From Candidatus Staskawiczbacteria bacterium (lineage in GTDB: Bacteria; Patescibacteriota; Minisyncoccia; Minisyncoccales; Staskawiczbacteraceae), in the NCBI GenBank assembly GCA_041661545.1, contig JBAZUH010000001.1:19408-83407 (forward strand): DNA of 64,000 nt. The letters run 5' to 3'. The position numbers and the translations under genes are program-made. The notes below the pieces were generated by a model. That model had not been told where the DNA came from. It saw only the letters and a list, made by a program, of their open reading frames with translations, and searched no databases. Of the stretch, positions 1 to 64,000 are shown one piece after another. Position 1 is the stretch's first letter; every line of letters begins with the position of its first letter.

Positions 1-18
1 ATTATTTAGTTAAAATCT

Positions 19-690
19 ATGCGAAAAATTAGAGAGGTTAATGGCTCAAATTATGAGCGCAAATCAGTAAAAACTCGTTTACTTAATTTTGGTGACGACA
101 TATTTGAAGTTATAAAAGAATATGTTTTGCCCCAAAAACAAGAAGGTGATTGGTTGGCTATATCTGAAAAAGTAGTTTCGGTTTGTCAAAATAATGTTAG
201 ACATATATCTACTGTAAGGGCTGGTTTTTTAGCCAAAACAATTGTTAAGTTTGTAAAAAAATATCCAAAAGATATAGGCTATTCAAGACCCGAAAAAATG
301 CAGGTAGCCGTAGAGATGTCTGGAAGACTACGAATGATTTTTGCTATAATTTTGGGTAGTATTTTTAAAGTGTTTGGCATTAAAGGAGTTTTTTGGATAG
401 TAGCAGGAAAGCGAGTTTCTGAAATTGATGGATTTAATCCTTCTGCAATGTGGCCATATACAGATTATGCAATTTTACCACCTAAAAACCCAGAAGAATT
501 ATGCAATGAAATTGAGCAAAAATTAAAATTACCCACAGTTATAATAGATGGTAATAATATTAACGTAAAAATTATTTCAATGAGCAAAGGCATGCCCGTT
601 GATGCAAAAACTGCACGGCTGGTTTTGTTAGACAATCCAATGGGGCAGGATGATGAAATGACCCCGTTTATTCTTTCAAGAAAAATATGA
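19..690 (+). CDS. CofE-like (coenzyme F420-0:L-glutamate ligase family) protein
   Basis: N-terminal GDDI...GDWLAISEKVVSVCQ pattern resembles the CofE/F420-gamma-glutamyl ligase fold; 223 aa, ends 3 nt into murJ. Confidence 0.4.
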   Translation: MRKIREVNGSNYERKSVKTRLLNFGDDIFEVIKEYVLPQKQEGDWLAISEKVVSVCQNNVRHISTVRAGFLAKTIVKFVKKYPKDIGYSRPEKMQVAVEMSGRLRMIFAIILGSIFKVFGIKGVFWIVAGKRVSEIDGFNPSAMWPYTDYAILPPKNPEELCNEIEQKLKLPTVIIDGNNINVKIISMSKGMPVDAKTARLVLLDNPMGQDDEMTPFILSRKI

Positions 691-2324
691 TACAAAAATT
701 TCTTCACTCGCAGTCAAAAAGTATTAGTTCAGCTTCTCTTATTTTAGCAATCTCTTCTTTGGGTTCAGCGGTTTTAGGTTTGATAAGAGACCGTCTTTTA
801 GCGGGAACTTTTGGAGCTGGTGATAAACTTGACGTTTATTATTCTGCTTTTACCGTGCCAGATTTTGTTGCTTTAATTTTAATATTTGGCGCCATTTCAG
901 CTGCAGTTATTCCTATATTTAGTGGTTATTTAGTAAAGTCTGACAAAGAAGCATGGAAATATTTTTCAGCTCTTTTAAATGTTTTTTTTGGATTTTTAAT
1001 TTTGGTCTCGGTTGTTTTAATAATTTTTGCACCATTTATTGTGTCTTTAACCGCACCCGGATTTTCTGGAGAAAAAAGAGATTTAGCCATTTTATTAATG
1101 CGTATTATGTTTTTAAGTCCTATTATTTTAGGAGCTTCAAATATGATAAGCGGAGTGCTACAAATTTTTCACAGATTTTTAGTAACAGCTTTAGCTCCAT
1201 TGTTATATAATATTGGAATAATAATTGGTATTGTATTTTTTGTTCCAGAAATGGGCTTGCAGGGATTAGCTTGGGGGGTAGTGCTGGGTGGATTTTTGCA
1301 TTTATTTATTCAACTGCCATCGTTATTTTTTTCTGGCTTTAGATATAAGCCAGATTTTAATTATAAAAACCCCGGAGTTATAAAAACTATAAAACTTATG
1401 GCGCCCAGATCTCTTGGTTTGGGAGCAGGGCAACTAAATAAAGTTGCTACAACTGCCATTGCTTCAACTTTAATGTCGGGGTCTATAGCAGTTTTTAATT
1501 TAGCAAACAACTTGTCTTCTATGTTAGTTAATGCTGTGGCGGCATCTATTTCTACGGCGTCTTTTCCTGCAATGTCGATGGCTTATTTAAAAGAAGAAAA
1601 AACAGAATTTTTGCAGAAGTTTTCTAACATATTTAGGCAAATACTTTTTTTAACAATTCCAATTAGTTTATTGCTTTTAATTTTAAGAGCACAAATAGTT
1701 AGAGTTGTTTTAGGTGTAGGAAAATTTGATTGGGCAGATACAAAACTAACAACAGCTTGTTTGGGCATATTGGCATTAAATTTAATTGCTCAAGCATTAA
1801 TTTTATTTATATCAAAAACATTTTATGCCGCTCATAACACAAAAATTCCTGCAGTAATAAGTGGATTAACAGTGGCATTTAACATTATGTTAAGTTTGGT
1901 GATGGTTTGGCTAGTTAGCGTTTCAGCGGGTTTTAATTTATTTTTACAAAATCTTTTAAGATTAAATGGGGTAGCAAATGTTGGAGTAATTGCGTTGGCC
2001 TTGGCCTACACAATAACAGCTGTCATAGAATGTATTTTGCTTTTATATATGTTTTATAAAAAATTCCCCAAATTAAAAACGCAAGAAATTTATGATTCTT
2101 TAAATAAAATATTGCTTGCCAGTTTTATAATGGTAGTTTTTACTTTTATATCAAGACAAATTTTGGGATCTAATATAAGTTTGCAAACATTTTGGGGGGT
2201 ATTTTTACAGTTAGTAATATCTGGAACAGTTGGGGTTTTAACTTACGCTGTTGTTACTCATTTATTAAAATCACCAGAAAATAAAGCAATAATGGAAAGT
2301 ATTACCAAAAAAATATTCGGTTAA
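687..2324 (+). CDS. murJ: lipid II flippase MurJ (MviN)
   Basis: 545 aa polytopic membrane protein; N-terminal SSASLILAISSLGSAVLGLIRDRLLAGTFGAGDKLDVYYSAFTVPDF is the canonical MurJ signature. Confidence 0.9.
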   Translation: MIQKFLHSQSKSISSASLILAISSLGSAVLGLIRDRLLAGTFGAGDKLDVYYSAFTVPDFVALILIFGAISAAVIPIFSGYLVKSDKEAWKYFSALLNVFFGFLILVSVVLIIFAPFIVSLTAPGFSGEKRDLAILLMRIMFLSPIILGASNMISGVLQIFHRFLVTALAPLLYNIGIIIGIVFFVPEMGLQGLAWGVVLGGFLHLFIQLPSLFFSGFRYKPDFNYKNPGVIKTIKLMAPRSLGLGAGQLNKVATTAIASTLMSGSIAVFNLANNLSSMLVNAVAASISTASFPAMSMAYLKEEKTEFLQKFSNIFRQILFLTIPISLLLLILRAQIVRVVLGVGKFDWADTKLTTACLGILALNLIAQALILFISKTFYAAHNTKIPAVISGLTVAFNIMLSLVMVWLVSVSAGFNLFLQNLLRLNGVANVGVIALALAYTITAVIECILLLYMFYKKFPKLKTQEIYDSLNKILLASFIMVVFTFISRQILGSNISLQTFWGVFLQLVISGTVGVLTYAVVTHLLKSPENKAIMESITKKIFG

Positions 2325-2329
2325 ACAAT

Positions 2330-4132
2330 ATGCAGGAAAATATAAGAAATTTTAGTATTATAGCTCACATTGATCACGGAAAATCGACTCTTGCCGATAG
2401 GCTTTTAGAGTTAACCAATACAATAGATAAGAAAAAAATGATGCCTCAGTTTTTAGATTCTATGGATTTAGAAAGAGAGAAGGGAATTACTATAAAACTA
2501 AAAGCCATTAGAATGAATTATAACTTTGAAGATAAAGACTACATTTTAAACTTGGTTGATACTCCTGGGCATGTTGATTTTTCTTATGAAGTTTCAAGAT
2601 CTATGGAAGCTGTTGAAGGGGCTGTTTTATTAGTTGACGCAACTCAAGGAATTCAGGCACAAACACTGGCAAATTTAGAATTGGCTAAAAAGCAAAATTT
2701 AAAAATTATTCCTGTTGTAAACAAAATTGATTCGCCAATTGCTAAAGTAGAGGAAACTCTTGAAGAACTTTCTAATCTTTTAGATATTTTACCCGATGAA
2801 ATAATAAAAATTTCAGCCAAAGACGGAACAAATGTTTTACAAGTTTTAGAAACTGTTATTAAAGAAGTCCCACCTCCAATAGAATCTGTTAAGCAAGATT
2901 TTAGAGCTTTAATTTTTGATTCGGAGTATGATTCTTTTAAAGGGGTTATTGCTTATGTAAGAGTTGTTGATGGTGAAATTAATAATGGAGATAAAATAGA
3001 ATTAATGGCCACGAAAGCTTTGGCTGAAGTAAAAGAGCTTGGCTATTTAAACCCAACATTTTCTGCCAAAGATAAAATTAAAGCAGGAGATATTGGATAT
3101 ATTGCAACAGGAATAAAAGAGCCAGGAAAGGTGACAGCTGGTGACACAATTATAAAGTTACAAACGGTAGCTACAAAGGGAACTGTTAAGCCCTTGCCAG
3201 GATATCAAGAGCCAAAACCAATGGTGTTTGCTAGTTTATATCCAGAAAATCCAGATGACTTTGATGTATTAAAAGTTGCCTTAGGAAAATTAAAATTAAG
3301 TGACCCAGCATTAGTTTTTGAACAAGAAATGAAAGAGGCGTTAGGACGGGGATTTAACTGTGGATTTTTAGGAACTTTGCACATAGAAATTATTTCTGAA
3401 AGACTGGCCAGAGAATTTGGTTTAGATTTAGTAATTTCTGTGCCGTCGGTTGTTTATAGAATTTTTGACCAAAAAGGAAAAGAAACTTTAATTCACTCCG
3501 CGTCTGATTGGCCAGAAAATCCTTCTACAATAAAAAATACAGAAGAGCCGTGGGTTTCTTTAGAGGTTATTGCTCCGTCTAATCAAATGGGTAAATTAAT
3601 GGAAATTTTAAAAAGTTTAAAGGGCAACTATGTTACTACAAATTATTTGAGCACAGAAAGAGTAATAATAATTTTTGAAACTCCTTTGAGAGGAATAATT
3701 GCAAATCTTTATGACAAAATAAAAACAGCTAGCCAAGGTTATGCATCAATGAGTTATAATCTTATAGGATATAGGCCTGGCAAATTAGTTAAAATGGAAA
3801 TTTGGGTTGCCGGTCATAAAGAAGAAGCATTTTCAAGAGTTGTTGCAGAAGACGAATCTTATGTTGAAGGTAAAAGAATGGTTGAAAAATTAAAAGACGT
3901 TTTACCTCCCGAGCAATTTTCTGTTGCCTTGCAAGCAGTAATTGGCGGAAAAGTTATTGCTCGTGAAACTATTAAAGCTTATATGAAAGATGTTGCAGGA
4001 TATTTGTATGGTGGAGATATAACTAGAAAAAATAAACTTCGCGACAAGCAGAAAAAAGGGAAAAAACTTATGAAACAAAAAGGAAAAGTTAATGTTCCTA
4101 CTAAAGCCTTTCTCGAAGTGTTTAGGGCATAA
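2330..4132 (+). CDS. lepA: translation elongation factor 4 (LepA)
   Basis: NFSIIAHIDHGKSTLADRLL G1 motif, DTPGHVDF, NKID; 600 aa with LepA C-terminal domain. Confidence 0.93.
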   Translation: MQENIRNFSIIAHIDHGKSTLADRLLELTNTIDKKKMMPQFLDSMDLEREKGITIKLKAIRMNYNFEDKDYILNLVDTPGHVDFSYEVSRSMEAVEGAVLLVDATQGIQAQTLANLELAKKQNLKIIPVVNKIDSPIAKVEETLEELSNLLDILPDEIIKISAKDGTNVLQVLETVIKEVPPPIESVKQDFRALIFDSEYDSFKGVIAYVRVVDGEINNGDKIELMATKALAEVKELGYLNPTFSAKDKIKAGDIGYIATGIKEPGKVTAGDTIIKLQTVATKGTVKPLPGYQEPKPMVFASLYPENPDDFDVLKVALGKLKLSDPALVFEQEMKEALGRGFNCGFLGTLHIEIISERLAREFGLDLVISVPSVVYRIFDQKGKETLIHSASDWPENPSTIKNTEEPWVSLEVIAPSNQMGKLMEILKSLKGNYVTTNYLSTERVIIIFETPLRGIIANLYDKIKTASQGYASMSYNLIGYRPGKLVKMEIWVAGHKEEAFSRVVAEDESYVEGKRMVEKLKDVLPPEQFSVALQAVIGGKVIARETIKAYMKDVAGYLYGGDITRKNKLRDKQKKGKKLMKQKGKVNVPTKAFLEVFRA

Positions 4133-4192
4133 AGTATATACTTTATTATTTTAGATATAGTATAATTAATAAATATTAGTAAAGATTTAAAA

Positions 4193-5863
4193 ATGAAAAT
4201 AAAAATATTTTTAATTTCAATATTATTAATTTCTGTTTTTTGTTTTTCTTCTATTGCGTTAGCACAAACAATGACAGAGGCTCAGAGGCAATCATTAATT
4301 GCACAGTTTCAGACACAAATAGCCCAGTTGCAGCAACAAATAGTTCAAATGCAACAAGAACAGCAGGGAAATACTTCTACTAGTGCTTCGTGGTGTTATA
4401 CTTTTAATAATAATTTAGGATATGCCCAATCTGGCACCAGCGAAATAGCCTCTTTGCATACAGCCTTACAAAAAGAAGCAATTGCTTATGGTTCTGATGA
4501 CCTTTATACTTATTCAACGGGAACAGTAGAGGCAATTAAACAATTTCAAAAAAAATATAAAGTTAAAGCTAATACAGCTGGTTATGTGGGGGCGACTACA
4601 AGAGATAAATTAAATGAACTTTATGAGTGTAATAAAGATTGTAAGCCTAATTGGAAATCTGAGGCATGGAGTATTTGTACAAATAGCAAGCAAACTAGAA
4701 TTGTAACAGACTTAAATAATTGTGGCAAAACAACAAACAAACCAAAAACAGAACAATCATGTAAAGTTAAGCCAATTGATATTAATGTAGATGGTTCTGA
4801 CGGCCCGGTAAATATTTTCTTAACAATAGGTAATGGAGCATTAATAAATGGTTCAGTAATTGGTTTGTCTAGTAATGTTGTATTGCAATGGACAGGAAAT
4901 AATGTTTCTTCCTGCACTGCATCTGACACATTAACGCCAAAAATATTTTCTGGGTATAAAGCCTCATCTGGTTCTTATACGGTTAATTTATCTGGAGATA
5001 TAACAGGAGCATCTAGTAGTGACAAAGTTTCTGGTACATTTAAAGTGACTTGTGTATCAACTACAACTGGTGCCAAAGTAAGCGATAGTATAACAGTAAA
5101 TCTTTATTATAATGCCAATGCAAATTGTAATCCCAATTGGCAATGTGCAACATGGGGTGCATGCACAAGTGGCAAGCAAGCTAGAACATGCGTAGATTTA
5201 AATGGTTGTTTATCTTTAGCTGGAAAACCAGCCTTAACGCAATCTTGTATTGGGTGTGTTCCTAATTGGCTGACACCAGGACCATGGACTACTTGTGTTA
5301 ACGGAAAACAAACTAGAATGGTAGCAGATCAAAATAATTGTGGCACAACAACTAACAAACCCGCAACTAGTCAGTCTTGTTGTTCAGCGGAATGTTTAAA
5401 CCAATCAGGTGAAATATGGGCAATAAATTGCTCGGGAACTTTAACAAAATGTACCTCAGGAAAAATATGTCAGTTAACGCACAGTGCTAGCACATCATAT
5501 AGCGGTGGGGTGTTGCAAACTACCCAAACTTTAACAGGGGCACAATGTGTAACCCTAGTTTGCATTCCGGGATGGACTTATACTAATTGGAGTGCATGCA
5601 TAGATGGTAAACGCACAAGAACAGCCGAAGATTCAAGTAAGTGCGGGGTGACAACGGGCCGAGAAGCGCTTAGTGAAACTTGTTGTTCTGCAGTATGTTT
5701 AACTCAAGATAATATAACTTATGCTATAAGTTGTAGTGGGTCAGTTACAAAATGTGCAGCCGACAGGACATGTAGAGAGACATATAGCACAACGACTTCT
5801 TTGGTAAATGGTGTTGTTCAAACAACACAGAAACTAACTGGCACACAGTGTGTGTTACCCTAG
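4193..5863 (+). CDS. secreted Cys-rich repeat protein (signal peptide, Q-rich coiled coil, about 5 CxPNW...W..C..GKQ.R...D.N.CG repeats)
   Basis: N-terminal hydrophobic signal; repeated cysteine-spaced modules read directly from the translation. Confidence 0.6.
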   Translation: MKIKIFLISILLISVFCFSSIALAQTMTEAQRQSLIAQFQTQIAQLQQQIVQMQQEQQGNTSTSASWCYTFNNNLGYAQSGTSEIASLHTALQKEAIAYGSDDLYTYSTGTVEAIKQFQKKYKVKANTAGYVGATTRDKLNELYECNKDCKPNWKSEAWSICTNSKQTRIVTDLNNCGKTTNKPKTEQSCKVKPIDINVDGSDGPVNIFLTIGNGALINGSVIGLSSNVVLQWTGNNVSSCTASDTLTPKIFSGYKASSGSYTVNLSGDITGASSSDKVSGTFKVTCVSTTTGAKVSDSITVNLYYNANANCNPNWQCATWGACTSGKQARTCVDLNGCLSLAGKPALTQSCIGCVPNWLTPGPWTTCVNGKQTRMVADQNNCGTTTNKPATSQSCCSAECLNQSGEIWAINCSGTLTKCTSGKICQLTHSASTSYSGGVLQTTQTLTGAQCVTLVCIPGWTYTNWSACIDGKRTRTAEDSSKCGVTTGREALSETCCSAVCLTQDNITYAISCSGSVTKCAADRTCRETYSTTTSLVNGVVQTTQKLTGTQCVLP

Positions 5864-6420
5864 TTGGCAACCCAGCAATCTTGCATTGCTCAGTAGTATT
5901 AAGGTTGACAATAATCTTTAATAGATGTATAATTGTAGCATATTTTAGAAATAGCTCATTTGCAATTTAAAAAGATAGATTGTGGCTTTAAGAGAATTAT
6001 ACAGGTTCTTTTAAAGCCGTGATCTATCTTGTCTAGGATAGAAGTCTGGCAAAGGGACAAAATCAAACACACTAACACACTATGAACGGAAATCGCGCCG
6101 AGCGTCGTCCTCGGCAGTTGACCAAAAAATCCACGGGCCATAAGGCTTGTGTCGAAGAGACGGTCGTTGTGGGCACTTTGAAGCCTTTGAAACGCTGGTT
6201 TAACCAGGTCGATCGTCGGTCATTTAGGGACAATTTGGTAGGGCTTATCGTCGAGGAAGATCTCTTCGAGGAGCCACCGCGAAAGCCCCCCTTGGGCTCC
6301 GCGACGATTACCCTGACTGGAGTCTATTTCTATCCGGGTCACCGTAAGGGGGCCTGATTCGTTTTCGCCATAGCCATGGCACAGCTGGCGGCTCACACTA
6401 TTCGCGTTGTGTGCAGTCGT

Positions 6421-6446
6421 CAGCCTTTTTTTATATAAAAAGGCTG
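6421..6446. terminator. perfect 10-bp A/T-flanked hairpin (CAGCCTTTTT/AAAAAGGCTG), possible bidirectional terminator between the GC-rich element and the convergent MBL gene
   Basis: inverted repeat read directly. Confidence 0.45.
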
Positions 6447-6467
6447 AAATTGGTGATGGGTTGTAAC

Positions 6468-7874
6468 TTATATAGTGCACGATTGACCCATTGTAGGAAT
6501 TTCTACGGGCAATAATGGATGAGATTTTTCCATTAATTCTTTGAAAACTGTAGCTTGAGGAAGTTCTGTATGAACTAAAAATAATTTTTGTAGATTTTTT
6601 GTATTTAAAATATATGACGCAAGATTATTTTGGTCAGCATGTGCTGAAAATTCATAAAGAGTTTTTATTTGAGCTCTAATATTATATTGTCGTCCATAAA
6701 TTTTAATAGGAGAAGTTCTTTCTTGAATTTTTCTACCCAAAGTATTTTCTGCTTGATATCCTGTTATTAAAATTATATTTTGAGGATTTCCTATATTATT
6801 TTTTAAGTGGTGCAAAACTCGTCCGCCTTCGCACATGCCCGAGGCTGAAATAATCATCATTGGGCCAGGTTTATTGTTTAACGACTTAGATTCCTCAACA
6901 GATTTTATATAGGTTAAATTATTCAACAAAAAAGCCGAATCTCCACGTGAACCAAAATCTTTTTGAAAATTACTATTAAAATTCTTTATATATCTTGGGA
7001 AAATTTTTGTGATATTTTGGGCAAGTGGGCTATCTATATATATTGGTATTGCAGGAATTAATTTTTGATCTACTAATTTATGTAAAATATAAATAATATC
7101 TTGTGTTCTGCCCAAAGAAAAAGCAGGAACAATTATTTTGCCTTTATTTTTTATTGCTGTTGCAATTGCTCCTTTAAAATTGCCCGTGGCATCTGATATT
7201 GGTTGGTGATTTCTATCGCCATAGGTGCATTCGGCAATAAGAATATCAACATTTTCTGATATATATTCTGGTGGTGGTAAAATGGGGGAGTTGTCTCTGC
7301 CCAAATCTCCGGTAAAAGCAATAGTTTTTACTACTTCGCCTTCTTTTATTTCTATAAGAATTACTGCAGATCCTAAAATATGACCAGCATCATAAAGCTT
7401 AAATTTTATATTTTCGTTTAAATTTGTCCAACTATTGCTTTGTTTAAAATATTCAACTGGTTCAAAGTGTGTAACAGCATTTTCAACATCTTGTTCTGTA
7501 TAAATTGGAAAAATTTCTTCTTCGCCTGGCTCTAGGTGGCTGTTAAAATATATTGCATCTTGTTTTTGTATTTCAGCAGAATCTAGCAAAATATATTTTG
7601 CAATTTCGGCGGTAGCTGGGGTGCAATAAATTTTTCCTTTAAATCCTTGTTTTACTAAAATAGGCAAAGTTCCGCAATGGTCTAGGTGAGCATGCGAAAG
7701 TATAACAGCATCTATTTCTTTAGCATCAAAGGGCAGAGTGCTATTTAATTTATTTGATTGGGCTCTTCTGCCCTGGTAAAATCCGCAATCTAAAAGCAAA
7801 TTATATCCATTTGATTGTATCAAGTGTTTAGAGCCCGTAACATTTTGATCTGCTCCTAAAAAATTAATTTTCAT
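6468..7874 (-). CDS. MBL-fold metallo-hydrolase, beta-CASP RNA-metabolising family (RNase J/CPSF-like)
   Basis: HAHLDHCG metallo-beta-lactamase motif near the N-terminus, 468 aa, C-terminal beta-CASP-like region. Confidence 0.75.
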   Translation of the reverse strand: MKINFLGADQNVTGSKHLIQSNGYNLLLDCGFYQGRRAQSNKLNSTLPFDAKEIDAVILSHAHLDHCGTLPILVKQGFKGKIYCTPATAEIAKYILLDSAEIQKQDAIYFNSHLEPGEEEIFPIYTEQDVENAVTHFEPVEYFKQSNSWTNLNENIKFKLYDAGHILGSAVILIEIKEGEVVKTIAFTGDLGRDNSPILPPPEYISENVDILIAECTYGDRNHQPISDATGNFKGAIATAIKNKGKIIVPAFSLGRTQDIIYILHKLVDQKLIPAIPIYIDSPLAQNITKIFPRYIKNFNSNFQKDFGSRGDSAFLLNNLTYIKSVEESKSLNNKPGPMMIISASGMCEGGRVLHHLKNNIGNPQNIILITGYQAENTLGRKIQERTSPIKIYGRQYNIRAQIKTLYEFSAHADQNNLASYILNTKNLQKLFLVHTELPQATVFKELMEKSHPLLPVEIPTMGQSCTI

Positions 7875-8001
7875 TTGCTGTATTTTTATGATTTCATTTA
7901 ATTATTATAGTATAATAAGCCACAACTAACAAAGCAAGCAAACTTGATTGGATTAAAATTTTGTGTTAAAGTAATACTATTACGAAATGGTCGTAATTCG
8001 T

Positions 8002-8344
8002 GGGCCGTGGAGGAGTAGTACCTCGGCAGTCTCATGTTCAAATCCCGTACAATTCGGGTTGGATGCGTGACCCTAGGCGGTAACGTCTAGTGGAAAAATT
8101 CCTTAAATTGCTGGAAACCCATAAAGTTCTTTTCGCTACAGCACAATCTGAAAGGATAAATGCGAATGCTTAAAAAGAAAAGAAATTTGGCAATCAGCAG
8201 CCAAACCTCATAAAGTGGGGGAGGTTCAGAGACTATAATAGGAATTACCAATTTACAGTAGTTGGTAAGTGGTATAGTCCATTCCTTTTGGAAACACAAG
8301 GTATAAAAGAAGCTGCAGGCCCCCGTGCAATTCGGGGCGGCCCA
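8002..8344 (+). ncRNA. ssrA: candidate tmRNA (ssrA)
   Basis: 5' UGGGCCG pairs with 3' CGGCCCA as a 7-bp acceptor-like stem; an immediately adjacent 5-bp hairpin CCCCG-UGCAAUU-CGGGG with a 7-nt T-like loop; discriminator A; total length about 343 nt; internal frame GCA CAA UCU GAA AGG AUA AAU GCG AAU GCU UAA (tag AQSERINANA) at 8141-8173; no long ORF; elevated GC. The T-loop has G at the usual U55 position and the tag ending is atypical, so this is tentative. Confidence 0.35.
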
Positions 8345-8403
8345 ACATTGTAATTGTCTTGGACTAACGGTATAATGAAATAATTATTATATTCGTTAGT
8401 CCA

Positions 8404-9096
8404 ATGGCAAAAACATTAGAAAAAAATAAAGCACTAACATTAAGGGAGAAGGGAAGAAGCATTGGTGAGATTTCAGAATTATTAAATATTCCTAAAAGCA
8501 CAGTTGGTGTTTGGTGTAGAAATTTGAAGCTTGGAAAGAAACAAATTGAGAGATTGGCAAAAAGGCAAAAGTCTGGAAGTTACAAGGGTAGGCTGAAATA
8601 TTTAGAAAACGTGAGGAGAAATAGAATATTTCAAACTGAAAAATTAAAACGGGAAGGCCTTGATGATATTAAGAGTATTAATAAGAGGGATTTATTCGTT
8701 GCAGGAATAGGAATGTATTTGAGCGAGGGTGCAACGTCAGATAGTAATGAAGAAGTAAGTTTTACGAATTCCGATTATAGAACAGTTCTTTTTATGGTAA
8801 GATGGTTTAATGAAATTTGTGAGGTTAAAAATGACAGATTTATTATTCAAATTAGAATAAATAAAGCGCATAAAAATAGAGTAGCTAAAGTGGAAAGTTA
8901 TTGGTCAAAAATTATTAATGTTTCTTTATCTCAGTTTAGTAAAACAGTTTTGATAAAAAGTAAAAGTAAAAAGATTTACCCCAAAGATAATGTTTATTAC
9001 GGAACGATTAGATTAAAAATTAGACAGGGAACTCAGTTAAGGCGAAAAATAAATGGCTGGGTGGAGGGATTATTGAAAATTAGAGAGAGTAATTAA
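8404..9096 (+). CDS. HTH-domain protein with possible LAGLIDADG-like homing-endonuclease fold
   Basis: N-terminal resolvase-type HTH (LREKGRSIGEISELLNIPKSTVGVW); central FVAGIGMYLSEGA resembles a degenerate LAGLIDADG motif. Confidence 0.3.
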   Translation: MAKTLEKNKALTLREKGRSIGEISELLNIPKSTVGVWCRNLKLGKKQIERLAKRQKSGSYKGRLKYLENVRRNRIFQTEKLKREGLDDIKSINKRDLFVAGIGMYLSEGATSDSNEEVSFTNSDYRTVLFMVRWFNEICEVKNDRFIIQIRINKAHKNRVAKVESYWSKIINVSLSQFSKTVLIKSKSKKIYPKDNVYYGTIRLKIRQGTQLRRKINGWVEGLLKIRESN

Positions 9097-9097
9097 T

Positions 9098-9352
9098 ATG
9101 TGGTTTGTTTATATAATAAAATGTGTTGATGGTTCTTTATATACCGGTTATACAAATGACTTGGAAAAAAGGTTTGAAAAGCATAAATCGGGCAAGGGAA
9201 GCAAATATATTAGGTCACATGCTCCGGAGAAAATTGTTTATTCTGAAAAGCATTATAAAAAAATTGTTGCACTAAGAAGAGAAAGAGAAATTAAAAAATT
9301 GACCCATAAAGAAAAGTTAATATTTTTGGAGAATAAAAATATGCCGGGGTAG
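9098..9352 (+). CDS. GIY-YIG nuclease family protein (small stand-alone)
   Basis: FVYIIKCVDGSLYTGYTNDLEKRFEKH... matches the GIY-YIG core (YIG variant YTG); 84 aa. Confidence 0.6.
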   Translation: MWFVYIIKCVDGSLYTGYTNDLEKRFEKHKSGKGSKYIRSHAPEKIVYSEKHYKKIVALRREREIKKLTHKEKLIFLENKNMPG

Positions 9353-9416
9353 CTCAGTTGGTAAGAGCGCAACACTCATAACGTTGAGGTCGTGGGTTCG
9401 ACTCCCACCCTCGGCA
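9343..9416 (+). tRNA. tRNA-Met (anticodon CAT)
   Basis: GCCGGGGTAGCTCAGTTGGTAAGAGC...ACTCATAACG...GGTTCGACTCC...CCTCGGCA; cloverleaf folds by hand, 7-bp acceptor including a G-U pair. Confidence 0.85.
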
Positions 9417-9460
9417 CATAATTGAAAATTTTTTATTAATAATTTATAGTTTATAATAAT

Positions 9461-9539
9461 GCGGGCATGGTCCAGCCTGGTTTAAGACGCCTCCCTGTCA
9501 CGGAGGAGATCGGGGGTTCAAATCCCCCTGCCCGCGCCA
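9461..9539 (+). tRNA. tRNA-Asp (anticodon GTC), CCA encoded
   Basis: acceptor GCGGGCA/TGCCCGC, anticodon stem-loop CCTCC-CTGTCAC-GGAGG, T arm GGGGG-TTCAAAT-CCCCC, 3' GCCA; D arm atypically long. Confidence 0.7.
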
Positions 9540-11012
9540 AGAAATACATCTTTGCGATTGAAGAAGCCCATCAAAGGGCTTTTTCAATGTAAAAATAAGC
9601 TTTTTTTCGTCTAATTCGCAGTTCTGAAGTAAAAAATTAAGAATTTGGCGTTTTGTCTCTGGTTCAGAATTTTCAAAGAGAACGGAAGCTTTTTTAACAA
9701 TATGGAGAAGCATATTAGCACTTAAGTAAAAGTCCTCGTCAGCAATTGTAAATTGCTTCATCCTTTCCTCGAGTTCATATTGCTTATCTTTTAATTCTTT
9801 TATCTTTTTTGTAAACATCTCCTTATTAATTGCACCGTCGGTTAGTAAATCAAATAGTCTATTTATTTTTACTTCGATTTCGTCATGTTCTTTTCTTAGA
9901 GCGATAATTGAATCTTCGTAAAATTTATTTTTAGATTCATTTAATTCTCTTAATGCAGTAATTGTTTGTTTAATTTTATTTTCTGGCATTTGCAAACCAG
10001 CGATGACTTTTTTAATAGGTTTTAATAATTCATTTTCGTTTATATATACCTTTTTTGGATGTATATTCTTGTAATTTGTGCAGGAATAGTAAACAAATTT
10101 ATTTTCATGTCTTTCTCCTGATATGGTGCAACCGCAGGCAGGATTTGCACACCTTACAATGCCCTTTAGGGCAAAGGGCTTAGAGCCATATGCAAAAGGT
10201 TTTTTGTGGTAGTCGTCCATTTTTTGACGGCATTTTAAAAATAGTTGCTTGGAAATTAGGGGTTGGTATTTATGTGGAGTTAGAACGCCATTGCTTCGCA
10301 TAACACCGTAGTAAAAAGGATTTGTTAAGCACTTATAGACCACATTCGGTCTTATTGGTTTTTTATTATCAGTACCGTTAAGCCCCATCTTTCCCAATTT
10401 TTCTGCTAGCAAATTTACAGACGTTCCGCTGGCATATAGTTCAAACATTTTTTTAACTAGCTGTGATGTGTCTGGGTCTAGGACGATATCGCTTCTTTTT
10501 CTTCTTTCCTTATCTGCTTCAGTAGGATATACACTTTTATAACCTATTGGCGGGCGCGTTATCCATTCGCCATTCCTTTTCATTGATTCCAATTTTCTCT
10601 TAACATTATCGCTTAGTTGAAGCACATAACTTCTAGCAAACATAACTGCCATATCCCAGCGGATTAATTCAGAACTATTTGACTCTTTGTGTAATACAAG
10701 GTTTTCCCTATAAAAGTGAATTACAAGTTTTCCAGTTTTTCTTAAATCATCTAAAGTAATTGAATCTCTAAAACTTCTCTGGATTCTATCTACGGTATCT
10801 GCTACTAAAGCAATAGGTTCTTTTGAGTTTTCTATTTCCTTTATTATTTCTTTAAACTGTTTTCTGTTACCTTGCGTTGAAGATTCTTTTATCTCATAAG
10901 TTTTCCAAACTTCTAAATTTTTATTTTTGATATAGTCCGTAACCCTCATAACTTGAGCTTCATTAGAATCTTGTTTCTCGTCTGAAACTCTCGCCAGAAT
11001 TATTGCTTTCAT
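9498..11012 (-). CDS. large serine recombinase (resolvase/invertase-type N-terminal catalytic domain, recombinase domain, Cys-rich zinc ribbon, coiled coil)
   Basis: N-terminal AIILARVSDEKQD serine-recombinase motif; CxxC...C cluster (CANPACGCTISGERHENKFVYYSC); 504 aa; 3' end overlaps tRNA-Asp by about 40 nt. Confidence 0.8.
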   Translation of the reverse strand: MKAIILARVSDEKQDSNEAQVMRVTDYIKNKNLEVWKTYEIKESSTQGNRKQFKEIIKEIENSKEPIALVADTVDRIQRSFRDSITLDDLRKTGKLVIHFYRENLVLHKESNSSELIRWDMAVMFARSYVLQLSDNVKRKLESMKRNGEWITRPPIGYKSVYPTEADKERRKRSDIVLDPDTSQLVKKMFELYASGTSVNLLAEKLGKMGLNGTDNKKPIRPNVVYKCLTNPFYYGVMRSNGVLTPHKYQPLISKQLFLKCRQKMDDYHKKPFAYGSKPFALKGIVRCANPACGCTISGERHENKFVYYSCTNYKNIHPKKVYINENELLKPIKKVIAGLQMPENKIKQTITALRELNESKNKFYEDSIIALRKEHDEIEVKINRLFDLLTDGAINKEMFTKKIKELKDKQYELEERMKQFTIADEDFYLSANMLLHIVKKASVLFENSEPETKRQILNFLLQNCELDEKKLIFTLKKPFDGLLQSQRCISWRGQGDLNPRSPP

Positions 11013-11371
11013 AATTTTTATATATAATATTATATAATTTTATATTAGGAACCGCATAAAACTAAGTCAACCGGGTACGCTGATATTCATGTGTTTTAAC
11101 AGATAAAATATTAAAGTCTTATAACTGTTATTTAAAGTGATATGCAGTATCATGTTATGCCTGCTTTTTCCCCTGCTCTCAGCCAAGTAAAATTGGATTT
11201 TACCGTGTTATCGCCCTGTTTAGCAGGCAAGATGTCTTTTTATAGTGCGTAAAAATTAAATAACACATATAATATTATTAAATATAAATATATAAATAAT
11301 ATTGATACTTTATAAGAATAAAATGTTATAAAATTTAATATTATTATATAAGTATTATATATAATATAGAT

Positions 11372-11737
11372 TTAATAGTGCATTTCGTAGCCTGAATCAC
11401 TTTCTTCAATAATTGGAATTCCATCAAGTCCATTTCTTAATTCTGGTTTTTTATCTAAAAGGATAAGATATTCTTCAATTATTTTTTCTTGTATTTTTTG
11501 CCACAAATCTTTATCCGCTAGCCAAAAAATTGATTGGAATTTCCCTTTTTTTGTTCTGTATGCTGGAGGAGCAACCCAATAAAGGGTATCGCTTTTATGA
11601 GCTTCGTTATTTTCTAAAATTCTAAAACCGGAGATAGAAAATGAACCAAACTTAATTGTAGCTATTGCTCGCTCAGCTCCTGTTGGATTAGATATCGCCC
11701 AAACCTTAACTGCCACCTCATTAATATTTAATTCCAT
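11372..11737 (-). CDS. SpoVG-like protein
   Basis: RAIATIKFGSFSISGFRILENNEAH...WVAPPAYRTKKGKFQSIFWLADKDLWQKIQEKIIEEY parallels the SpoVG pattern (RAIASITLD...FV.DIRVI...FVAMPS....G.F.DIAHP......KIQ.AVL.EY). Confidence 0.55.
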   Translation of the reverse strand: MELNINEVAVKVWAISNPTGAERAIATIKFGSFSISGFRILENNEAHKSDTLYWVAPPAYRTKKGKFQSIFWLADKDLWQKIQEKIIEEYLILLDKKPELRNGLDGIPIIEESDSGYEMHY

Positions 11738-11738
11738 T

Positions 11739-12017
11739 TTATTTATTTTTTGCGTTTATATTTCTAATTTTATCAATATTATTCTTACAAATACGGACAA
11801 ATTCCGCAAAAGGGAACGCCTCATTATAATGCTCATGCGAACCATTGCACATAAAATACCAGTCATTTTTAGTATCTTCAAACCAAATCACGGTGCACCA
11901 CTTATTTGTATGGTTATCAAGTAAGCAATATTTTAATACTATTTTATCTTTTTCTACTCCATACTCGATTCCTTTGGTATTCAAGAATTTTATAATTTTT
12001 GATTTTGTTAATTTCAT
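11739..12017 (-). CDS. hypothetical protein (92 aa)
   Basis: ORF in the same minus-strand operon, 1-nt spacing to the SpoVG-like gene. Confidence 0.4.
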   Translation of the reverse strand: MKLTKSKIIKFLNTKGIEYGVEKDKIVLKYCLLDNHTNKWCTVIWFEDTKNDWYFMCNGSHEHYNEAFPFAEFVRICKNNIDKIRNINAKNK

Positions 12018-12110
12018 ATTATTTTTTTTGTTAATTTTGCAGTATATCTTTTTATCTATGTTTTATAAGATGTCTATTTGTACCTTTATGGTGGGCTATT
12101 TTGAGGCACA

Positions 12111-12368
12111 CTATGTAAAATTGTTATTAAACTTTAAATTTAGGGTGTCAGAGTATGTCTTGTCGCTCAGGTTTTGGGCTATGCACCAAACTGCCCCTTT
12201 TTCTTCGTCGTTTAAATCTATTCCTTTGCGTTTCTGCATTAGCCATAAAGAAACGTTAGTTGTAGCTCTTCTAAGGTCGCACGTTGGTGCTCCTTCGCCA
12301 AAGTAATCCTTCGTGGCAATAAGAATTATTTTTTGTTTTTGGTTTAAATTTTTTGGTAAACTTCGCAT
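12111..12368 (-). CDS. hypothetical protein (85 aa)
   Basis: ORF in the minus-strand operon. Confidence 0.35.
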   Translation of the reverse strand: MRSLPKNLNQKQKIILIATKDYFGEGAPTCDLRRATTNVSLWLMQKRKGIDLNDEEKGAVWCIAQNLSDKTYSDTLNLKFNNNFT

Positions 12369-12372
12369 AGTA

Positions 12373-12561
12373 TTATTTTTTAATTATATTTTTTAATGAA
12401 AACTGTCGACCATTTACTCCTTTATTATGATTTCTCTTGTATGAATCGGGATTTTGTTTCATATCCTCGTGTAAAAGCAAATTCCAAAAGCGGACCCAGT
12501 TTTGCTCAGACTCTGTATCCCATATTCCATTTATGTTGTTATCTCTAGAATTTTTAGACAT
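12373..12561 (-). CDS. hypothetical protein (62 aa)
   Basis: ORF in the minus-strand operon, 4 nt from the next gene. Confidence 0.3.
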   Translation of the reverse strand: MSKNSRDNNINGIWDTESEQNWVRFWNLLLHEDMKQNPDSYKRNHNKGVNGRQFSLKNIIKK

Positions 12562-12622
12562 TTAAAAAACCTGATTTGTATTTCAGGTTCTTTATATAAA
12601 ATTAGCTATTGGCTAAATTTGG

Positions 12623-13345
12623 CTAAATATATTTTGGATTAATTTTTATGTTTCCTTTTCGAGTTGCATCCTTAATTATAAAATTCTTAATTCCAGTTTC
12701 TATCGCTATAGCCGTATTGATTCCGTCGCCAGCGGTATAAAACTTTCTCCAATAATCCGAAGGGTATTTTACTTTATCTATGCCGAGTTCATCCCAATCT
12801 TCTTGCACTTCTTCATAAAGCCAGTTTTTTTTCGGACTCTTAAATAAGGTTATTAGCAAGTCTTTTTGATTTTGTGCATTACTGAAATCTATTTTTTTGT
12901 TTTGATAATATAGAACATTATTTGTAAATTCCGCTACCGGCCAGACGTTTGTTTTATTTGTTATTGCATAAATAGCGTCTTTCAATTTTTTAAACTCTTT
13001 AACATTTTTAACTTTAATAAACACATGTTTAGTAAAAATTTTTGGTGGTATTAAGTTTGGGTTCATTCGAATAAGCCTTTCTTCTGGGTCATCATCTGTA
13101 AATCGTAATCTTCTGCTCCACTCCGTTTCTATCAATTCATTCATAATTTCAACACATTCTATGCCCTTGATAATGCTTTCGACTTCACTTTGATATATAC
13201 CGTTGTCTTTGAGTTGTTCTTTTGATATCTTATGTCCATACGTATCCTCATTAAAGCCCTGAATTTCTGCCTGTTCAAAAAGCAATTGGATTAATTTCCC
13301 AACTTTATCTAGGTTCTTTTGTGATAATCTTTTTATATTTAGCAT
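12623..13345 (-). CDS. hypothetical protein (240 aa), first gene of the minus-strand island operon
   Basis: long ORF, no recognisable motif. Confidence 0.5.
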   Translation of the reverse strand: MLNIKRLSQKNLDKVGKLIQLLFEQAEIQGFNEDTYGHKISKEQLKDNGIYQSEVESIIKGIECVEIMNELIETEWSRRLRFTDDDPEERLIRMNPNLIPPKIFTKHVFIKVKNVKEFKKLKDAIYAITNKTNVWPVAEFTNNVLYYQNKKIDFSNAQNQKDLLITLFKSPKKNWLYEEVQEDWDELGIDKVKYPSDYWRKFYTAGDGINTAIAIETGIKNFIIKDATRKGNIKINPKYI

Positions 13346-13473
13346 AAACTAATATTGTTTAATGTTGCTCCTAAATTAGGATTTTTTCAAGTTTTGGGGT
13401 GGAAAGTGCTAAAAATAAGTAGTATAGTAAAAGTAACAATTTAATAATGATTGCCTAAACTTCAAATTAAAAT

Positions 13474-14097
13474 TTGAGGCATGGCACAAAATACCCATCA
13501 AAGATATTGAGCTCCACGCTCAGCGTACTCTTTGATGGGTCTTATTGGGAAACTAATAGGTGCTGGGCTGGAGCTCTATGTGTTTCCACGCCAGCAACAA
13601 ATGGCATGGATTATAAAAAGTATTATTTTTTAGATAACTATTTGGAAGAAGTCAGAAGCAATTTTGAAAGGGGCTATTTAACACCCGAAGAATTTTTTTG
13701 TATAGTGATTTGGAAAGCCAATAGGGCGAAGACAAAAATTAAAAAAAGGTTACTTGAAGGGGGAGATATAAAAAAGGCGGTTAAGGAATTAACAAGCGAT
13801 ATTTATAATGCAGATGGGCTAGAAAGTAAATTGCAAGTTTTAAAAGATAGAGGGTTTTTGCTTCCAATGGCTACAGCAATTTTAACAGTTTTATATCCAA
13901 AAGATTTTACTATTTATGATGTTAGAGTTAGAAATTATTTTGGATTAAAGGAAATTTATAGCGCTAAAAATTATTTTTCTGATTTTTTGCCAAAGGTCAA
14001 AGACTTTGCTAAACAACATAATCTCAGCTTGCGTGACGCTGACAGATATTTATGGGGCAAGTCTTTTTATAAAGACTTAGAGGATTTAGTAAGATAG
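13474..14097 (+). CDS. hypothetical protein (alternative start at 13606, MDYKKYY)
   Basis: ORF divergent from the minus-strand operon; no motif recognised. Confidence 0.45.
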   Translation: MRHGTKYPSKILSSTLSVLFDGSYWETNRCWAGALCVSTPATNGMDYKKYYFLDNYLEEVRSNFERGYLTPEEFFCIVIWKANRAKTKIKKRLLEGGDIKKAVKELTSDIYNADGLESKLQVLKDRGFLLPMATAILTVLYPKDFTIYDVRVRNYFGLKEIYSAKNYFSDFLPKVKDFAKQHNLSLRDADRYLWGKSFYKDLEDLVR

Positions 14098-14315
14098 GTT
14101 TTAATTTTTTAAAAAGGAATTTATAATAAGCCACACAGGTAAATATCTTATGAAAAAAAATCCTAAAATATTAGCTTCAATAATAGATGAATTATTAGGA
14201 TACTTGATTGCTTTTTTTGATTGGCTTAATTATAAAGAAAGATATATTAAGTTCATTTTATTTGTTTCAATTGTGTCGCTGATATATATTCTAATTGAAT
14301 TTATCACATAAATAA

Positions 14316-14975
14316 ATGTTTAAAATACAAAAATTTGAGATTATAGAAATTGTGCTTTTTGTTGCGTTAGGTGCGATTGTTTTGATGTCTTGGAATAATA
14401 ATCCTCAACAACAAAAACTAGATAATATAAAAAGCGTAGTAGATAGCCCTGTTAGTTTAGACGAGCCAATTAAGAAAAAGGAGATTTCTGAATCACTTCC
14501 AACTACAAATACAACTATTAAGGGTTTTTCTAATGAAATAAAAGCATTGCCACCAGCAACGCCGACTAAGTGGGAAGTGGGCCAAGATTTATATGAAGAA
14601 CAAAAAAAGCAATATGGAGATTTAGCAGTTCGTTTTTGGGCAGATTCTAATTCTATAACTTTTCTAAAAGAGTTTGATGTGGATGGAGATGGTCAAAAAG
14701 AAACTATAATTGGAATTTGTGGATTATGGGGTAATCATTGTCCTCATGAGGTTGTTATAATTAAAAATAATAAACAAGTTTTTTCTTATTCTGACACAGG
14801 GGTTAATGTCTCTTTACCAGAAAGCGGTAGCGGATTTTATATTGAATGGCATACTATTAAATATTATGAAAATGGTTATTGTTGTCCAACAGGGTATATG
14901 AAAACAAAATTTACTTTTAAAGATAATAAATTTATACCAGTTTCTGAGCAAGAAGTGACATATATTAATCAGTAA
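14316..14975 (+). CDS. membrane-anchored hypothetical protein
   Basis: N-terminal TM helix, 219 aa; followed by a terminator-like hairpin near 15060-15090. Confidence 0.5.
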   Translation: MFKIQKFEIIEIVLFVALGAIVLMSWNNNPQQQKLDNIKSVVDSPVSLDEPIKKKEISESLPTTNTTIKGFSNEIKALPPATPTKWEVGQDLYEEQKKQYGDLAVRFWADSNSITFLKEFDVDGDGQKETIIGICGLWGNHCPHEVVIIKNNKQVFSYSDTGVNVSLPESGSGFYIEWHTIKYYENGYCCPTGYMKTKFTFKDNKFIPVSEQEVTYINQ

Positions 14976-15154
14976 CACCTTTACACAACCATATGTACAA
15001 CCAATGAGAAGGGGTCGTGCTCGGTTTTTTGCCCCCAAATCACATAAAATATACCTCGAATATAGAAACCCGTAGAAAGGGGTTTTTTGTTTATAGGATT
15101 TGTTGGTACTTGACCCAGATTTGTAGGGTAGTAAGATATGTTAACTAGAACAAA

Positions 15155-17671
15155 ATGGGTATTTTATTGAAAATCAAGAATCAACTATATAGAGAAAAGA
15201 GTTTCTGGATCACAAGGAAATGGCTTGGAGACAAACCTGTTTTTTCGTTTTGGAAAACTATATTTCGAGGAAACATTGGGCTTAAAAATACTAAAAATTC
15301 CTTCCGCCTTTTATTACCAACGCTGCCAGCTTTTGTGAAAACCGTTGTTTATTCGGCTATCATAATAGTTATTTTTGAGTCATTTAATTATTTTTATCCA
15401 ACCAAAATTATATTCGACAAAAATGCGGTTGATACGCTTTTAGCTGCTATCGCAAGTATTACAGGTGTATTCCTTGGTCTTTATTTCACCGCAATTTCGA
15501 GTATTGCAAGTAATTTTCTTGTCAGAGCAACTCAAGACATTCGTCGTTTTTTTCTATCTGCACCTAAAGGACAACAATATGTCCAGACCGTCGCTCTAAC
15601 TGGCATTATTACCGTTTTTTACATAACTACTAAATCATTCGGACACACCATTCATCCAGTTAGTCTTATTTTTCTTTCATTGCTCGCTGCTTATGTGGTT
15701 ATTAGATTTTGGACTGTTGGGTCAGATGTTTTTAATTCATTAGAGCCGACGGATTCTCTGCCCTGGGTTACAAGAGATATTGCAGATGCTATCAAAGGTG
15801 TGGTGCCACCAGGGTTTCAGTGGACAAAACCTGCCCTGCAAAATCATCAGAGACGTTTAGCTTCTTACAATTTAGAGCTCATAGGTAATCTCATCAACTT
15901 TGGTATTAAGGAAATTAAATTATCCGATGAGCAATTGGTCATTGCCCTAAAATATCTTAGTGGTCTTTTGTTTTTTTATTCAGACGAAAAAGGTAAAATT
16001 CCTACTGACAGTTTCTGGTTTGAAACTAAAAACCAGTATGAGAGCTGGGCATTGGCAGATTCTACTAAAATTTCTTTAGCTTTAAATACGGGGACAACGA
16101 TACAGCCTAAAAACATAAAAGATTTTGTTTGGTTTGAAGGGCAGGTTTTAGATGTCGCTGTCAAAATACTAAAGTTTATGGTTGAAGAAAAACGCATAGG
16201 CTCTGTTTTTGAGGGCTTCGAAGTTTTTGTTGGTGTTGCAGAAACCTATGGCAAAGATTTTGATGAGCAGGGTATTAAGTTACTTTTCCAAAAATTGGAA
16301 AAGGCTACAGCCACCGTTTGCTCTATAAAAACTGACCCAGCTCAACAAGAGCATAAGGAAAAGTTAGCTTTTATAGATTCACAAGGAAGATTAGCTACAG
16401 GGGCTTTATTAGGTCTTGCGAAATATCTCGACGAAGCTTCTGGAGACAAGTTGTCTGGAATGATTTCAAAAATTAACTGGACGTCAGACAATAAAAGTAT
16501 TTATCTTGCAGGGTTGCCGTCGGCTATGCTTTCACGACTTGAGTCCACGGTAAACGATTTAAAGAATGAAAAAAGCGTTGAGGGACAGACCGTTTCCCCA
16601 GACTGGTATGTAACAACATTGTGCGTGCAAAAGTATTTGTTTTCTCTCAAAGGTTACTTTGAATACATAAAATCTCTTCACTCCGATTATTTTAAGGTCA
16701 AATACGAAAAATTGATTGCCGATGGGCAACTTTCATTTGCGGTTCAGTTAATTCAACGATGGTTAGAGTTTTCTAATAAGTATTGTCGGTTAGTTAGTTT
16801 ATTAAAAAAACACGTTGAGGAGTGCGACCAATTTCACCAAGTTGAAGACCTACCGTGGGTTGTTTTTAATTATGCCGAAGAGGAAAAAAATTGCCTCGAC
16901 AGACAAAAGCAGGTTACGGATGAAATGATTAAATTATTACCAAAACTAAAGTCCCTCGTTGTGGGGGATGATTTACCCGATTATTTTGGTCAAGCTCTTA
17001 CGATGGGCGTTCAAGCTTGTTATGAAGCGTGTGAAGACAACGACCACGAAAGATTTAAAAAGCTTTTCCCAACAATCTTCGATGCTTCTTTAGCTGCATT
17101 CGACCTTACTCGGCAAAAAGTTCAAGACTGGAGTCAGGAAGAAAGTAAAGTTATTTTTTCGACAGAACCTTTAGTAAATCTATTTGAATTAAGTGGATAC
17201 GCAAAACTATATTCAGAGCTTTACGAGAGCCCCGAACTCTGGAATACAGCTAAGCAGCTTTGGGACGCGTATCTAGAAGTTGTTGACGCAAAACAAGTTA
17301 TTGGGTTTATCGCTGCCATTGTTGGCTATAGGAATACATTATTTATGATAATGCCCCAAGCTATGTTAAGGTCTAATTGGCAAATAAATTTTAGTCATAA
17401 GATGCGCGAGAAGGGGTTACCTGTTTTCCCTGAGGACAGAGAATTTATGAATCGACACGAACGACCGAATCATTCCAGTCCGCTAATTAGAGTTATGGCG
17501 AGAGCAGGTGGTTTTATGGGTCTCGATACAGCACAAGAAGTATTTTTTGCGACTTATTTATCCAATCATACCTCGGCGGAAGAAATTGAATTTCCAAATA
17601 GGCACGAATTCAAAGAGCGTATCGAGAGAGAGCAAGAAGAACCTAATAATGAAGAAAATGAAGATGAATAA
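15155..17671 (+). CDS. large hypothetical protein: N-terminal 3-4 TM helices plus a roughly 600-aa cytoplasmic domain with an acidic C-terminal tail
   Basis: 838 aa ORF; hydrophobic segments near aa 60-200; no Walker or other motif recognised. Confidence 0.6.
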   Translation: MGILLKIKNQLYREKSFWITRKWLGDKPVFSFWKTIFRGNIGLKNTKNSFRLLLPTLPAFVKTVVYSAIIIVIFESFNYFYPTKIIFDKNAVDTLLAAIASITGVFLGLYFTAISSIASNFLVRATQDIRRFFLSAPKGQQYVQTVALTGIITVFYITTKSFGHTIHPVSLIFLSLLAAYVVIRFWTVGSDVFNSLEPTDSLPWVTRDIADAIKGVVPPGFQWTKPALQNHQRRLASYNLELIGNLINFGIKEIKLSDEQLVIALKYLSGLLFFYSDEKGKIPTDSFWFETKNQYESWALADSTKISLALNTGTTIQPKNIKDFVWFEGQVLDVAVKILKFMVEEKRIGSVFEGFEVFVGVAETYGKDFDEQGIKLLFQKLEKATATVCSIKTDPAQQEHKEKLAFIDSQGRLATGALLGLAKYLDEASGDKLSGMISKINWTSDNKSIYLAGLPSAMLSRLESTVNDLKNEKSVEGQTVSPDWYVTTLCVQKYLFSLKGYFEYIKSLHSDYFKVKYEKLIADGQLSFAVQLIQRWLEFSNKYCRLVSLLKKHVEECDQFHQVEDLPWVVFNYAEEEKNCLDRQKQVTDEMIKLLPKLKSLVVGDDLPDYFGQALTMGVQACYEACEDNDHERFKKLFPTIFDASLAAFDLTRQKVQDWSQEESKVIFSTEPLVNLFELSGYAKLYSELYESPELWNTAKQLWDAYLEVVDAKQVIGFIAAIVGYRNTLFMIMPQAMLRSNWQINFSHKMREKGLPVFPEDREFMNRHERPNHSSPLIRVMARAGGFMGLDTAQEVFFATYLSNHTSAEEIEFPNRHEFKERIEREQEEPNNEENEDE

Positions 17672-18701
17672 TTTTATCAAAAAAGCTAAGGAGTCCCTAA
17701 AATCTTTCTTGGAAGACCCCCTCTTTTTGAAGTACTGGGAAGAAGAGTATTATTCACGCCCGAGGGAAGATAACCAGCTTTCCGTTAGAATTAGTGGGCG
17801 CAGGAGGGAGCGAGCATACCAGTATAATGGCGACTCATTTATGTTTGTTGAAGATATGCACACAGGAATAATGCCATTTATGATTTATAGGGGTGAACGT
17901 GAAAAATATCCAGCCAAAGTTGAACCCATCTCTCCAGAAAAGGAGCGGTTGATTGCGGAGGGCATCTCTGGCAGGGGTTATCGCAGATTTTTGGGAGACG
18001 CTTTATGTGATTTTGTAAGAATGACCACTCTCACTCTTTTCCAGAGCGGAGTAGTGTTTTATGAGATTGTTTATAAAAAGAATGAGTCTGGTGTGACTGA
18101 AAGTTTTAACCTTGAGTTACTTCAGCCTTTTTATCTGTTCAAATTTTTTAGAAACTATTATCAGTATGTGCCGTGGTGGGAGGCGAAAGAGTCTCGAATC
18201 AAAGTTCAAATAATAAAAATCCCAGCGGAAAAAATACTACGCATAGATTTCCCAAAACAGTTTGGAGGTAAGAAAAAAATAAACAATGTATTAAAACGTT
18301 TGTGGCAGTTAAGCAAGGAGCTTATTCCGAAGTTTCAAATGGATGCGATGGGGGAGAATCGTAATATAGGTTTTGATTTGAAAGAATTTAGTAAGGCTAA
18401 ATATCTCGAAATTGCGAAACTCACAAAAGACTTTGGTTGGAATCAACGGCAGCGTTCAGATGATTATATTACGGAGTATTATTCTATGTTACGCTTTTTA
18501 CGAGAAAAAGAGTTGGAGGCTGTTATTAGGAATAAAATTATCTCCGAACTTAATGAAGCATTAAATAGCTCTCCTTTAAATTTAGGAGTAAAAGTTATTA
18601 TAGAAAACCTTTTTTCTGTTGACGATGTAAAACAGCAGAAAAAGATCCTAAAAGCCGGTAACGTTGCCTTTATGGATATTATTAATAAATTTAAAATTTA
18701 A
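17649..18701 (+). CDS. hypothetical soluble protein (about 350 aa) overlapping the preceding gene
   Basis: in-frame ATG at 17649 (MKKMKMNNF...) overlaps the upstream stop by about 20 nt; terminator-like hairpin at about 18800-18835. Confidence 0.55.
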   Translation: MKKMKMNNFIKKAKESLKSFLEDPLFLKYWEEEYYSRPREDNQLSVRISGRRRERAYQYNGDSFMFVEDMHTGIMPFMIYRGEREKYPAKVEPISPEKERLIAEGISGRGYRRFLGDALCDFVRMTTLTLFQSGVVFYEIVYKKNESGVTESFNLELLQPFYLFKFFRNYYQYVPWWEAKESRIKVQIIKIPAEKILRIDFPKQFGGKKKINNVLKRLWQLSKELIPKFQMDAMGENRNIGFDLKEFSKAKYLEIAKLTKDFGWNQRQRSDDYITEYYSMLRFLREKELEAVIRNKIISELNEALNSSPLNLGVKVIIENLFSVDDVKQQKKILKAGNVAFMDIINKFKI

Positions 18702-18887
18702 TATTTTTATTAATCCGCGAATGCTAAATTATCCATTTCAACCTTCATAACTTCCCAGTTAACAGTTCTGAACGCATCTAGTAGGGGGCGCATTTTTCGA
18801 AAACTGCTTCTCAATGAAGCTGTTTTTGTTTGACTTTGTTATTGGAAGTATTAAAATTAATATAACAATATTAAATAAATAAAAAAT

Positions 18888-19619
18888 ATGAAAAATAAAA
18901 TTTTAATAATTGGCGTTTTAGTTTTAGTTTTTGCGTTAACTGGTAGTGTTTATGCTGAAAATACAAATAATGAAGCTGGAGAGAGTAATCAGAATCAACA
19001 ACAAGTGCAAACAGCTAATCAGGGCGAAGACATTCAAATTCAAGTTCAGAATAACGAAGAAGATGAAGATGTAAATGAATCAGAAAATGAGGAGGCAAAC
19101 AAATCAGAAGATGAAGATGTAAATGAATCAGAAAATGAAGTTGAAAATAAAAACCAAGAACAAAATCGGGAGCGAGCTGAAAACCAACAGGAGCAGATTA
19201 ATGCCGAACAACACCGTAGTTCGGTGGCAAATTTTGTTCAAAGTCTTTTGCAGGTTGCTGACAGGGAAGGGGGAATTGGAGAGCAGGTAAAAGCAATTGC
19301 TCAGCAACAAAATCAGGCTGTAGATGCAACGGTTCAGGCGGTGGAAAAGGTTCAAATAAGAAGCAAGATAAAAACATTCTTTTTTGGCTCAGACTACAAA
19401 AATTTGGGTACATTGAGAAGCGAGGTAGTTCAAACCAGTAACAGGCTGGAGCAATTAAACAAATTAATGGAAAATATTCAGAATGAAGGGGATAAAACAG
19501 AGCTTCAGAATCAAATTCAGATATTAGAGCAAGAACAAAAGAAATTAGAAGATTTTATAAAAACCAACGAAAGCAAATTTAGTTTATTGGGTTGGTTTGT
19601 AAAGTTATTTAATAGATAA
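18888..19619 (+). CDS. secreted acidic, Q/E-rich coiled-coil protein
   Basis: signal peptide; repeated EDEDVNESENE segments. Confidence 0.55.
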   Translation: MKNKILIIGVLVLVFALTGSVYAENTNNEAGESNQNQQQVQTANQGEDIQIQVQNNEEDEDVNESENEEANKSEDEDVNESENEVENKNQEQNRERAENQQEQINAEQHRSSVANFVQSLLQVADREGGIGEQVKAIAQQQNQAVDATVQAVEKVQIRSKIKTFFFGSDYKNLGTLRSEVVQTSNRLEQLNKLMENIQNEGDKTELQNQIQILEQEQKKLEDFIKTNESKFSLLGWFVKLFNR

Positions 19620-19656
19620 TCAGAAAAAATAATAGTTACCCAATAGGCGCATTTTT

Positions 19657-19687
19657 AAAAACCACTTCCAAAAGAGGTGGTTTTTTG
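19657..19687 (+). terminator. rho-independent terminator (AAAAACCAC...GTGGTTTTTT)
   Basis: A-tract/stem/T-tract read directly. Confidence 0.6.
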
Positions 19688-19714
19688 GTATATTTAGGTA
19701 TAAATAATTTGATT

Positions 19715-20881
19715 ATGAAAAAAAATATTTCTTTAGCAAAAAAATCATTGGCTTATCATAAAAAACTCAATGGCAAGATTGGAGTTTTTTCTAAGGCACC
19801 ATTAAAATCTATGGAGGATTTAAAGTTATCTTATACTCCTGGCGTTGGTGCAGTTAGTTCATATTTGGCGTTGCATAAAGACCAAGCAAAAAAATATACA
19901 ATTAAAAAAAATGCTGTTGCCGTAGTATCTGACGGGTCAGCAGTATTGGGCCTTGGAAATATTGGCGTGGAAGGAGCTTTGCCAGTTATGGAAGGCAAAG
20001 CGGTAATTTTCAAGGAATTTGCAAATATAGATGCTTTTCCTATTGTGTTAGATACTCAAAACGTAGATGAAATTGTAAAAACTATTAAACATATTGCTCC
20101 AGTTTTTGGTGCTATAAACTTAGAAGATATTTCAGCGCCCAGATGTTTTGAAATAGAAAAAAGACTTCAAGGCATGTTAGATATTTTTGTAATGCATGAT
20201 GACCAGCATGCAACAGCGATTGTTGTTTTAGCAGGTTTAATAAATGCTTTTAAAGTTGTAAAAAAAGATTTAAAAGCTAGTTCAATTGTTGTAATAGGCG
20301 CTGGGTCAGCTGGTACTGCTGTAACAAAACTTTTGTATGCCTATGGTATTAAGAATATTATTGTTGTAGATATAAAAGGTATTTTATCGCGATGTCGTGG
20401 AAATATGTTGGTGCATCAAAAAAATTTAGCTGATATAACAAACAAAAATTGTAAGGAGGGAACTCTAAAAGATGCACTAGTGGGAGTTGATGCAGTTGTA
20501 GGACTTTCTGCGCCAAATATTATAAAACCAGAATTTATAAAAACAATGAATGAAAAGCCAATTGTTTTTGCCCTGGCTAATCCATATCCAGAAATAATGC
20601 CCGATATGGCTAAAAAGGCAGGAGCATTTATTATTGCTACAGGACGATCTGACTTTAAAAATCAAGTTAATAATGCGCTAGTTTTTCCGGGAATATTTAG
20701 GGGGGCTTTAGACTATAATATAAAGAAAATAACAAATGAAATAGAAATAAATGCTGCAAAAAAACTAGCTGGAATTATAAAAAATCCGACGCCTGATAAA
20801 ATTATCCCGTCTATTTTTGACTCCAAAGTGGTTAAAGCTGTTTCTTCTAGTATGAAAAATAAAAAATCGAACGCTACGTAA
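19715..20881 (+). CDS. NAD(P)-dependent malic enzyme (small form)
   Basis: LSYTPGVG...VVSDGSAVLGLGNIGVEGALPVMEGKAVIFKEF malic-enzyme motifs; start chosen at MKKNISLAKK. Confidence 0.85.
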   Translation: MKKNISLAKKSLAYHKKLNGKIGVFSKAPLKSMEDLKLSYTPGVGAVSSYLALHKDQAKKYTIKKNAVAVVSDGSAVLGLGNIGVEGALPVMEGKAVIFKEFANIDAFPIVLDTQNVDEIVKTIKHIAPVFGAINLEDISAPRCFEIEKRLQGMLDIFVMHDDQHATAIVVLAGLINAFKVVKKDLKASSIVVIGAGSAGTAVTKLLYAYGIKNIIVVDIKGILSRCRGNMLVHQKNLADITNKNCKEGTLKDALVGVDAVVGLSAPNIIKPEFIKTMNEKPIVFALANPYPEIMPDMAKKAGAFIIATGRSDFKNQVNNALVFPGIFRGALDYNIKKITNEIEINAAKKLAGIIKNPTPDKIIPSIFDSKVVKAVSSSMKNKKSNAT

Positions 20882-20885
20882 ATTC

Positions 20886-21911
20886 ATGGATAACAAAGCG
20901 CGTGTTATTGCCGAATACAAAGGAGCTTATAAAGTCAAAAATAATAAGGGAGAGTTTTTAGCTAAAGTGACTGGCAAGCAAATGTTTGTTGCTTCTTCTA
21001 GAGAAGATTATCCTGCCATTGGAGATTGGGTAATTATCAACGAGCTTGGAGAAGGGCAGGCAGTTATAAAAGAAATTTTACCTAGAAAAACTATAATTAA
21101 AAGAAAATATAGTAATAAAAACGACAGCCAAATTATAGCAACAAATATTGATGTAGGTTTTGTTGTAGAGTCAATTGGCAGAGATTATAATTTAAACAGA
21201 TTTGAAAGATATTTTGCTATAATGCATGATGGGGGCATAAAGCCTGCAATTATATTAAATAAAATAGACTTAATTTCAAAAGAAGAATTATTAGTAAAAT
21301 TATCTCAAATTGAAAATAGATTTCCGGGCATTGATATTATTGCTACAAGTATTATGGAGGAAAAAGGGTTTAGTAAGTTGAAAAGTTACATAGAAAAAGA
21401 TAAAACATATTGCTTTCTTGGTTCTTCTGGAGTAGGTAAATCTTCTTTAATAAATAAATTGCTTGGAAAAAATATAGTGAAAACAGAAGATATAAGCCTA
21501 TATTCAAATAGGGGAAAGCACATAACTACAACTAGGCAAATGTATTTTTTGCCCGCCACGCCGGCTGGCGGGGACAATGGAGGAATTGTTATAGACAATC
21601 CTGGAATGAGAGAGATCGGTATGGCTGATGCTGGCGATGGCGTAGATATGTTTTTTGATAAAATAACCGCATTGTCTGAAGGTTGTAGGTATGGTGATTG
21701 TACGCATATACACGAAAATGGATGCGCAGTTTTAGAAGCTGTAGAGCTTGGGAAAATAGATAGGCAACAATATCAAAATTATATTAATTTAAAAAAAGAA
21801 TCAGAATATTATAAAATGTCTGAATTAGAGAAAAAAGAAAAAGATAAAGATTTTGGAAAATTTATAAAAAAAGCAAAGAAATCCTTAAAAGAATATGGAC
21901 ATAAAAATTAA
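20886..21911 (+). CDS. rsgA: ribosome small-subunit-dependent GTPase A (RsgA/YjeQ)
   Basis: circularly permuted GTPase: NKIDL (G4) before GSSGVGKSSLINKL (G1); C-terminal zinc finger CRYGDCTHIHENGC. Confidence 0.85.
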   Translation: MDNKARVIAEYKGAYKVKNNKGEFLAKVTGKQMFVASSREDYPAIGDWVIINELGEGQAVIKEILPRKTIIKRKYSNKNDSQIIATNIDVGFVVESIGRDYNLNRFERYFAIMHDGGIKPAIILNKIDLISKEELLVKLSQIENRFPGIDIIATSIMEEKGFSKLKSYIEKDKTYCFLGSSGVGKSSLINKLLGKNIVKTEDISLYSNRGKHITTTRQMYFLPATPAGGDNGGIVIDNPGMREIGMADAGDGVDMFFDKITALSEGCRYGDCTHIHENGCAVLEAVELGKIDRQQYQNYINLKKESEYYKMSELEKKEKDKDFGKFIKKAKKSLKEYGHKN

Positions 21912-21923
21912 ATAAATAAAAAT

Positions 21924-22658
21924 ATGGAAAAAGATACAGTTAAAAAAATCGTAAAAGATGCTTATAGTCAAATAGCCATTAAAGGCTCTGGTTGTGGTTG
22001 TAGTTGTAGCGGTGCAAAAAATATCTCAAAAAGTATAGGATATACAGATGAAGAATTAAAAATTGTTGGCGAAGCTAATCTTGGTTTAGGATGTGGGAAT
22101 CCCTTGGCTTTTGGAAAGATAAAAGAAGGGGATACAGTTTTAGATTTGGGGTCTGGAGCAGGTATAGACGCAATTTTAGCTGCTAAAAAGGTTGGACCAA
22201 ATGGTAAAGTTATTGGCGTGGATATGACCGAGGAAATGGTAGAAAAAGCAAAAGATAATGCAAAGAAACAAAATATAGAAAATGTAGAATTTTTAATGGG
22301 AGAAATAGAAAATTTACCATTAAAAGATAATTCAGTAGATACAATAATTACAAATTGCGTTATTAATTTAACTCCAGATAAAGCCAAAACTTTTAGTGAA
22401 GCATACAGAGTTTTAAAACAGGGTGGAAGCATATACCTTTCAGATATTGTTTTATTAAAGGAATTAACCCAAGAACAACGGAATGACAAAGATTTAATTT
22501 CTGGCTGTGTTGCGGGTGCTTTATTAAGAGATGACTATTTAAATAAGATAAAAGAGGCGGGATTTAACGTAAAAGTGTTGTATGAGAATACAGGAATAAG
22601 TAAAAAGCAATATAATGGAATGCCATTAGAAAGTATAATGGTGGAGTTAACTAAATAA
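21924..22658 (+). CDS. class I SAM-dependent methyltransferase, ArsM-like (N-terminal Cys cluster)
   Basis: VLDLGSGAGIDA SAM motif; N-terminal GCGCSCSG cysteines as in arsenite methyltransferases. Confidence 0.55.
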   Translation: MEKDTVKKIVKDAYSQIAIKGSGCGCSCSGAKNISKSIGYTDEELKIVGEANLGLGCGNPLAFGKIKEGDTVLDLGSGAGIDAILAAKKVGPNGKVIGVDMTEEMVEKAKDNAKKQNIENVEFLMGEIENLPLKDNSVDTIITNCVINLTPDKAKTFSEAYRVLKQGGSIYLSDIVLLKELTQEQRNDKDLISGCVAGALLRDDYLNKIKEAGFNVKVLYENTGISKKQYNGMPLESIMVELTK

Positions 22659-22739
22659 TTAAAAATCATCTTTTAATTGAGGTGGTTTTTTTGTTATAAT
22701 TAAGTGTAATAAATAACATAGTAAAACGGCTTTATAAGT

Positions 22740-23618
22740 ATGACAACAAATTTTACAAAAAGATCAATTTATTTAATAATAATTTTTGTTTTAGTTTTTT
22801 TGGTTATTGTGGGCATTATTGCTTATGGTTTGAATTACTATTATTCAAATAAGAATATTACGCCTACATCTACGCCCCCTGTAGATAATGTGCTTATTAA
22901 AGTTAGCAACCCTTTGCCCAACCAAGAAATACAAAGCCCCATTGTGGTAAGAGGTCAAGCAAGAGGATATTGGTTTTTTGAAGCAACATTTCCTATAAAA
23001 TTGCTTGATGAAAATGGAAACGTTCTTGTGCAAACTTATGCTCAGGCACAAGGAGATTGGATGACAGAAAATTTTGTTCCATTTGAGAGTGTATTAACTT
23101 TTTCTGTTAATAAAAATCAAAAAGGAACGCTTGTTTTAGAAAAAGATAATCCTTCGGGGCTTGCTGAAAATGCAAAAGAAATTAGAATTCCAGTTAACTT
23201 AATTGCAGACAAACAGCAAATGAAAGCAGTAAAGCTTTATTATTATAATTCTAATTTAGATAGAGATGGCACGGGCAATATTCTTTGTAGCAGAAATGGT
23301 TTGGTAGCGGTGAATCGTCAAATTCCAATAACAAACACTCCTATTCAAGATACAATAAACCTTCTTATATCCGGAAATCTTACTAGTGCAGAAAAGGCAC
23401 AAGGCATTACTACAGAGTATCCGTTGCAGGGGTTTAAGCTAACGGCTGCATCATTAAACGGTAGTGTTTTAACGCTTACTTTTAATGACCCTAATAATAA
23501 AACTGGGGGAGGTTCGTGCAGGGTTGGAATTCTTTGGTTTCAAATTGAGGCCACTGCTAAACAGTTTGCAGGAGTTTCATCGGTAAAATTTGCTCCAGAA
23601 GGGCTATTTCAGCCATAA
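22740..23618 (+). CDS. membrane-anchored GerMN/Gmad-like domain protein
   Basis: N-terminal TM; C-terminal region resembles the GerMN sporulation/germination domain (weak). Confidence 0.35.
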   Translation: MTTNFTKRSIYLIIIFVLVFLVIVGIIAYGLNYYYSNKNITPTSTPPVDNVLIKVSNPLPNQEIQSPIVVRGQARGYWFFEATFPIKLLDENGNVLVQTYAQAQGDWMTENFVPFESVLTFSVNKNQKGTLVLEKDNPSGLAENAKEIRIPVNLIADKQQMKAVKLYYYNSNLDRDGTGNILCSRNGLVAVNRQIPITNTPIQDTINLLISGNLTSAEKAQGITTEYPLQGFKLTAASLNGSVLTLTFNDPNNKTGGGSCRVGILWFQIEATAKQFAGVSSVKFAPEGLFQP

Positions 23619-23653
23619 TTATATCGCACGTTTCACTTTTTTTAATGTAAACT

Positions 23654-23682
23654 TAAAACCTCTTCTAATCGAAGAGGTTTTT
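23654..23682 (+). terminator. rho-independent terminator (AAAACCTCTTC-TAAT-CGAAGAGGTTTTTTG)
   Basis: perfect stem plus T-run. Confidence 0.7.
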
Positions 23683-23780
23683 TGTAATAAAGAAATTTGT
23701 AATAAATTTACATATTTTTTGTAGTAATATAATAAGTTAGCTAATATTTGAGGGTAAATATTCATAAGTAATCTTTATAA

Positions 23781-25493
23781 ATGATAAATATGATAAAAAA
23801 ATTATGGATTATGATTAGATCCTTTATTTTTAAACATAAAATAATAAGCATCATTATTTTAATGGTTTTGCTGAGTGCAGGATATTTAGGATATACATCT
23901 TTGACCAATGTCAAAGGGTTTAGTCGCTATATCTTGTCGGAGGTTTCTAGGGGAACAATTATTTCTTCTGTGGCTGGAACTGGACAAGTTTCAGCTTCTG
24001 AGCAAATAGACATTAAACCAGAAGTTTCTGGAAAACTTGTGTATCTTAATATTCCTAAAGGCAAAGAAGTTAAGGCGGGAACGCTTTTAGCGCAAATTGA
24101 ATCTAGGGATGCTCTAACAACAGTTCAAAGTGCCGAGAATGACTTAAAAATCGCTCAATTATCATCTCAAGATATTGGTGGCACCGCCAAAGAAGACCTT
24201 GATTTGTCTTATAGCAACGGATTAGATGCTCTAGGAACTACTTTTAGTGATTTAACGTCTATGAGAGCCAATTTAGACAGCATGTTTCTTGAAAGCAGTG
24301 GCAATAATGAAGACAGTGATATAGATTTTTATCTTTATCTTGCACGCTTTTATAATGACAATACATACAGCTTAAGTTTTTGGACAGATAGTGCTGAGAA
24401 AAAATATACTGACATGCAAAAAAAATTAGATGATATTGAAGAAATATCATGGGCTCTTAATAAAAGTTCGGAGCCATCTCAAATAGAAAATGCAATTAAT
24501 GCAACCTACAACAATGCGAAAGATTTTCAGGATTTAATTAGACAAGCTACTAATATTATACAGAGATATCAAAAAATAGGTGATGTAGAAAATTTTACTA
24601 CGCAGATACAAGCATCAACAACTACAACCCAAGCAACTCAGTTAAATGATGCGCTTACTTTACTTATTAAAGACGTAAGTGAACTTTCTAGTGCTAAATC
24701 AGATATAGTAGCTAAAAAAGAAGTTTTTTTGAAAATTGACGTAAACACTCAATCACAAAATCTTAATATACAGCAATATAAAAATGCGCTTGCTAATGCA
24801 AAAGATAATTTATCAAAGTATTATATTTATGCACCAATAGATGGTATTATTTCTGCGTTTGATTCTAGTATCAAGGTTGGTAGAAATATTTCTTCTGGCA
24901 CAGCGCTAGGGTCTATTATTACTCAGAAAAAAATTATAGACGTTTCTTTAAATGAAGTAGATGCGGTAAAGATAAAAATAGGACAGAAAGCAACCATAGC
25001 GTTAGATGCTTTGCCCGACTTAACTATGACAGGTTCAATTATAGATGTTGATGTGGTTGGAAGTGTTAATCAGGGGGTAGTTAGTTATGGTGTAAAAATT
25101 GCTTTAGATATTATAGATAATGATATAAAATCGGGTATGAGCGGAAGTGTTAATATTATAACCGAGACAAAGCAAAATGTTTTAACTGTTCCAAATAGTG
25201 CGGTTAAGTCAAAAAGTGGTGTTTACTATGTTTTAGTTTTAAATCAAAAGCAAGACTTAACTAGCTTAACCGCTAGCCAAGGATTTGTTTCTGATATTGC
25301 TCCAATTCAAAAAACAGTTGAAATAGGTTTGGCAGATGATAATAACACAGAAATAATTAGTGGATTATCAGAAGGAGATCAAGTTGTTTCTAAAACAATA
25401 TCCAGCGTTAAAACAACTACTCCTAGCACAACCGGAACAACAAGGCAGGCAACGCCAGGCTTAACTGGCGGTGGTCCTCCGGGAGGATTTTAA
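23781..25493 (+). CDS. HlyD-family periplasmic adaptor (MacA-like)
   Basis: N-terminal TM, coiled coil, beta-barrel region; first gene of an adaptor/ABC/FtsX-permease trio. Confidence 0.65.
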   Translation: MINMIKKLWIMIRSFIFKHKIISIIILMVLLSAGYLGYTSLTNVKGFSRYILSEVSRGTIISSVAGTGQVSASEQIDIKPEVSGKLVYLNIPKGKEVKAGTLLAQIESRDALTTVQSAENDLKIAQLSSQDIGGTAKEDLDLSYSNGLDALGTTFSDLTSMRANLDSMFLESSGNNEDSDIDFYLYLARFYNDNTYSLSFWTDSAEKKYTDMQKKLDDIEEISWALNKSSEPSQIENAINATYNNAKDFQDLIRQATNIIQRYQKIGDVENFTTQIQASTTTTQATQLNDALTLLIKDVSELSSAKSDIVAKKEVFLKIDVNTQSQNLNIQQYKNALANAKDNLSKYYIYAPIDGIISAFDSSIKVGRNISSGTALGSIITQKKIIDVSLNEVDAVKIKIGQKATIALDALPDLTMTGSIIDVDVVGSVNQGVVSYGVKIALDIIDNDIKSGMSGSVNIITETKQNVLTVPNSAVKSKSGVYYVLVLNQKQDLTSLTASQGFVSDIAPIQKTVEIGLADDNNTEIISGLSEGDQVVSKTISSVKTTTPSTTGTTRQATPGLTGGGPPGGF

Positions 25494-25506
25494 TTATGAA
25501 AATAGA

Positions 25507-26202
25507 ATGATTGAAATAAAAAATATAGAGAAAATTTATCAATCAGGAAATGTTGGATATCCTGCTCTTTCAGGTGTGAGTTTTTCAATAAAAGATGGAG
25601 AGTTTGTGGCTATAATGGGGCCATCTGGTTCAGGAAAATCAACGCTCATGCATATTTTAGGATGCCTAGACACGCCAACAAAAGGAAAATACTTTTTAGA
25701 TGGAAAAGATATATCAATGTTAAACGAAGATGAATTGGCGGATATAAGAAAAAATAAAATAGGTTTTGTGTTTCAAGCATTTAATCTTTTACCAAGAACA
25801 ACAGCTTTAAGAAATGTGGCCCTACCTTTAGTCTATGCAGAAATGGATCATGAAAAGAGAGAAAAAAAAGCAAAAGAATCGTTAAAAGCATCAGGATTAG
25901 ATGAAGAATTTTTTGATCATTTATCTAATCAATTGTCTGGAGGGCAAATTCAAAGAGTTGCAATTGCTAGAGCATTAGTTAACGACCCAGCGCTAATATT
26001 GGCCGACGAGCCAACGGGAAATCTTGATTCAAAAACTGGAGAAATTGTTTTGGAAACATTCAGAAAATTAAATAAAGAACATGGTAGAACAATTATTCTT
26101 ATAACTCATGAGCATGACGTAGCAGAGCATGCAGATAGAATCATTTCCCTTAAAGATGGGCTTATAGTAAGCGATTCTAATGTTCATAAAAAACGTGTAT
26201 GA
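25507..26202 (+). CDS. ABC transporter ATP-binding protein (MacB-type)
   Basis: GPSGSGKST Walker A, LSGGQIQRVAIARAL signature, ILADEPTGNLD Walker B. Confidence 0.85.
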   Translation: MIEIKNIEKIYQSGNVGYPALSGVSFSIKDGEFVAIMGPSGSGKSTLMHILGCLDTPTKGKYFLDGKDISMLNEDELADIRKNKIGFVFQAFNLLPRTTALRNVALPLVYAEMDHEKREKKAKESLKASGLDEEFFDHLSNQLSGGQIQRVAIARALVNDPALILADEPTGNLDSKTGEIVLETFRKLNKEHGRTIILITHEHDVAEHADRIISLKDGLIVSDSNVHKKRV

Positions 26203-27431
26203 AATTAAAAGATATATTAGAAGAAACATTTTTAGCGCTTTCATCAAATAAAGCCAGAACAGGTTTAACAATTTTGGGTATTGTTATTGGAATTAGTTCT
26301 GTAATTGTTATGGTGTCTGTAGGGCAAGGTGCTACAAAATCAATTCAAACCAGTATTGAATCAACCGGTTCTAATCTTTTAATGATAACGCCAGGAGCTA
26401 CAAGAAACATAGGATACTCGGCACGTTCAGCTGGAGGAACAGCACAAACGCTTACCCTTGAAGATGCCAATGCAATAGCAAGCCAAGTTTCTGCGGTTCA
26501 ATATATGGCCCCACAAATTACTGGAAGATACCAGGTGGTGTATAGAGGTAACAATACAAATACTTCAATAATAGGAACCGACGATATTTATACTCAAGTA
26601 AGAAATTTAAGCGTTGCTGAAGGGGTATTTATAACTACCCAAGATGTTGATAGTGCCTCTAGGGTGGCAGTTTTGGGGCCTACAGTTGTGACGGATTTGT
26701 TTGGAGTAGATGCGGTAGCTAGTGATGCTATTGGTCAAACAATAAAAATTAATAAAATGCAGTTTCAGATTGTAGGAGTAACTAGCGCGAAAGGGGGAAC
26801 TGGATTTCAGAATCAAGATGATAGGATTTATATTCCATATACTGTTTCGCAAAGATATTTTACGGGCAATAAGTATTTATCAGAAATAGATTTACAAATT
26901 GCTAGTTCTGATTTGATGACATTGGCTCAGGATGACATTACAAGTTTATTATTAGAACGTCATAATATTATAGATTCCGCATCAGCTGATTTTACAGTTC
27001 AGAATCAGGCAGATATTTTATCAAGTATTTCAAGCGTGAGTCAAACATTAACAATTTTACTTGGAGCAATTGCCGGAATTTCTTTGTTAGTAGGTGGAAT
27101 TGGTATTATGAATATGATGCTTACCACAGTCACAGAAAGAACAAGAGAAATAGGCCTTCGTAAAGCTATCGGAGCAAAAGCAAAAGATATCACATCACAG
27201 TTTTTAACAGAAGCAGTTGTTTTAACTTTTTCTGGCGGAATAGTCGGAGTTTTTATTGGTTGGATAATTTCTTGGGGTATAAAATATTTTAATTTATATC
27301 AAACAGAGGTTTCGTTGTTATCAATAGTTTTAGCAGTTGTAGTTTCTGGCGCCATAGGAATTATTTTTGGATATTATCCTGCCAAAAGGGCTGCTAAATT
27401 AAATCCTATAGAGGCATTGCGTTATGAATAA
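26199..27431 (+). CDS. ABC transporter permease, FtsX/MacB-like
   Basis: N-terminal TM, large periplasmic domain, C-terminal FtsX-type 3-TM region. Confidence 0.75.
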   Translation: MKLKDILEETFLALSSNKARTGLTILGIVIGISSVIVMVSVGQGATKSIQTSIESTGSNLLMITPGATRNIGYSARSAGGTAQTLTLEDANAIASQVSAVQYMAPQITGRYQVVYRGNNTNTSIIGTDDIYTQVRNLSVAEGVFITTQDVDSASRVAVLGPTVVTDLFGVDAVASDAIGQTIKINKMQFQIVGVTSAKGGTGFQNQDDRIYIPYTVSQRYFTGNKYLSEIDLQIASSDLMTLAQDDITSLLLERHNIIDSASADFTVQNQADILSSISSVSQTLTILLGAIAGISLLVGGIGIMNMMLTTVTERTREIGLRKAIGAKAKDITSQFLTEAVVLTFSGGIVGVFIGWIISWGIKYFNLYQTEVSLLSIVLAVVVSGAIGIIFGYYPAKRAAKLNPIEALRYE

Positions 27432-27453
27432 TAATTAATAAAAAAATAAATAT

Positions 27454-27867
27454 ATGAAAAAAATACAAGTTATAACACTTATAATTATTATAATAATTAT
27501 AATAGCAGGTGGGTCTTTCTATGGAGGAATGATGTATGGAAAAAATAAAAATTCTAATTTAGGCCCCAACGGAAGCAATTTTCAAACAAGGATTAATAGG
27601 CCAGGAGATAATGGCTCAAATTTTATTTTAGGAGAAATCTTATCTAAAGAGGGTGATAATATTATCTTAAAGTTATTAAATAACGCAGGTTCAAAAATAA
27701 TTTTTTATTCTGAATCCACACAAATAAATAAACAGGCTATAGGAAATGCAGAAGATTTAGGGGTTGGAACGCTAGTTAGTGTAACTGGCACAACTAACTC
27801 TGATGGGAGCATAACGGCTCAAAGCATACAAATAAGGCCAGCTGGCGAGAACAAACCAAAGTTATAA
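27454..27867 (+). CDS. small secreted/membrane-anchored hypothetical protein
   Basis: poly-Ile N-terminal TM; 137 aa. Confidence 0.45.
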   Translation: MKKIQVITLIIIIIIIIAGGSFYGGMMYGKNKNSNLGPNGSNFQTRINRPGDNGSNFILGEILSKEGDNIILKLLNNAGSKIIFYSESTQINKQAIGNAEDLGVGTLVSVTGTTNSDGSITAQSIQIRPAGENKPKL

Positions 27868-27982
27868 AATTAAGGTTAATAAATAGCCGGCGTTTTTTTG
27901 TTGTAATTAATTGCCTTGCAATACGGCATATAGTGTATAGCTCTTAAATTACGAATAATAAAATAAATATAATATAAATAAA

Positions 27983-28345
27983 ATGGAATCTTCTTATAAC
28001 TCTCCAACTACAAAGCCAATATATAAAGGTATTCAAATTATCTGGTATTTGTTGGTTTTAATTGAGGCATTTTTGGCTCTTCGTTTTCTTCTAAAAGCAC
28101 TTAATGCAAATGCTTTTTCTGATTTTGTTAATCTTGTATACTTAACAACGCAATTTTTTATTGCGCCGTTCCTAAATATATTGGGCAAAACTCAGATTGA
28201 AGGAATCACCTTTGAATGGACCACTTTAATTGCTATGCTTGTTTATTGGTTTGTGGCTTGGGCAATGGTCAAGTTGCTTTCAATAAGTAAAACTGTTTCA
28301 ACTCCCGAAGCAGCAGAAAAACTTAATAAAGAGGAGGAAGAATAA
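27983..28345 (+). CDS. YggT-like membrane protein (tentative)
   Basis: LRFLLKALNANAFSDFVNLVYLTTQFFIAPFLNIL resembles YggT/Ycf19 repeats. Confidence 0.3.
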   Translation: MESSYNSPTTKPIYKGIQIIWYLLVLIEAFLALRFLLKALNANAFSDFVNLVYLTTQFFIAPFLNILGKTQIEGITFEWTTLIAMLVYWFVAWAMVKLLSISKTVSTPEAAEKLNKEEEE

Positions 28346-28346
28346 T

Positions 28347-28607
28347 ATGTCAATATTAGAGATATCACAAATAATATTTAATTTTATAATATCGTTTGCG
28401 GCAATAATTATTACGATATGGATTATTTTTGTTGCTTACAATTTAATTAGGTTTATTAATGCAATTAAGAAACTTATGATTGCTGTTGATAAAGGAACAT
28501 CGGAAATTTATGAGAGAGTAAATAAATTTTTAGAGAACATTTTCAATTTTTCCTTTATTAGCAGATTTTTTAGAAAAGATAATGTAAATGAAAAAAATAA
28601 AAAATAA
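28347..28607 (+). CDS. small membrane hypothetical protein
   Basis: one or two TM helices, 86 aa, 1-nt spacing to the upstream gene. Confidence 0.4.
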   Translation: MSILEISQIIFNFIISFAAIIITIWIIFVAYNLIRFINAIKKLMIAVDKGTSEIYERVNKFLENIFNFSFISRFFRKDNVNEKNKK

Positions 28608-28621
28608 TTAAAAATAATATT

Positions 28622-28984
28622 ATGACAAAAGAAAACAAATTCAAATTTTTAGAAGGAGCGGTTGCTGGCATTGCGCTCGGCGTTGCAGCTAGCATGTTTT
28701 TATCATCAAAAAAAGGTAAAAAGATGATGGATAATATAGAGGATATAACAGCTGATTTTTATAAAAATATTTCTCCTAAGTTAAAAAAAATGAAAAAAAT
28801 GGGAGAAAAGGAATACGCTCTTTTTATGGAAAATGCAGTTGAGCAATATATTAAAACAAAAAAAATATCAGAAGATATGGCAAAACAGCTTGCTGTGAAG
28901 GCTAAACAGTCTTGGAAGCACTTTGCTACCTACTTGAAAGGAAAGGGTGGTTCTAAAACTGTATTGATCCGCAGAGTTGGATAG
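28622..28984 (+). CDS. YtxH-like membrane-anchored protein
   Basis: N-terminal LEGAVAGIALGVAASMFL helix then a K/E-rich helical region, typical of YtxH. Confidence 0.45.
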   Translation: MTKENKFKFLEGAVAGIALGVAASMFLSSKKGKKMMDNIEDITADFYKNISPKLKKMKKMGEKEYALFMENAVEQYIKTKKISEDMAKQLAVKAKQSWKHFATYLKGKGGSKTVLIRRVG

Positions 28985-29038
28985 AATTAGCATGTTAGTA
29001 TAAAGGCCGATTAAAAAAATAAATTAAATATCAATAAT

Positions 29039-29275
29039 ATGTCAACAGAAAATAATAATTCAGGCAATACGGGAATTGGAGGATTAAATTTAGTGGCAAC
29101 ACTTTTTTTAGCCATTCTAGTTATTGGAGTAATTGTTTTATTTTTTATATATGGTTTACCAATGATTAAAGATTTCCAAAATTTAAAAAGTGGTGATGGA
29201 ATAAATGTAAATGTTGAAATGCCTACGCCAACAATTCCCCAAGATACAACCCCAGAGCCAACTTTAGTTCCATAG
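29039..29275 (+). CDS. small membrane protein
   Basis: 78 aa, one TM, Pro/Thr-rich tail. Confidence 0.35.
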   Translation: MSTENNNSGNTGIGGLNLVATLFLAILVIGVIVLFFIYGLPMIKDFQNLKSGDGINVNVEMPTPTIPQDTTPEPTLVP

Positions 29276-29299
29276 ATAAAACAAAAAATCAATTAAATA

Positions 29300-29325
29300 A
29301 AAACCCGCCTTTAAAGGCGGGTTTT
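29300..29325 (+). terminator. rho-independent terminator (AAAACCCGCC-TTTAAA-GGCGGGTTTTG)
   Basis: perfect stem plus T-run. Confidence 0.7.
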
Positions 29326-29389
29326 GAGTTGGATGGGGGTGTTCTGAACTATTGACAAACGCAACCCTGTTGCATTAAGATATATAAAT

Positions 29390-29839
29390 ATGATAAATAT
29401 AAAAGAAATATTATTAAGGCTAAAAAAAGAAGGTTTTCGCTCTACTACAATACGTAAGTCTATTTTAGATTTATTTTATAAATTTAAAAAACCCCTTTCT
29501 AGTCAAGATATACAAAAATATCTTAAGCAAAAAAACATAAAGGCCAACAAGACAACAGTTTACAGAGAATTAGATTTTTTAAAAAACCAAAATATTATAG
29601 AAGAGTTTCAGCTTGATGATAAAATTAAAAGGTATGAAATTTTATCTAGTCATCATCATCACACAGTTTGTATAAAATGTAGAGAAATTAAGTGCATAGA
29701 GTTTAGCAAAGACCTTGAAAGCCAAGAAAAAGAAATAGAAAAAAATAATAAATTTAAAATAATTAATCACTCGCTTGAGTTTTATGGATTATGTCATGCC
29801 TGTTGGCGGGCAGGTCATAAATGCCAGGCAGTGAAATAG
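29390..29839 (+). CDS. Fur-family transcriptional regulator (Zur-like)
   Basis: winged-helix N-terminus, HHHH and CxxC...CxxC metal sites. Confidence 0.75.
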   Translation: MINIKEILLRLKKEGFRSTTIRKSILDLFYKFKKPLSSQDIQKYLKQKNIKANKTTVYRELDFLKNQNIIEEFQLDDKIKRYEILSSHHHHTVCIKCREIKCIEFSKDLESQEKEIEKNNKFKIINHSLEFYGLCHACWRAGHKCQAVK

Positions 29840-30588
29840 TTAAGATAAATATGGTTTTATTAAACATATTAATTGCTTGTTTTTTAATAAGTTTGTGTGT
29901 TTGGATAGCTGTTATGTTTTTATTTTTTAAGCATGAAACACTATCTAAAATAACAATGTTTTTAGTTTCTCTTTCTGCAGGAGCATTAATAGGTGGTGCT
30001 TTTTTGCATTTATTACCAGAATCGGCTGAAAGACTAGAGCCCGAAAAGTTATTTTTTATTGTACTATTAGCTTTTGTTATTTTTTTCCTAATTGAAAAAA
30101 TGTTTCATTGGAGACATTGCCATAAAGAAAATTGCGAGATTCACTCTTTTGGTTATATGAATTTAGTTGGAGATTCTTTGCATAATTTTATTGATGGATT
30201 AGTAATTGCAAGCGCCTTTTTGGTTGATTTTAAGCTAGGAGTAGTTACAGCTCTTGCCATAGCTTTGCATGAAATTCCGCAGGAAATAGGCGATTTTGGA
30301 GTTTTAATACACGCGGGATTTAATAAAACAAGAGCATTGGTATTAAATTATATGGTTGCATCAACGGTTATTTTAGGGGGCATTGTGGGATATTTTGCGT
30401 CTTTTTATATGGATGGTGCAATAGTATATCTTTTGCCTATAGCCGCAGGCGGATTTATTTATATTGCAGCCTCTGATTTAATGCCAGAAATAAAAAAAGA
30501 AAGTAATTTTAAAAAGTCGGTTATATCTTTTAGTGTATTTTTATTGGGAATTATATTAATGTTTGTTGTAAAATTTTTAGATCGCTAA
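29821..30588 (+). CDS. ZIP-family metal (zinc) transporter, ZupT-like
   Basis: HNFIDGLVIASAF and ALHEIPQEIGDFGVL ZIP signature helices; overlaps the Fur gene. Confidence 0.8.
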   Translation: MPGSEIVKINMVLLNILIACFLISLCVWIAVMFLFFKHETLSKITMFLVSLSAGALIGGAFLHLLPESAERLEPEKLFFIVLLAFVIFFLIEKMFHWRHCHKENCEIHSFGYMNLVGDSLHNFIDGLVIASAFLVDFKLGVVTALAIALHEIPQEIGDFGVLIHAGFNKTRALVLNYMVASTVILGGIVGYFASFYMDGAIVYLLPIAAGGFIYIAASDLMPEIKKESNFKKSVISFSVFLLGIILMFVVKFLDR

Positions 30589-30661
30589 AAAATAAAAGCC
30601 TTCTCTTTATTGAGACGGTTTTTTGGTTGCTTGCCTGCTGGTAGGTTGGTATAATTAATTA

Positions 30662-31870
30662 ATGAAAAAGATAAAAAAATATTTAATAATTGCGCTGGTA
30701 ATATTATTTGTAATTTTGGTTGCTTCAATTGCGGGGTGGATTTTTTTGTCAAAATTTTTTATTGATTCAAAAAATATACAAATAGAAAATACTCAAGAAC
30801 TAACACCAATTAAAAATAATAATGACACAACAACTATTTATGGAGTAACAATGAGAAATGTGTGTTTTGATAAATTTGAAGATTTTGTTAAAAATTATAG
30901 TTCAGATTATTCAAAATGTTTAGTTGATTTTAATTTTGATCAAGGGCTTTGCAGTGGTTTTAATTTAGAAGAAGAAGGATTGGCTGATATAAACGTTGTT
31001 ATTATTTTAGATGCTTCAGGATCTATGGCCGAAACAGTTGGGGGGCAAAGTAAAATGAATATTGCTAAAAAAGCTGTGTCTAATTTTTTAATTAACATGC
31101 CAAGAGGAGTAAATACCGGGCTTATAGTGTATGGACACATGGGCTCTGGTGGATATTCTGGTAAAGATATATCTTGCTTGGGTATTGAAGAAGTAGTTAA
31201 GTTGGGCACTAATAATAGTAGTAATATTATTAGTGCGGTAAATTCTTTTCAACCCAAAGGTTGGACACCAATATCTAAATCTTTTGATTTTGCTAAAAAT
31301 ATTTTTGTTGAAAAAGGAGTAAAAAAGAAAAATTATTTGGTTTTAGTTTCTGATGGTATAGAGTCTTGTGATGGTGACCCGCTAACATCGGCTACTAATC
31401 TTAAATTAGGAGTAAAAGATATTAAATTAAATGTTATTGGCTTTACTGCAGATACAACTACGCAAGATTTTTTAAAAAATATTGCAACTAATGGTGGGGG
31501 CACTTATTTAACTGCTGATAATTCATCTAGCATGACCAAAGCTTTTAATGACCAGCTTTTAATAATTAAAAAAGAGTGCTTAAGAATGAGTGTTGCAAAG
31601 TCGGCTTTAGCAAATAAAGCTAATAATTTTAATAACTTAGATTGCTGGCTTGCTGAGTATAAAAAAGAAGTAGATAATTTGAATAAAGTAGCTTCAAGCG
31701 ACCCAATTAATACTTATTGTAATATTGAAATATCTAATGTGTTAAGCGCTAGAAACACAGAATTTTGGTATAAAAAACAGGCGTTAGAAGAACAGAATAA
31801 TTTTATTTATGAAAAAATTAAACTTGAGCTTAGTGGCCAGTTGCAATATTTAAACAGCCTAAAAAAATAA
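30662..31870 (+). CDS. membrane-anchored von Willebrand factor A (VWA) domain protein
   Basis: VVIILDASGSM MIDAS motif; N-terminal TM. Confidence 0.75.
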   Translation: MKKIKKYLIIALVILFVILVASIAGWIFLSKFFIDSKNIQIENTQELTPIKNNNDTTTIYGVTMRNVCFDKFEDFVKNYSSDYSKCLVDFNFDQGLCSGFNLEEEGLADINVVIILDASGSMAETVGGQSKMNIAKKAVSNFLINMPRGVNTGLIVYGHMGSGGYSGKDISCLGIEEVVKLGTNNSSNIISAVNSFQPKGWTPISKSFDFAKNIFVEKGVKKKNYLVLVSDGIESCDGDPLTSATNLKLGVKDIKLNVIGFTADTTTQDFLKNIATNGGGTYLTADNSSSMTKAFNDQLLIIKKECLRMSVAKSALANKANNFNNLDCWLAEYKKEVDNLNKVASSDPINTYCNIEISNVLSARNTEFWYKKQALEEQNNFIYEKIKLELSGQLQYLNSLKK

Positions 31871-32016
31871 AGTAATAAAAAACTGCTTGTTATAGCAGAA
31901 AATTTGTGGGAGCCCGGTGGTGGTTACACCGGGCTCCATTCGTGAGGCGGAGTGTGTTATCTGCTTTGCGCAAGTTTTTCGGCCGATTTCAGCCAATAAT
32001 CCTTAGCAGATGGTCT

Positions 32017-32039
32017 GCGGTCACTTGACCGCATTTTTT
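32017..32039 (+). terminator. terminator-like hairpin GCGGTC-ACTT-GACCGC followed by ATTTTTTG, inside the GC-rich noncoding region
   Basis: read directly. Confidence 0.5.
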
Positions 32040-32558
32040 GCTCCCCGTAGGCGGGAGCTACGTCCGTTTTGGCGCCCTCATGAGCGCGCAACCGCAAACT
32101 TCAGGGCTACGCGTTGTTGAGGATCGCCGGCGACGTGGGCAAGACGAGCGGGCCCTGGTTCACGGCGGCCTTCTTCGCGCGAGCGGTGGTGAGCATCGCC
32201 GGGATCGTGGCGATGTTGTTGGCGTTGAGCACGGTGGCTCGATGTCGGTGTTTCATGCCGTTATTGGGGTTGGGGTTGGTTTCTTTCGAGGGTCGCCTTT
32301 TCGGGGCGAGTTGGGCCTACACTCGTAGCCACAACCATAAATTCCTAAAAAATTTAGAACCTTATGGTTGTGGCTACAAAAGAGATAATTGTTAAAGAGC
32401 TATTACTAACATTATATTAGTTTATAAAAAAACAAATATAGTGTCAAGACTTTAACAGATTTTGTAATAAATTTACATATTTTTTGTAGTAATATAATAC
32501 AGATAAAATTAAGCCTAAGATCGAGCAATAAGGCCAATTGTGTGATATATTATAGAAT

Positions 32559-33143
32559 ATGAACGATTCGTATTTGGATAAAAAAGATGAAGAAATAGTC
32601 TTGTTAGTTCAATCTGGGCAGGTTGAACCTTTTAACATACTAATAAATAGATATGAAAAGAAAATGGCGCGATATGCGGGTAGATTGTTAAGCAATAGAG
32701 ATGATATTCAAGATGTTGTTCAAGATATATTTACAAAAACTTATGTAAATATAAAAAGTTTTGATGTTAATAGAAAGTTTTCTTCATGGCTGTATCGCAT
32801 TGCTCACAATGAAATTGTAAACGTATTTAAAAAAAACAAGAAAAACTTTTTACCTATTTTTGATGTAGATATATTTTTTCCTCAGCATGCTAAGAAAAAC
32901 TATGAGGAAATAAATAAAGATTTAGAACGCAAAGAAATGCAAAAAATGATATCTGTTTATTTTGAAAAACTTGGAGAAAAATATAAAGAACCAATAGCTT
33001 TATATTATTTAGAAGATCTTAGTTATAAAGAAATTTCTGAAGTTATGCAAATACCTGTAGTAACAGTTGGAGTAAGAATTAAAAGAGCAAAAGAAATGTT
33101 AAAAAATATTTTTAAAGAACAAGGATATGAATATGGAAAATAA
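32559..33143 (+). CDS. RNA polymerase ECF-type sigma factor
   Basis: sigma-70 region 2 (DVVQDIFTKTY...SWLYRIAHNEIVN) and region 4 (YKEISEVMQIPVVTVGVRIKRAKEMLK). Confidence 0.85.
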   Translation: MNDSYLDKKDEEIVLLVQSGQVEPFNILINRYEKKMARYAGRLLSNRDDIQDVVQDIFTKTYVNIKSFDVNRKFSSWLYRIAHNEIVNVFKKNKKNFLPIFDVDIFFPQHAKKNYEEINKDLERKEMQKMISVYFEKLGEKYKEPIALYYLEDLSYKEISEVMQIPVVTVGVRIKRAKEMLKNIFKEQGYEYGK

Positions 33144-33882
33144 TGAAAAACAAAACAATATAGCAGAACGAATAATAGACAAGATTAAAGAAGGAGAGAT
33201 AAAAATGAAGCCCAAGGCTTATTTTATAGCTAGAATGGTTTTATTTGTATTGGGAATTACTGTTTTATCTTTATTCTTAATATATATTGTTAGCTTTATT
33301 ATTTTTTCATCAAGAATTAGTGGAGGTTGGTTTTTGCCACAATTTGGATTTTCAGGAATAGGCATTCTTTTAAGATCTTTGCCATGGCTGTTAATATCTT
33401 TATCAATAATTTTAATTATTTTCTTAGAAATTTTTGCAGAACATTTTTCTTTTATATATAAAAAAGCAACGGTTTATTCTTTGTTTGGCATTATTGGAAT
33501 AGTTTTATTGGCAGGTTTTATGGTGGGGTTAAGTCCGTTTCATACTAGCTTATTTCAGTCGGCCAGAAATGGGGAACTTCCCTTAATAGGATCTTTTTAC
33601 GAAAGACAAGGAGCCCCTAGATTTAATAATTTTCATAATGTTAGTGTTTCATCGGTGGGTGATAAAGAATTTACTGTTATTAACCCTCGCGGAGAAATAT
33701 TAAGGGTTATTACAGAAGATCAAATAGACCAGGAACTTAAAGAAGGAGATTCTATTTTATTAATTGGCCAAAGAGATGGAGATATAATAAAATTTAAACA
33801 AATGAGGAAGGTAAATGAAGATGCTAATTTTTTTCCTAAGCATCGACCAGGAAAAATGATGAGGCCCCCTTTTCTGAAATAA
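33127..33882 (+). CDS. membrane protein, putative anti-sigma factor (by position)
   Basis: overlaps the sigma gene stop; several TM helices; no motif. Confidence 0.35.
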   Translation: MNMENNEKQNNIAERIIDKIKEGEIKMKPKAYFIARMVLFVLGITVLSLFLIYIVSFIIFSSRISGGWFLPQFGFSGIGILLRSLPWLLISLSIILIIFLEIFAEHFSFIYKKATVYSLFGIIGIVLLAGFMVGLSPFHTSLFQSARNGELPLIGSFYERQGAPRFNNFHNVSVSSVGDKEFTVINPRGEILRVITEDQIDQELKEGDSILLIGQRDGDIIKFKQMRKVNEDANFFPKHRPGKMMRPPFLK

Positions 33883-33977
33883 AATTTGTAATAAAAGCTG
33901 TTTTTTATTGTAGTAAAGAGTGAAGGCAATAAGAAGCCTTTCAAAGGTCGGGCCTATAATAATTAAAAAATATAAAT

Positions 33978-34502
33978 ATGATAAAAAATAAATATTTTAG
34001 ATACGCAACCATTGGAGCAGTAACTTTAGCAACTTTAGGAATAATTGCTGTTGGCACTGTTTCTGCAGCCACTACTACACAAAACAGCCCGATGTCTAAT
34101 TTAGTAAGCGCAATTGCTCAAAGGTTTAATTTAAATTCTTCGGATGTTCAAAAGGTATTTGATGATCAGCAAATACAAATGCATAGTCAAATGGTGCAAA
34201 AAAATACAGACAAGGTAAATGAAGCGGTTGCTAATGGTAAAATAACTCAGGATCAAGCTAATAAAATTTTAGCTAAAAGAGCTGAGCTAGAAGCACAAAG
34301 AGTTGCTTTTAGAGCAAGTTTAGAAGGTAAAACAAAAACAGAGATACAAACAGCAATGAAAGCTCATAGAGATACTCTTTTGCAATGGGCAAAAGATAAT
34401 AATATTCCAGAACAATATTTAATGATGTTTGGAGGGTTAAAGGGTGCAGGAGGAGGATTTGGATTTGGTCGTCATGGATTGGGTGGATCTAATCAAAAAT
34501 AA
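33978..34502 (+). CDS. secreted hypothetical protein
   Basis: signal peptide, helical Q/A-rich, Gly-rich tail. Confidence 0.45.
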   Translation: MIKNKYFRYATIGAVTLATLGIIAVGTVSAATTTQNSPMSNLVSAIAQRFNLNSSDVQKVFDDQQIQMHSQMVQKNTDKVNEAVANGKITQDQANKILAKRAELEAQRVAFRASLEGKTKTEIQTAMKAHRDTLLQWAKDNNIPEQYLMMFGGLKGAGGGFGFGRHGLGGSNQK

Positions 34503-34511
34503 TTAATTTAT

Positions 34512-34542
34512 AAAAACCGCTTTTTAAGTAAAGCGGTTTTTG
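34512..34542. terminator. bidirectional terminator AAAAACCGCTTTTTAAGTAAAGCGGTTTTTG
   Basis: perfect stem with A- and T-tracts. Confidence 0.7.
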
Positions 34543-34557
34543 TTTATAATTTAATGG

Positions 34558-35118
34558 TTGACTTTAATACTATTTAGTTGTAATTTATATATGCCTGCAA
34601 TGAGTGTTGCGGGCACACAACAGCACGTTGACAAAACACAGAAAGCAACCATGAAAATTCCAAATGTTTTAGATTTTTTGACTAAGGCCGAAAGAGACCG
34701 GGCGATTTTTGTTAGGCCAACGCTCGGAAAAGAGCTAGAGGCCGTTGATGGCATAGGCCATAATTTTTTTCCGCAATGCTTGTTTTTGTCAGCCAAGCTG
34801 ATGACTTTGCAAAAGGGGACTGTGATTCCTTTCCATGCTCATGCGAATAAGGAGAAATTCTATCTTCTTTTGGATGGCAATAACTTGCAAGTGACAATGG
34901 CGACAAATGAAAAAGGTCGCCATGAAATTCGCACAGTGGAACTAATGCGCGGAGACGTGCTTTTTATCCCAACAGTGTGTCCTCACTGTGTGAGATACTG
35001 TCCACAACATTATCCCGACCCCTGCAAGGTGCTTGTTATTGCGTCGTCTCAAAATTCAGATGATATTTATTGGGAAGACGGAGTTGAGGCGCTGATTTCT
35101 AATGGATCTAGCCAGTAA
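34558..35118 (+). CDS. cupin-domain protein (start uncertain; moderately higher GC)
   Basis: GTVIPFHAHANKEKFYLLLDG...GDVLFIP matches the two cupin motifs; candidate promoter TTGACT-17-TAATTT at 34556. Confidence 0.55.
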   Translation: MTLILFSCNLYMPAMSVAGTQQHVDKTQKATMKIPNVLDFLTKAERDRAIFVRPTLGKELEAVDGIGHNFFPQCLFLSAKLMTLQKGTVIPFHAHANKEKFYLLLDGNNLQVTMATNEKGRHEIRTVELMRGDVLFIPTVCPHCVRYCPQHYPDPCKVLVIASSQNSDDIYWEDGVEALISNGSSQ

Positions 35119-35194
35119 TCTTTTTTCGCACATACCCTGAGGCAACAACCACAGGGCTCTTTTTTTATTTTTGATTATTTGATAATATAGAAGC

Positions 35195-35734
35195 ATGGAA
35201 AAACATAATATTATAATTTATTCAACGCCAACTTGCCCTAATTGTGCTAAAACTAAAAAATATTTTAATGACAATAATGTAGAATTTGAAAATATTGATG
35301 TAAGTCAAAATCCTGATGCAATTGCTAAAATGATAGAAAAAAGTGGACAAATGGGAGTGCCTGTTATTGATATTGACGGTCAGTTTATAGTAGGTTTTCA
35401 ACCAGGATTATTTAAGAAAATATTAGGACTTGGTTCGGCAACAGATTTAGATTTATTAATTGCCAATGGAGCAGTTGTTGTTGATGTGCGCACATCTGCC
35501 GAATATGAGCAGGGCCATATGAAAGATTCATTAAATATTCCGCTAGATCAACTTGAAGATCATTTATTAGAATTGAATAAAAATAAACCAATAATTGTTT
35601 GTTGTGAATCGGGAAGTAGAAGTGGTGTTGCTAAGCAAATATTAGAAGCTAATGGATTTGGCGATGTATATAATGGTGGCAATTGTAATAATCTTAAAGA
35701 ATCTGTAGGTGGAGGATCTTGTCCTGCAGAATAA
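35195..35734 (+). CDS. glutaredoxin-like / rhodanese-domain fusion protein
   Basis: IIIYSTPTCPNCAKTKKYF thioredoxin-fold CxxC; C-terminal rhodanese with active-site CCESGSRS. Confidence 0.75.
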   Translation: MEKHNIIIYSTPTCPNCAKTKKYFNDNNVEFENIDVSQNPDAIAKMIEKSGQMGVPVIDIDGQFIVGFQPGLFKKILGLGSATDLDLLIANGAVVVDVRTSAEYEQGHMKDSLNIPLDQLEDHLLELNKNKPIIVCCESGSRSGVAKQILEANGFGDVYNGGNCNNLKESVGGGSCPAE

Positions 35735-35758
35735 AATTTAAAAATAATTAAATAATAT

Positions 35759-36373
35759 ATGAAAAAAGTAATTTTAATATCAATAATTATTATAGTTATT
35801 ATTTTAATAGTTGTTGGGGTCATATATATTATGCAATCTCAGCAAAATGGAGGGAGTAGTCAATTTTTAAATAATAATTCAAATATAAAAAATATGAAAC
35901 ATATTGTTACAATAAAAACAAACGTAGGAGAAATTAAATTTGCAACTTATGATGCCGATGCTCCAAACACAGTTAAAAATTTTATAACTTTAGCTGAAAA
36001 AGGGTTTTATGATGGAGTGATTTTTCATAGAGTTATTCCTGGATTTATGATTCAAGGAGGAGATCCAACAGGAACAGGAACTGGAGGACCTGGCTATCAA
36101 TTTGCTGATGAGTTAAATCCAGAAACAGAATCTTATAAAGCAGGATATGTAAAGGGTGTAGTTGCTATGGCTAATGCTGGGCCAAATACTAATGGCAGTC
36201 AATTTTTTATAATGGTTGCTGATTATCCATTACCAAACAGTTACTCTATTTTTGGTAAAGTAATTTTTGGACAAGAAATAGCAGAGGCAATTTCTAATTT
36301 AAAAACTGATGACAATGATAAGCCAATATCTAAGGTAATAATGGAAAAAGTTACTGTTACAGATAGTGAATAA
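35759..36373 (+). CDS. cyclophilin-type peptidyl-prolyl cis-trans isomerase, membrane-anchored
   Basis: FHRVIPGFMIQGGDPTGTGTGGPG signature; N-terminal TM. Confidence 0.9.
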   Translation: MKKVILISIIIIVIILIVVGVIYIMQSQQNGGSSQFLNNNSNIKNMKHIVTIKTNVGEIKFATYDADAPNTVKNFITLAEKGFYDGVIFHRVIPGFMIQGGDPTGTGTGGPGYQFADELNPETESYKAGYVKGVVAMANAGPNTNGSQFFIMVADYPLPNSYSIFGKVIFGQEIAEAISNLKTDDNDKPISKVIMEKVTVTDSE

Positions 36374-36402
36374 ACTTTTTAAAAATTAGATTATAAACCA
36401 GG

Positions 36403-36425
36403 GTCGCTTTTTAAGCGACTTTTTG
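36403..36425 (+). terminator. rho-independent terminator (GTCGCTT-TTT-AAGCGAC TTTTTGG)
   Basis: read directly. Confidence 0.6.
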
Positions 36426-36440
36426 GTAAAATTATAAAAT

Positions 36441-38984
36441 ATGCAACAAGATAATAATTTTTATGGTCTTAGTCAAAAAGACGCAGATATAATTTTAAGC
36501 AAAGAAGGGTTTAATGAATTGCCTTCTCAAAAAAGACAAAATGGTTTTGTGATTTTGTTTAAAATTATGTCAGAGCCTATGTTTATTCTTTTAATAGGAG
36601 CCGGGTTGGTCTATTTTTTCATTGGAGACATAAAAGACGCGCTCTTATTGGGGTTTTCAGTGTTAGTAGTTATTGCGATTACATTTTATCAAGAAAGAAA
36701 AACAGAAAAAACTTTAGAAGCTTTAAGGGATTTATCAAGCCCCAGAGCTTTAGTTATTAGAGACGGCGAACATAAAAGAATTGCTGGCAGAGAAGTGGTT
36801 AAAGGAGATATTGTTGTGATACGTGAAGGAGATAGGGTCCCTGCTGATGGAGTTATTTTGTCATCTGAAAATCTTTATGTAGACGAATCTTTGTTAACTG
36901 GAGAATCAATTTCTGTAAGGAAAACTGAATGGGACAAAGAATTAAAACAACAAAGGCCCGGTGGAGATAATTTGCCTTTTATTTATTCTGGTTCTTTGGT
37001 AACAAGTGGTAGATGTATTGCAAAAATAACTTCTACTGGATTAAATACAGAAATTGGGAAAATTGGTAAAAGTTTAGAAAAAATTAAATATGAAGACACA
37101 TTGTTGCATAAAGAAACTGCAAAAATAGTTAGAACAATAGCTATAATAGGGGCTATTTTATGCGTGTTAGTGATTGCTTTCTATATATTGGCAAAAGGGC
37201 AATTAGTTGATGGGTTTTTAGCAGGAATTACTTTGAGTATGGCAATATTGCCAGAAGAGTTTCCTATTGTGCTTTTAATATTTTTAACTTTGGGAGCGTG
37301 GAGGATTTCTAAAAAAAGAGTGCTTACCAGAAGAGCCGCAGCAATAGAAACACTGGGAGCTGCAACTGTGCTTTGTGCAGATAAAACAGGCACATTAACA
37401 TTAAATAAAATGGAATTAAGTAGCTTGTATTCACAAGGAGATTTTTATGAATTAAGTAATTTAGCTTCTACAGAGTTGTCTATAAAATTTAAAGAACTTT
37501 TAGGATATGGAGTTTTAGCTAGTCAAAAAGATCCATTTGACCCAATAGAAAAAGAATTAAACAAAATGGGAAGCTTATATCTTAGGCATTTTGACAGAGA
37601 ATATCATAATTTTAAATTAGTAAAAGAATATCCTTTGTCAAAAAAGATGTTGGCGTTGTCTCATGTGTGGCAATCTAAAAATAATAATAATTTAATTGTT
37701 GCATGTAAAGGAGCGCCAGAATCTGTTTTAGATTTATGCCATATAGAAAACAACAAAAAGAAAGAATTATTAAGTGTAGTAGAAGGAATGTCTAAAAAGG
37801 GCATGAGAGTTTTGGGTGTAGCTCGTGCAAGATTTTTAGGAAACAATTTACCAACAGATCAACACGATTTTAAGTTTGAATTTTTAGGTCTTTTAGGTTT
37901 TATTGATCCTATAAGAGCTTCCGCTCCTGATGCGGTTAAAGAAGTTTATGAGGCGGGCATGAGAGTTATTATGATTACAGGAGATTATCCTGGCACCGCT
38001 CAATATGTTGCTAGAAAAATTGGAATAAAAAATTCAGAAGAATATTTAACAGGAGAAGATTTAGATAATATTAGTCATCTTGAATTGAGAGAAAAAATAA
38101 AAACAGTTAATATTTTTGCTAGAATTATTCCAGAACAAAAATTACTGATAGTAAATGCCCTAAAAGCAAATAACGAAATAGTGGCTATGACTGGTGACGG
38201 AGTAAATGATGCGCCAGCATTAAAAGCTGCTCATATTGGTATTGCCATGGGTGAAAGGGGAACCGATGTTGCCCGAGAAGCTTCGGCGTTGGTTTTATTA
38301 AATGATGATTTTTCTTCTATTGTTGACGCAGTTCGTTTGGGCAGAAGAATATATAACAATTTAAAAAGGTCTATGGGCTATCTTTTGGCAGTTCATGTGC
38401 CCATTGCAGGGATGTCTGTTTTGCCTTTATTTTTTGGATTGCCCATTGTTCTTTTGCCAGCACACGTTGCTTTTTTGGAGCTTATTATTGACCCTGCTTG
38501 TTCAACAGTTTTTGAATCAGAAAAAGAAGATAAAAATATAATGAAAAGACCTCCTAGAAATATTAGGCACCCCATGTTTAATTCTGAAACAGTGCTGATT
38601 AGTGTAATTCAGGGGGCGGGTGTTCTAGTAGCTATTTTTATATTATTTATTTTTGCCGTAAAAACCGGTAGAAGCGAGTTAGAAGCCCGCTCAATAGCAT
38701 TTTTATCTTTAGTTATAGCGAATATTTTATTAATTATTATTAATTTATCTTGGAGAAAAAATGTTCACAAAATTATTTTATCTGCTAATAAAATATTATT
38801 TTTTGTAGTTATTGGAGCTTTAATTTGTTTGTCAGCTGTTCTTTATGTTCCATTTTTTATGAATCTTTTTCATTTAGCATCATTAGATTTTACGGACGTA
38901 ATTTTTATTGGAGTAGCTATGTTTTTAAGTTTATTATGGTTTGAAATATTAAAAATAATAAGAAATAAAAATCAGATAAATTAA
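36441..38984 (+). CDS. cation-transporting P-type ATPase (type II, Ca2+/Mg2+-like)
   Basis: CADKTGTLTLN phosphorylation site, MITGDYPGTA, GDGVNDAPALKAAHIGIAMG. Confidence 0.9.
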   Translation: MQQDNNFYGLSQKDADIILSKEGFNELPSQKRQNGFVILFKIMSEPMFILLIGAGLVYFFIGDIKDALLLGFSVLVVIAITFYQERKTEKTLEALRDLSSPRALVIRDGEHKRIAGREVVKGDIVVIREGDRVPADGVILSSENLYVDESLLTGESISVRKTEWDKELKQQRPGGDNLPFIYSGSLVTSGRCIAKITSTGLNTEIGKIGKSLEKIKYEDTLLHKETAKIVRTIAIIGAILCVLVIAFYILAKGQLVDGFLAGITLSMAILPEEFPIVLLIFLTLGAWRISKKRVLTRRAAAIETLGAATVLCADKTGTLTLNKMELSSLYSQGDFYELSNLASTELSIKFKELLGYGVLASQKDPFDPIEKELNKMGSLYLRHFDREYHNFKLVKEYPLSKKMLALSHVWQSKNNNNLIVACKGAPESVLDLCHIENNKKKELLSVVEGMSKKGMRVLGVARARFLGNNLPTDQHDFKFEFLGLLGFIDPIRASAPDAVKEVYEAGMRVIMITGDYPGTAQYVARKIGIKNSEEYLTGEDLDNISHLELREKIKTVNIFARIIPEQKLLIVNALKANNEIVAMTGDGVNDAPALKAAHIGIAMGERGTDVAREASALVLLNDDFSSIVDAVRLGRRIYNNLKRSMGYLLAVHVPIAGMSVLPLFFGLPIVLLPAHVAFLELIIDPACSTVFESEKEDKNIMKRPPRNIRHPMFNSETVLISVIQGAGVLVAIFILFIFAVKTGRSELEARSIAFLSLVIANILLIIINLSWRKNVHKIILSANKILFFVVIGALICLSAVLYVPFFMNLFHLASLDFTDVIFIGVAMFLSLLWFEILKIIRNKNQIN

Positions 38985-38991
38985 AACCGTT

Positions 38992-39891
38992 ATGAAAAAA
39001 AGAATAGGTTCAATTTTAATAATAATAGCTGCGTTGCTTTGGGCAGTAGATGGTGTAATTCGTAGAAATTTATACACAATACCTCCTATTACAATAATTT
39101 TTCTAGAACATCTAGTTGGGATGATTATTTTATTACCCTTTGTTTTTAAATACATTTTAAAAACAAAAATTAGTAAAAAAGAATGGGGGCTTATAATTTT
39201 AATATCATTTTTAAGTGGACTTTTAGGAACATTATGGTTTACAACTGCACTTCTTAAAGTTTCTTTTATTTCTTTTTCAGTAGTATTTTTATTGCAAAAA
39301 CTTCAACCAATTTTTGCAATTGCTACAGCATCTATTTTTTTAAAAGAAAAATTAGATAAACGCTATATTATTTGGGCTATTATAGCTATAGTTTCAGCTT
39401 ATTTTGTTACATTCCCCAATGGATACATAAATTTATCTACTGGTAAAGACACAATTGCAGCAGCCTTGTTTGCCTTAGGCGCTGCTTTGGCCTGGGGGTC
39501 TTCAACAACATTTTCAAAAATGCTTTTAGGAAAAGTTAGGGCAGAAGTAAGCACTTTTTATAGATTCCTTTTTACATTGTGTATGGCTCTCCCGATAATA
39601 ATTATTCTTGGTTATAGCGATAGCTTATTTAAGGTTTTGCCATATCAATGGGGTCTTTTTGCTATAATAGCTGTTTCTACTGGTATGTTAGCATTGGTTA
39701 TTTATTATAAAGGTTTAGCAACAACTCCAGTTCATATATCTACTATTTTAGAGCTTACGTTTCCATTTGTTGCAATTTTAATAGATATGAGTTTATATAA
39801 TACTTTTCTTGGAGCATCTCAATGGTTGTCAGCTTGTTTATTGGTTTTTAGTATTTATAAAATTACTCAATTAAGAGAAAATATAATTTAA
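38992..39891 (+). CDS. DMT-superfamily (EamA-like) transporter
   Basis: 10-TM hydrophobic profile, two EamA halves. Confidence 0.6.
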   Translation: MKKRIGSILIIIAALLWAVDGVIRRNLYTIPPITIIFLEHLVGMIILLPFVFKYILKTKISKKEWGLIILISFLSGLLGTLWFTTALLKVSFISFSVVFLLQKLQPIFAIATASIFLKEKLDKRYIIWAIIAIVSAYFVTFPNGYINLSTGKDTIAAALFALGAALAWGSSTTFSKMLLGKVRAEVSTFYRFLFTLCMALPIIIILGYSDSLFKVLPYQWGLFAIIAVSTGMLALVIYYKGLATTPVHISTILELTFPFVAILIDMSLYNTFLGASQWLSACLLVFSIYKITQLRENII

Positions 39892-40229
39892 TGAATATTA
39901 CGGGCTTAGTAATTAGGGGAGCACAAAAGGGGAGAATATTAGGATTCCCCACGGCTAATATTAAGGTAAATATAAAATTAGAGTCCGGTATTTATGCAGG
40001 CAGAGTTATTATTAATAATAAAAAATATGGTTGTGCGCTTTATTGTGCTGGAGATAAAATTATAGAAGCGTTTATTTTTGATTTTGCAGAAAACTTATAT
40101 GGCAAAAATGTAGAAGTAAAGATAATGAATAAAATTAGAGACAAGAAGATTTTTAAAAGCAACACAGAGGCAAAAGAACAAATTGCAGAAGACGTATTGT
40201 TAGCTAAAAAGTTTTTATTAAAGAAATAA
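39891..40229 (+). CDS. riboflavin kinase domain protein (stand-alone RibF C-terminal-like)
   Basis: GFPTANI motif and overall RFK fold pattern, 112 aa. Confidence 0.6.
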   Translation: MNITGLVIRGAQKGRILGFPTANIKVNIKLESGIYAGRVIINNKKYGCALYCAGDKIIEAFIFDFAENLYGKNVEVKIMNKIRDKKIFKSNTEAKEQIAEDVLLAKKFLLKK

Positions 40230-40241
40230 ATAAAACAAAAA

Positions 40242-40271
40242 GCTCGCCACAACTATAGGGGCGACTTTTTT
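40242..40271 (+). terminator. rho-independent terminator (CTCGCC...GGCGAC TTTTTT)
   Basis: read directly. Confidence 0.55.
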
Positions 40272-40310
40272 AGTCTAGATTTTTTCTAAAAAACGTGTTA
40301 AAGTTTTTTT

Positions 40311-41783
40311 ATGGTAGAAGATGAAGTAATATTAAAATTTAGTAATGTTTTTTTTGAGTGGGGGGCTGGCAAGCCCATTTTAAATGAGGCTAGCTTCTCT
40401 GTGCGTAGGGGCTCAAAAATTACGTTAATGGGCCAAAATGGTGCTGGCAAAAGCACAATTTTTCAGTTAATAACAGAAGAACTAAAACCCGAGTCTGGCG
40501 CAATTAATATAAATAAAAATTTAACAATAGCTACTGCAAAGCAGGTAATTCCTCGCGAATATTTGGATTTAACCGTAAAAGAATTCTTTTCCGCCCAAGG
40601 CGGACCAACTTCTGATTGGAAAAAATCATACAATATAGATAAACAGATAGATGACATTTTGAAAGTGGTAAATTTTACAAGCCCCCATGATAGACCTGTC
40701 AAAAATCTTTCTGGTGGGCAACAAGCAAGAATTTTATTGGCAGGGGCCTTAATACAAAACCCAGATTTGCTTTTATTAGACGAGCCTACTAATAATTTAG
40801 ATAAAGCGGGTATTGAGCATTTAACAAAATTTATTCTTGAATATCCAAAAACTTGTATTGTTATTTCTCACGACGCAGATTTTTTGAATGCTTTTACAGA
40901 AGGTGTTTTATACTTAGATATATTTTCAAAAAAAGTTGAACAATACACAGGAGATTATTTTACAGTAGTAGAAGAAATAAAATTACGCCTAGAACGAGAA
41001 CGTATGAAAAATGCTAGATTAGAAAAAGATATTTCTCATAGAAAAGAACAGGCCAATTTTTTTGCCCAAAAAGGGGGACATTTAAGAGATGTGTCTTCAA
41101 AAATGAAGAAAAAGATTGAAGAGCTAGAGGGTGACATAGTTTCTTTAAGAAGAGAAGACAAAACAATAAAGAATTTTTCTATTCCATCACAAAAAGATAT
41201 TGGTGGCGTTATCTTGCAACTAGACTCTGTTGCGGTTTCAAAAAATCATAAGTTTATAAATAAAAAAGTAAATATAACTTTAAACAAAAGAGAAAGGTTG
41301 CTTTTAACCGGGCCAAATGGAATTGGTAAAACAACACTTTTAGAAAAACTAGCTTCTGGCCACGCCAAAGGTGAACATGTTAAGCAGGGGGTTAAAATAG
41401 GATATTATAGACAAGATTTTTCAACATTAGACTTTAATGCAACAGTATACCAAACTCTTGCTAAGGCTTTAGACAGCGATGGAACAGAACAGGGTTTAAG
41501 AGCCCATGCAGCTGGGTTTCTTTTAGACGCAGATATTTTAAAGGTTAAGATTGGCTCGCTTTCTGAGGGTCAAAAAGGCTTAGTTGCCTTTGCTACAATA
41601 GCTTTGGAAAAACCAGGATTACTTATTTTAGATGAACCTACAAACCATATTAATTTTAGACATATTCCAGTTATTGCCAAAGCAATAAATAATTTTGACG
41701 GAGCTATGATATTAGTAAGTCATGCTAAAGAATTTGTAGACACAATAAAAGTTGATTTTACATTAGATTTAGGATCTCTATAA
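40311..41783 (+). CDS. ABC-F family ATPase (two tandem ABC domains, no TM)
   Basis: two Walker A (GQNGAGKST; GPNGIGKTT) and two signature motifs (LSGGQQARI; LSEGQKG). Confidence 0.8.
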   Translation: MVEDEVILKFSNVFFEWGAGKPILNEASFSVRRGSKITLMGQNGAGKSTIFQLITEELKPESGAININKNLTIATAKQVIPREYLDLTVKEFFSAQGGPTSDWKKSYNIDKQIDDILKVVNFTSPHDRPVKNLSGGQQARILLAGALIQNPDLLLLDEPTNNLDKAGIEHLTKFILEYPKTCIVISHDADFLNAFTEGVLYLDIFSKKVEQYTGDYFTVVEEIKLRLERERMKNARLEKDISHRKEQANFFAQKGGHLRDVSSKMKKKIEELEGDIVSLRREDKTIKNFSIPSQKDIGGVILQLDSVAVSKNHKFINKKVNITLNKRERLLLTGPNGIGKTTLLEKLASGHAKGEHVKQGVKIGYYRQDFSTLDFNATVYQTLAKALDSDGTEQGLRAHAAGFLLDADILKVKIGSLSEGQKGLVAFATIALEKPGLLILDEPTNHINFRHIPVIAKAINNFDGAMILVSHAKEFVDTIKVDFTLDLGSL

Positions 41784-41820
41784 TAAAAGGGAATTTTATG
41801 ATAAAATAAACAATTAAGAT

Positions 41821-42672
41821 ATGATTGATTTTAACAAAATAGATAAAAAATATTTATTGCTAATATGCTGGTTAATAATAATTACGATACTGTTGTTTGT
41901 GCAGTCTTATTTTCAGTTTGCTTCATTTTTTGATAAAAACGAAGCAAAATTAGAACTTTCGCCTAGCGACAAACTCCTAGAAGATAATATAAAAGTAGAA
42001 GAAAAGATATTTGGTTATTCTGTTAAAAACAGGCCAATTAGTGGTTATGAAATAGGAAGTGGAGCAAATGCAGTTTTATTAATAGGAGGAATACACGGCA
42101 ATGAGCACAGTTCTGTAATTTTACTCAATAAATTAATTTCTGAAATAAAGAACAATCCTAATGTTGTTTCTAAAAATAAAAAAATAATAATTATACCAGA
42201 TACTAATCCAGACGGTAGTGAATTTTTACAGAAGTTTAATGCTAATGGAGTTAATTTAAATTTAAATTTTGATACACCTGGTTGGAAAAATTATGGGCCT
42301 TTGGGAACTTATGCTGGGCCAGAACCATTTTCTGAAGTTGAAAGTAGGATTATAAAACAGATAGTACAAGAATATAATCCTCAAATGTTAATTTCATTTC
42401 ATGGTGCTGGTGCATTGGTTACTCCAGAAGAAGAAACGTCATCTAAAGCTTTGGCAAGATGGTATGCCCAAAAAACTGGTTATACGTATTATGATACAGC
42501 AGCTTCTATAGCAGACAATCTTAATTGGGATTTTCCGGGAACAGCTACAAGATGGTTTACTGAAAATAATAAAAAACCATCAATTACTGTAGAATTAACC
42601 ACATTGTCTCAAAGCGATTGGGATATAAATAAACCAGCTATAATGGACATTATATCGCAAGACAACATATAA
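41821..42672 (+). CDS. M14-family zinc carboxypeptidase (gamma-D-glutamyl-DAP / MpaA-like)
   Basis: GGIHGNEH zinc-binding motif and downstream PDTNPDG; N-terminal TM. Confidence 0.6.
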   Translation: MIDFNKIDKKYLLLICWLIIITILLFVQSYFQFASFFDKNEAKLELSPSDKLLEDNIKVEEKIFGYSVKNRPISGYEIGSGANAVLLIGGIHGNEHSSVILLNKLISEIKNNPNVVSKNKKIIIIPDTNPDGSEFLQKFNANGVNLNLNFDTPGWKNYGPLGTYAGPEPFSEVESRIIKQIVQEYNPQMLISFHGAGALVTPEEETSSKALARWYAQKTGYTYYDTAASIADNLNWDFPGTATRWFTENNKKPSITVELTTLSQSDWDINKPAIMDIISQDNI

Positions 42673-42674
42673 CA

Positions 42675-43361
42675 ATGGATTATCCTATAAGAATTAATAA
42701 ATATTTAAGAGACAAGGGCTTAGCTTCTAGGCGTGAGGCAGATGCACTAGTAGAAGCTGGGCTTGTTTTTATTAATGGAAAACGTGTTGATAATGGAGCA
42801 ATGGTAAACGAAAATGACAAGGTGGTTGTAAAAGAACAAAAAGGTAAAGACAAAAAACAATATGTGTATTTAGCTTATTACAAGCCTAGAAATTTACCCA
42901 CACAAGATTTGCCCGGTAGAAAAAGCGTAATCACCGAATGGAAGCCCAAGGGGCTTTATCCTGTTGGTAGGTTAGACAAAAGTTCAGAAGGTTTATTGTT
43001 GTTAACAAATGACGGCCGTTTTGCGAGAGATGTTTTAGATAAAAGCTCTAAATACGAGAAAGAATATGTTGTCACAGTTAAAGAACCATTACGTGTTGGC
43101 GTAGTAAGAATTTTTAAAGATGGAATGGACACAAAAGCTTTAGGAAAACTTCTTCCTGCTAAGGCTAGAATTATAAACAGTTCCAAAATGCAGGTAATTT
43201 TAAATGAAGGCAAGCGTCACCAAATTAGAGTTATGTTTAACGAATTAAATTATACGATTTCTTCTTTAAAGCGCGTACGAATTGGAGACATTAAAATAGG
43301 TGATTTAAAGCCAGGCGAAACCCGTTCGCTTTATGTTAAACAAAATGGATCTAAAAAATAG
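42675..43361 (+). CDS. rRNA pseudouridine synthase, RsuA/RluB family
   Basis: N-terminal S4 domain (RINKYLRDKGLASRREAD) and catalytic GRLDKSSEGLLLLTNDG. Confidence 0.85.
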   Translation: MDYPIRINKYLRDKGLASRREADALVEAGLVFINGKRVDNGAMVNENDKVVVKEQKGKDKKQYVYLAYYKPRNLPTQDLPGRKSVITEWKPKGLYPVGRLDKSSEGLLLLTNDGRFARDVLDKSSKYEKEYVVTVKEPLRVGVVRIFKDGMDTKALGKLLPAKARIINSSKMQVILNEGKRHQIRVMFNELNYTISSLKRVRIGDIKIGDLKPGETRSLYVKQNGSKK

Positions 43362-45339
43362 CAACAAAATATTTAAATATGTAAAAATTATTTTTTTACC
43401 ACTTTTGTTAGTGGTTTTATTTGTAATACAAAACCAGGCGTTTAATTATTGGCTTGGTTTTTATTCGAAAGATTATTTTATTAGATTATTATTTGTGACA
43501 TTTGTTCTGGGCGTATTTTTCTACGGGCCGTCTCTTTTTTTTAGAAAAAAATATAAATATTGGTATCTTTTATTAGTATCTTTTTTGATATCGTTAATTT
43601 TTATTGCACAATTTTTATATTTTAGATATTCGCAAAGTTTTTTACAATTTTCAGCATTAAGGTATTCTCATCAGGCCGATAGTGTTATGGGCACTGTAAA
43701 AACTCTAATTACTCCGGAATTATATATATTTATTATTAATATAGCAATAGTTTTAATTGCATATATTTTATATATTAAGCAAAAAATTACTGACTTTTTT
43801 CTATCAAACTGGGAAAAGACAGTTATTATTTTAACAATGTTGGCAATAGTTTTTTTGGGATATAATTATCTTTTATCTAAAGAAAAAAAAGAGTGGGGAG
43901 ATATTAGTAGACTTTATACTAAAGTATATGACTTGAAAGTATTGGCTAGTAAAATGGGCATTGTTAATTTTTTTCTTGAAGATGGGCTTAAATATACTTT
44001 AAGAAGCAATTTGGTTAGTAAAAAAGACAAGCAATTTTTAGAATATTTTTTAAAAAATAGAGTTCAGCCTCCCTTGGGAGAGCATTTTGGAATTGATAAA
44101 GGTAAAAATTTAATAATTATTGAGGTAGAATCGCTTGAAAATTCGGTTATTAATCAAAAGGTTAATGGTCAAGAAATAACCCCCAATTTAAATAAATTAG
44201 CAAAAGAGGGTTTATATTTTGATAATTATTATTCTCAAGTTGGGCCGGGAAACACTGCTGATGCTGAATTTTCTACAATGAACTCTTTGTACCCTTTAGC
44301 AAACGACGTTGTTTTTACTAGTTATCCTAAAAATATATATAAAGCTTTGCCAAAACTTTTAGTAGATAATGGCTATAAAACATATTCTTTACATGGGGAT
44401 GTGCCAACATTTTGGAACAGGTCAAATGTTTATCCTGGATTAGGATATCAAAAAACTTATAATTTATCTGATTATGAGATAACTAAATCCGTTGGAGAAG
44501 GACCATCTGATTTAGGAGATGAAGATTTTTTTTATCAATCGATAATTAAATTAGAAGAATTTCCGCAACCCTTTATGGCGATGTTAATAACAATGAGCTC
44601 TCATACGCCCTTTATTTTGCCAGCAGATTTGCAAACATTAAAAATTGCCGAAAGAACCAATTTAACTTGGATTCAATGGGAATATTTGCAAAGCATTCAT
44701 TATGTTGACCAAGCCATTGGACAATTTATAAATGGATTAAAGCAAAATGGTTTATATGACAATTCATTGATATTAATTTGGGGCGACCACGGAAGCTTTA
44801 TGAATATGTCTTCAGCTCTTTATCCCGAAAACATTATTAAGGGCACAGAAGAGTATCAGCTATATAAAAATTTAGACGTAGAATTTATTGGCAATCCTTC
44901 GACTTCGCTCAGGACAAGTAATAAAATCTTGCCAGAATTAAGCAACGACCACGTGCCAATGATAATTTTAAATTCTAATGTTGAGAGTAGAACTGTAAAC
45001 GAACCAGCTAGCCATTTAGATGTTTATCCTACAGTGGCAAATCTTTTGGGAGTGGTTGCACCAAAATCAATTTTTGGGCAAGACTTGCTAAACACAAAAA
45101 ATCCAATAGAAACTCATTTTAAGCTTATTTCTGGAGGAATTGATGCTATTCTTACAAAAGATGTATCATATCAAGCAGATGAGAGCGGAATATTCCAAAA
45201 TGGCTTTTGTAAGTCAATAATTAGTCAAAAAGATTTACCAATTACTGAGTGCCAAAAAATTTATACAGAACAATTAAACAATTTAAAAGCTTCGCGAATT
45301 ATAATTCGTGGAAATTTATTGCCAGAATTATTAAAATAA
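43333..45339 (+). CDS. LTA synthase family protein (membrane sulfatase-domain, LtaS-like)
   Basis: 5 N-terminal TM helices plus an extracellular sulfatase-fold domain (SSHTPF, WGDHG). Confidence 0.7.
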   Translation: MLNKMDLKNSNKIFKYVKIIFLPLLLVVLFVIQNQAFNYWLGFYSKDYFIRLLFVTFVLGVFFYGPSLFFRKKYKYWYLLLVSFLISLIFIAQFLYFRYSQSFLQFSALRYSHQADSVMGTVKTLITPELYIFIINIAIVLIAYILYIKQKITDFFLSNWEKTVIILTMLAIVFLGYNYLLSKEKKEWGDISRLYTKVYDLKVLASKMGIVNFFLEDGLKYTLRSNLVSKKDKQFLEYFLKNRVQPPLGEHFGIDKGKNLIIIEVESLENSVINQKVNGQEITPNLNKLAKEGLYFDNYYSQVGPGNTADAEFSTMNSLYPLANDVVFTSYPKNIYKALPKLLVDNGYKTYSLHGDVPTFWNRSNVYPGLGYQKTYNLSDYEITKSVGEGPSDLGDEDFFYQSIIKLEEFPQPFMAMLITMSSHTPFILPADLQTLKIAERTNLTWIQWEYLQSIHYVDQAIGQFINGLKQNGLYDNSLILIWGDHGSFMNMSSALYPENIIKGTEEYQLYKNLDVEFIGNPSTSLRTSNKILPELSNDHVPMIILNSNVESRTVNEPASHLDVYPTVANLLGVVAPKSIFGQDLLNTKNPIETHFKLISGGIDAILTKDVSYQADESGIFQNGFCKSIISQKDLPITECQKIYTEQLNNLKASRIIIRGNLLPELLK

Positions 45340-45350
45340 ACAATTAGAAA

Positions 45351-45377
45351 TAGCCCCTAAGGCGGGGCTGTTTTTTT
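45351..45377 (+). terminator. rho-independent terminator (AGCCCC-TAAGGC-GGGGCT GTTTTTTT)
   Basis: read directly. Confidence 0.65.
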
Positions 45378-45387
45378 ATTTATAGCA

Positions 45388-46506
45388 ATGTTAAAATATA
45401 ATGTCACGCATATGATTAATAAAGGAATTGCTACTTTTACTTTAGATTACGGAAAGTGTCCTAAATGGCTCTTTGACCGAATGGTTTTGTTATCTAAAAG
45501 AATGGTTTATGCAATTATAAAAGAAGAGGGGCCAGATGAATTTATAAAAAGAATTTCAGATCCTGTTTGGTTTCAGAGCTTAGGAACAGTTTTAGCCTTT
45601 GATTGGAATGCTTCGGGCTTAACAACAATATTAACAGCAGCTTTAAAAGAGGCAATTCGCGGAAGTGAAAAAGATTTAGGAATTTTTATTTGTGGAGGAA
45701 AGGGCAAAACAAGCTTAAAAACTCCAGAGCAAATAATAAGCTGGGCAGAACGCATTGCTTTGCCTGAAGATATGGCTAATTCTTTAGTTTATAATTCTAA
45801 AATGGCTGCAAAAGTTGATAGCTCTTTAATTCAAGATAGTTTTCAAATTTATCATCATGCATTTTTTTTCTCAAAAAATGGAGCTTGGACAGTTGTTCAG
45901 CAGGGAATGAATATAAAAGAACAATCAGCACGTAGATATCATTGGTATTCTAAAGATATAAAAGATTTAATACAAGAGCCACATTCTGGAATTACTTCAG
46001 ATTTAAAAATAAAAGAGGTTTTGGATATGACCGCAAATAAAAGCGAAAAGAATAGGGGGTTAAGCACAGAATTAGTTGGTCAGAGCTTTAATACCTTAAT
46101 GAAAGATATAACCTTGTTAAGAAAATATTTTACACCGTTGTCTCAAGCTATTTCTGTGGCAAATGGTAAAGAACAGCTGACTTTATTAAATTTAGAGAAC
46201 AAAGAATTTACAACTCATCCAGTAATTTATGAAGATTTTTCTAAATCAAAATATTTAGAAAAAATTTTATACAGGCTGTGCGACCAACAACCCCAAAATT
46301 ATGAAAAACTTTTGGCTACACCGGGAGTGGGGCCAAAAACAATAAGAGCTTTGGCCTTGGTGGCAGAAGTAATTTATGGAGCAAAACCATCTTACCAAGA
46401 CCCAGCTCGATATTCTTTTGCTCATGGGGGCAAAGATGCCACGCCATATCCGGTGGATAAAGAAACCTACGACCAAACCATAGAAAAATTAAAAAAATTT
46501 TTATAA
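45388..46506 (+). CDS. hypothetical protein (possibly DUF763 family)
   Basis: 372 aa; family recalled from memory only. Confidence 0.3.
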   Translation: MLKYNVTHMINKGIATFTLDYGKCPKWLFDRMVLLSKRMVYAIIKEEGPDEFIKRISDPVWFQSLGTVLAFDWNASGLTTILTAALKEAIRGSEKDLGIFICGGKGKTSLKTPEQIISWAERIALPEDMANSLVYNSKMAAKVDSSLIQDSFQIYHHAFFFSKNGAWTVVQQGMNIKEQSARRYHWYSKDIKDLIQEPHSGITSDLKIKEVLDMTANKSEKNRGLSTELVGQSFNTLMKDITLLRKYFTPLSQAISVANGKEQLTLLNLENKEFTTHPVIYEDFSKSKYLEKILYRLCDQQPQNYEKLLATPGVGPKTIRALALVAEVIYGAKPSYQDPARYSFAHGGKDATPYPVDKETYDQTIEKLKKFL

Positions 46507-46560
46507 TTAACTTTTTTATTATATGAATTTTTGATAATATATATTACATGCTTAATTTAT

Positions 46561-49500
46561 ATGAATAATGAAATAAAGGAAAAATTTAATACACTTTATA
46601 AGCAATTAAACCCCGAACAAAGAACGGCTGTTGATGAAATAGAGGGGCCAATTATGGTTATTGCAGGTCCTGGAACTGGAAAAACCCATTTGCTTACAAT
46701 GAGAATTGCTAATATTTTAGATAAAACTGACACTCCGCCAGAAGCTATTTTAGCATTAACTTTTACAGAATCAGCAGTAGCTTCTATGCGAAAGAATTTG
46801 TCCGAAATAATTGGAACAATGGCTTATAGGGTTACAATTACAACCTTTCATGGATTTACAAATAATATTATAAAAGATTATCCAGACGAATTTCCTAATA
46901 TTATAGGGTCTACAAACATTTCGGGGGTTGACCAAATAAAAATAATTAGAGAAATTTTAGATAATTCAAATTTTGCAACACTAAAGCCGTGGGGTAATAA
47001 TTATTATTATGTTCCCGCCATTATCCATGCAATTAGTGATTTAAAGCAACAAGGCCTCGTGCCCGAAGAATTTGAAAAGGTAATTGAAAAACAAGCAAAC
47101 AGTTTTGAAACAATAGATGACCTATATCACAGCAAGGGCGCTCATAAAGGAAAAATGAAAGGAAAGTATATTGCCTTACAAAAAAACATAGAAAGAAACA
47201 AAGAACTAGTAGTTGTGTATAAAAAATACCAAGAAAAAATGCGAGAAAATCATTCTTATGATTTTAGCGATATGATTATAGAAGTTAAAAAAGTTTTAGA
47301 AAATAATAATAATTTGCTTTTAATATTGCAAGAACAATATCAATATATGTTGGTTGATGAGCACCAAGATACTAACAATGCTCAAAATAAAATTTTAGAG
47401 CTTTTGGCAAGTTATTATGAAAATCCAAATTTATTTATTGTAGGAGATGAAAAGCAAGCTATTTTTAGATTTCAGGGTGCATCTTTAGAGAATTTTTTAT
47501 ATTTTAAAAATTTATATTCTAAAGTAAAAGAAATTTCTTTAAAGCATAATTATAGGTCTACGCAAACTATTTTAAATGCAGCACATAATTTAAAGCCTAA
47601 TTCTATAGAGCTTTTATCAAATTCAGGTCACGCGGAAAACAATATAAATATTAGACCATTTTTAAATTTAGATGCTGAAAATTATTTTATAGCTAACGAG
47701 ATAAAAGGCCTTATAGATAATAATCAAAAGCCAGAGCAAATAGCAGTTTTATATAGAGAAAACAGAGATGTTTTTCCAATTGCTAGAATATTTAGGAAGT
47801 TTGACATACCCTTTACAATTGAATCGGACCAGGATATTTTAGATGACCAAGACATTAAAAAATTACTTATAATTTTAAAGGCAGTTCAAAAGTTTGGATC
47901 TGATAGGGAATTGGTAGAACTTTTATATGTAGATGTTTTTGAAATAGAGCCATTAGATGTTTATAAATTATCTAGTTTCAATAAGGGTGGGTTGGGAATT
48001 TATGATTTAATGAAATCAGAAAAATTAATGCAGGAGGCGGGAATTGAGAATATTGAAAAGTTGCAAGCAATTTATGAAAAGCTTTCAAAATGGAAAAAAC
48101 AAAGTCATAACAAAAATGCAGTGGCAGTTTTTGAAAATATTATACGTGATTCGGGATTACTTGCTAAAATTTTGTCAGATCCTTTAGCTCCAGAAAAAAT
48201 ACAGAAAATTGGAGTATTTTTTGATCAAGTAAAGGCTTTAATTACAAGCCACAAAGACTACACATTAGACAATTTTTTTGATTATTTAGATGTTTTAAAA
48301 GAACATAACATTTCAATTAAAAGTAAGGGTTTGGGCTATACTGCAGGCAGGGTAAGGCTTATGACAGCTCATAAATCTAAGGGGCTTGAATTTGATCATG
48401 TGTATATAGTAAATGCGCAAGAAGGGCATTGGGGCTCGCGCAGAAGTCATGAAAATATTAAATTACCAAATCAAATTTATTCTTTATTAAATAAAATAGA
48501 AGAAGATTTTGTTGATGACGACGACCAAGACGAGCGAAATTTGTTTTATGTAGCCTTAACAAGAGCTAAGAAACAAATAACTATTACGTATGCAGAAAAA
48601 AATAGCGAAGGCAGAGAAAAATTAGTTAGTTTGTTTGTTGGCGAAATAAAGCCCGAACTTACAAAAGTTTTTGAATTAGACAAAACAGAAATTAAATTAG
48701 AAGATAGCAATAGTATTGAATACGCAGAAGATATTGACGAAAAACCCACAATAAAAGAAAAGAGTTTCTTAAATGAATTATTTATAAAAAATGGACTTTC
48801 TGTTACAGCATTAAACAATTACTTGTCTTGCCCATGGAAATATTTTTTCTCAAATTTAATTAGAATACCAGGAGCACAAAATAAATATTCTTTGTTTGGT
48901 TCAGCAGTTCACGAAGCATTAAGCAATTATTTTGACGCATTAGCTGATAATAAAAATCCAACTAAAGAGTATCTAATTAAGCGTTTTAAAGAGTCTTTAT
49001 CTGCCAAATCAATACAAACAAAAGAATATAACGAAATGCTTGAAAGGGGAGAAGCTTTTCTTTTGGGGTATTATAAATTTTATAATCAATCATGGAAGTC
49101 GCATGTGTTAAACGAAGTTAATATTAGAAGAATAGAATTAGCAAAAGATGTAAGCATAAATGGAAAAATAGATAAAATAGAAATTTTAGATGATAAAAAT
49201 AATGTAAATGTAGTAGACTATAAAACTGGTAAATTAAAATCTAGAAAAGAATTGTTGGGTGAAAATAAAAATAGCGACGGAGAATACTTACGACAACTTA
49301 CTTTTTATAAATTACTTTTAGACAATTACCAAAATGGTAAATACAAAATGGCATCTGGAGAGATTGATTTTATACAGCCCGATGAAAAAGGAAATTATAA
49401 AAAAGAATTTTTTACAATTACGCCCGAAATGGCAAGTGAATTAGCAGAAACAATAAAATTTGTTGCAAAAGAAATTTTAGATTTAAGTTTTTGGGATAAA

Positions 49501-49569
49501 ACTTGCGAAAACAAAAAGTGCGAATTTTGTGCTTTAAAGAAGATGATAAATTTAAAACATGATGTATAA
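46561..49569 (+). CDS. UvrD/PcrA-type superfamily 1 helicase fused to a C-terminal PD-(D/E)xK nuclease with Cys cluster (AddA/AddB-like)
   Basis: AGPGTGKTHLLTMRIANIL Walker A, DEHQDTN, C-terminal CPWKYF...DYKTGK...C..C.FC. Confidence 0.8.
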   Translation: MNNEIKEKFNTLYKQLNPEQRTAVDEIEGPIMVIAGPGTGKTHLLTMRIANILDKTDTPPEAILALTFTESAVASMRKNLSEIIGTMAYRVTITTFHGFTNNIIKDYPDEFPNIIGSTNISGVDQIKIIREILDNSNFATLKPWGNNYYYVPAIIHAISDLKQQGLVPEEFEKVIEKQANSFETIDDLYHSKGAHKGKMKGKYIALQKNIERNKELVVVYKKYQEKMRENHSYDFSDMIIEVKKVLENNNNLLLILQEQYQYMLVDEHQDTNNAQNKILELLASYYENPNLFIVGDEKQAIFRFQGASLENFLYFKNLYSKVKEISLKHNYRSTQTILNAAHNLKPNSIELLSNSGHAENNINIRPFLNLDAENYFIANEIKGLIDNNQKPEQIAVLYRENRDVFPIARIFRKFDIPFTIESDQDILDDQDIKKLLIILKAVQKFGSDRELVELLYVDVFEIEPLDVYKLSSFNKGGLGIYDLMKSEKLMQEAGIENIEKLQAIYEKLSKWKKQSHNKNAVAVFENIIRDSGLLAKILSDPLAPEKIQKIGVFFDQVKALITSHKDYTLDNFFDYLDVLKEHNISIKSKGLGYTAGRVRLMTAHKSKGLEFDHVYIVNAQEGHWGSRRSHENIKLPNQIYSLLNKIEEDFVDDDDQDERNLFYVALTRAKKQITITYAEKNSEGREKLVSLFVGEIKPELTKVFELDKTEIKLEDSNSIEYAEDIDEKPTIKEKSFLNELFIKNGLSVTALNNYLSCPWKYFFSNLIRIPGAQNKYSLFGSAVHEALSNYFDALADNKNPTKEYLIKRFKESLSAKSIQTKEYNEMLERGEAFLLGYYKFYNQSWKSHVLNEVNIRRIELAKDVSINGKIDKIEILDDKNNVNVVDYKTGKLKSRKELLGENKNSDGEYLRQLTFYKLLLDNYQNGKYKMASGEIDFIQPDEKGNYKKEFFTITPEMASELAETIKFVAKEILDLSFWDKTCENKKCEFCALKKMINLKHDV

Positions 49570-49596
49570 TGTTAATATAATTAAAATTTAAAAAAG

Positions 49597-50436
49597 ATGA
49601 TAAGAGATGATTACAATTCAGTTTGGGTTTCTCATTCCTCTATAGGAGACTTTTTAAAGTGTCCAAGGCTTTATTTTTTGCGTAATATTTATAAAAATGA
49701 ACGTGGAAGAAAAATAAGCATAGCTAGCCCGCCACTTTCTTTGGGCAAGGCTGTGCACGATACATTAGAAGGACTATCTCAATATAAAGCAGAGGAAAGG
49801 TTTTCAAAATCTTTGGCAGATACTTTTGAGGAACATTGGAAAAAGGTTTCTGGTAAATATGGAGGGTTTAAAGCCGAGGCCGAAGAAGCTGAGGCTAAAG
49901 AGCGTGGTAAGAATATGATAGAAAGAGTTAGCAATAACCCTGGTCCTTTGCTTAATAAAACAATTAAATTAATGGACAAGGATATGGGGAGTCTTTTGAA
50001 CTTTTATTTATCTAAGAAGGATGGGATAATTTTGTGCGGTAGAATTGATTGGTTAGAATATGTAGATGCAGATGATAGTATAAAAGTGCTAGATTTTAAA
50101 ACAGGCAAAAATGCCGAAAAAAAGGATTCTTTGCAATTACCCATATATGCTTTATTGTTAAAAGCGCTTCAAAGACGCAAGGTTAGCGGAGCAAGTTATT
50201 GGTATGTTGATAAAGATGATGCCCCTATATCGGTGGAGTTGCCAGATATACAATCTTCGGCTGAAAAATTATTATTTATTTCAAGAAAAATTAAAGAAGC
50301 ACGAGAAAGAAAAGTATTTAATTGTCCGCGAGGCAGGCAAGGTTGTTTTGCTTGTAGGCCATTCGAGAAAATTTTAGAAGGTAAGGCAGAGTTTGTGGGC
50401 GTTGGAGAGTACAATCAAGAAATATATATAGTGTAA
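49597..50436 (+). CDS. Cas4/RecB-like PD-(D/E)xK exonuclease with 4-Cys cluster
   Basis: N-terminal CPRLYFL, central IDWLEY...VLDFKTGK, C-terminal CPRGRQGCFACRPF. Confidence 0.7.
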   Translation: MIRDDYNSVWVSHSSIGDFLKCPRLYFLRNIYKNERGRKISIASPPLSLGKAVHDTLEGLSQYKAEERFSKSLADTFEEHWKKVSGKYGGFKAEAEEAEAKERGKNMIERVSNNPGPLLNKTIKLMDKDMGSLLNFYLSKKDGIILCGRIDWLEYVDADDSIKVLDFKTGKNAEKKDSLQLPIYALLLKALQRRKVSGASYWYVDKDDAPISVELPDIQSSAEKLLFISRKIKEARERKVFNCPRGRQGCFACRPFEKILEGKAEFVGVGEYNQEIYIV

Positions 50437-50449
50437 TTAAATAAAAAAT

Positions 50450-50779
50450 ATGGATATTATAACGTTTGAAGATTTTAAAAAATTAGATATTAGAATTGGA
50501 AAAATAATATCAGCTGAAAGAATTGAGGGCTCTGACAAGCTCTTAAAGCTAGAGGTTGATTTTGGGGTTGATAAACGTCAGATATTAGCTGGAATAGCCC
50601 AATTTTACGCTCCAGATGCCCTTGTGGGCAAGGAATGCCCATTTGCCTATAATTTAGCCCCTCGTACCATGAAGGGCCTAGAATCACAGGGTATGATTTT
50701 GTGTCCCTCGGATGCTACCGGAGGGCCTGTACTATTGCACCCCGATAAAGAAGTTGCACTAGGAAGCATTATTAAGTAG
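50450..50779 (+). CDS. tRNA-binding protein (CsaA / EMAP-like OB-fold domain)
   Basis: FKKLDIRIGKIISAERIEGSDKLLKLEVDFG...ILAGIAQFY typical of CsaA/MetRS C-terminal domain. Confidence 0.8.
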   Translation: MDIITFEDFKKLDIRIGKIISAERIEGSDKLLKLEVDFGVDKRQILAGIAQFYAPDALVGKECPFAYNLAPRTMKGLESQGMILCPSDATGGPVLLHPDKEVALGSIIK

Positions 50780-50789
50780 TTTATTTACA

Positions 50790-51374
50790 ATGAAACCAAT
50801 TTTATTTATACATGGCTTTGGGGGAGATAGAAAACAGTATAAATCTTTAATCCAATATTTTAAGAGAAAAGGAATTAATAATTTCTATGAATTTAACTAT
50901 GACAACAAATTTGGATTAGCTCCAATTAAAGTAATAGCAAAAGAGTTGTCTGAATTTATTGGCAAAAACATAAAAGAAGATACTATTAATATAGTAGCAA
51001 TAAGTCAAGGAGGAATTATTGCTTTAGCATATTTAAAATATTATTTGCCAGAGCAAGCAAGTAATATAAAAGTTGATAAATTATTTACATTATGTAGCCC
51101 TCACAGGGGAAGCAAGTTGGCTAGAATAATAAATTTGCCTGGTTTAATAGATTTGCAACCCAATAGTAATTTGTTAAAAGAGCTAGAAAATTTTATTCAG
51201 GAAAATAAAATAAATGTTTATTCTATTTATACCCCGTTTGATTTAATGGTTTTTCCTGGATGGAATGCAAAATCTAAATATGGAAAAAATAAAATTATTT
51301 TTGCGCCAGCGCATCCACTAGTTTTTTTATGGCCATCTGTGAAAAGATTTATATATAAAAATTTAGATATATAG
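50790..51374 (+). CDS. alpha/beta-hydrolase (lipase/esterase-like)
   Basis: IHGFGGD oxyanion region and AISQGG nucleophile elbow. Confidence 0.6.
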   Translation: MKPILFIHGFGGDRKQYKSLIQYFKRKGINNFYEFNYDNKFGLAPIKVIAKELSEFIGKNIKEDTINIVAISQGGIIALAYLKYYLPEQASNIKVDKLFTLCSPHRGSKLARIINLPGLIDLQPNSNLLKELENFIQENKINVYSIYTPFDLMVFPGWNAKSKYGKNKIIFAPAHPLVFLWPSVKRFIYKNLDI

Positions 51375-51378
51375 AAAT

Positions 51379-52746
51379 ATGGAGAATAAAAAAATATTAT
51401 CCCGCCACAGCGGGATCCCGCAGAAGGCGGGACAAAATTCGGGCCTGCCTCGCTTCAAGGCGGGTTGGTATATTTTGACAGCACTATCTTTGATGCCAGC
51501 AATAATATGGTTTTTTGGTTCGTCCACAGATTTGGCGTTTGGCGACCTGTCGTCTTTTTCAAAAACAATGGGCGACTTAACGGGACTTTGTGGAATGGCA
51601 ATGTTTTCTTTGGTTATGATTTTGTCTGCTAGATTAAAATTTTTTGAGAAATTTTTTAATGGTATAAATGAATCTTATACAGCTCATCATTTTTTTGGTG
51701 GACTATCATTTTGTTTATTATTATTTCACCCATTATTTTTATCTTATAATTATTTATTAGTATCGTTTCAATCGGCTGCTTTATTTTTTCTTCCATCTTT
51801 AGATAATTGGGCAAAGAATTTTGGTTCCGTAGGTCTTTTTATAATGATTATTACGCTGTGCATTACTTTTTATATGAGATTAAAATATCAAATTTGGAAA
51901 TTTACTCATAAATTTATGGGTATAGCTTTTATTTTTGCTTTTGTGCATATGCTTTTAATTGGCGGAGACTTAGCTACTAATCAGCCCTTAAAAATATATC
52001 TTTTGGTGTTGGGAGTGTTAGCTATTGCTACATACTTTTATAGAACTTTATTTGCAGATTATTTAGTAAGAGTTTTTGATTATAAAGTTAAAAATATAAC
52101 ATCTTATCCAGACAAAATTTGGGAAATAGAATTTGAGCCTAAAAATAGAATATTAAGCTTTGTGCCCGGACAATTTGCTTTTATAAAGTTATATAGTAGG
52201 GCACTAACAAAAGAGCTACATCCTTTTTCTTTTAGTTCGGCAGAAGGGGATTCATTAAAAATAGCCATAAAAGAATTGGGGGATTGGACTGATAGAGTGG
52301 GCAATTTAAAAGTGGGTGACTTAGCAAAAATAGAGGCTCCTTTTGGATCTTTTAGCTTTAAAAATTTTAGAAATAAAAAACAGATTTGGATTGCCGGGGG
52401 CATTGGCGTTACACCATTTTTAAGTATGGCTAGAAGCTTGTCAGAAAAAGATTTAGATTATAAAATTGATTTATATTATTCTGTAAAAGATAATAATTGC
52501 CTTGCTTTTGTAGAGGAACTTAAAAAAATATCAGAAACTTATAAAAATTTAAAAATTATTTTATGGGTTTCTGCAGAAAAAGGATTTTTAAATTTTGATT
52601 CTATAAAAACTAATACGCCAAATGTAGAACAAAGAGATATTTTAATTTGTGGACCAAGTTCAATGATGTCTATATTAAAAAAACAGTTTTTAAATGGAGG
52701 TATTAATAAAAAACAAATTCACATGGAAGAATTTAAATTATATTAA
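51379..52746 (+). CDS. ferric reductase-like transmembrane protein with FAD/NAD-binding domain (NOX family)
   Basis: 6 TM with conserved His pairs, HPFSFSS FAD-binding motif, GGIGVTPF NAD-binding. Confidence 0.75.
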   Translation: MENKKILSRHSGIPQKAGQNSGLPRFKAGWYILTALSLMPAIIWFFGSSTDLAFGDLSSFSKTMGDLTGLCGMAMFSLVMILSARLKFFEKFFNGINESYTAHHFFGGLSFCLLLFHPLFLSYNYLLVSFQSAALFFLPSLDNWAKNFGSVGLFIMIITLCITFYMRLKYQIWKFTHKFMGIAFIFAFVHMLLIGGDLATNQPLKIYLLVLGVLAIATYFYRTLFADYLVRVFDYKVKNITSYPDKIWEIEFEPKNRILSFVPGQFAFIKLYSRALTKELHPFSFSSAEGDSLKIAIKELGDWTDRVGNLKVGDLAKIEAPFGSFSFKNFRNKKQIWIAGGIGVTPFLSMARSLSEKDLDYKIDLYYSVKDNNCLAFVEELKKISETYKNLKIILWVSAEKGFLNFDSIKTNTPNVEQRDILICGPSSMMSILKKQFLNGGINKKQIHMEEFKLY

Positions 52747-52761
52747 AATTAATTTATTTTT

Positions 52762-53148
52762 ATGATAAAAAATTTAGTCACAGTTTCTTTAATAGTATTT
52801 TTATTAGTGTCTGTTGGTATTTTGGGTGCTAGTATTTTTGTAAAGCAAGATGATGCAGAAAACAACAAGTTACCAGTTGCAACTTTACCGCAATCAAGTA
52901 TTGCCACAATAACTATTAATCAGGTTGCTCAACATAATAGTCGCAACGATTGTTGGATGATTATTAGTGGCAAAGTATATAGCTTGGCTAATTATATGAC
53001 AGCTCATCCAGGTGGAGCTTCAACAATAATTCCTTTATGCGGAAAAGATGGAACATCCGCCTTTGCTACGCAGGGCGGGCAAGGCTCACACTCACAAACA
53101 GCGCGTAATTTATTAGTTAAATATTATGTTGGAGATTTAGCTAAATAA
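52762..53148 (+). CDS. membrane-anchored cytochrome b5-like heme-binding domain protein
   Basis: HNSRNDCWMIISGKVYSLANYMTAHPGG matches the cyt-b5 HPGG motif. Confidence 0.7.
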   Translation: MIKNLVTVSLIVFLLVSVGILGASIFVKQDDAENNKLPVATLPQSSIATITINQVAQHNSRNDCWMIISGKVYSLANYMTAHPGGASTIIPLCGKDGTSAFATQGGQGSHSQTARNLLVKYYVGDLAK

Positions 53149-53305
53149 AAATAATTAAACAATAAACCGGGCATTAGAACTCGGTTTTTGCTTGCATTTT
53201 TTATTTTTTGTTGTAATCTAATTATATTAGCCCAAGACAGTTCTTGGGTTATTGTTATTTGAAAACTTTCAACCAACCAACACCAACCAACCAAGGAGAA
53301 AAACC

Positions 53306-55012
53306 ATGAGCATCCCCATAGGAGTCACAGAGAAGAACGCATTGTTTTCGGTTTCAGATAAAACCGACCTAGCTGAGCACGCTCGTATATTGTCAGAACT
53401 GGGTTACACCATTTATGCTTCGGGTGGAACAGCGAAGGTTATTAAGACCGCGGGTACTCCTGTTATCGACGTTGCTGATTTAGTCGGCGGAGGAGAGATT
53501 CTTCACGGCCGAGTTAAGACTTTGTCTCGGCAGTTGCACGCGGCCTTGTTGGCCGACGCCTTAAAGCCAGAAGATCTTGCAGAGCTTCTGAAAGACAGTA
53601 TTCCTTTTATCGACTTCGTGCGAGTTGATTTTTATCCCTTGAAGAAAATGATTGAGGAGGTGACTCTATCTACTCCCAATCGCGAAGAAGCCATTAAGAA
53701 AGTTATTGAAGAAACAGACATCGGTGGTCCAACCTTGGCGCGTTCGGCGTCCAAGGGTTTTCGTGCAGTGGTCTGCCGTGTCCAAGATATGGAAACAGTG
53801 CTTGACGAGCTAAAAGAGACTGGGGCAATTTCTAGTGCCACTCGTCAATGGCTTCGTGCTAATGCGGAATTTGAAGTTGCCAAATATGTCGGCATGTCAG
53901 CCGAATTTCATGGTAACGGCCGGTTCAAGGTTATTACCGGTGAACGCGTGGGAGAGACATTTAAGGGAGAAAATGGGCCACAAAGCCCGGCGGCTTTATA
54001 TAGCACTGGCAGCGATGACCCCTTGAGCTTGGACAAATTTGAACTGATCGCAGGTTCTTCGCTAGGCTACAATAATTGGTGCGACGTGCACCGGCTTTTG
54101 GAAACAATGACGCGCATGGCAGCGGCTTATGAGTTGAATTATGGCAAGGTGCCATACATTGCCGTTGGCTGTAAGCATGGCAACCCGTGCGGAGCAGCGC
54201 TTGTGGGCGATAGTCCATATCTAATTCTTCGGCAAATGGTTTTCGGTGACCGCAGGGCCATTTTTGGAGGTTTTGTGATGACTAATTTCAAGATTACCGA
54301 AGAACAGGCTGAGGTGATGGTTCAAGCAATGTTACAAGGGAAACCTTTATTCGACGGCGTTGTTGCGCCCGGCTTTACTAATCAGGCCATTGATAAGCTC
54401 AAGCGATCCAAGGGGCAATGTCGAATGATAGTTAACCCTGCGCTTGCGCATGCGGCGACTTTGTTAGATGTGTCTCCGCGATTTCGCTATGTTCGCGGGG
54501 GATTCTTGGCTCAGCCCAATTATGATTTCTTGTTAAATTTTAACGATCCAGAACTGAAGGTCTATGGATCTTTCAGGCCGAGCATAATGAAAGCGGATTT
54601 GCTCTTGGCCTCGGCTATTGGTAGCACATCTAACAGCAACACCATTACTATTGTGCGAAACGGCATGCTCATTGGCAACGGCGTTGGTCAACAAGACCGC
54701 GTTGGATCTGCTGAGCTTGCAGTTAAGCGCGCAATTGATGCCGGCCATGGCTCGTTTACGTGGTGGGGCAAGTTGCTTCGTCGCTTGGGGTCTAACTACA
54801 CCAGAAACTCGCTTGAAGGTGCAGTTGCCTATAGTGACTCGTTCTTTCCATTCCCCGATGGCGTTCAGGTGCTTATTGATGCGGGCATCAAGGTCATCTT
54901 CAGCACCAGCGGAAGCCGGAATGACAAGGCTGTTCAAGACCTTTGCGTCGATCAAGGCGTTGTGCTCGTTCAGCTTCCCGATTCAAAAGCTCGTGGTTTC
55001 TTTGGCCACTAA
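53306..55012 (+). CDS. purH: bifunctional AICAR transformylase / IMP cyclohydrolase (PurH)-like, high-GC gene
   Basis: N-terminal MGS-like domain (ALFSVSDKTDLAEHARILSELGYTIYASGGTAKVIKTAGTPVIDVADLVGG...GRVKTL) and C-terminal AICARFT region (SDSFFPFPDG...STSGSRNDKAV); AAGGAG RBS 7 nt before ATG 53306; about 52% GC vs about 30% flanking. Confidence 0.8.
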   Translation: MSIPIGVTEKNALFSVSDKTDLAEHARILSELGYTIYASGGTAKVIKTAGTPVIDVADLVGGGEILHGRVKTLSRQLHAALLADALKPEDLAELLKDSIPFIDFVRVDFYPLKKMIEEVTLSTPNREEAIKKVIEETDIGGPTLARSASKGFRAVVCRVQDMETVLDELKETGAISSATRQWLRANAEFEVAKYVGMSAEFHGNGRFKVITGERVGETFKGENGPQSPAALYSTGSDDPLSLDKFELIAGSSLGYNNWCDVHRLLETMTRMAAAYELNYGKVPYIAVGCKHGNPCGAALVGDSPYLILRQMVFGDRRAIFGGFVMTNFKITEEQAEVMVQAMLQGKPLFDGVVAPGFTNQAIDKLKRSKGQCRMIVNPALAHAATLLDVSPRFRYVRGGFLAQPNYDFLLNFNDPELKVYGSFRPSIMKADLLLASAIGSTSNSNTITIVRNGMLIGNGVGQQDRVGSAELAVKRAIDAGHGSFTWWGKLLRRLGSNYTRNSLEGAVAYSDSFFPFPDGVQVLIDAGIKVIFSTSGSRNDKAVQDLCVDQGVVLVQLPDSKARGFFGH

Positions 55013-55037
55013 GCTAAGTTGGTAAATTTTCGTTATG

Positions 55038-55069
55038 CCCTGCGGTAGATACTGCGGGGTTCTTTTTTT
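55038..55069 (+). terminator. rho-independent terminator (CCCTGCGG-tagata-CTGCGGGG TTCTTTTTTT)
   Basis: 8-bp stem including G-U pairs plus T-run. Confidence 0.6.
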
Positions 55070-55198
55070 GAGGGATATATATATTGAAATATAAAATTGT
55101 TTACAGTATAATTAATTTAATATAATTAAAAATACATCCTGCTAAATGGTAATATTTTTCCCGTGGAAAAACATTATTTAACAGGAGGTTATCTCAAT

Positions 55199-55456
55199 AT
55201 GTTTTTTGCAATAATATTTATAGCAATAGGAGTGGCATTATTACTTAATGCAATGGGTTTATTTAGTGGAGGTTTTTGGGGAGTTTTTTGGGGAATAATA
55301 TTTTTAGCTATTGGAATAAAAATGATTAGAAGTAAAGGATGTTGCCCAATGTGCTCTGGTGCTTGGTGGAAAGGAAGAATTACAGATAAAATGAATGAGG
55401 AATGTTGTGGTTGCGAGCACGAGCACGAAGAAAAACCTAGAAATAAAAAAAAGTAA
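55199..55456 (+). CDS. small membrane protein with Cys-rich C-terminal tail
   Basis: AGGAGG RBS 9 nt upstream of ATG 55199; two TM helices then CCPMCSGAWW...ECCGCEHEHEE. Confidence 0.5.
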   Translation: MFFAIIFIAIGVALLLNAMGLFSGGFWGVFWGIIFLAIGIKMIRSKGCCPMCSGAWWKGRITDKMNEECCGCEHEHEEKPRNKKK

Positions 55457-55462
55457 CATAAA

Positions 55463-55888
55463 ATGGAGCTTTGGATTATTTATGCAATTTTATCTGCTGT
55501 TTTTGCAGCTTTAGTTGCAATATTTGGTAAAATAGGGCTACAAAATATAGACTCAACTTTGGCCACCACAATAAGAGCTATTGTGATGGCTTTATTTTTA
55601 TTTTTTATTTCTTTATCGCTAGGTAAATATAATCTTTTATATACAATAAAAAATAAAGTTTTATTTTTTATAATTTTATCTGGAATATCTGGGGCTTTAT
55701 CTTGGTTGTTTTATTTTTTTGCATTAAAAATTGGAGTAGCCTCGGGAGTAGCGGCAGTAGATAGGTTGAGCGTGGTTTTTGTAGTTATTTTTGCAATTTT
55801 ATTTTTAGGAGAAAAATTAAGTTTGTTCACTGCTATTGGTGCTTTGTTAATAACAGCAGGCGCTGTTTTGATGGTAATAAAAAAATAG
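55463..55888 (+). CDS. small EamA-like (DMT/SMR-type) 4-TM transporter
   Basis: 141 aa, four hydrophobic helices. Confidence 0.5.
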   Translation: MELWIIYAILSAVFAALVAIFGKIGLQNIDSTLATTIRAIVMALFLFFISLSLGKYNLLYTIKNKVLFFIILSGISGALSWLFYFFALKIGVASGVAAVDRLSVVFVVIFAILFLGEKLSLFTAIGALLITAGAVLMVIKK

Positions 55889-55892
55889 CAGG

Positions 55893-55930
55893 TTGTCACT
55901 CTTGACAGCAGATTGCTAATTTTGTAATAT
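55893..55930 (+). promoter_or_regulatory. CIRCE-like inverted repeat (TTGTCACTC-N9-GATTGCTAA) overlapping a sigma-70-like promoter (TTGACA-17-TAATAT) upstream of the hrcA-like gene
   Basis: compared by eye with the CIRCE consensus TTAGCACTC-N9-GAGTGCTAA (2 mismatches per half); -35/-10 hexamers with 17-nt spacer. Confidence 0.55.
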
Positions 55931-55938
55931 AGGTATAT

Positions 55939-56346
55939 ATGATTACCGAGAGGCAAGAAAAACTTTTAGATTTTTTAATACGAGAATATATAAGCACGGC
56001 CGAGCCGGTGGGTTCTTTAGTGTTAAAGAAAATTTGTGATTTAGAAGTTTGTGGTGCTACTATAAGAAATGATTTGCAAGCTTTAACAAAAGAAGGATAT
56101 ATTGAACAACCGCACACTTCGGCCGGCAGAGTTCCAACAAGAAAAGCCTATAAACATTTTTCTGAACAATTAGAGAAAAAAAGGGCAGAACAGTTTGATA
56201 ATTTTATAGTGCAACAAGTGAGATTTGCGCACGAAGAAATGGCTCGCGAAATGCGACACATGGAAGAGTTAATGCAGGCACTAGAACAAGATAATTTTTT
56301 TGAAATATTAACAACAATAGAAATATGGCACAAGAAGAAAATTTAA
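55939..56346 (+). CDS. hrcA: HrcA-like repressor, N-terminal winged-helix domain only (135 aa)
   Basis: EPVGSLVL...GATIRNDLQALTKEGYIEQPHTSAGRVPT matches the HrcA N-terminal DNA-binding region; the C-terminal domain is absent. Confidence 0.65.
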   Translation: MITERQEKLLDFLIREYISTAEPVGSLVLKKICDLEVCGATIRNDLQALTKEGYIEQPHTSAGRVPTRKAYKHFSEQLEKKRAEQFDNFIVQQVRFAHEEMAREMRHMEELMQALEQDNFFEILTTIEIWHKKKI

Positions 56347-56816
56347 TTGAAATAGAAGAAGTAAAAAATCAATTGGAAGAAGCTAAGGATAAGTGCGAAG
56401 AATATTTAAATGGTTGGAAAAGAGAGCGGGCTGATTTTTTGAACTACAAAAAAGATGAAATGGAACGTATAGGGCAGTTGGTTAAATATTCTAATGAAGA
56501 ATTAATTTTAAAAATAATTCCTATTTTAGATAATATTTATTTAGCAGAGAGTCATGTGCCTGATGATTTAAAAGATAACGACTGGATTAAGGGATTTAAC
56601 GCAATTAAAAATCAGCTTTGCGATTTTTTAAAGAAAGAGGGAATTGAACCCATTAGTACTGATGGCAAGTTTGATCCAAATTTAATGGAGGCAGTTGAGG
56701 AAGTTGAGCGATCAGAGGGTTGCCCCGTGTCGGGTGCAATTGTAGAAGAAGTTCAACGCGGTTATACAATGGGCGGAACCCTAATCCGCGTCGCCAAAGT
56801 CAAAGTCGCAAAGTAG
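56325..56816 (+). CDS. grpE: nucleotide exchange factor GrpE
   Basis: coiled-coil N-terminus, YLNGWKRERADFLNYKKDEMER and C-terminal beta domain; overlaps hrcA. Confidence 0.85.
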   Translation: MAQEENLIEIEEVKNQLEEAKDKCEEYLNGWKRERADFLNYKKDEMERIGQLVKYSNEELILKIIPILDNIYLAESHVPDDLKDNDWIKGFNAIKNQLCDFLKKEGIEPISTDGKFDPNLMEAVEEVERSEGCPVSGAIVEEVQRGYTMGGTLIRVAKVKVAK

Positions 56817-56822
56817 GCAAAT

Positions 56823-56865
56823 AACTATTCCAATATTCCGCGGAATAACGGAATAGCCGAAGTAT
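56823..56865 (+). repeat. palindrome-containing repeat copy 1 (CTATTCCAATATTCCGCGGAATAACGGAATAG) upstream of the first GNAT gene
   Basis: near-identical copy at 58033-58075. Confidence 0.7.
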
Positions 56866-56882
56866 AAAAATATCAAAATAGC

Positions 56883-57428
56883 ATGGAAACAAAAATATTT
56901 GGAGATAAAAAATTAACAATCTCGCCAATGTCTGTAAAAGATTTAAAATGCGCCAAAGAGTACATGGATTTTATTAATGAGCTTATTGTAGAAGATGCAA
57001 AACTCTTAATGAATGTTAAGCAAAGCATAAAAGATGAACAAGGGTGGGTTGAAAAGGTTGTAAAACAAGTAAAGAATAAGCAGAAAGTTTTTTTGATAGC
57101 TCATGACGGCAAGAAAATTGCCGGCAATGTCAGCTTTGAAATGCTTACTTTTAGAAAAAACCATATTGCCAGAATGGGCATTGCAATTGCTAAAGAACAT
57201 AGGGGAGCAGGGTTGGGTAAGTATCTTGTAACAGAAATAATAAAACTGGCAAAAAGAGAATTAAAACCTACCCCAAAATTTCTTCAGCTTGAGGTTTATG
57301 AAAATAATAAACCAGCAATAGCTCTGTACAAAAAAATGGGTTTCAAAATTGTAGCCAAAATTCCAAAACAAATGCAGTGGAAGGGCAAGCTTGTTGGCGA
57401 ATACATAATGATGCGCCCCGTAAAATAA
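56883..57428 (+). CDS. GNAT-family N-acetyltransferase
   Basis: HRGAGLGKYLV acetyl-CoA binding motif. Confidence 0.75.
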   Translation: METKIFGDKKLTISPMSVKDLKCAKEYMDFINELIVEDAKLLMNVKQSIKDEQGWVEKVVKQVKNKQKVFLIAHDGKKIAGNVSFEMLTFRKNHIARMGIAIAKEHRGAGLGKYLVTEIIKLAKRELKPTPKFLQLEVYENNKPAIALYKKMGFKIVAKIPKQMQWKGKLVGEYIMMRPVK

Positions 57429-57497
57429 AAAAACTCAGGTTAACCTATGTTAACCTAATAAAAGAGAAGGAAAGTTGGTAAATAATAATTTAAAAAT

Positions 57498-58019
57498 ATG
57501 TCAGAATTAATAGAGAAAAAAACAGAAATAGAAAAGCCGTCAATTTTGTATCACGCATCGCCAAATAAAGGCGTGACAGAATTTGAGCCACGAGCCGAAA
57601 CTGCGCGCGACCCGAGCGAGGGCCCCGTTGTGTTTGCCACACCGGATAAAGCATTTGCTTCATGTTTTATTGTGCCCACAGATGATAGATGGACAGATAT
57701 AAGCGTATTTGAAAATGGTATATGCACTATGGTAGTTGGTGATAAAAAGCGCTTTGAAGAAGCAGATAAGGGCGGATCAATTTATTCTTTATCAAGTGAT
57801 ACATTCAATACGGATTTAGGGCAAAGCATGCAACAGCGTGAATGGGTTAGTAAAGAGCCTGTAAGGCCTATTGATAAATCAGATTATAAAACTGGGCTTC
57901 AGGCCATGATAGAGAATGGAGTCAAAGTATATTTTGTAGATGCCGAAACGCTTGAAAGAATAAAAAAAGCGGATGACCATGGACTTGAAATTATAAAAAC
58001 ATTAACACCAGAAAAATAA
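57498..58019 (+). CDS. hypothetical protein (173 aa)
   Basis: ORF between the two GNAT genes; slightly higher GC. Confidence 0.45.
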   Translation: MSELIEKKTEIEKPSILYHASPNKGVTEFEPRAETARDPSEGPVVFATPDKAFASCFIVPTDDRWTDISVFENGICTMVVGDKKRFEEADKGGSIYSLSSDTFNTDLGQSMQQREWVSKEPVRPIDKSDYKTGLQAMIENGVKVYFVDAETLERIKKADDHGLEIIKTLTPEK

Positions 58020-58032
58020 AAATTAGCAAATA

Positions 58033-58075
58033 AACTATTCCAATATTCTGTGGAATTATGGAATAGCAGAAGTAT
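58033..58075 (+). repeat. palindrome-containing repeat copy 2 upstream of the second GNAT gene
   Basis: about 85% identical to 56823-56865 including the flanks GCAAATAACTATTCC and AGTAT-AAAAT. Confidence 0.7.
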
Positions 58076-58102
58076 CAAAATTTAAAAATAGTAAATAAAA
58101 TT

Positions 58103-58555
58103 ATGGGAGAGATAAAATTAAGGCGAGCGGGGGGAAAAGATATAGACGAAATATTGAAAATTGAAAAGAGCGTTGATGGAACAAAAATCTATTCTGCGCT
58201 TACAGATAGAAACGACGTTATGAAATGTATAACAGATGACGTCTTCTACTTAATTGAAAAAAATAATGAAATTGTCGGTGATGTGTCTTATGAATTAAAA
58301 GAGAAAGGTAGTGCTTATTTAAGCGGATTAGTGATAATGCCAGAATTCCAGGGACAGGGGATTGCGAGAGAGGTGATTAGTGTTATTTTAGAAGAATTGA
58401 AAAATGTTAGGATGATTGAGCTTTTCACACATCCAGAAAATAAGAAATCGATTAGTTTATATACATCCCTGGGTTTTAAAGAAACGGGCGAGCGATTGGA
58501 AAATTATTTTGGGGACGGCGAACCAAGAATAAAAATGACGTTAAAAAATAAATAA
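58103..58555 (+). CDS. GNAT-family N-acetyltransferase
   Basis: QGQGIAREVI motif A. Confidence 0.75.
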   Translation: MGEIKLRRAGGKDIDEILKIEKSVDGTKIYSALTDRNDVMKCITDDVFYLIEKNNEIVGDVSYELKEKGSAYLSGLVIMPEFQGQGIAREVISVILEELKNVRMIELFTHPENKKSISLYTSLGFKETGERLENYFGDGEPRIKMTLKNK

Positions 58556-58646
58556 AAGAACCGCATAACGGACTAAATTGGTCGGTTATGGTAATTAAAA
58601 ATAAAAAAATAATAATTAATAAAAAAATAATTAAATAAGAAAAATT

Positions 58647-60566
58647 ATGTCAAAAATACTTGGAATTGATTTAGGAACAACAAATTCAGCTATGGCCATT
58701 GTGGAAGGTGGCGAGGCTAAAATTATTGAAAACAAAGAGGGTGCAAGAACAACCCCATCTATTGTTGCAATATCAAAAAATGGAGAAAGAACCGTTGGAG
58801 TTTTAGCAAAAAGACAAGCTGTTACAAATCCCCAAAATACAATTTTTTCAGTTAAAAGATTAATTGGAAGAAAATTTTCTGACCCAGAAGTTCAAAAAGA
58901 CAAAAAAACATTGCCCTATGAAATTAAAGAATCAGCTGACGGCGGAGTAGATGTTAAAATGGGGGACAAATGGCTTAATCCAGCAGAAATTTCAGCAATG
59001 ATTTTGCAAAAATTAAAAGCCGATGCTGAAGCAAAAATTGGAGAAACAATTACCGATGCAATTATAACCTGTCCAGCATATTTTGATGATTCACAAAGAA
59101 AAGCCACAAAAATTGCCGGAGAAATTGCAGGCTTCAATGTAAAAAGAGTTATAAATGAACCAACTGCCGCAGCCCTAGCTTATGGGTTAAATAAGAAAAA
59201 AGATGAAAAAATTGTAGTGTATGACTTTGGTGGAGGAACTTTTGACGTAACTGCAATGGAAATTGTGGCTTCTGAAGGTGAAGACAAAGAACAGCAAGGA
59301 AGTATTGAAGTAAAAGCCACTGGTGGAGACACTCATTTGGGTGGAGATGATTTTGACCAAAAAATTATGCATTGGATTGTTGCAGAATTTAAAAAAGAAA
59401 GTGGAGTTGATTTATCTAAAGATAATTTAGCTTTACAGCGTATTAAAGAATCTGCAGAAAAAGCAAAAATTGAATTGTCTAGCAGTATAGAAACTCAAAT
59501 TAATTTGCCATTTATTACTTCAGACCAAGAAGGGCCTAAACACTTAGATTTAAAATTAAAACGCGCTGAATTTGAAAAAATGGTTCAAGACGACATAGAT
59601 AGATCTATTAGTTTATTAAAACAAACATTAAAAGAATCGGGTTGGGCAGTTGGTGATATAAATGAAATTGTTTTGGTTGGAGGGCAAACAAGAATGCCAA
59701 AAATTCAAGAAGAAATTAAAAAACTTTTTGGCAAAGAACCAAACAAAGAAGTTAACCCAGATGAAGTTGTTGCAATTGGAGCTGCAACTCAAGGTGGAAT
59801 TATGCAAGGCACAGCAGGAAAAGATGTTTTGTTGCTTGATGTAACACCTTTATCTTTGGGTATTGAAACATTTGGTGGAGTAGATACTATTTTAATTGCA
59901 AAAAATACAACAGTGCCAACTTCTAAAAATCAAACATTTTCAACAGCTGCCGACAGTCAGCCAAGTGTAGAAATCCATGTTTTGCAAGGAGAAAGGCCAA
60001 TGGCACAAGATAATAAAACATTAGGCAGATTTATGTTAGATGGAATTCCACCAGCACCAAGAGGAGTGCCTCAAATTGAAGTTTCTTTTGATATTGATGC
60101 TAATGGAATTTTAAATGTTTCGGCAAAAGATAAGGCCACAGGCAAATCGCAATCAATCAAAATTGAAGGTTCTTCTGGAATTTCTAAAGAAGAAGTAGAA
60201 AGAATGAAAAAAGATGCCGAGATGCATGCTTCTGATGATAAAAAGAAACAAGAAGATATTGAAGCTAAAAATACAGCTGATGCTTTAATTTATACTTCTG
60301 AAAAAACTATAAAAGATGCTGGAGATAAAATAAAGCCAGAAGATAAAAAAGAAGTAGAGGATAAGATTAATGTCTTGAAAGAAGCACAAAAAGGTGATAA
60401 TATAGAAGAAATTAAAACAAAGACAAAAGATTTGTCTGAATTAATTCAAAAAGTTGGCGGAGAGTTGTATAAACAAGAGCAAGCTCAAACGCACCCAGAA
60501 GAAAAAGATTTACCGAAAGATGATGAACCAAAAGCCGAAGAAGGAAATTTTACAGAAGAAAAATAA
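58647..60566 (+). CDS. dnaK: molecular chaperone DnaK (Hsp70)
   Basis: [23 protein letters not shown] and the full Hsp70 architecture. Confidence 0.97.
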
Positions 60567-60752
60567 AATTTGCTCGGCAATAATTTTTTTCATCGCTCGG
60601 TAGTGATTCTTCGCTAGCGTTCGCCGTGCCAGCGCACGGCTCACTCAGGCTTCAGCAATTTTTCGCCTTCGGCGAACCGTGCAAAATTGCTTGCAGGGTA
60701 CGCTACGAATTCACTACCTCGCTATAAATTTATTGTTCGCTTATATAAAAAT

Positions 60753-61844
60753 ATGGATTATTACGAGCTCCTTGGGGTGCAGAAAACTGCATCTGAGGAT
60801 GAAATAAAAAAAGCATTTCACAAATTAGCCCACAAATACCACCCAGATAAAGGCGGAGATGAAAAAAAATTTAAAGAGATAAACGAAGCTTATCAAGTGC
60901 TTTCTGATAAACAAAAAAGAGCTCAATATGACCAATATGGCAGAGTTTTTGAAGGAGGCGGAGATGCAGGACAAGGATTTAACTGGGCTTGGGGAAATGG
61001 AGCTCAAGGAGAGGGTGCCGAATTTGATATGGGAGATATTGGAGATGTTTTTGAAGAATTTTTTGGCGCAGGAGCATTTGGTGGTGGAAGAAGGGCCACA
61101 AAAAAAGATGCTAGAAAAGGAAAAGATATTCAAATTGATATAGAGATAAATTTAGAAAGAACATTAAAAGATTCTATTGAAAAAATAAATTTAGCAAAAC
61201 AAGTTGTTTGTAACAGATGCCAAGGAGTAGGGGCTGAGCCAGATACAAAAGTAAAAGAATGTTTTTCTTGTAGGGGCGTAGGTCAAGTGCAACAAGTTAG
61301 AAAAACAATGTTTGGATCTTTTACTTCTTTAGGTGTTTGTCCAGAATGCAAAGGCGAAGGAACAATTCCTGAAAAGCCATGTAATGTTTGCAAAGGCGAG
61401 GGAAGAACAAAAGGCCAAGAAACAATTGATGTAAATATTCCAGCAGGCATTGATACAAATCAAGCTATAAGGGTTGATGGAAAAGGAGAGGCCGGAAGAA
61501 AAGGAGCAAAAGCAGGCAATTTATTTATAAGAATATTTATAAAAAAACATTCAGTATTTGAAAGAAGGGGAGATGATTTGTTTGCTTTTGTAGATATTAA
61601 TTTTTCCCAAGCAGCTTTGGGTGATAAAATAGAAATTAAATCTTTAGAAGGAACAAATATTTTATTAGAAGTGCCTCAGGGAACTGAAACAGGAAAAATT
61701 TTAAGAATTTCCGGAAAAGGCGTTCCGCATTTTGGAGGTTATGGCAGGGGTAATTTATATGTTGAATTTAAGATTAAAACGCCAAAAAAATTATCAAGAG
61801 AACAGAAAAAGCTTTTAGATGAGTTGAAAAAGCAAGGATTATAG
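60753..61844 (+). CDS. dnaJ: molecular chaperone DnaJ
   Basis: J domain MDYYELLGV...HPDK, G/F-rich region, four CxxCxGxG zinc-finger repeats. Confidence 0.95.
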
Positions 61845-61871
61845 TTTTTTGTAAATCCCATAATTTAGCAT

Positions 61872-61943
61872 GCTCCCGTAGCTCAATGGTAGAGCAGTAG
61901 CCTTTTAAGCTATTGGTTCCGCGTTCGAGTCGCGGCGGGAGCA
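61872..61943 (+). tRNA. tRNA-Lys (anticodon TTT)
   Basis: GCTCCCG acceptor, D arm GCTC-AATGGTA-GAGC, anticodon loop CTTTTAA, T arm CCGCG-TTCGAGT-CGCGG. Confidence 0.85.
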
Positions 61944-62194
61944 CACTAAATTATGGGATTTTTTTTGTAATAAAAAGACCGCTTTTACGGCGGTTTTATT
62001 ATATGACTAATCTGGGCAGTCTTGACTTTTGTATTATAAGTTGTAAAAAGTGCTTATATGGCCAATTTAATGGTTGAGCTGGTTATTTGGGCCAGACTAT
62101 TGACATCTTTTATCTAATATGGTAGGGTTATTCATTATTAGGCTTTTACCTATTTAAAGCCCATTTATTCAATAATAATATAAATAGAAAAATT

Positions 62195-63823
62195 ATGAAC
62201 ATAATAAATAAATTAGTTATTGGAACAGTCTTTTTATCAATGACTTTTGTAGCATTGTACTCAGCACCTACAATGGTTTTAGCTTGTAACTCTCAATATT
62301 ATTTGGGATGTTATAATGACAGCGTCTATTGGTTTGACGAATGTAACCTAAAGGTAGAATTTGTTGAACAATGTTACTCAGATGAAGTTTGTAGCAATGG
62401 ACAATGCGTTCTTGTAGATATAGATTGTTATGATAATGAAGAATGTGGAACCGATGGAATTGTTGGAAACCCATTCTGCCAAGGTAATGCAGTTTATAAA
62501 AACTATAAAACATATACTTGTAATAATGCTGGCACAACATCTAGTTATTGTACTAATGCCACAACAGCTCAGTTGCAAAATACATGCACAACTAATCAAA
62601 CATGTACTGGTGGAAGCTGTACAAATGTAAATATAAATTGTTATACAAACTCAGAGTGTGGAACCAACGGTTTTGTTGGTGATCCATTCTGCCAAGGCAA
62701 CTCAGTTTACAGAAATTACAAAACATATACCTGTAACAACCCAGGAACATCTTCAAGCTCATGTACAAATTCAACTGTAGCTCAATTACAAAGTACTTGT
62801 TTAGCAAACCAAACATGTACTAACGGAAGCTGTACAAGCAATTGTACTGCAAATTATGAACAAAGATGTGTAGGCACCAGTTTATATTGGTTTAATTCAT
62901 GCGGAGTTCAAGGAAGTTATATTGGAACTTGCGGAAATAACTGTACTCCAAACTATCAGCAAAGATGTGTAGGAACAAGCATGTACTGGTTTGATTCTTG
63001 CGGAGTTCAAGGCAGTTATATTGGAACTTGCGGAAATAACTGTACTCCAAACTATCAGCAAAGATGTGTAGGAACAAGCATGTACTGGTTTGATTCTTGC
63101 GGAGTTCAAGGCAGTTATATTGGAACTTGTGGGCAAACAAACAGCACCTTAACTGTAACTAAAACAGTTAAAAATCTTACAACTAATACATCATTTGTAA
63201 ATTCTGTATATGCTAATCCATCGGATGTGTTGATGTTTATGATAACTTTGCAAAACAATGGAAATCAAGATTCTCAAAATGTAGTTGTTAGAGACAGCCT
63301 TCCATCAAATCTTATTTATAGCAATCAATTAGTTATTGCTAGATCAAATAATGCCTCTAATAGTTATTCTGGAGATATTATGTCTAGCTTAAACTTAAAC
63401 ACAATTCTTGCTGGTCAAACTGTAACTGTAACATATCAGGTTCAAGTAGCAGGAGCTGCAAACTTTGTTTATGGAACTACAACCTTAAATAATTTAGTTA
63501 ATACAACAAGTTCTAATACAAGTTATATTCCTACAGCCAGCGCCTCGGTTATTGTTACAAGATCTGGCGTAGCAGGAGCTTCAACTGTTGCAACTGGTTT
63601 AACTAATAACTTTTGGGTAGACTCATTTCTATTGCCTTTATTGCTAACTTTAATTGGTCTTTGGATGTGGAGAGCTGGAATGTTTATTAGAATCGAAAAA
63701 TGGCTTGATAGCAGAAGAAAAAATAGAAGGGGTTATAAAGCAGAAAAAGAATTATCAAATAGAATTGCTAAAATTTCTGGAGTTCAAAATAATAAAGAAT
63801 CAGAAGAATCAATTTGGCAATAA
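62195..63823 (+). CDS. secreted Cys-rich repeat protein with C-terminal TM anchor; contains a 99-bp coding tandem repeat
   Basis: signal peptide; two diverged ~72-aa Cys modules; 33-aa module CGNNCTPNYQQRCVGTSMYWFDSCGVQGSYIGT present three times; C-terminal hydrophobic helix then basic tail. Confidence 0.65.
   Translation: MNIINKLVIGTVFLSMTFVALYSAPTMVLACNSQYYLGCYNDSVYWFDECNLKVEFVEQCYSDEVCSNGQCVLVDIDCYDNEECGTDGIVGNPFCQGNAVYKNYKTYTCNNAGTTSSYCTNATTAQLQNTCTTNQTCTGGSCTNVNINCYTNSECGTNGFVGDPFCQGNSVYRNYKTYTCNNPGTSSSSCTNSTVAQLQSTCLANQTCTNGSCTSNCTANYEQRCVGTSLYWFNSCGVQGSYIGTCGNNCTPNYQQRCVGTSMYWFDSCGVQGSYIGTCGNNCTPNYQQRCVGTSMYWFDSCGVQGSYIGTCGQTNSTLTVTKTVKNLTTNTSFVNSVYANPSDVLMFMITLQNNGNQDSQNVVVRDSLPSNLIYSNQLVIARSNNASNSYSGDIMSSLNLNTILAGQTVTVTYQVQVAGAANFVYGTTTLNNLVNTTSSNTSYIPTASASVIVTRSGVAGASTVATGLTNNFWVDSFLLPLLLTLIGLWMWRAGMFIRIEKWLDSRRKNRRGYKAEKELSNRIAKISGVQNNKESEESIWQ
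62831..63127 (+). repeat. 99-bp tandem repeat, 3 copies (one diverged, two perfect: 62930-63028 and 63029-63127) within the CDS
   Basis: identical units read directly. Confidence 0.85.
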
Positions 63824-63832
63824 ATTTAAATC

Positions 63833-63860
63833 AAAAAGTCGTTGAAACAACGACTTTTTG
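63833..63860 (+). terminator. rho-independent terminator (AAAAAGTCGTTG-AAA-CAACGACTTTTTG)
   Basis: perfect stem plus T-run. Confidence 0.7.
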
Positions 63861-63876
63861 CATGTAGAATTAATAT

Positions 63877-64000
63877 ATGACACACGAAGAATTTGAAAAA
63901 TTAGTTGGTGAGGGCATAAGCTCTATTGGAGAGAAGTTTTTAGCTAGATTAAAAAATGTAGATGTGGTTATAGAAGATGACCCCACGCCAGCTCAAATAG
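63877..64000 (+). CDS. partial CDS at window edge, possibly a DUF1025 / minimal Zn-metallopeptidase family protein
   Basis: N-terminus MTHEEFEKLVGEGISSIGEKFLARLKNVDVVIEDDP resembles that family (from memory); truncated. Confidence 0.3.
   Translation, partial: MTHEEFEKLVGEGISSIGEKFLARLKNVDVVIEDDPTPAQI

Follow-up and report, generated by a model that had tools for sequence, protein, structure and literature searches.

The described systems closest to the locus presented here are horizontally acquired ORFan islets. It shares with them a sharp step in G+C content, a codon usage unlike that of the host, with a third-codon-position G+C content (GC3) of 0.90 versus 0.24, the lack of any homologue found, an intergenic location, and the company of other foreign-looking genes, such as purH, in the same window (the term denotes the whole 64-kb stretch of DNA that was analysed). 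Typical genomic islands, in contrast, are kilobases in size, while the present one comprises 431 nt, has no tRNA or integrase association and no identifiable donor, and is edged by very stable hairpins. Such islets are recognised by their anomalous composition, and the concept of amelioration reportedly comes from Lawrence and Ochman. A sub-kilobase insert devoid of mobile genes could be explained by short-patch or illegitimate integration during natural transformation, i.e., by HFIR or SPDIR, which are described in Acinetobacter and Streptococcus; the host, whose competence is putative, belongs to a lineage thought to take up environmental DNA.

The hairpins of the locus have counterparts elsewhere. 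The left stem and the hairpin with a T-run at 32016-32039 are like the tail-less ("I-shaped") GC hairpins and the intrinsic terminators of high-GC bacteria, but the matches of the stem, mostly in Actinomycetota, show a high-GC type and not a source. A long, near-perfect stem-loop located between a promoter-like site and the coding region, together with a strong 3' hairpin, resembles the 5' stem-loops that act as mRNA stabilisers or RNase III sites, known from the ermC and aprE leaders of Bacillus and from the SP82 stabiliser. Here, however, the predicted 5' end lies ca. 30 nt upstream of the stem and not at its foot. In the attC cassettes of integrons, likewise, a small promoter-less-looking ORF of unassigned function is situated beside a long imperfect palindrome; our locus differs in having no complementary R''/R' core sites, a hairpin 5' of the ORF, no array, and no integrase among the ORFs scanned. 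A single GTTGGGC occurs in the vicinity of the right hairpin (at 32310), with nothing complementary to it on the opposite side, and the attC assignment was rejected.

Several further systems were considered and dismissed. IS200/IS605-type elements (PATE, REP/RAYT), which have similar hairpins near both ends and occur in several copies, do not fit a locus whose end hairpins are unrelated in sequence and whose right hairpin is single-copy in the 64 kb, with neither Y1_Tnp nor OrfB found among the ORFs scanned. A template repeat of a diversity-generating retroelement (DGR), which would be paired with a near-identical variable repeat differing from it at adenines, was sought by comparing the island with the window (blastn, word size 7), which revealed no second copy, and there was no reverse transcriptase among the ORFs scanned. 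The features of type I toxin-antitoxin modules are not present either: the hydropathy of the encoded peptide reaches 0.88 at most, no plus-strand promoter was found, and PADLOC gave no match. TIGR-Tas arrays have been reported in Staskawiczbacteria, with tandem tigRNA units, box C/D motifs, and an adjacent Nop-domain tas gene (bioRxiv 10.64898/2026.09.09.750476); the segment 31860-32420 contains neither a box C (RUGAUGA) nor tandem units, and no Nop-domain match was obtained among the ORFs scanned.

The GC-rich island, its setting and its hairpins

The mean G+C content of the window, which derives from Candidatus Staskawiczbacteria (CPR), is 33.2% over 64 kb. The window carries the usual CPR chromosomal genes, coding for MurJ, LepA, malic enzyme, RsgA, a MacB-type ABC transporter, Fur, and ZIP, and a search with Rfam 15 at the gathering threshold identified in it, away from the island, a group I intron, a LOOT RNA, and three tRNAs. 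The island is located between a VWA-domain gene (30662-31870, plus strand) and a gene for an ECF-type sigma-70 factor (32559-33143, plus strand). Its borders were determined with a maximum-likelihood two-change-point fit and sliding G+C profiles. The fit gives 60.1% G+C for the island and 27.2% for the flanks, and in a 100-nt sliding window the GC-rich stretch covers 31881-32340 at 57.8%, versus 33.2% for the whole window. The island is genuine and stands out statistically, and the first-pass annotation, which had described a segment of about 500 nt at roughly 60% G+C, was right about it, the fit yielding 431 nt and 60.1%. The features of the region are as follows.

31906-32336, no strand: the GC-rich island, 431 nt
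31883-31898, minus strand: terminator-like hairpin CTGCTATAACAAGCAG followed by TTTTTT, close outside the left edge and 13 nt beyond the stop codon of the VWA gene
31909-31937, no strand: left-edge hairpin, an 11-bp perfect GC-rich stem GGAGCCCGGTG/CACCGGGCTCC with a 7-nt loop
32016-32039, plus strand: terminator-like hairpin TGCGGTCACTTGACCGCA, stem 32016-32033, then TTTTTT
32040-32062, no strand: two small GC hairpins that overlap and are alternatives to each other, GCTCCC-N7-GGGAGC and CGTAG-N7-CTACG, found by reading the sequence
32107-32256, minus strand: 49-codon ORF MKHRHRATVLNANNIATIPAMLTTARAKKAAVNQGPLVLPTSPAILNNA, G+C content at the three codon positions (GC1/2/3) 0.56/0.48/0.90
32257-32324, minus strand: putative 5' leader of 68 nt that separates the ATG from the big hairpin, with a small hairpin TCGCC-N7-GGCGA
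32325-32377, no strand: right-edge hairpin, 25-nt arms with 22 nt paired, outer 16 bp perfect, 36% G+C
32419-32447, minus strand: sigma-70-like promoter match TTGACA-17-TAAACT, 10/12 consensus positions, 41 nt upstream of the big hairpin

A chimeric origin of the island is unlikely, as an independent assembly holds it contiguous with the VWA gene. Logan contig L001 (SRR18595301), which was built separately, corresponds to positions 27096-32490 of the window with 0 mismatches and spans both island junctions, and the next contig, L002, corresponds to 32470-38119 and overlaps L001 by only 21 nt. The break between them (32470-32490) falls within AT-rich native sequence, 90-110 nt past the big hairpin on its right-hand side and not at the island edge. 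A protein search showed the best orthologue of the VWA protein to be 59% identical, and the gene neighbourhoods of the orthologues differ, synteny not being conserved; a scan of GTDB genomes with the VWA protein gave nothing. No close relative of the host that could offer an empty site for comparison was found.

The two most stable simple hairpins of the window are those at the left and right edges of the island. The right one (-26.8 kcal/mol) is the most stable of all and also the longest inverted repeat of the window; its perfect 16-nt arms, GTAGCCACAACCATAA at 32325-32340 and TTATGGTTGTGGCTAC at 32362-32377, extend to 25-nt arms of 88% complementarity separated by a 3-nt loop. The left one (-24.3 kcal/mol) is second in stability and lies within 3 nt of the left edge of the island. 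The 11-bp hairpin and the 16-bp inverted repeat had both been noticed in the first-pass annotation, though with coordinates displaced by 1 nt for the former (31909-31937 being the true position) and by 7 nt for the latter (placed at 32332-32384), while the terminator-like hairpin listed at 32017-32039 was confirmed on the plus strand, with its stem at 32016-32033 and TTTTTT extending to 32039. When 31880-32400 was shuffled 1000 times with its dinucleotides preserved, 0.4% of the shuffled sequences contained a perfect stem of at least 11 bp, and none contained one of at least 16 bp. The sequence shows no T-run next to either of the large hairpins, on either strand, and these two do not have the make-up of intrinsic terminators. 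A GC stem-loop followed by a T-run is found at 32016-32039 (plus strand), which is the first canonical plus-strand terminator 3' of the VWA gene, and at 31898-31883 (minus strand).

More than 119 genomes, mostly of high G+C content and largely actinobacterial, contain the left stem, GGAGCCCGGTG/CACCGGGCTCC, in identical form, but no similarity was found in the sequences flanking it. As a clue to the origin of the island it was rejected, the matches sharing only the stem, a generic high-GC hairpin. The 8-mer TTGTGGCT, present in both big hairpins, was considered as a DNA uptake sequence on the basis of its 9 copies in the window versus 1.9 expected; it was rejected because the other copies occur in unrelated contexts and a Markov model reveals no excess of the 8-mer.

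The 49-codon reading frame

PGAP annotated the minus-strand ORF at 32107-32256 as a gene with the locus tag WC711_00245, whose product is MFA6189935.1 at NCBI; the contig, 737,971 nt in length, belongs to a Candidatus Staskawiczbacteria MAG. Over 138 nt (32104-32241), one phase is occupied by G or C at 44 of 46 positions (96%), the other two phases reaching 52% and 57%. This period-3 signal (permutation p <= 1e-5) makes the segment the most extreme of its kind in the 64 kb. The periodicity begins at the stop codon of the minus frame and fades within ca. five codons of the ATG, and so an open frame and a pattern matching its bounds are found together, as in a protein-coding gene. The native ORFs (n = 48) have a mean GC1/2/3 of 0.43/0.33/0.24, with a standard deviation of 0.07 and a maximum of 0.49 for GC3. 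Both the G+C content of the island and the GC3 of the ORF are far outside the range of the host, as is typical of horizontally acquired DNA.

The first-pass annotation correctly reported this frame on the minus strand, yet called it unsupported, which understates the agreement of the period-3 pattern with the frame bounds and the PGAP gene call. The segment had been regarded as noncoding; with G or C at 44 of 46 third positions versus a native GC3 of 0.24, it is probably not purely so. It was also noted, truly, that the ORFs are devoid of ribosome-binding sites (RBS), but as an argument against coding this does not hold, since a Shine-Dalgarno motif (<=22 nt from the start) is present in 0 of 49 native genes of the window and its lack is therefore uninformative. 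This figure agrees with the report that the anti-Shine-Dalgarno motif is missing in about half of Parcubacteria (PMC9297842).

The plus-strand ORF 32114-32395 has the same third-position phase as the minus-strand one, and for this reason the choice of the strand needs an argument. The plus frame continues for 46 codons further with no periodicity, and GC1 exceeds GC2 in the minus frame only. Moreover, the Leu codons, as read from the sequence, are all TTG in the periodic part of the plus frame and CTC in the minus frame, TTG being a rare Leu codon in high-GC genomes. The bounds of the periodicity, the GC1 > GC2 relation, the Leu codons, and the PGAP call all favour the minus frame over its plus-strand shadow. 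The hydrophobicity of the plus frame (maximum Kyte-Doolittle mean 2.39) is an expected by-product of its being antisense to an RNY-patterned gene, i.e., one with purine-rich first codon positions.

Upstream, the minus frame continues without a stop as far as a TAG close within the edge of the island, which gives 69 codons from stop to stop. The peptide contains an internal 24-codon repeat (IATIPAMLTTA / LPTSPAILNNA), and a single-sequence AlphaFold (AF2) model, which says little, consists of a lone helix of residues 12-34 with a pLDDT of 79. Asn makes up 12% of the peptide, a proportion unusual for the proteome of a high-GC organism, and this counts against a foreign high-GC origin.

Among ca. 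15 billion proteins, no homologue of either frame was found, including any gene of a high-GC organism, identity to which had been named at the outset as a point against the first description. In an index of 5.8 billion protein clusters, the 69-residue stop-to-stop minus frame matched only itself and the 103-residue plus frame nothing, and when 1.84 billion representatives were searched exhaustively with phmmer, the 49-residue ORF retrieved only itself. MFA6189935.1 forms a singleton cluster, and conservation, another hallmark of a coding gene, is thus not seen. Pfam, PHROGs, PADLOC, and NCBIfam gave nothing, nor did tblastn of the ORF and blastn of the island DNA against plasmids and phages, scans of JGI metagenomes and IMG/VR with the back-translated peptide, or searches of viral contigs for exact sequence patterns, the hairpins included. 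As for RNA families, Rfam 15 run on the whole window at the gathering threshold produced no match in the island, an E-value search of 31700-32600 produced microRNA and snoRNA noise only (best 24 bits versus a threshold of 74), and ARAGORN detected no tmRNA; the earlier suggestion of a structured RNA found support at neither of the two Rfam thresholds. An 11-mer, CCGGGCUCCAU, presumably common to E. coli M1 RNA, was followed as an RNase P lead and dropped, there being no Rfam RNase P score even at E <= 10.

A putative transcription unit and rival explanations

The promoter-like and terminator-like signals around the ORF are consensus matches only, and with four promoter-like sites in the 1-kb region versus 2.4 expected, a single match is weak. 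With this in mind, the islet may be transcribed from the minus strand, starting at the sigma-70-like site 32447-32419. The transcript would comprise, in order, a 41-nt spacer, the 25-bp stem-loop 32377-32325, the 68-nt leader, the ATG at 32256, 49 codons, the TAG at 32107, and then a 3' UTR of ca. 200 nt containing the hairpins 32062-32040, 32033-32016, and 31937-31909, and it would end at the hairpin CTGCTATAACAAGCAG with T6 at 31898-31883. Such an RNA would be ca. 530 nt long, with the right hairpin as a 5' stem-loop and the left one standing at the 3' end, and these very stable stem-loops near both ends would confer resistance to exonucleases. A G-poor, CA-rich tract is located in the leader at 32259-32288 (GAAACCAACCCCAACCCCAATAAC). 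As translation in this organism starts without Shine-Dalgarno pairing, a leader free of structure could allow a 49-residue, largely helical orphan peptide to be made. The plus-strand terminator at 32016-32039 would now end the transcripts of the VWA gene.

The GC-rich body fits neatly between the AT-rich promoter, the hairpin, and the terminator, whereas a random insertion predicts otherwise. This neat fit is equally compatible with a native GC-rich RNA gene.

The best reading of the island is that of a foreign high-GC islet of recent acquisition, in which an orphan gene of 49 codons, or what remains of one, lies within a plausible transcription unit on the minus strand; we give this reading a probability of roughly 0.55. 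The foreign origin is most likely, the composition being what speaks for it, with neither a donor nor a homologue found. The G+C content of the donor would be roughly 65-70%. About one-third of the islet (32107-32256, minus strand) would be, or would recently have been, protein-coding, and the remainder would be donor-type intergenic DNA with many GC hairpins. The few A/T third positions in the ORF indicate little amelioration, and hence a recent acquisition or strong selection; the islet or its product may also be a neutral remnant. Of the three options originally offered, a remnant of horizontally acquired high-GC DNA is thus favoured, in view of the foreign composition and the period-3 signal at 32104-32241 (96% G/C in one phase). 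A structured RNA met with the negative Rfam result, and the end of a mobile element is not borne out by any repeat copies, target duplication, or transposase among the window ORFs scanned.

One rival explanation takes the island for a native, lineage-specific gene of a structured noncoding RNA of ca. 450-530 nt, on the minus strand, whose G+C content is kept by selection for folding, as in tRNAs and rRNAs. The framing of the GC-rich body by AT-rich promoter-like and terminator-like signals suits such a gene, and so do the same layout at 6021-6460 and the occurrence of an unrelated GC islet in another Staskawiczbacteria MAG. Both strands fold better than shuffled sequences, with z = -8.05 (minus) and -5.18 (plus) for the segment 31895-32395, and -3.95 and -2.25, respectively, for the interior without the end hairpins, though a few perfect palindromes, able to fold on either strand, account for much of the z-score. 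An RNA structure, moreover, offers no explanation for a period-3 pattern in which one phase of a 138-nt stretch is 96% G or C; there is no Rfam match, and the three islands are dissimilar, with no homologues and no support from covariation. We consider this explanation unlikely, albeit one with a real chance. Hairpins are also the starting point for regarding the island as a hairpin-ended mobile or captured cassette, be it a non-autonomous IS200/IS605-type element (PATE, REP-like), an integron-like cassette, or DNA captured at a fragile palindrome. The two strongest hairpins of the window bracket the island, the right one beginning with a GTAG tetranucleotide as in REP elements, and 6021-6460 also adjoins a 25-nt-arm hairpin, on the promoter-proximal side of its ORF. 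The right hairpin is, however, single-copy in the window, it is unrelated to the left one, and the hairpins of the two islands cannot be aligned. No complementary attC core pair (RYYYAAC ... GTTRRRY) is located beside either hairpin, no target-site duplication is visible, and the hairpin patterns are unmatched in viral contigs. Neither a Y1 transposase nor TnpB nor an integron integrase is present among the ca. 34 window ORFs scanned, the only recombinase being a serine recombinase 21 kb away. A cassette of this kind appears quite improbable.

A small ORF followed by a long 3' UTR, which is overlapped by a convergent, terminator-ended plus-strand segment (31906-32039) that folds well (z = -4.56), calls to mind a type I toxin-antitoxin-like module, in which a minus-strand mRNA for a small peptide would be overlapped in its 3' UTR by a convergent plus-strand RNA ending at 32016-32039. 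The layout may be likened to the 3'-overlapping type I pairs of Bacillus, and such modules are often found on foreign DNA. The peptide, however, is not hydrophobic: its maximum 19-residue Kyte-Doolittle mean of 0.88 predicts no transmembrane helix, and the hydrophobic plus frame (maximum 2.39) is accounted for as an antisense by-product of an RNY-patterned gene. No promoter-like site precedes the plus-strand segment, and PADLOC, Pfam, and NCBIfam are empty, all of which makes such a module very unlikely. An assembly chimera or an inserted contaminant would account for the extreme compositional jump and the lack of homologues, and the Logan assembly does break near the big hairpin; but L001 crosses both junctions unbroken and free of mismatches, the break is not at the island edge, and two false joins between unrelated genomes with no common repeat would be required. 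This explanation has hardly any probability.

Similar layouts in the window and their meaning

The window contains only one other small GC-rich island, 6021-6460, of 51% G+C and on the plus strand, in which the elements follow in the same order. Its features, and those of purH, a longer gene with a related arrangement, are the following.

5905-5933, plus strand: promoter TTGACA-17-TATAAT, a perfect match, followed by a 38-nt spacer
5972-6030: 25-nt-arm hairpin of the second island, the second-longest inverted repeat in the window
6082-6357, plus strand: 91-codon orphan ORF, GC1/2/3 = 0.58/0.46/0.62, preceded by a 51-nt CA-rich leader
6420-6447, plus strand: terminator of the second island
53252-55012: purH, 50% G+C, with a shorter 5' hairpin (53228-53251) and a terminator of its own

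The layout shared by the two islands thus consists of an AT-rich promoter, ca. 40 nt, a 25-nt-arm hairpin, a G-poor, CA-rich leader of 50-70 nt, an ORF of foreign composition, and a terminator, and each of them adjoins one of the two longest inverted repeats of the 64-kb window. Rfam and ARAGORN detected nothing in 6021-6460. A tblastn match of its ORF to Roseomonas plasmids (E = 0.1) was dismissed as noise, as it extends across a stop codon and falls for the most part outside the genes annotated there. In purH the hairpin-leader-ORF-terminator layout is present in a weaker version, with a striking leader of the CAACCAACC type at 53268-53297. The 5' regions of both islands and purH gave no convincing alignment. 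Another Staskawiczbacteria MAG (GCA_030699395.1, JAUYMP010000051.1) contains an unrelated GC-rich, promoter-to-terminator islet of ca. 290 nt (L009:130-430), and no sequence similarity was found among 31906-32336, 6021-6460, and L009:130-430. purH and the 91-codon island provide a precedent, within the window, for foreign genes of higher G+C content existing as stand-alone units. It is a long shot that these layouts mark an undescribed route in CPR bacteria, by which short pieces of foreign (possibly host) DNA would be captured beside long palindromes and expressed as stabilised mini-transcripts.

The island is a modest curiosity and not a new system. If our main reading is true, it adds one more horizontally acquired orphan mini-gene, whose value lies mainly in marking a very recent uptake of DNA by a CPR bacterium of ultra-small size. 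It also brings a caution for annotation, namely that in genomes devoid of Shine-Dalgarno sequences a missing RBS does not speak against coding. If the layout of a hairpin with a foreign ORF recurs genome-wide, it would point to a specific mechanism for the capture and expression of foreign DNA in CPR bacteria, in which the routes of acquisition are poorly known.

Layout of a second GC-rich island and an island in a related genome

The other small GC-rich island of the window lies at 6021-6460 (51% GC) and shares its layout with the main island (31906-32336). It comprises the following elements:
5905-5933, promoter match, a perfect TTGACA-17-TATAAT
5972-6030, hairpin with 25-nt arms
CA-rich leader
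6082-6357, orphan ORF of 91 codons, GC3 0.62
6420-6447, terminator

The 91-codon ORF is a singleton; Pfam, PHROG, PADLOC and NCBIfam gave no match, and neither the metagenome nor the viral scans brought up a relative. An intergenic island of about 290 nt and about 56-60% GC is also found in another Candidatus Staskawiczbacteria MAG (GCA_030699395.1, JAUYMP010000051.1, at L009:130-430); it is preceded by a promoter-like site, TTGACA-18-TACATT, contains two copies of the direct repeat TCCGTTTCATC, and terminates with a hairpin and a T-run. It has no Rfam and no tRNA or tmRNA match, and shows no similarity to either window island.

Repeat in the 49-codon ORF and the adjacent assembly break

The 49-codon ORF of the main island (32107-32256, minus strand) contains a 28-nt direct repeat (32111-32138 and 32183-32210, 79% identity, 72-nt spacing). 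In the peptide this produces a repeat of 24 residues (IATIPAMLTTA / LPTSPAILNNA), whose first copy bears a loose likeness to the NxLxxLPxxL segment of leucine-rich repeats; Pfam gave no support.

The Logan assembly of SRR18595301 is interrupted at 32470-32490, where the overlap between its two contigs is just 21 nt. The break is AT-rich, with the near-repeat TTTTGTAATAA / TTTTGTAGTAA, and lies some 95 nt beyond the large hairpin bordering the island (32325-32377), upstream of the sigma factor gene; low coverage or micro-heterogeneity at this site may account for it.

Group I intron and the tRNA-linked recombinase region

A group I catalytic intron (8051-8301; Rfam RF00028, 77 bits, E = 8e-18) has a beta-CASP/MBL RNase gene (6468-7874, minus) on one side and an unannotated ORF of 230 residues (8404-9096) on the other. 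The 9343-14100 region, which may be an element integrated at a tRNA site, comprises, in this order:
9343-9539, tRNA-Met and tRNA-Asp
9498-11012, minus, large serine recombinase, directly after the tRNAs
SpoVG homologue
13452-13575, LOOT RNA (RF03000, 74 bits)

Translation initiation signals and purH

A Shine-Dalgarno motif precedes none of the 49 native gene starts of the whole window, their leaders being A/T-rich and G-poor, which is consistent with a Parcubacteria lineage devoid of the anti-SD motif, such as those described in PMC9297842. A clear Shine-Dalgarno sequence was seen in just one place in the window, the leader of purH, CAACCAACCAACACCAACCAACCAAGGAG. The gene and its signals are:
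53228-53251, own 5' hairpin
53252-55012, purH (AICARFT/IMPCHase)
about 55037-55068, GC-rich terminator

Since purH has a GC3 of 0.49 in a genome of GC3 0.24, with 50% GC overall, its composition indicates that it was probably acquired horizontally.
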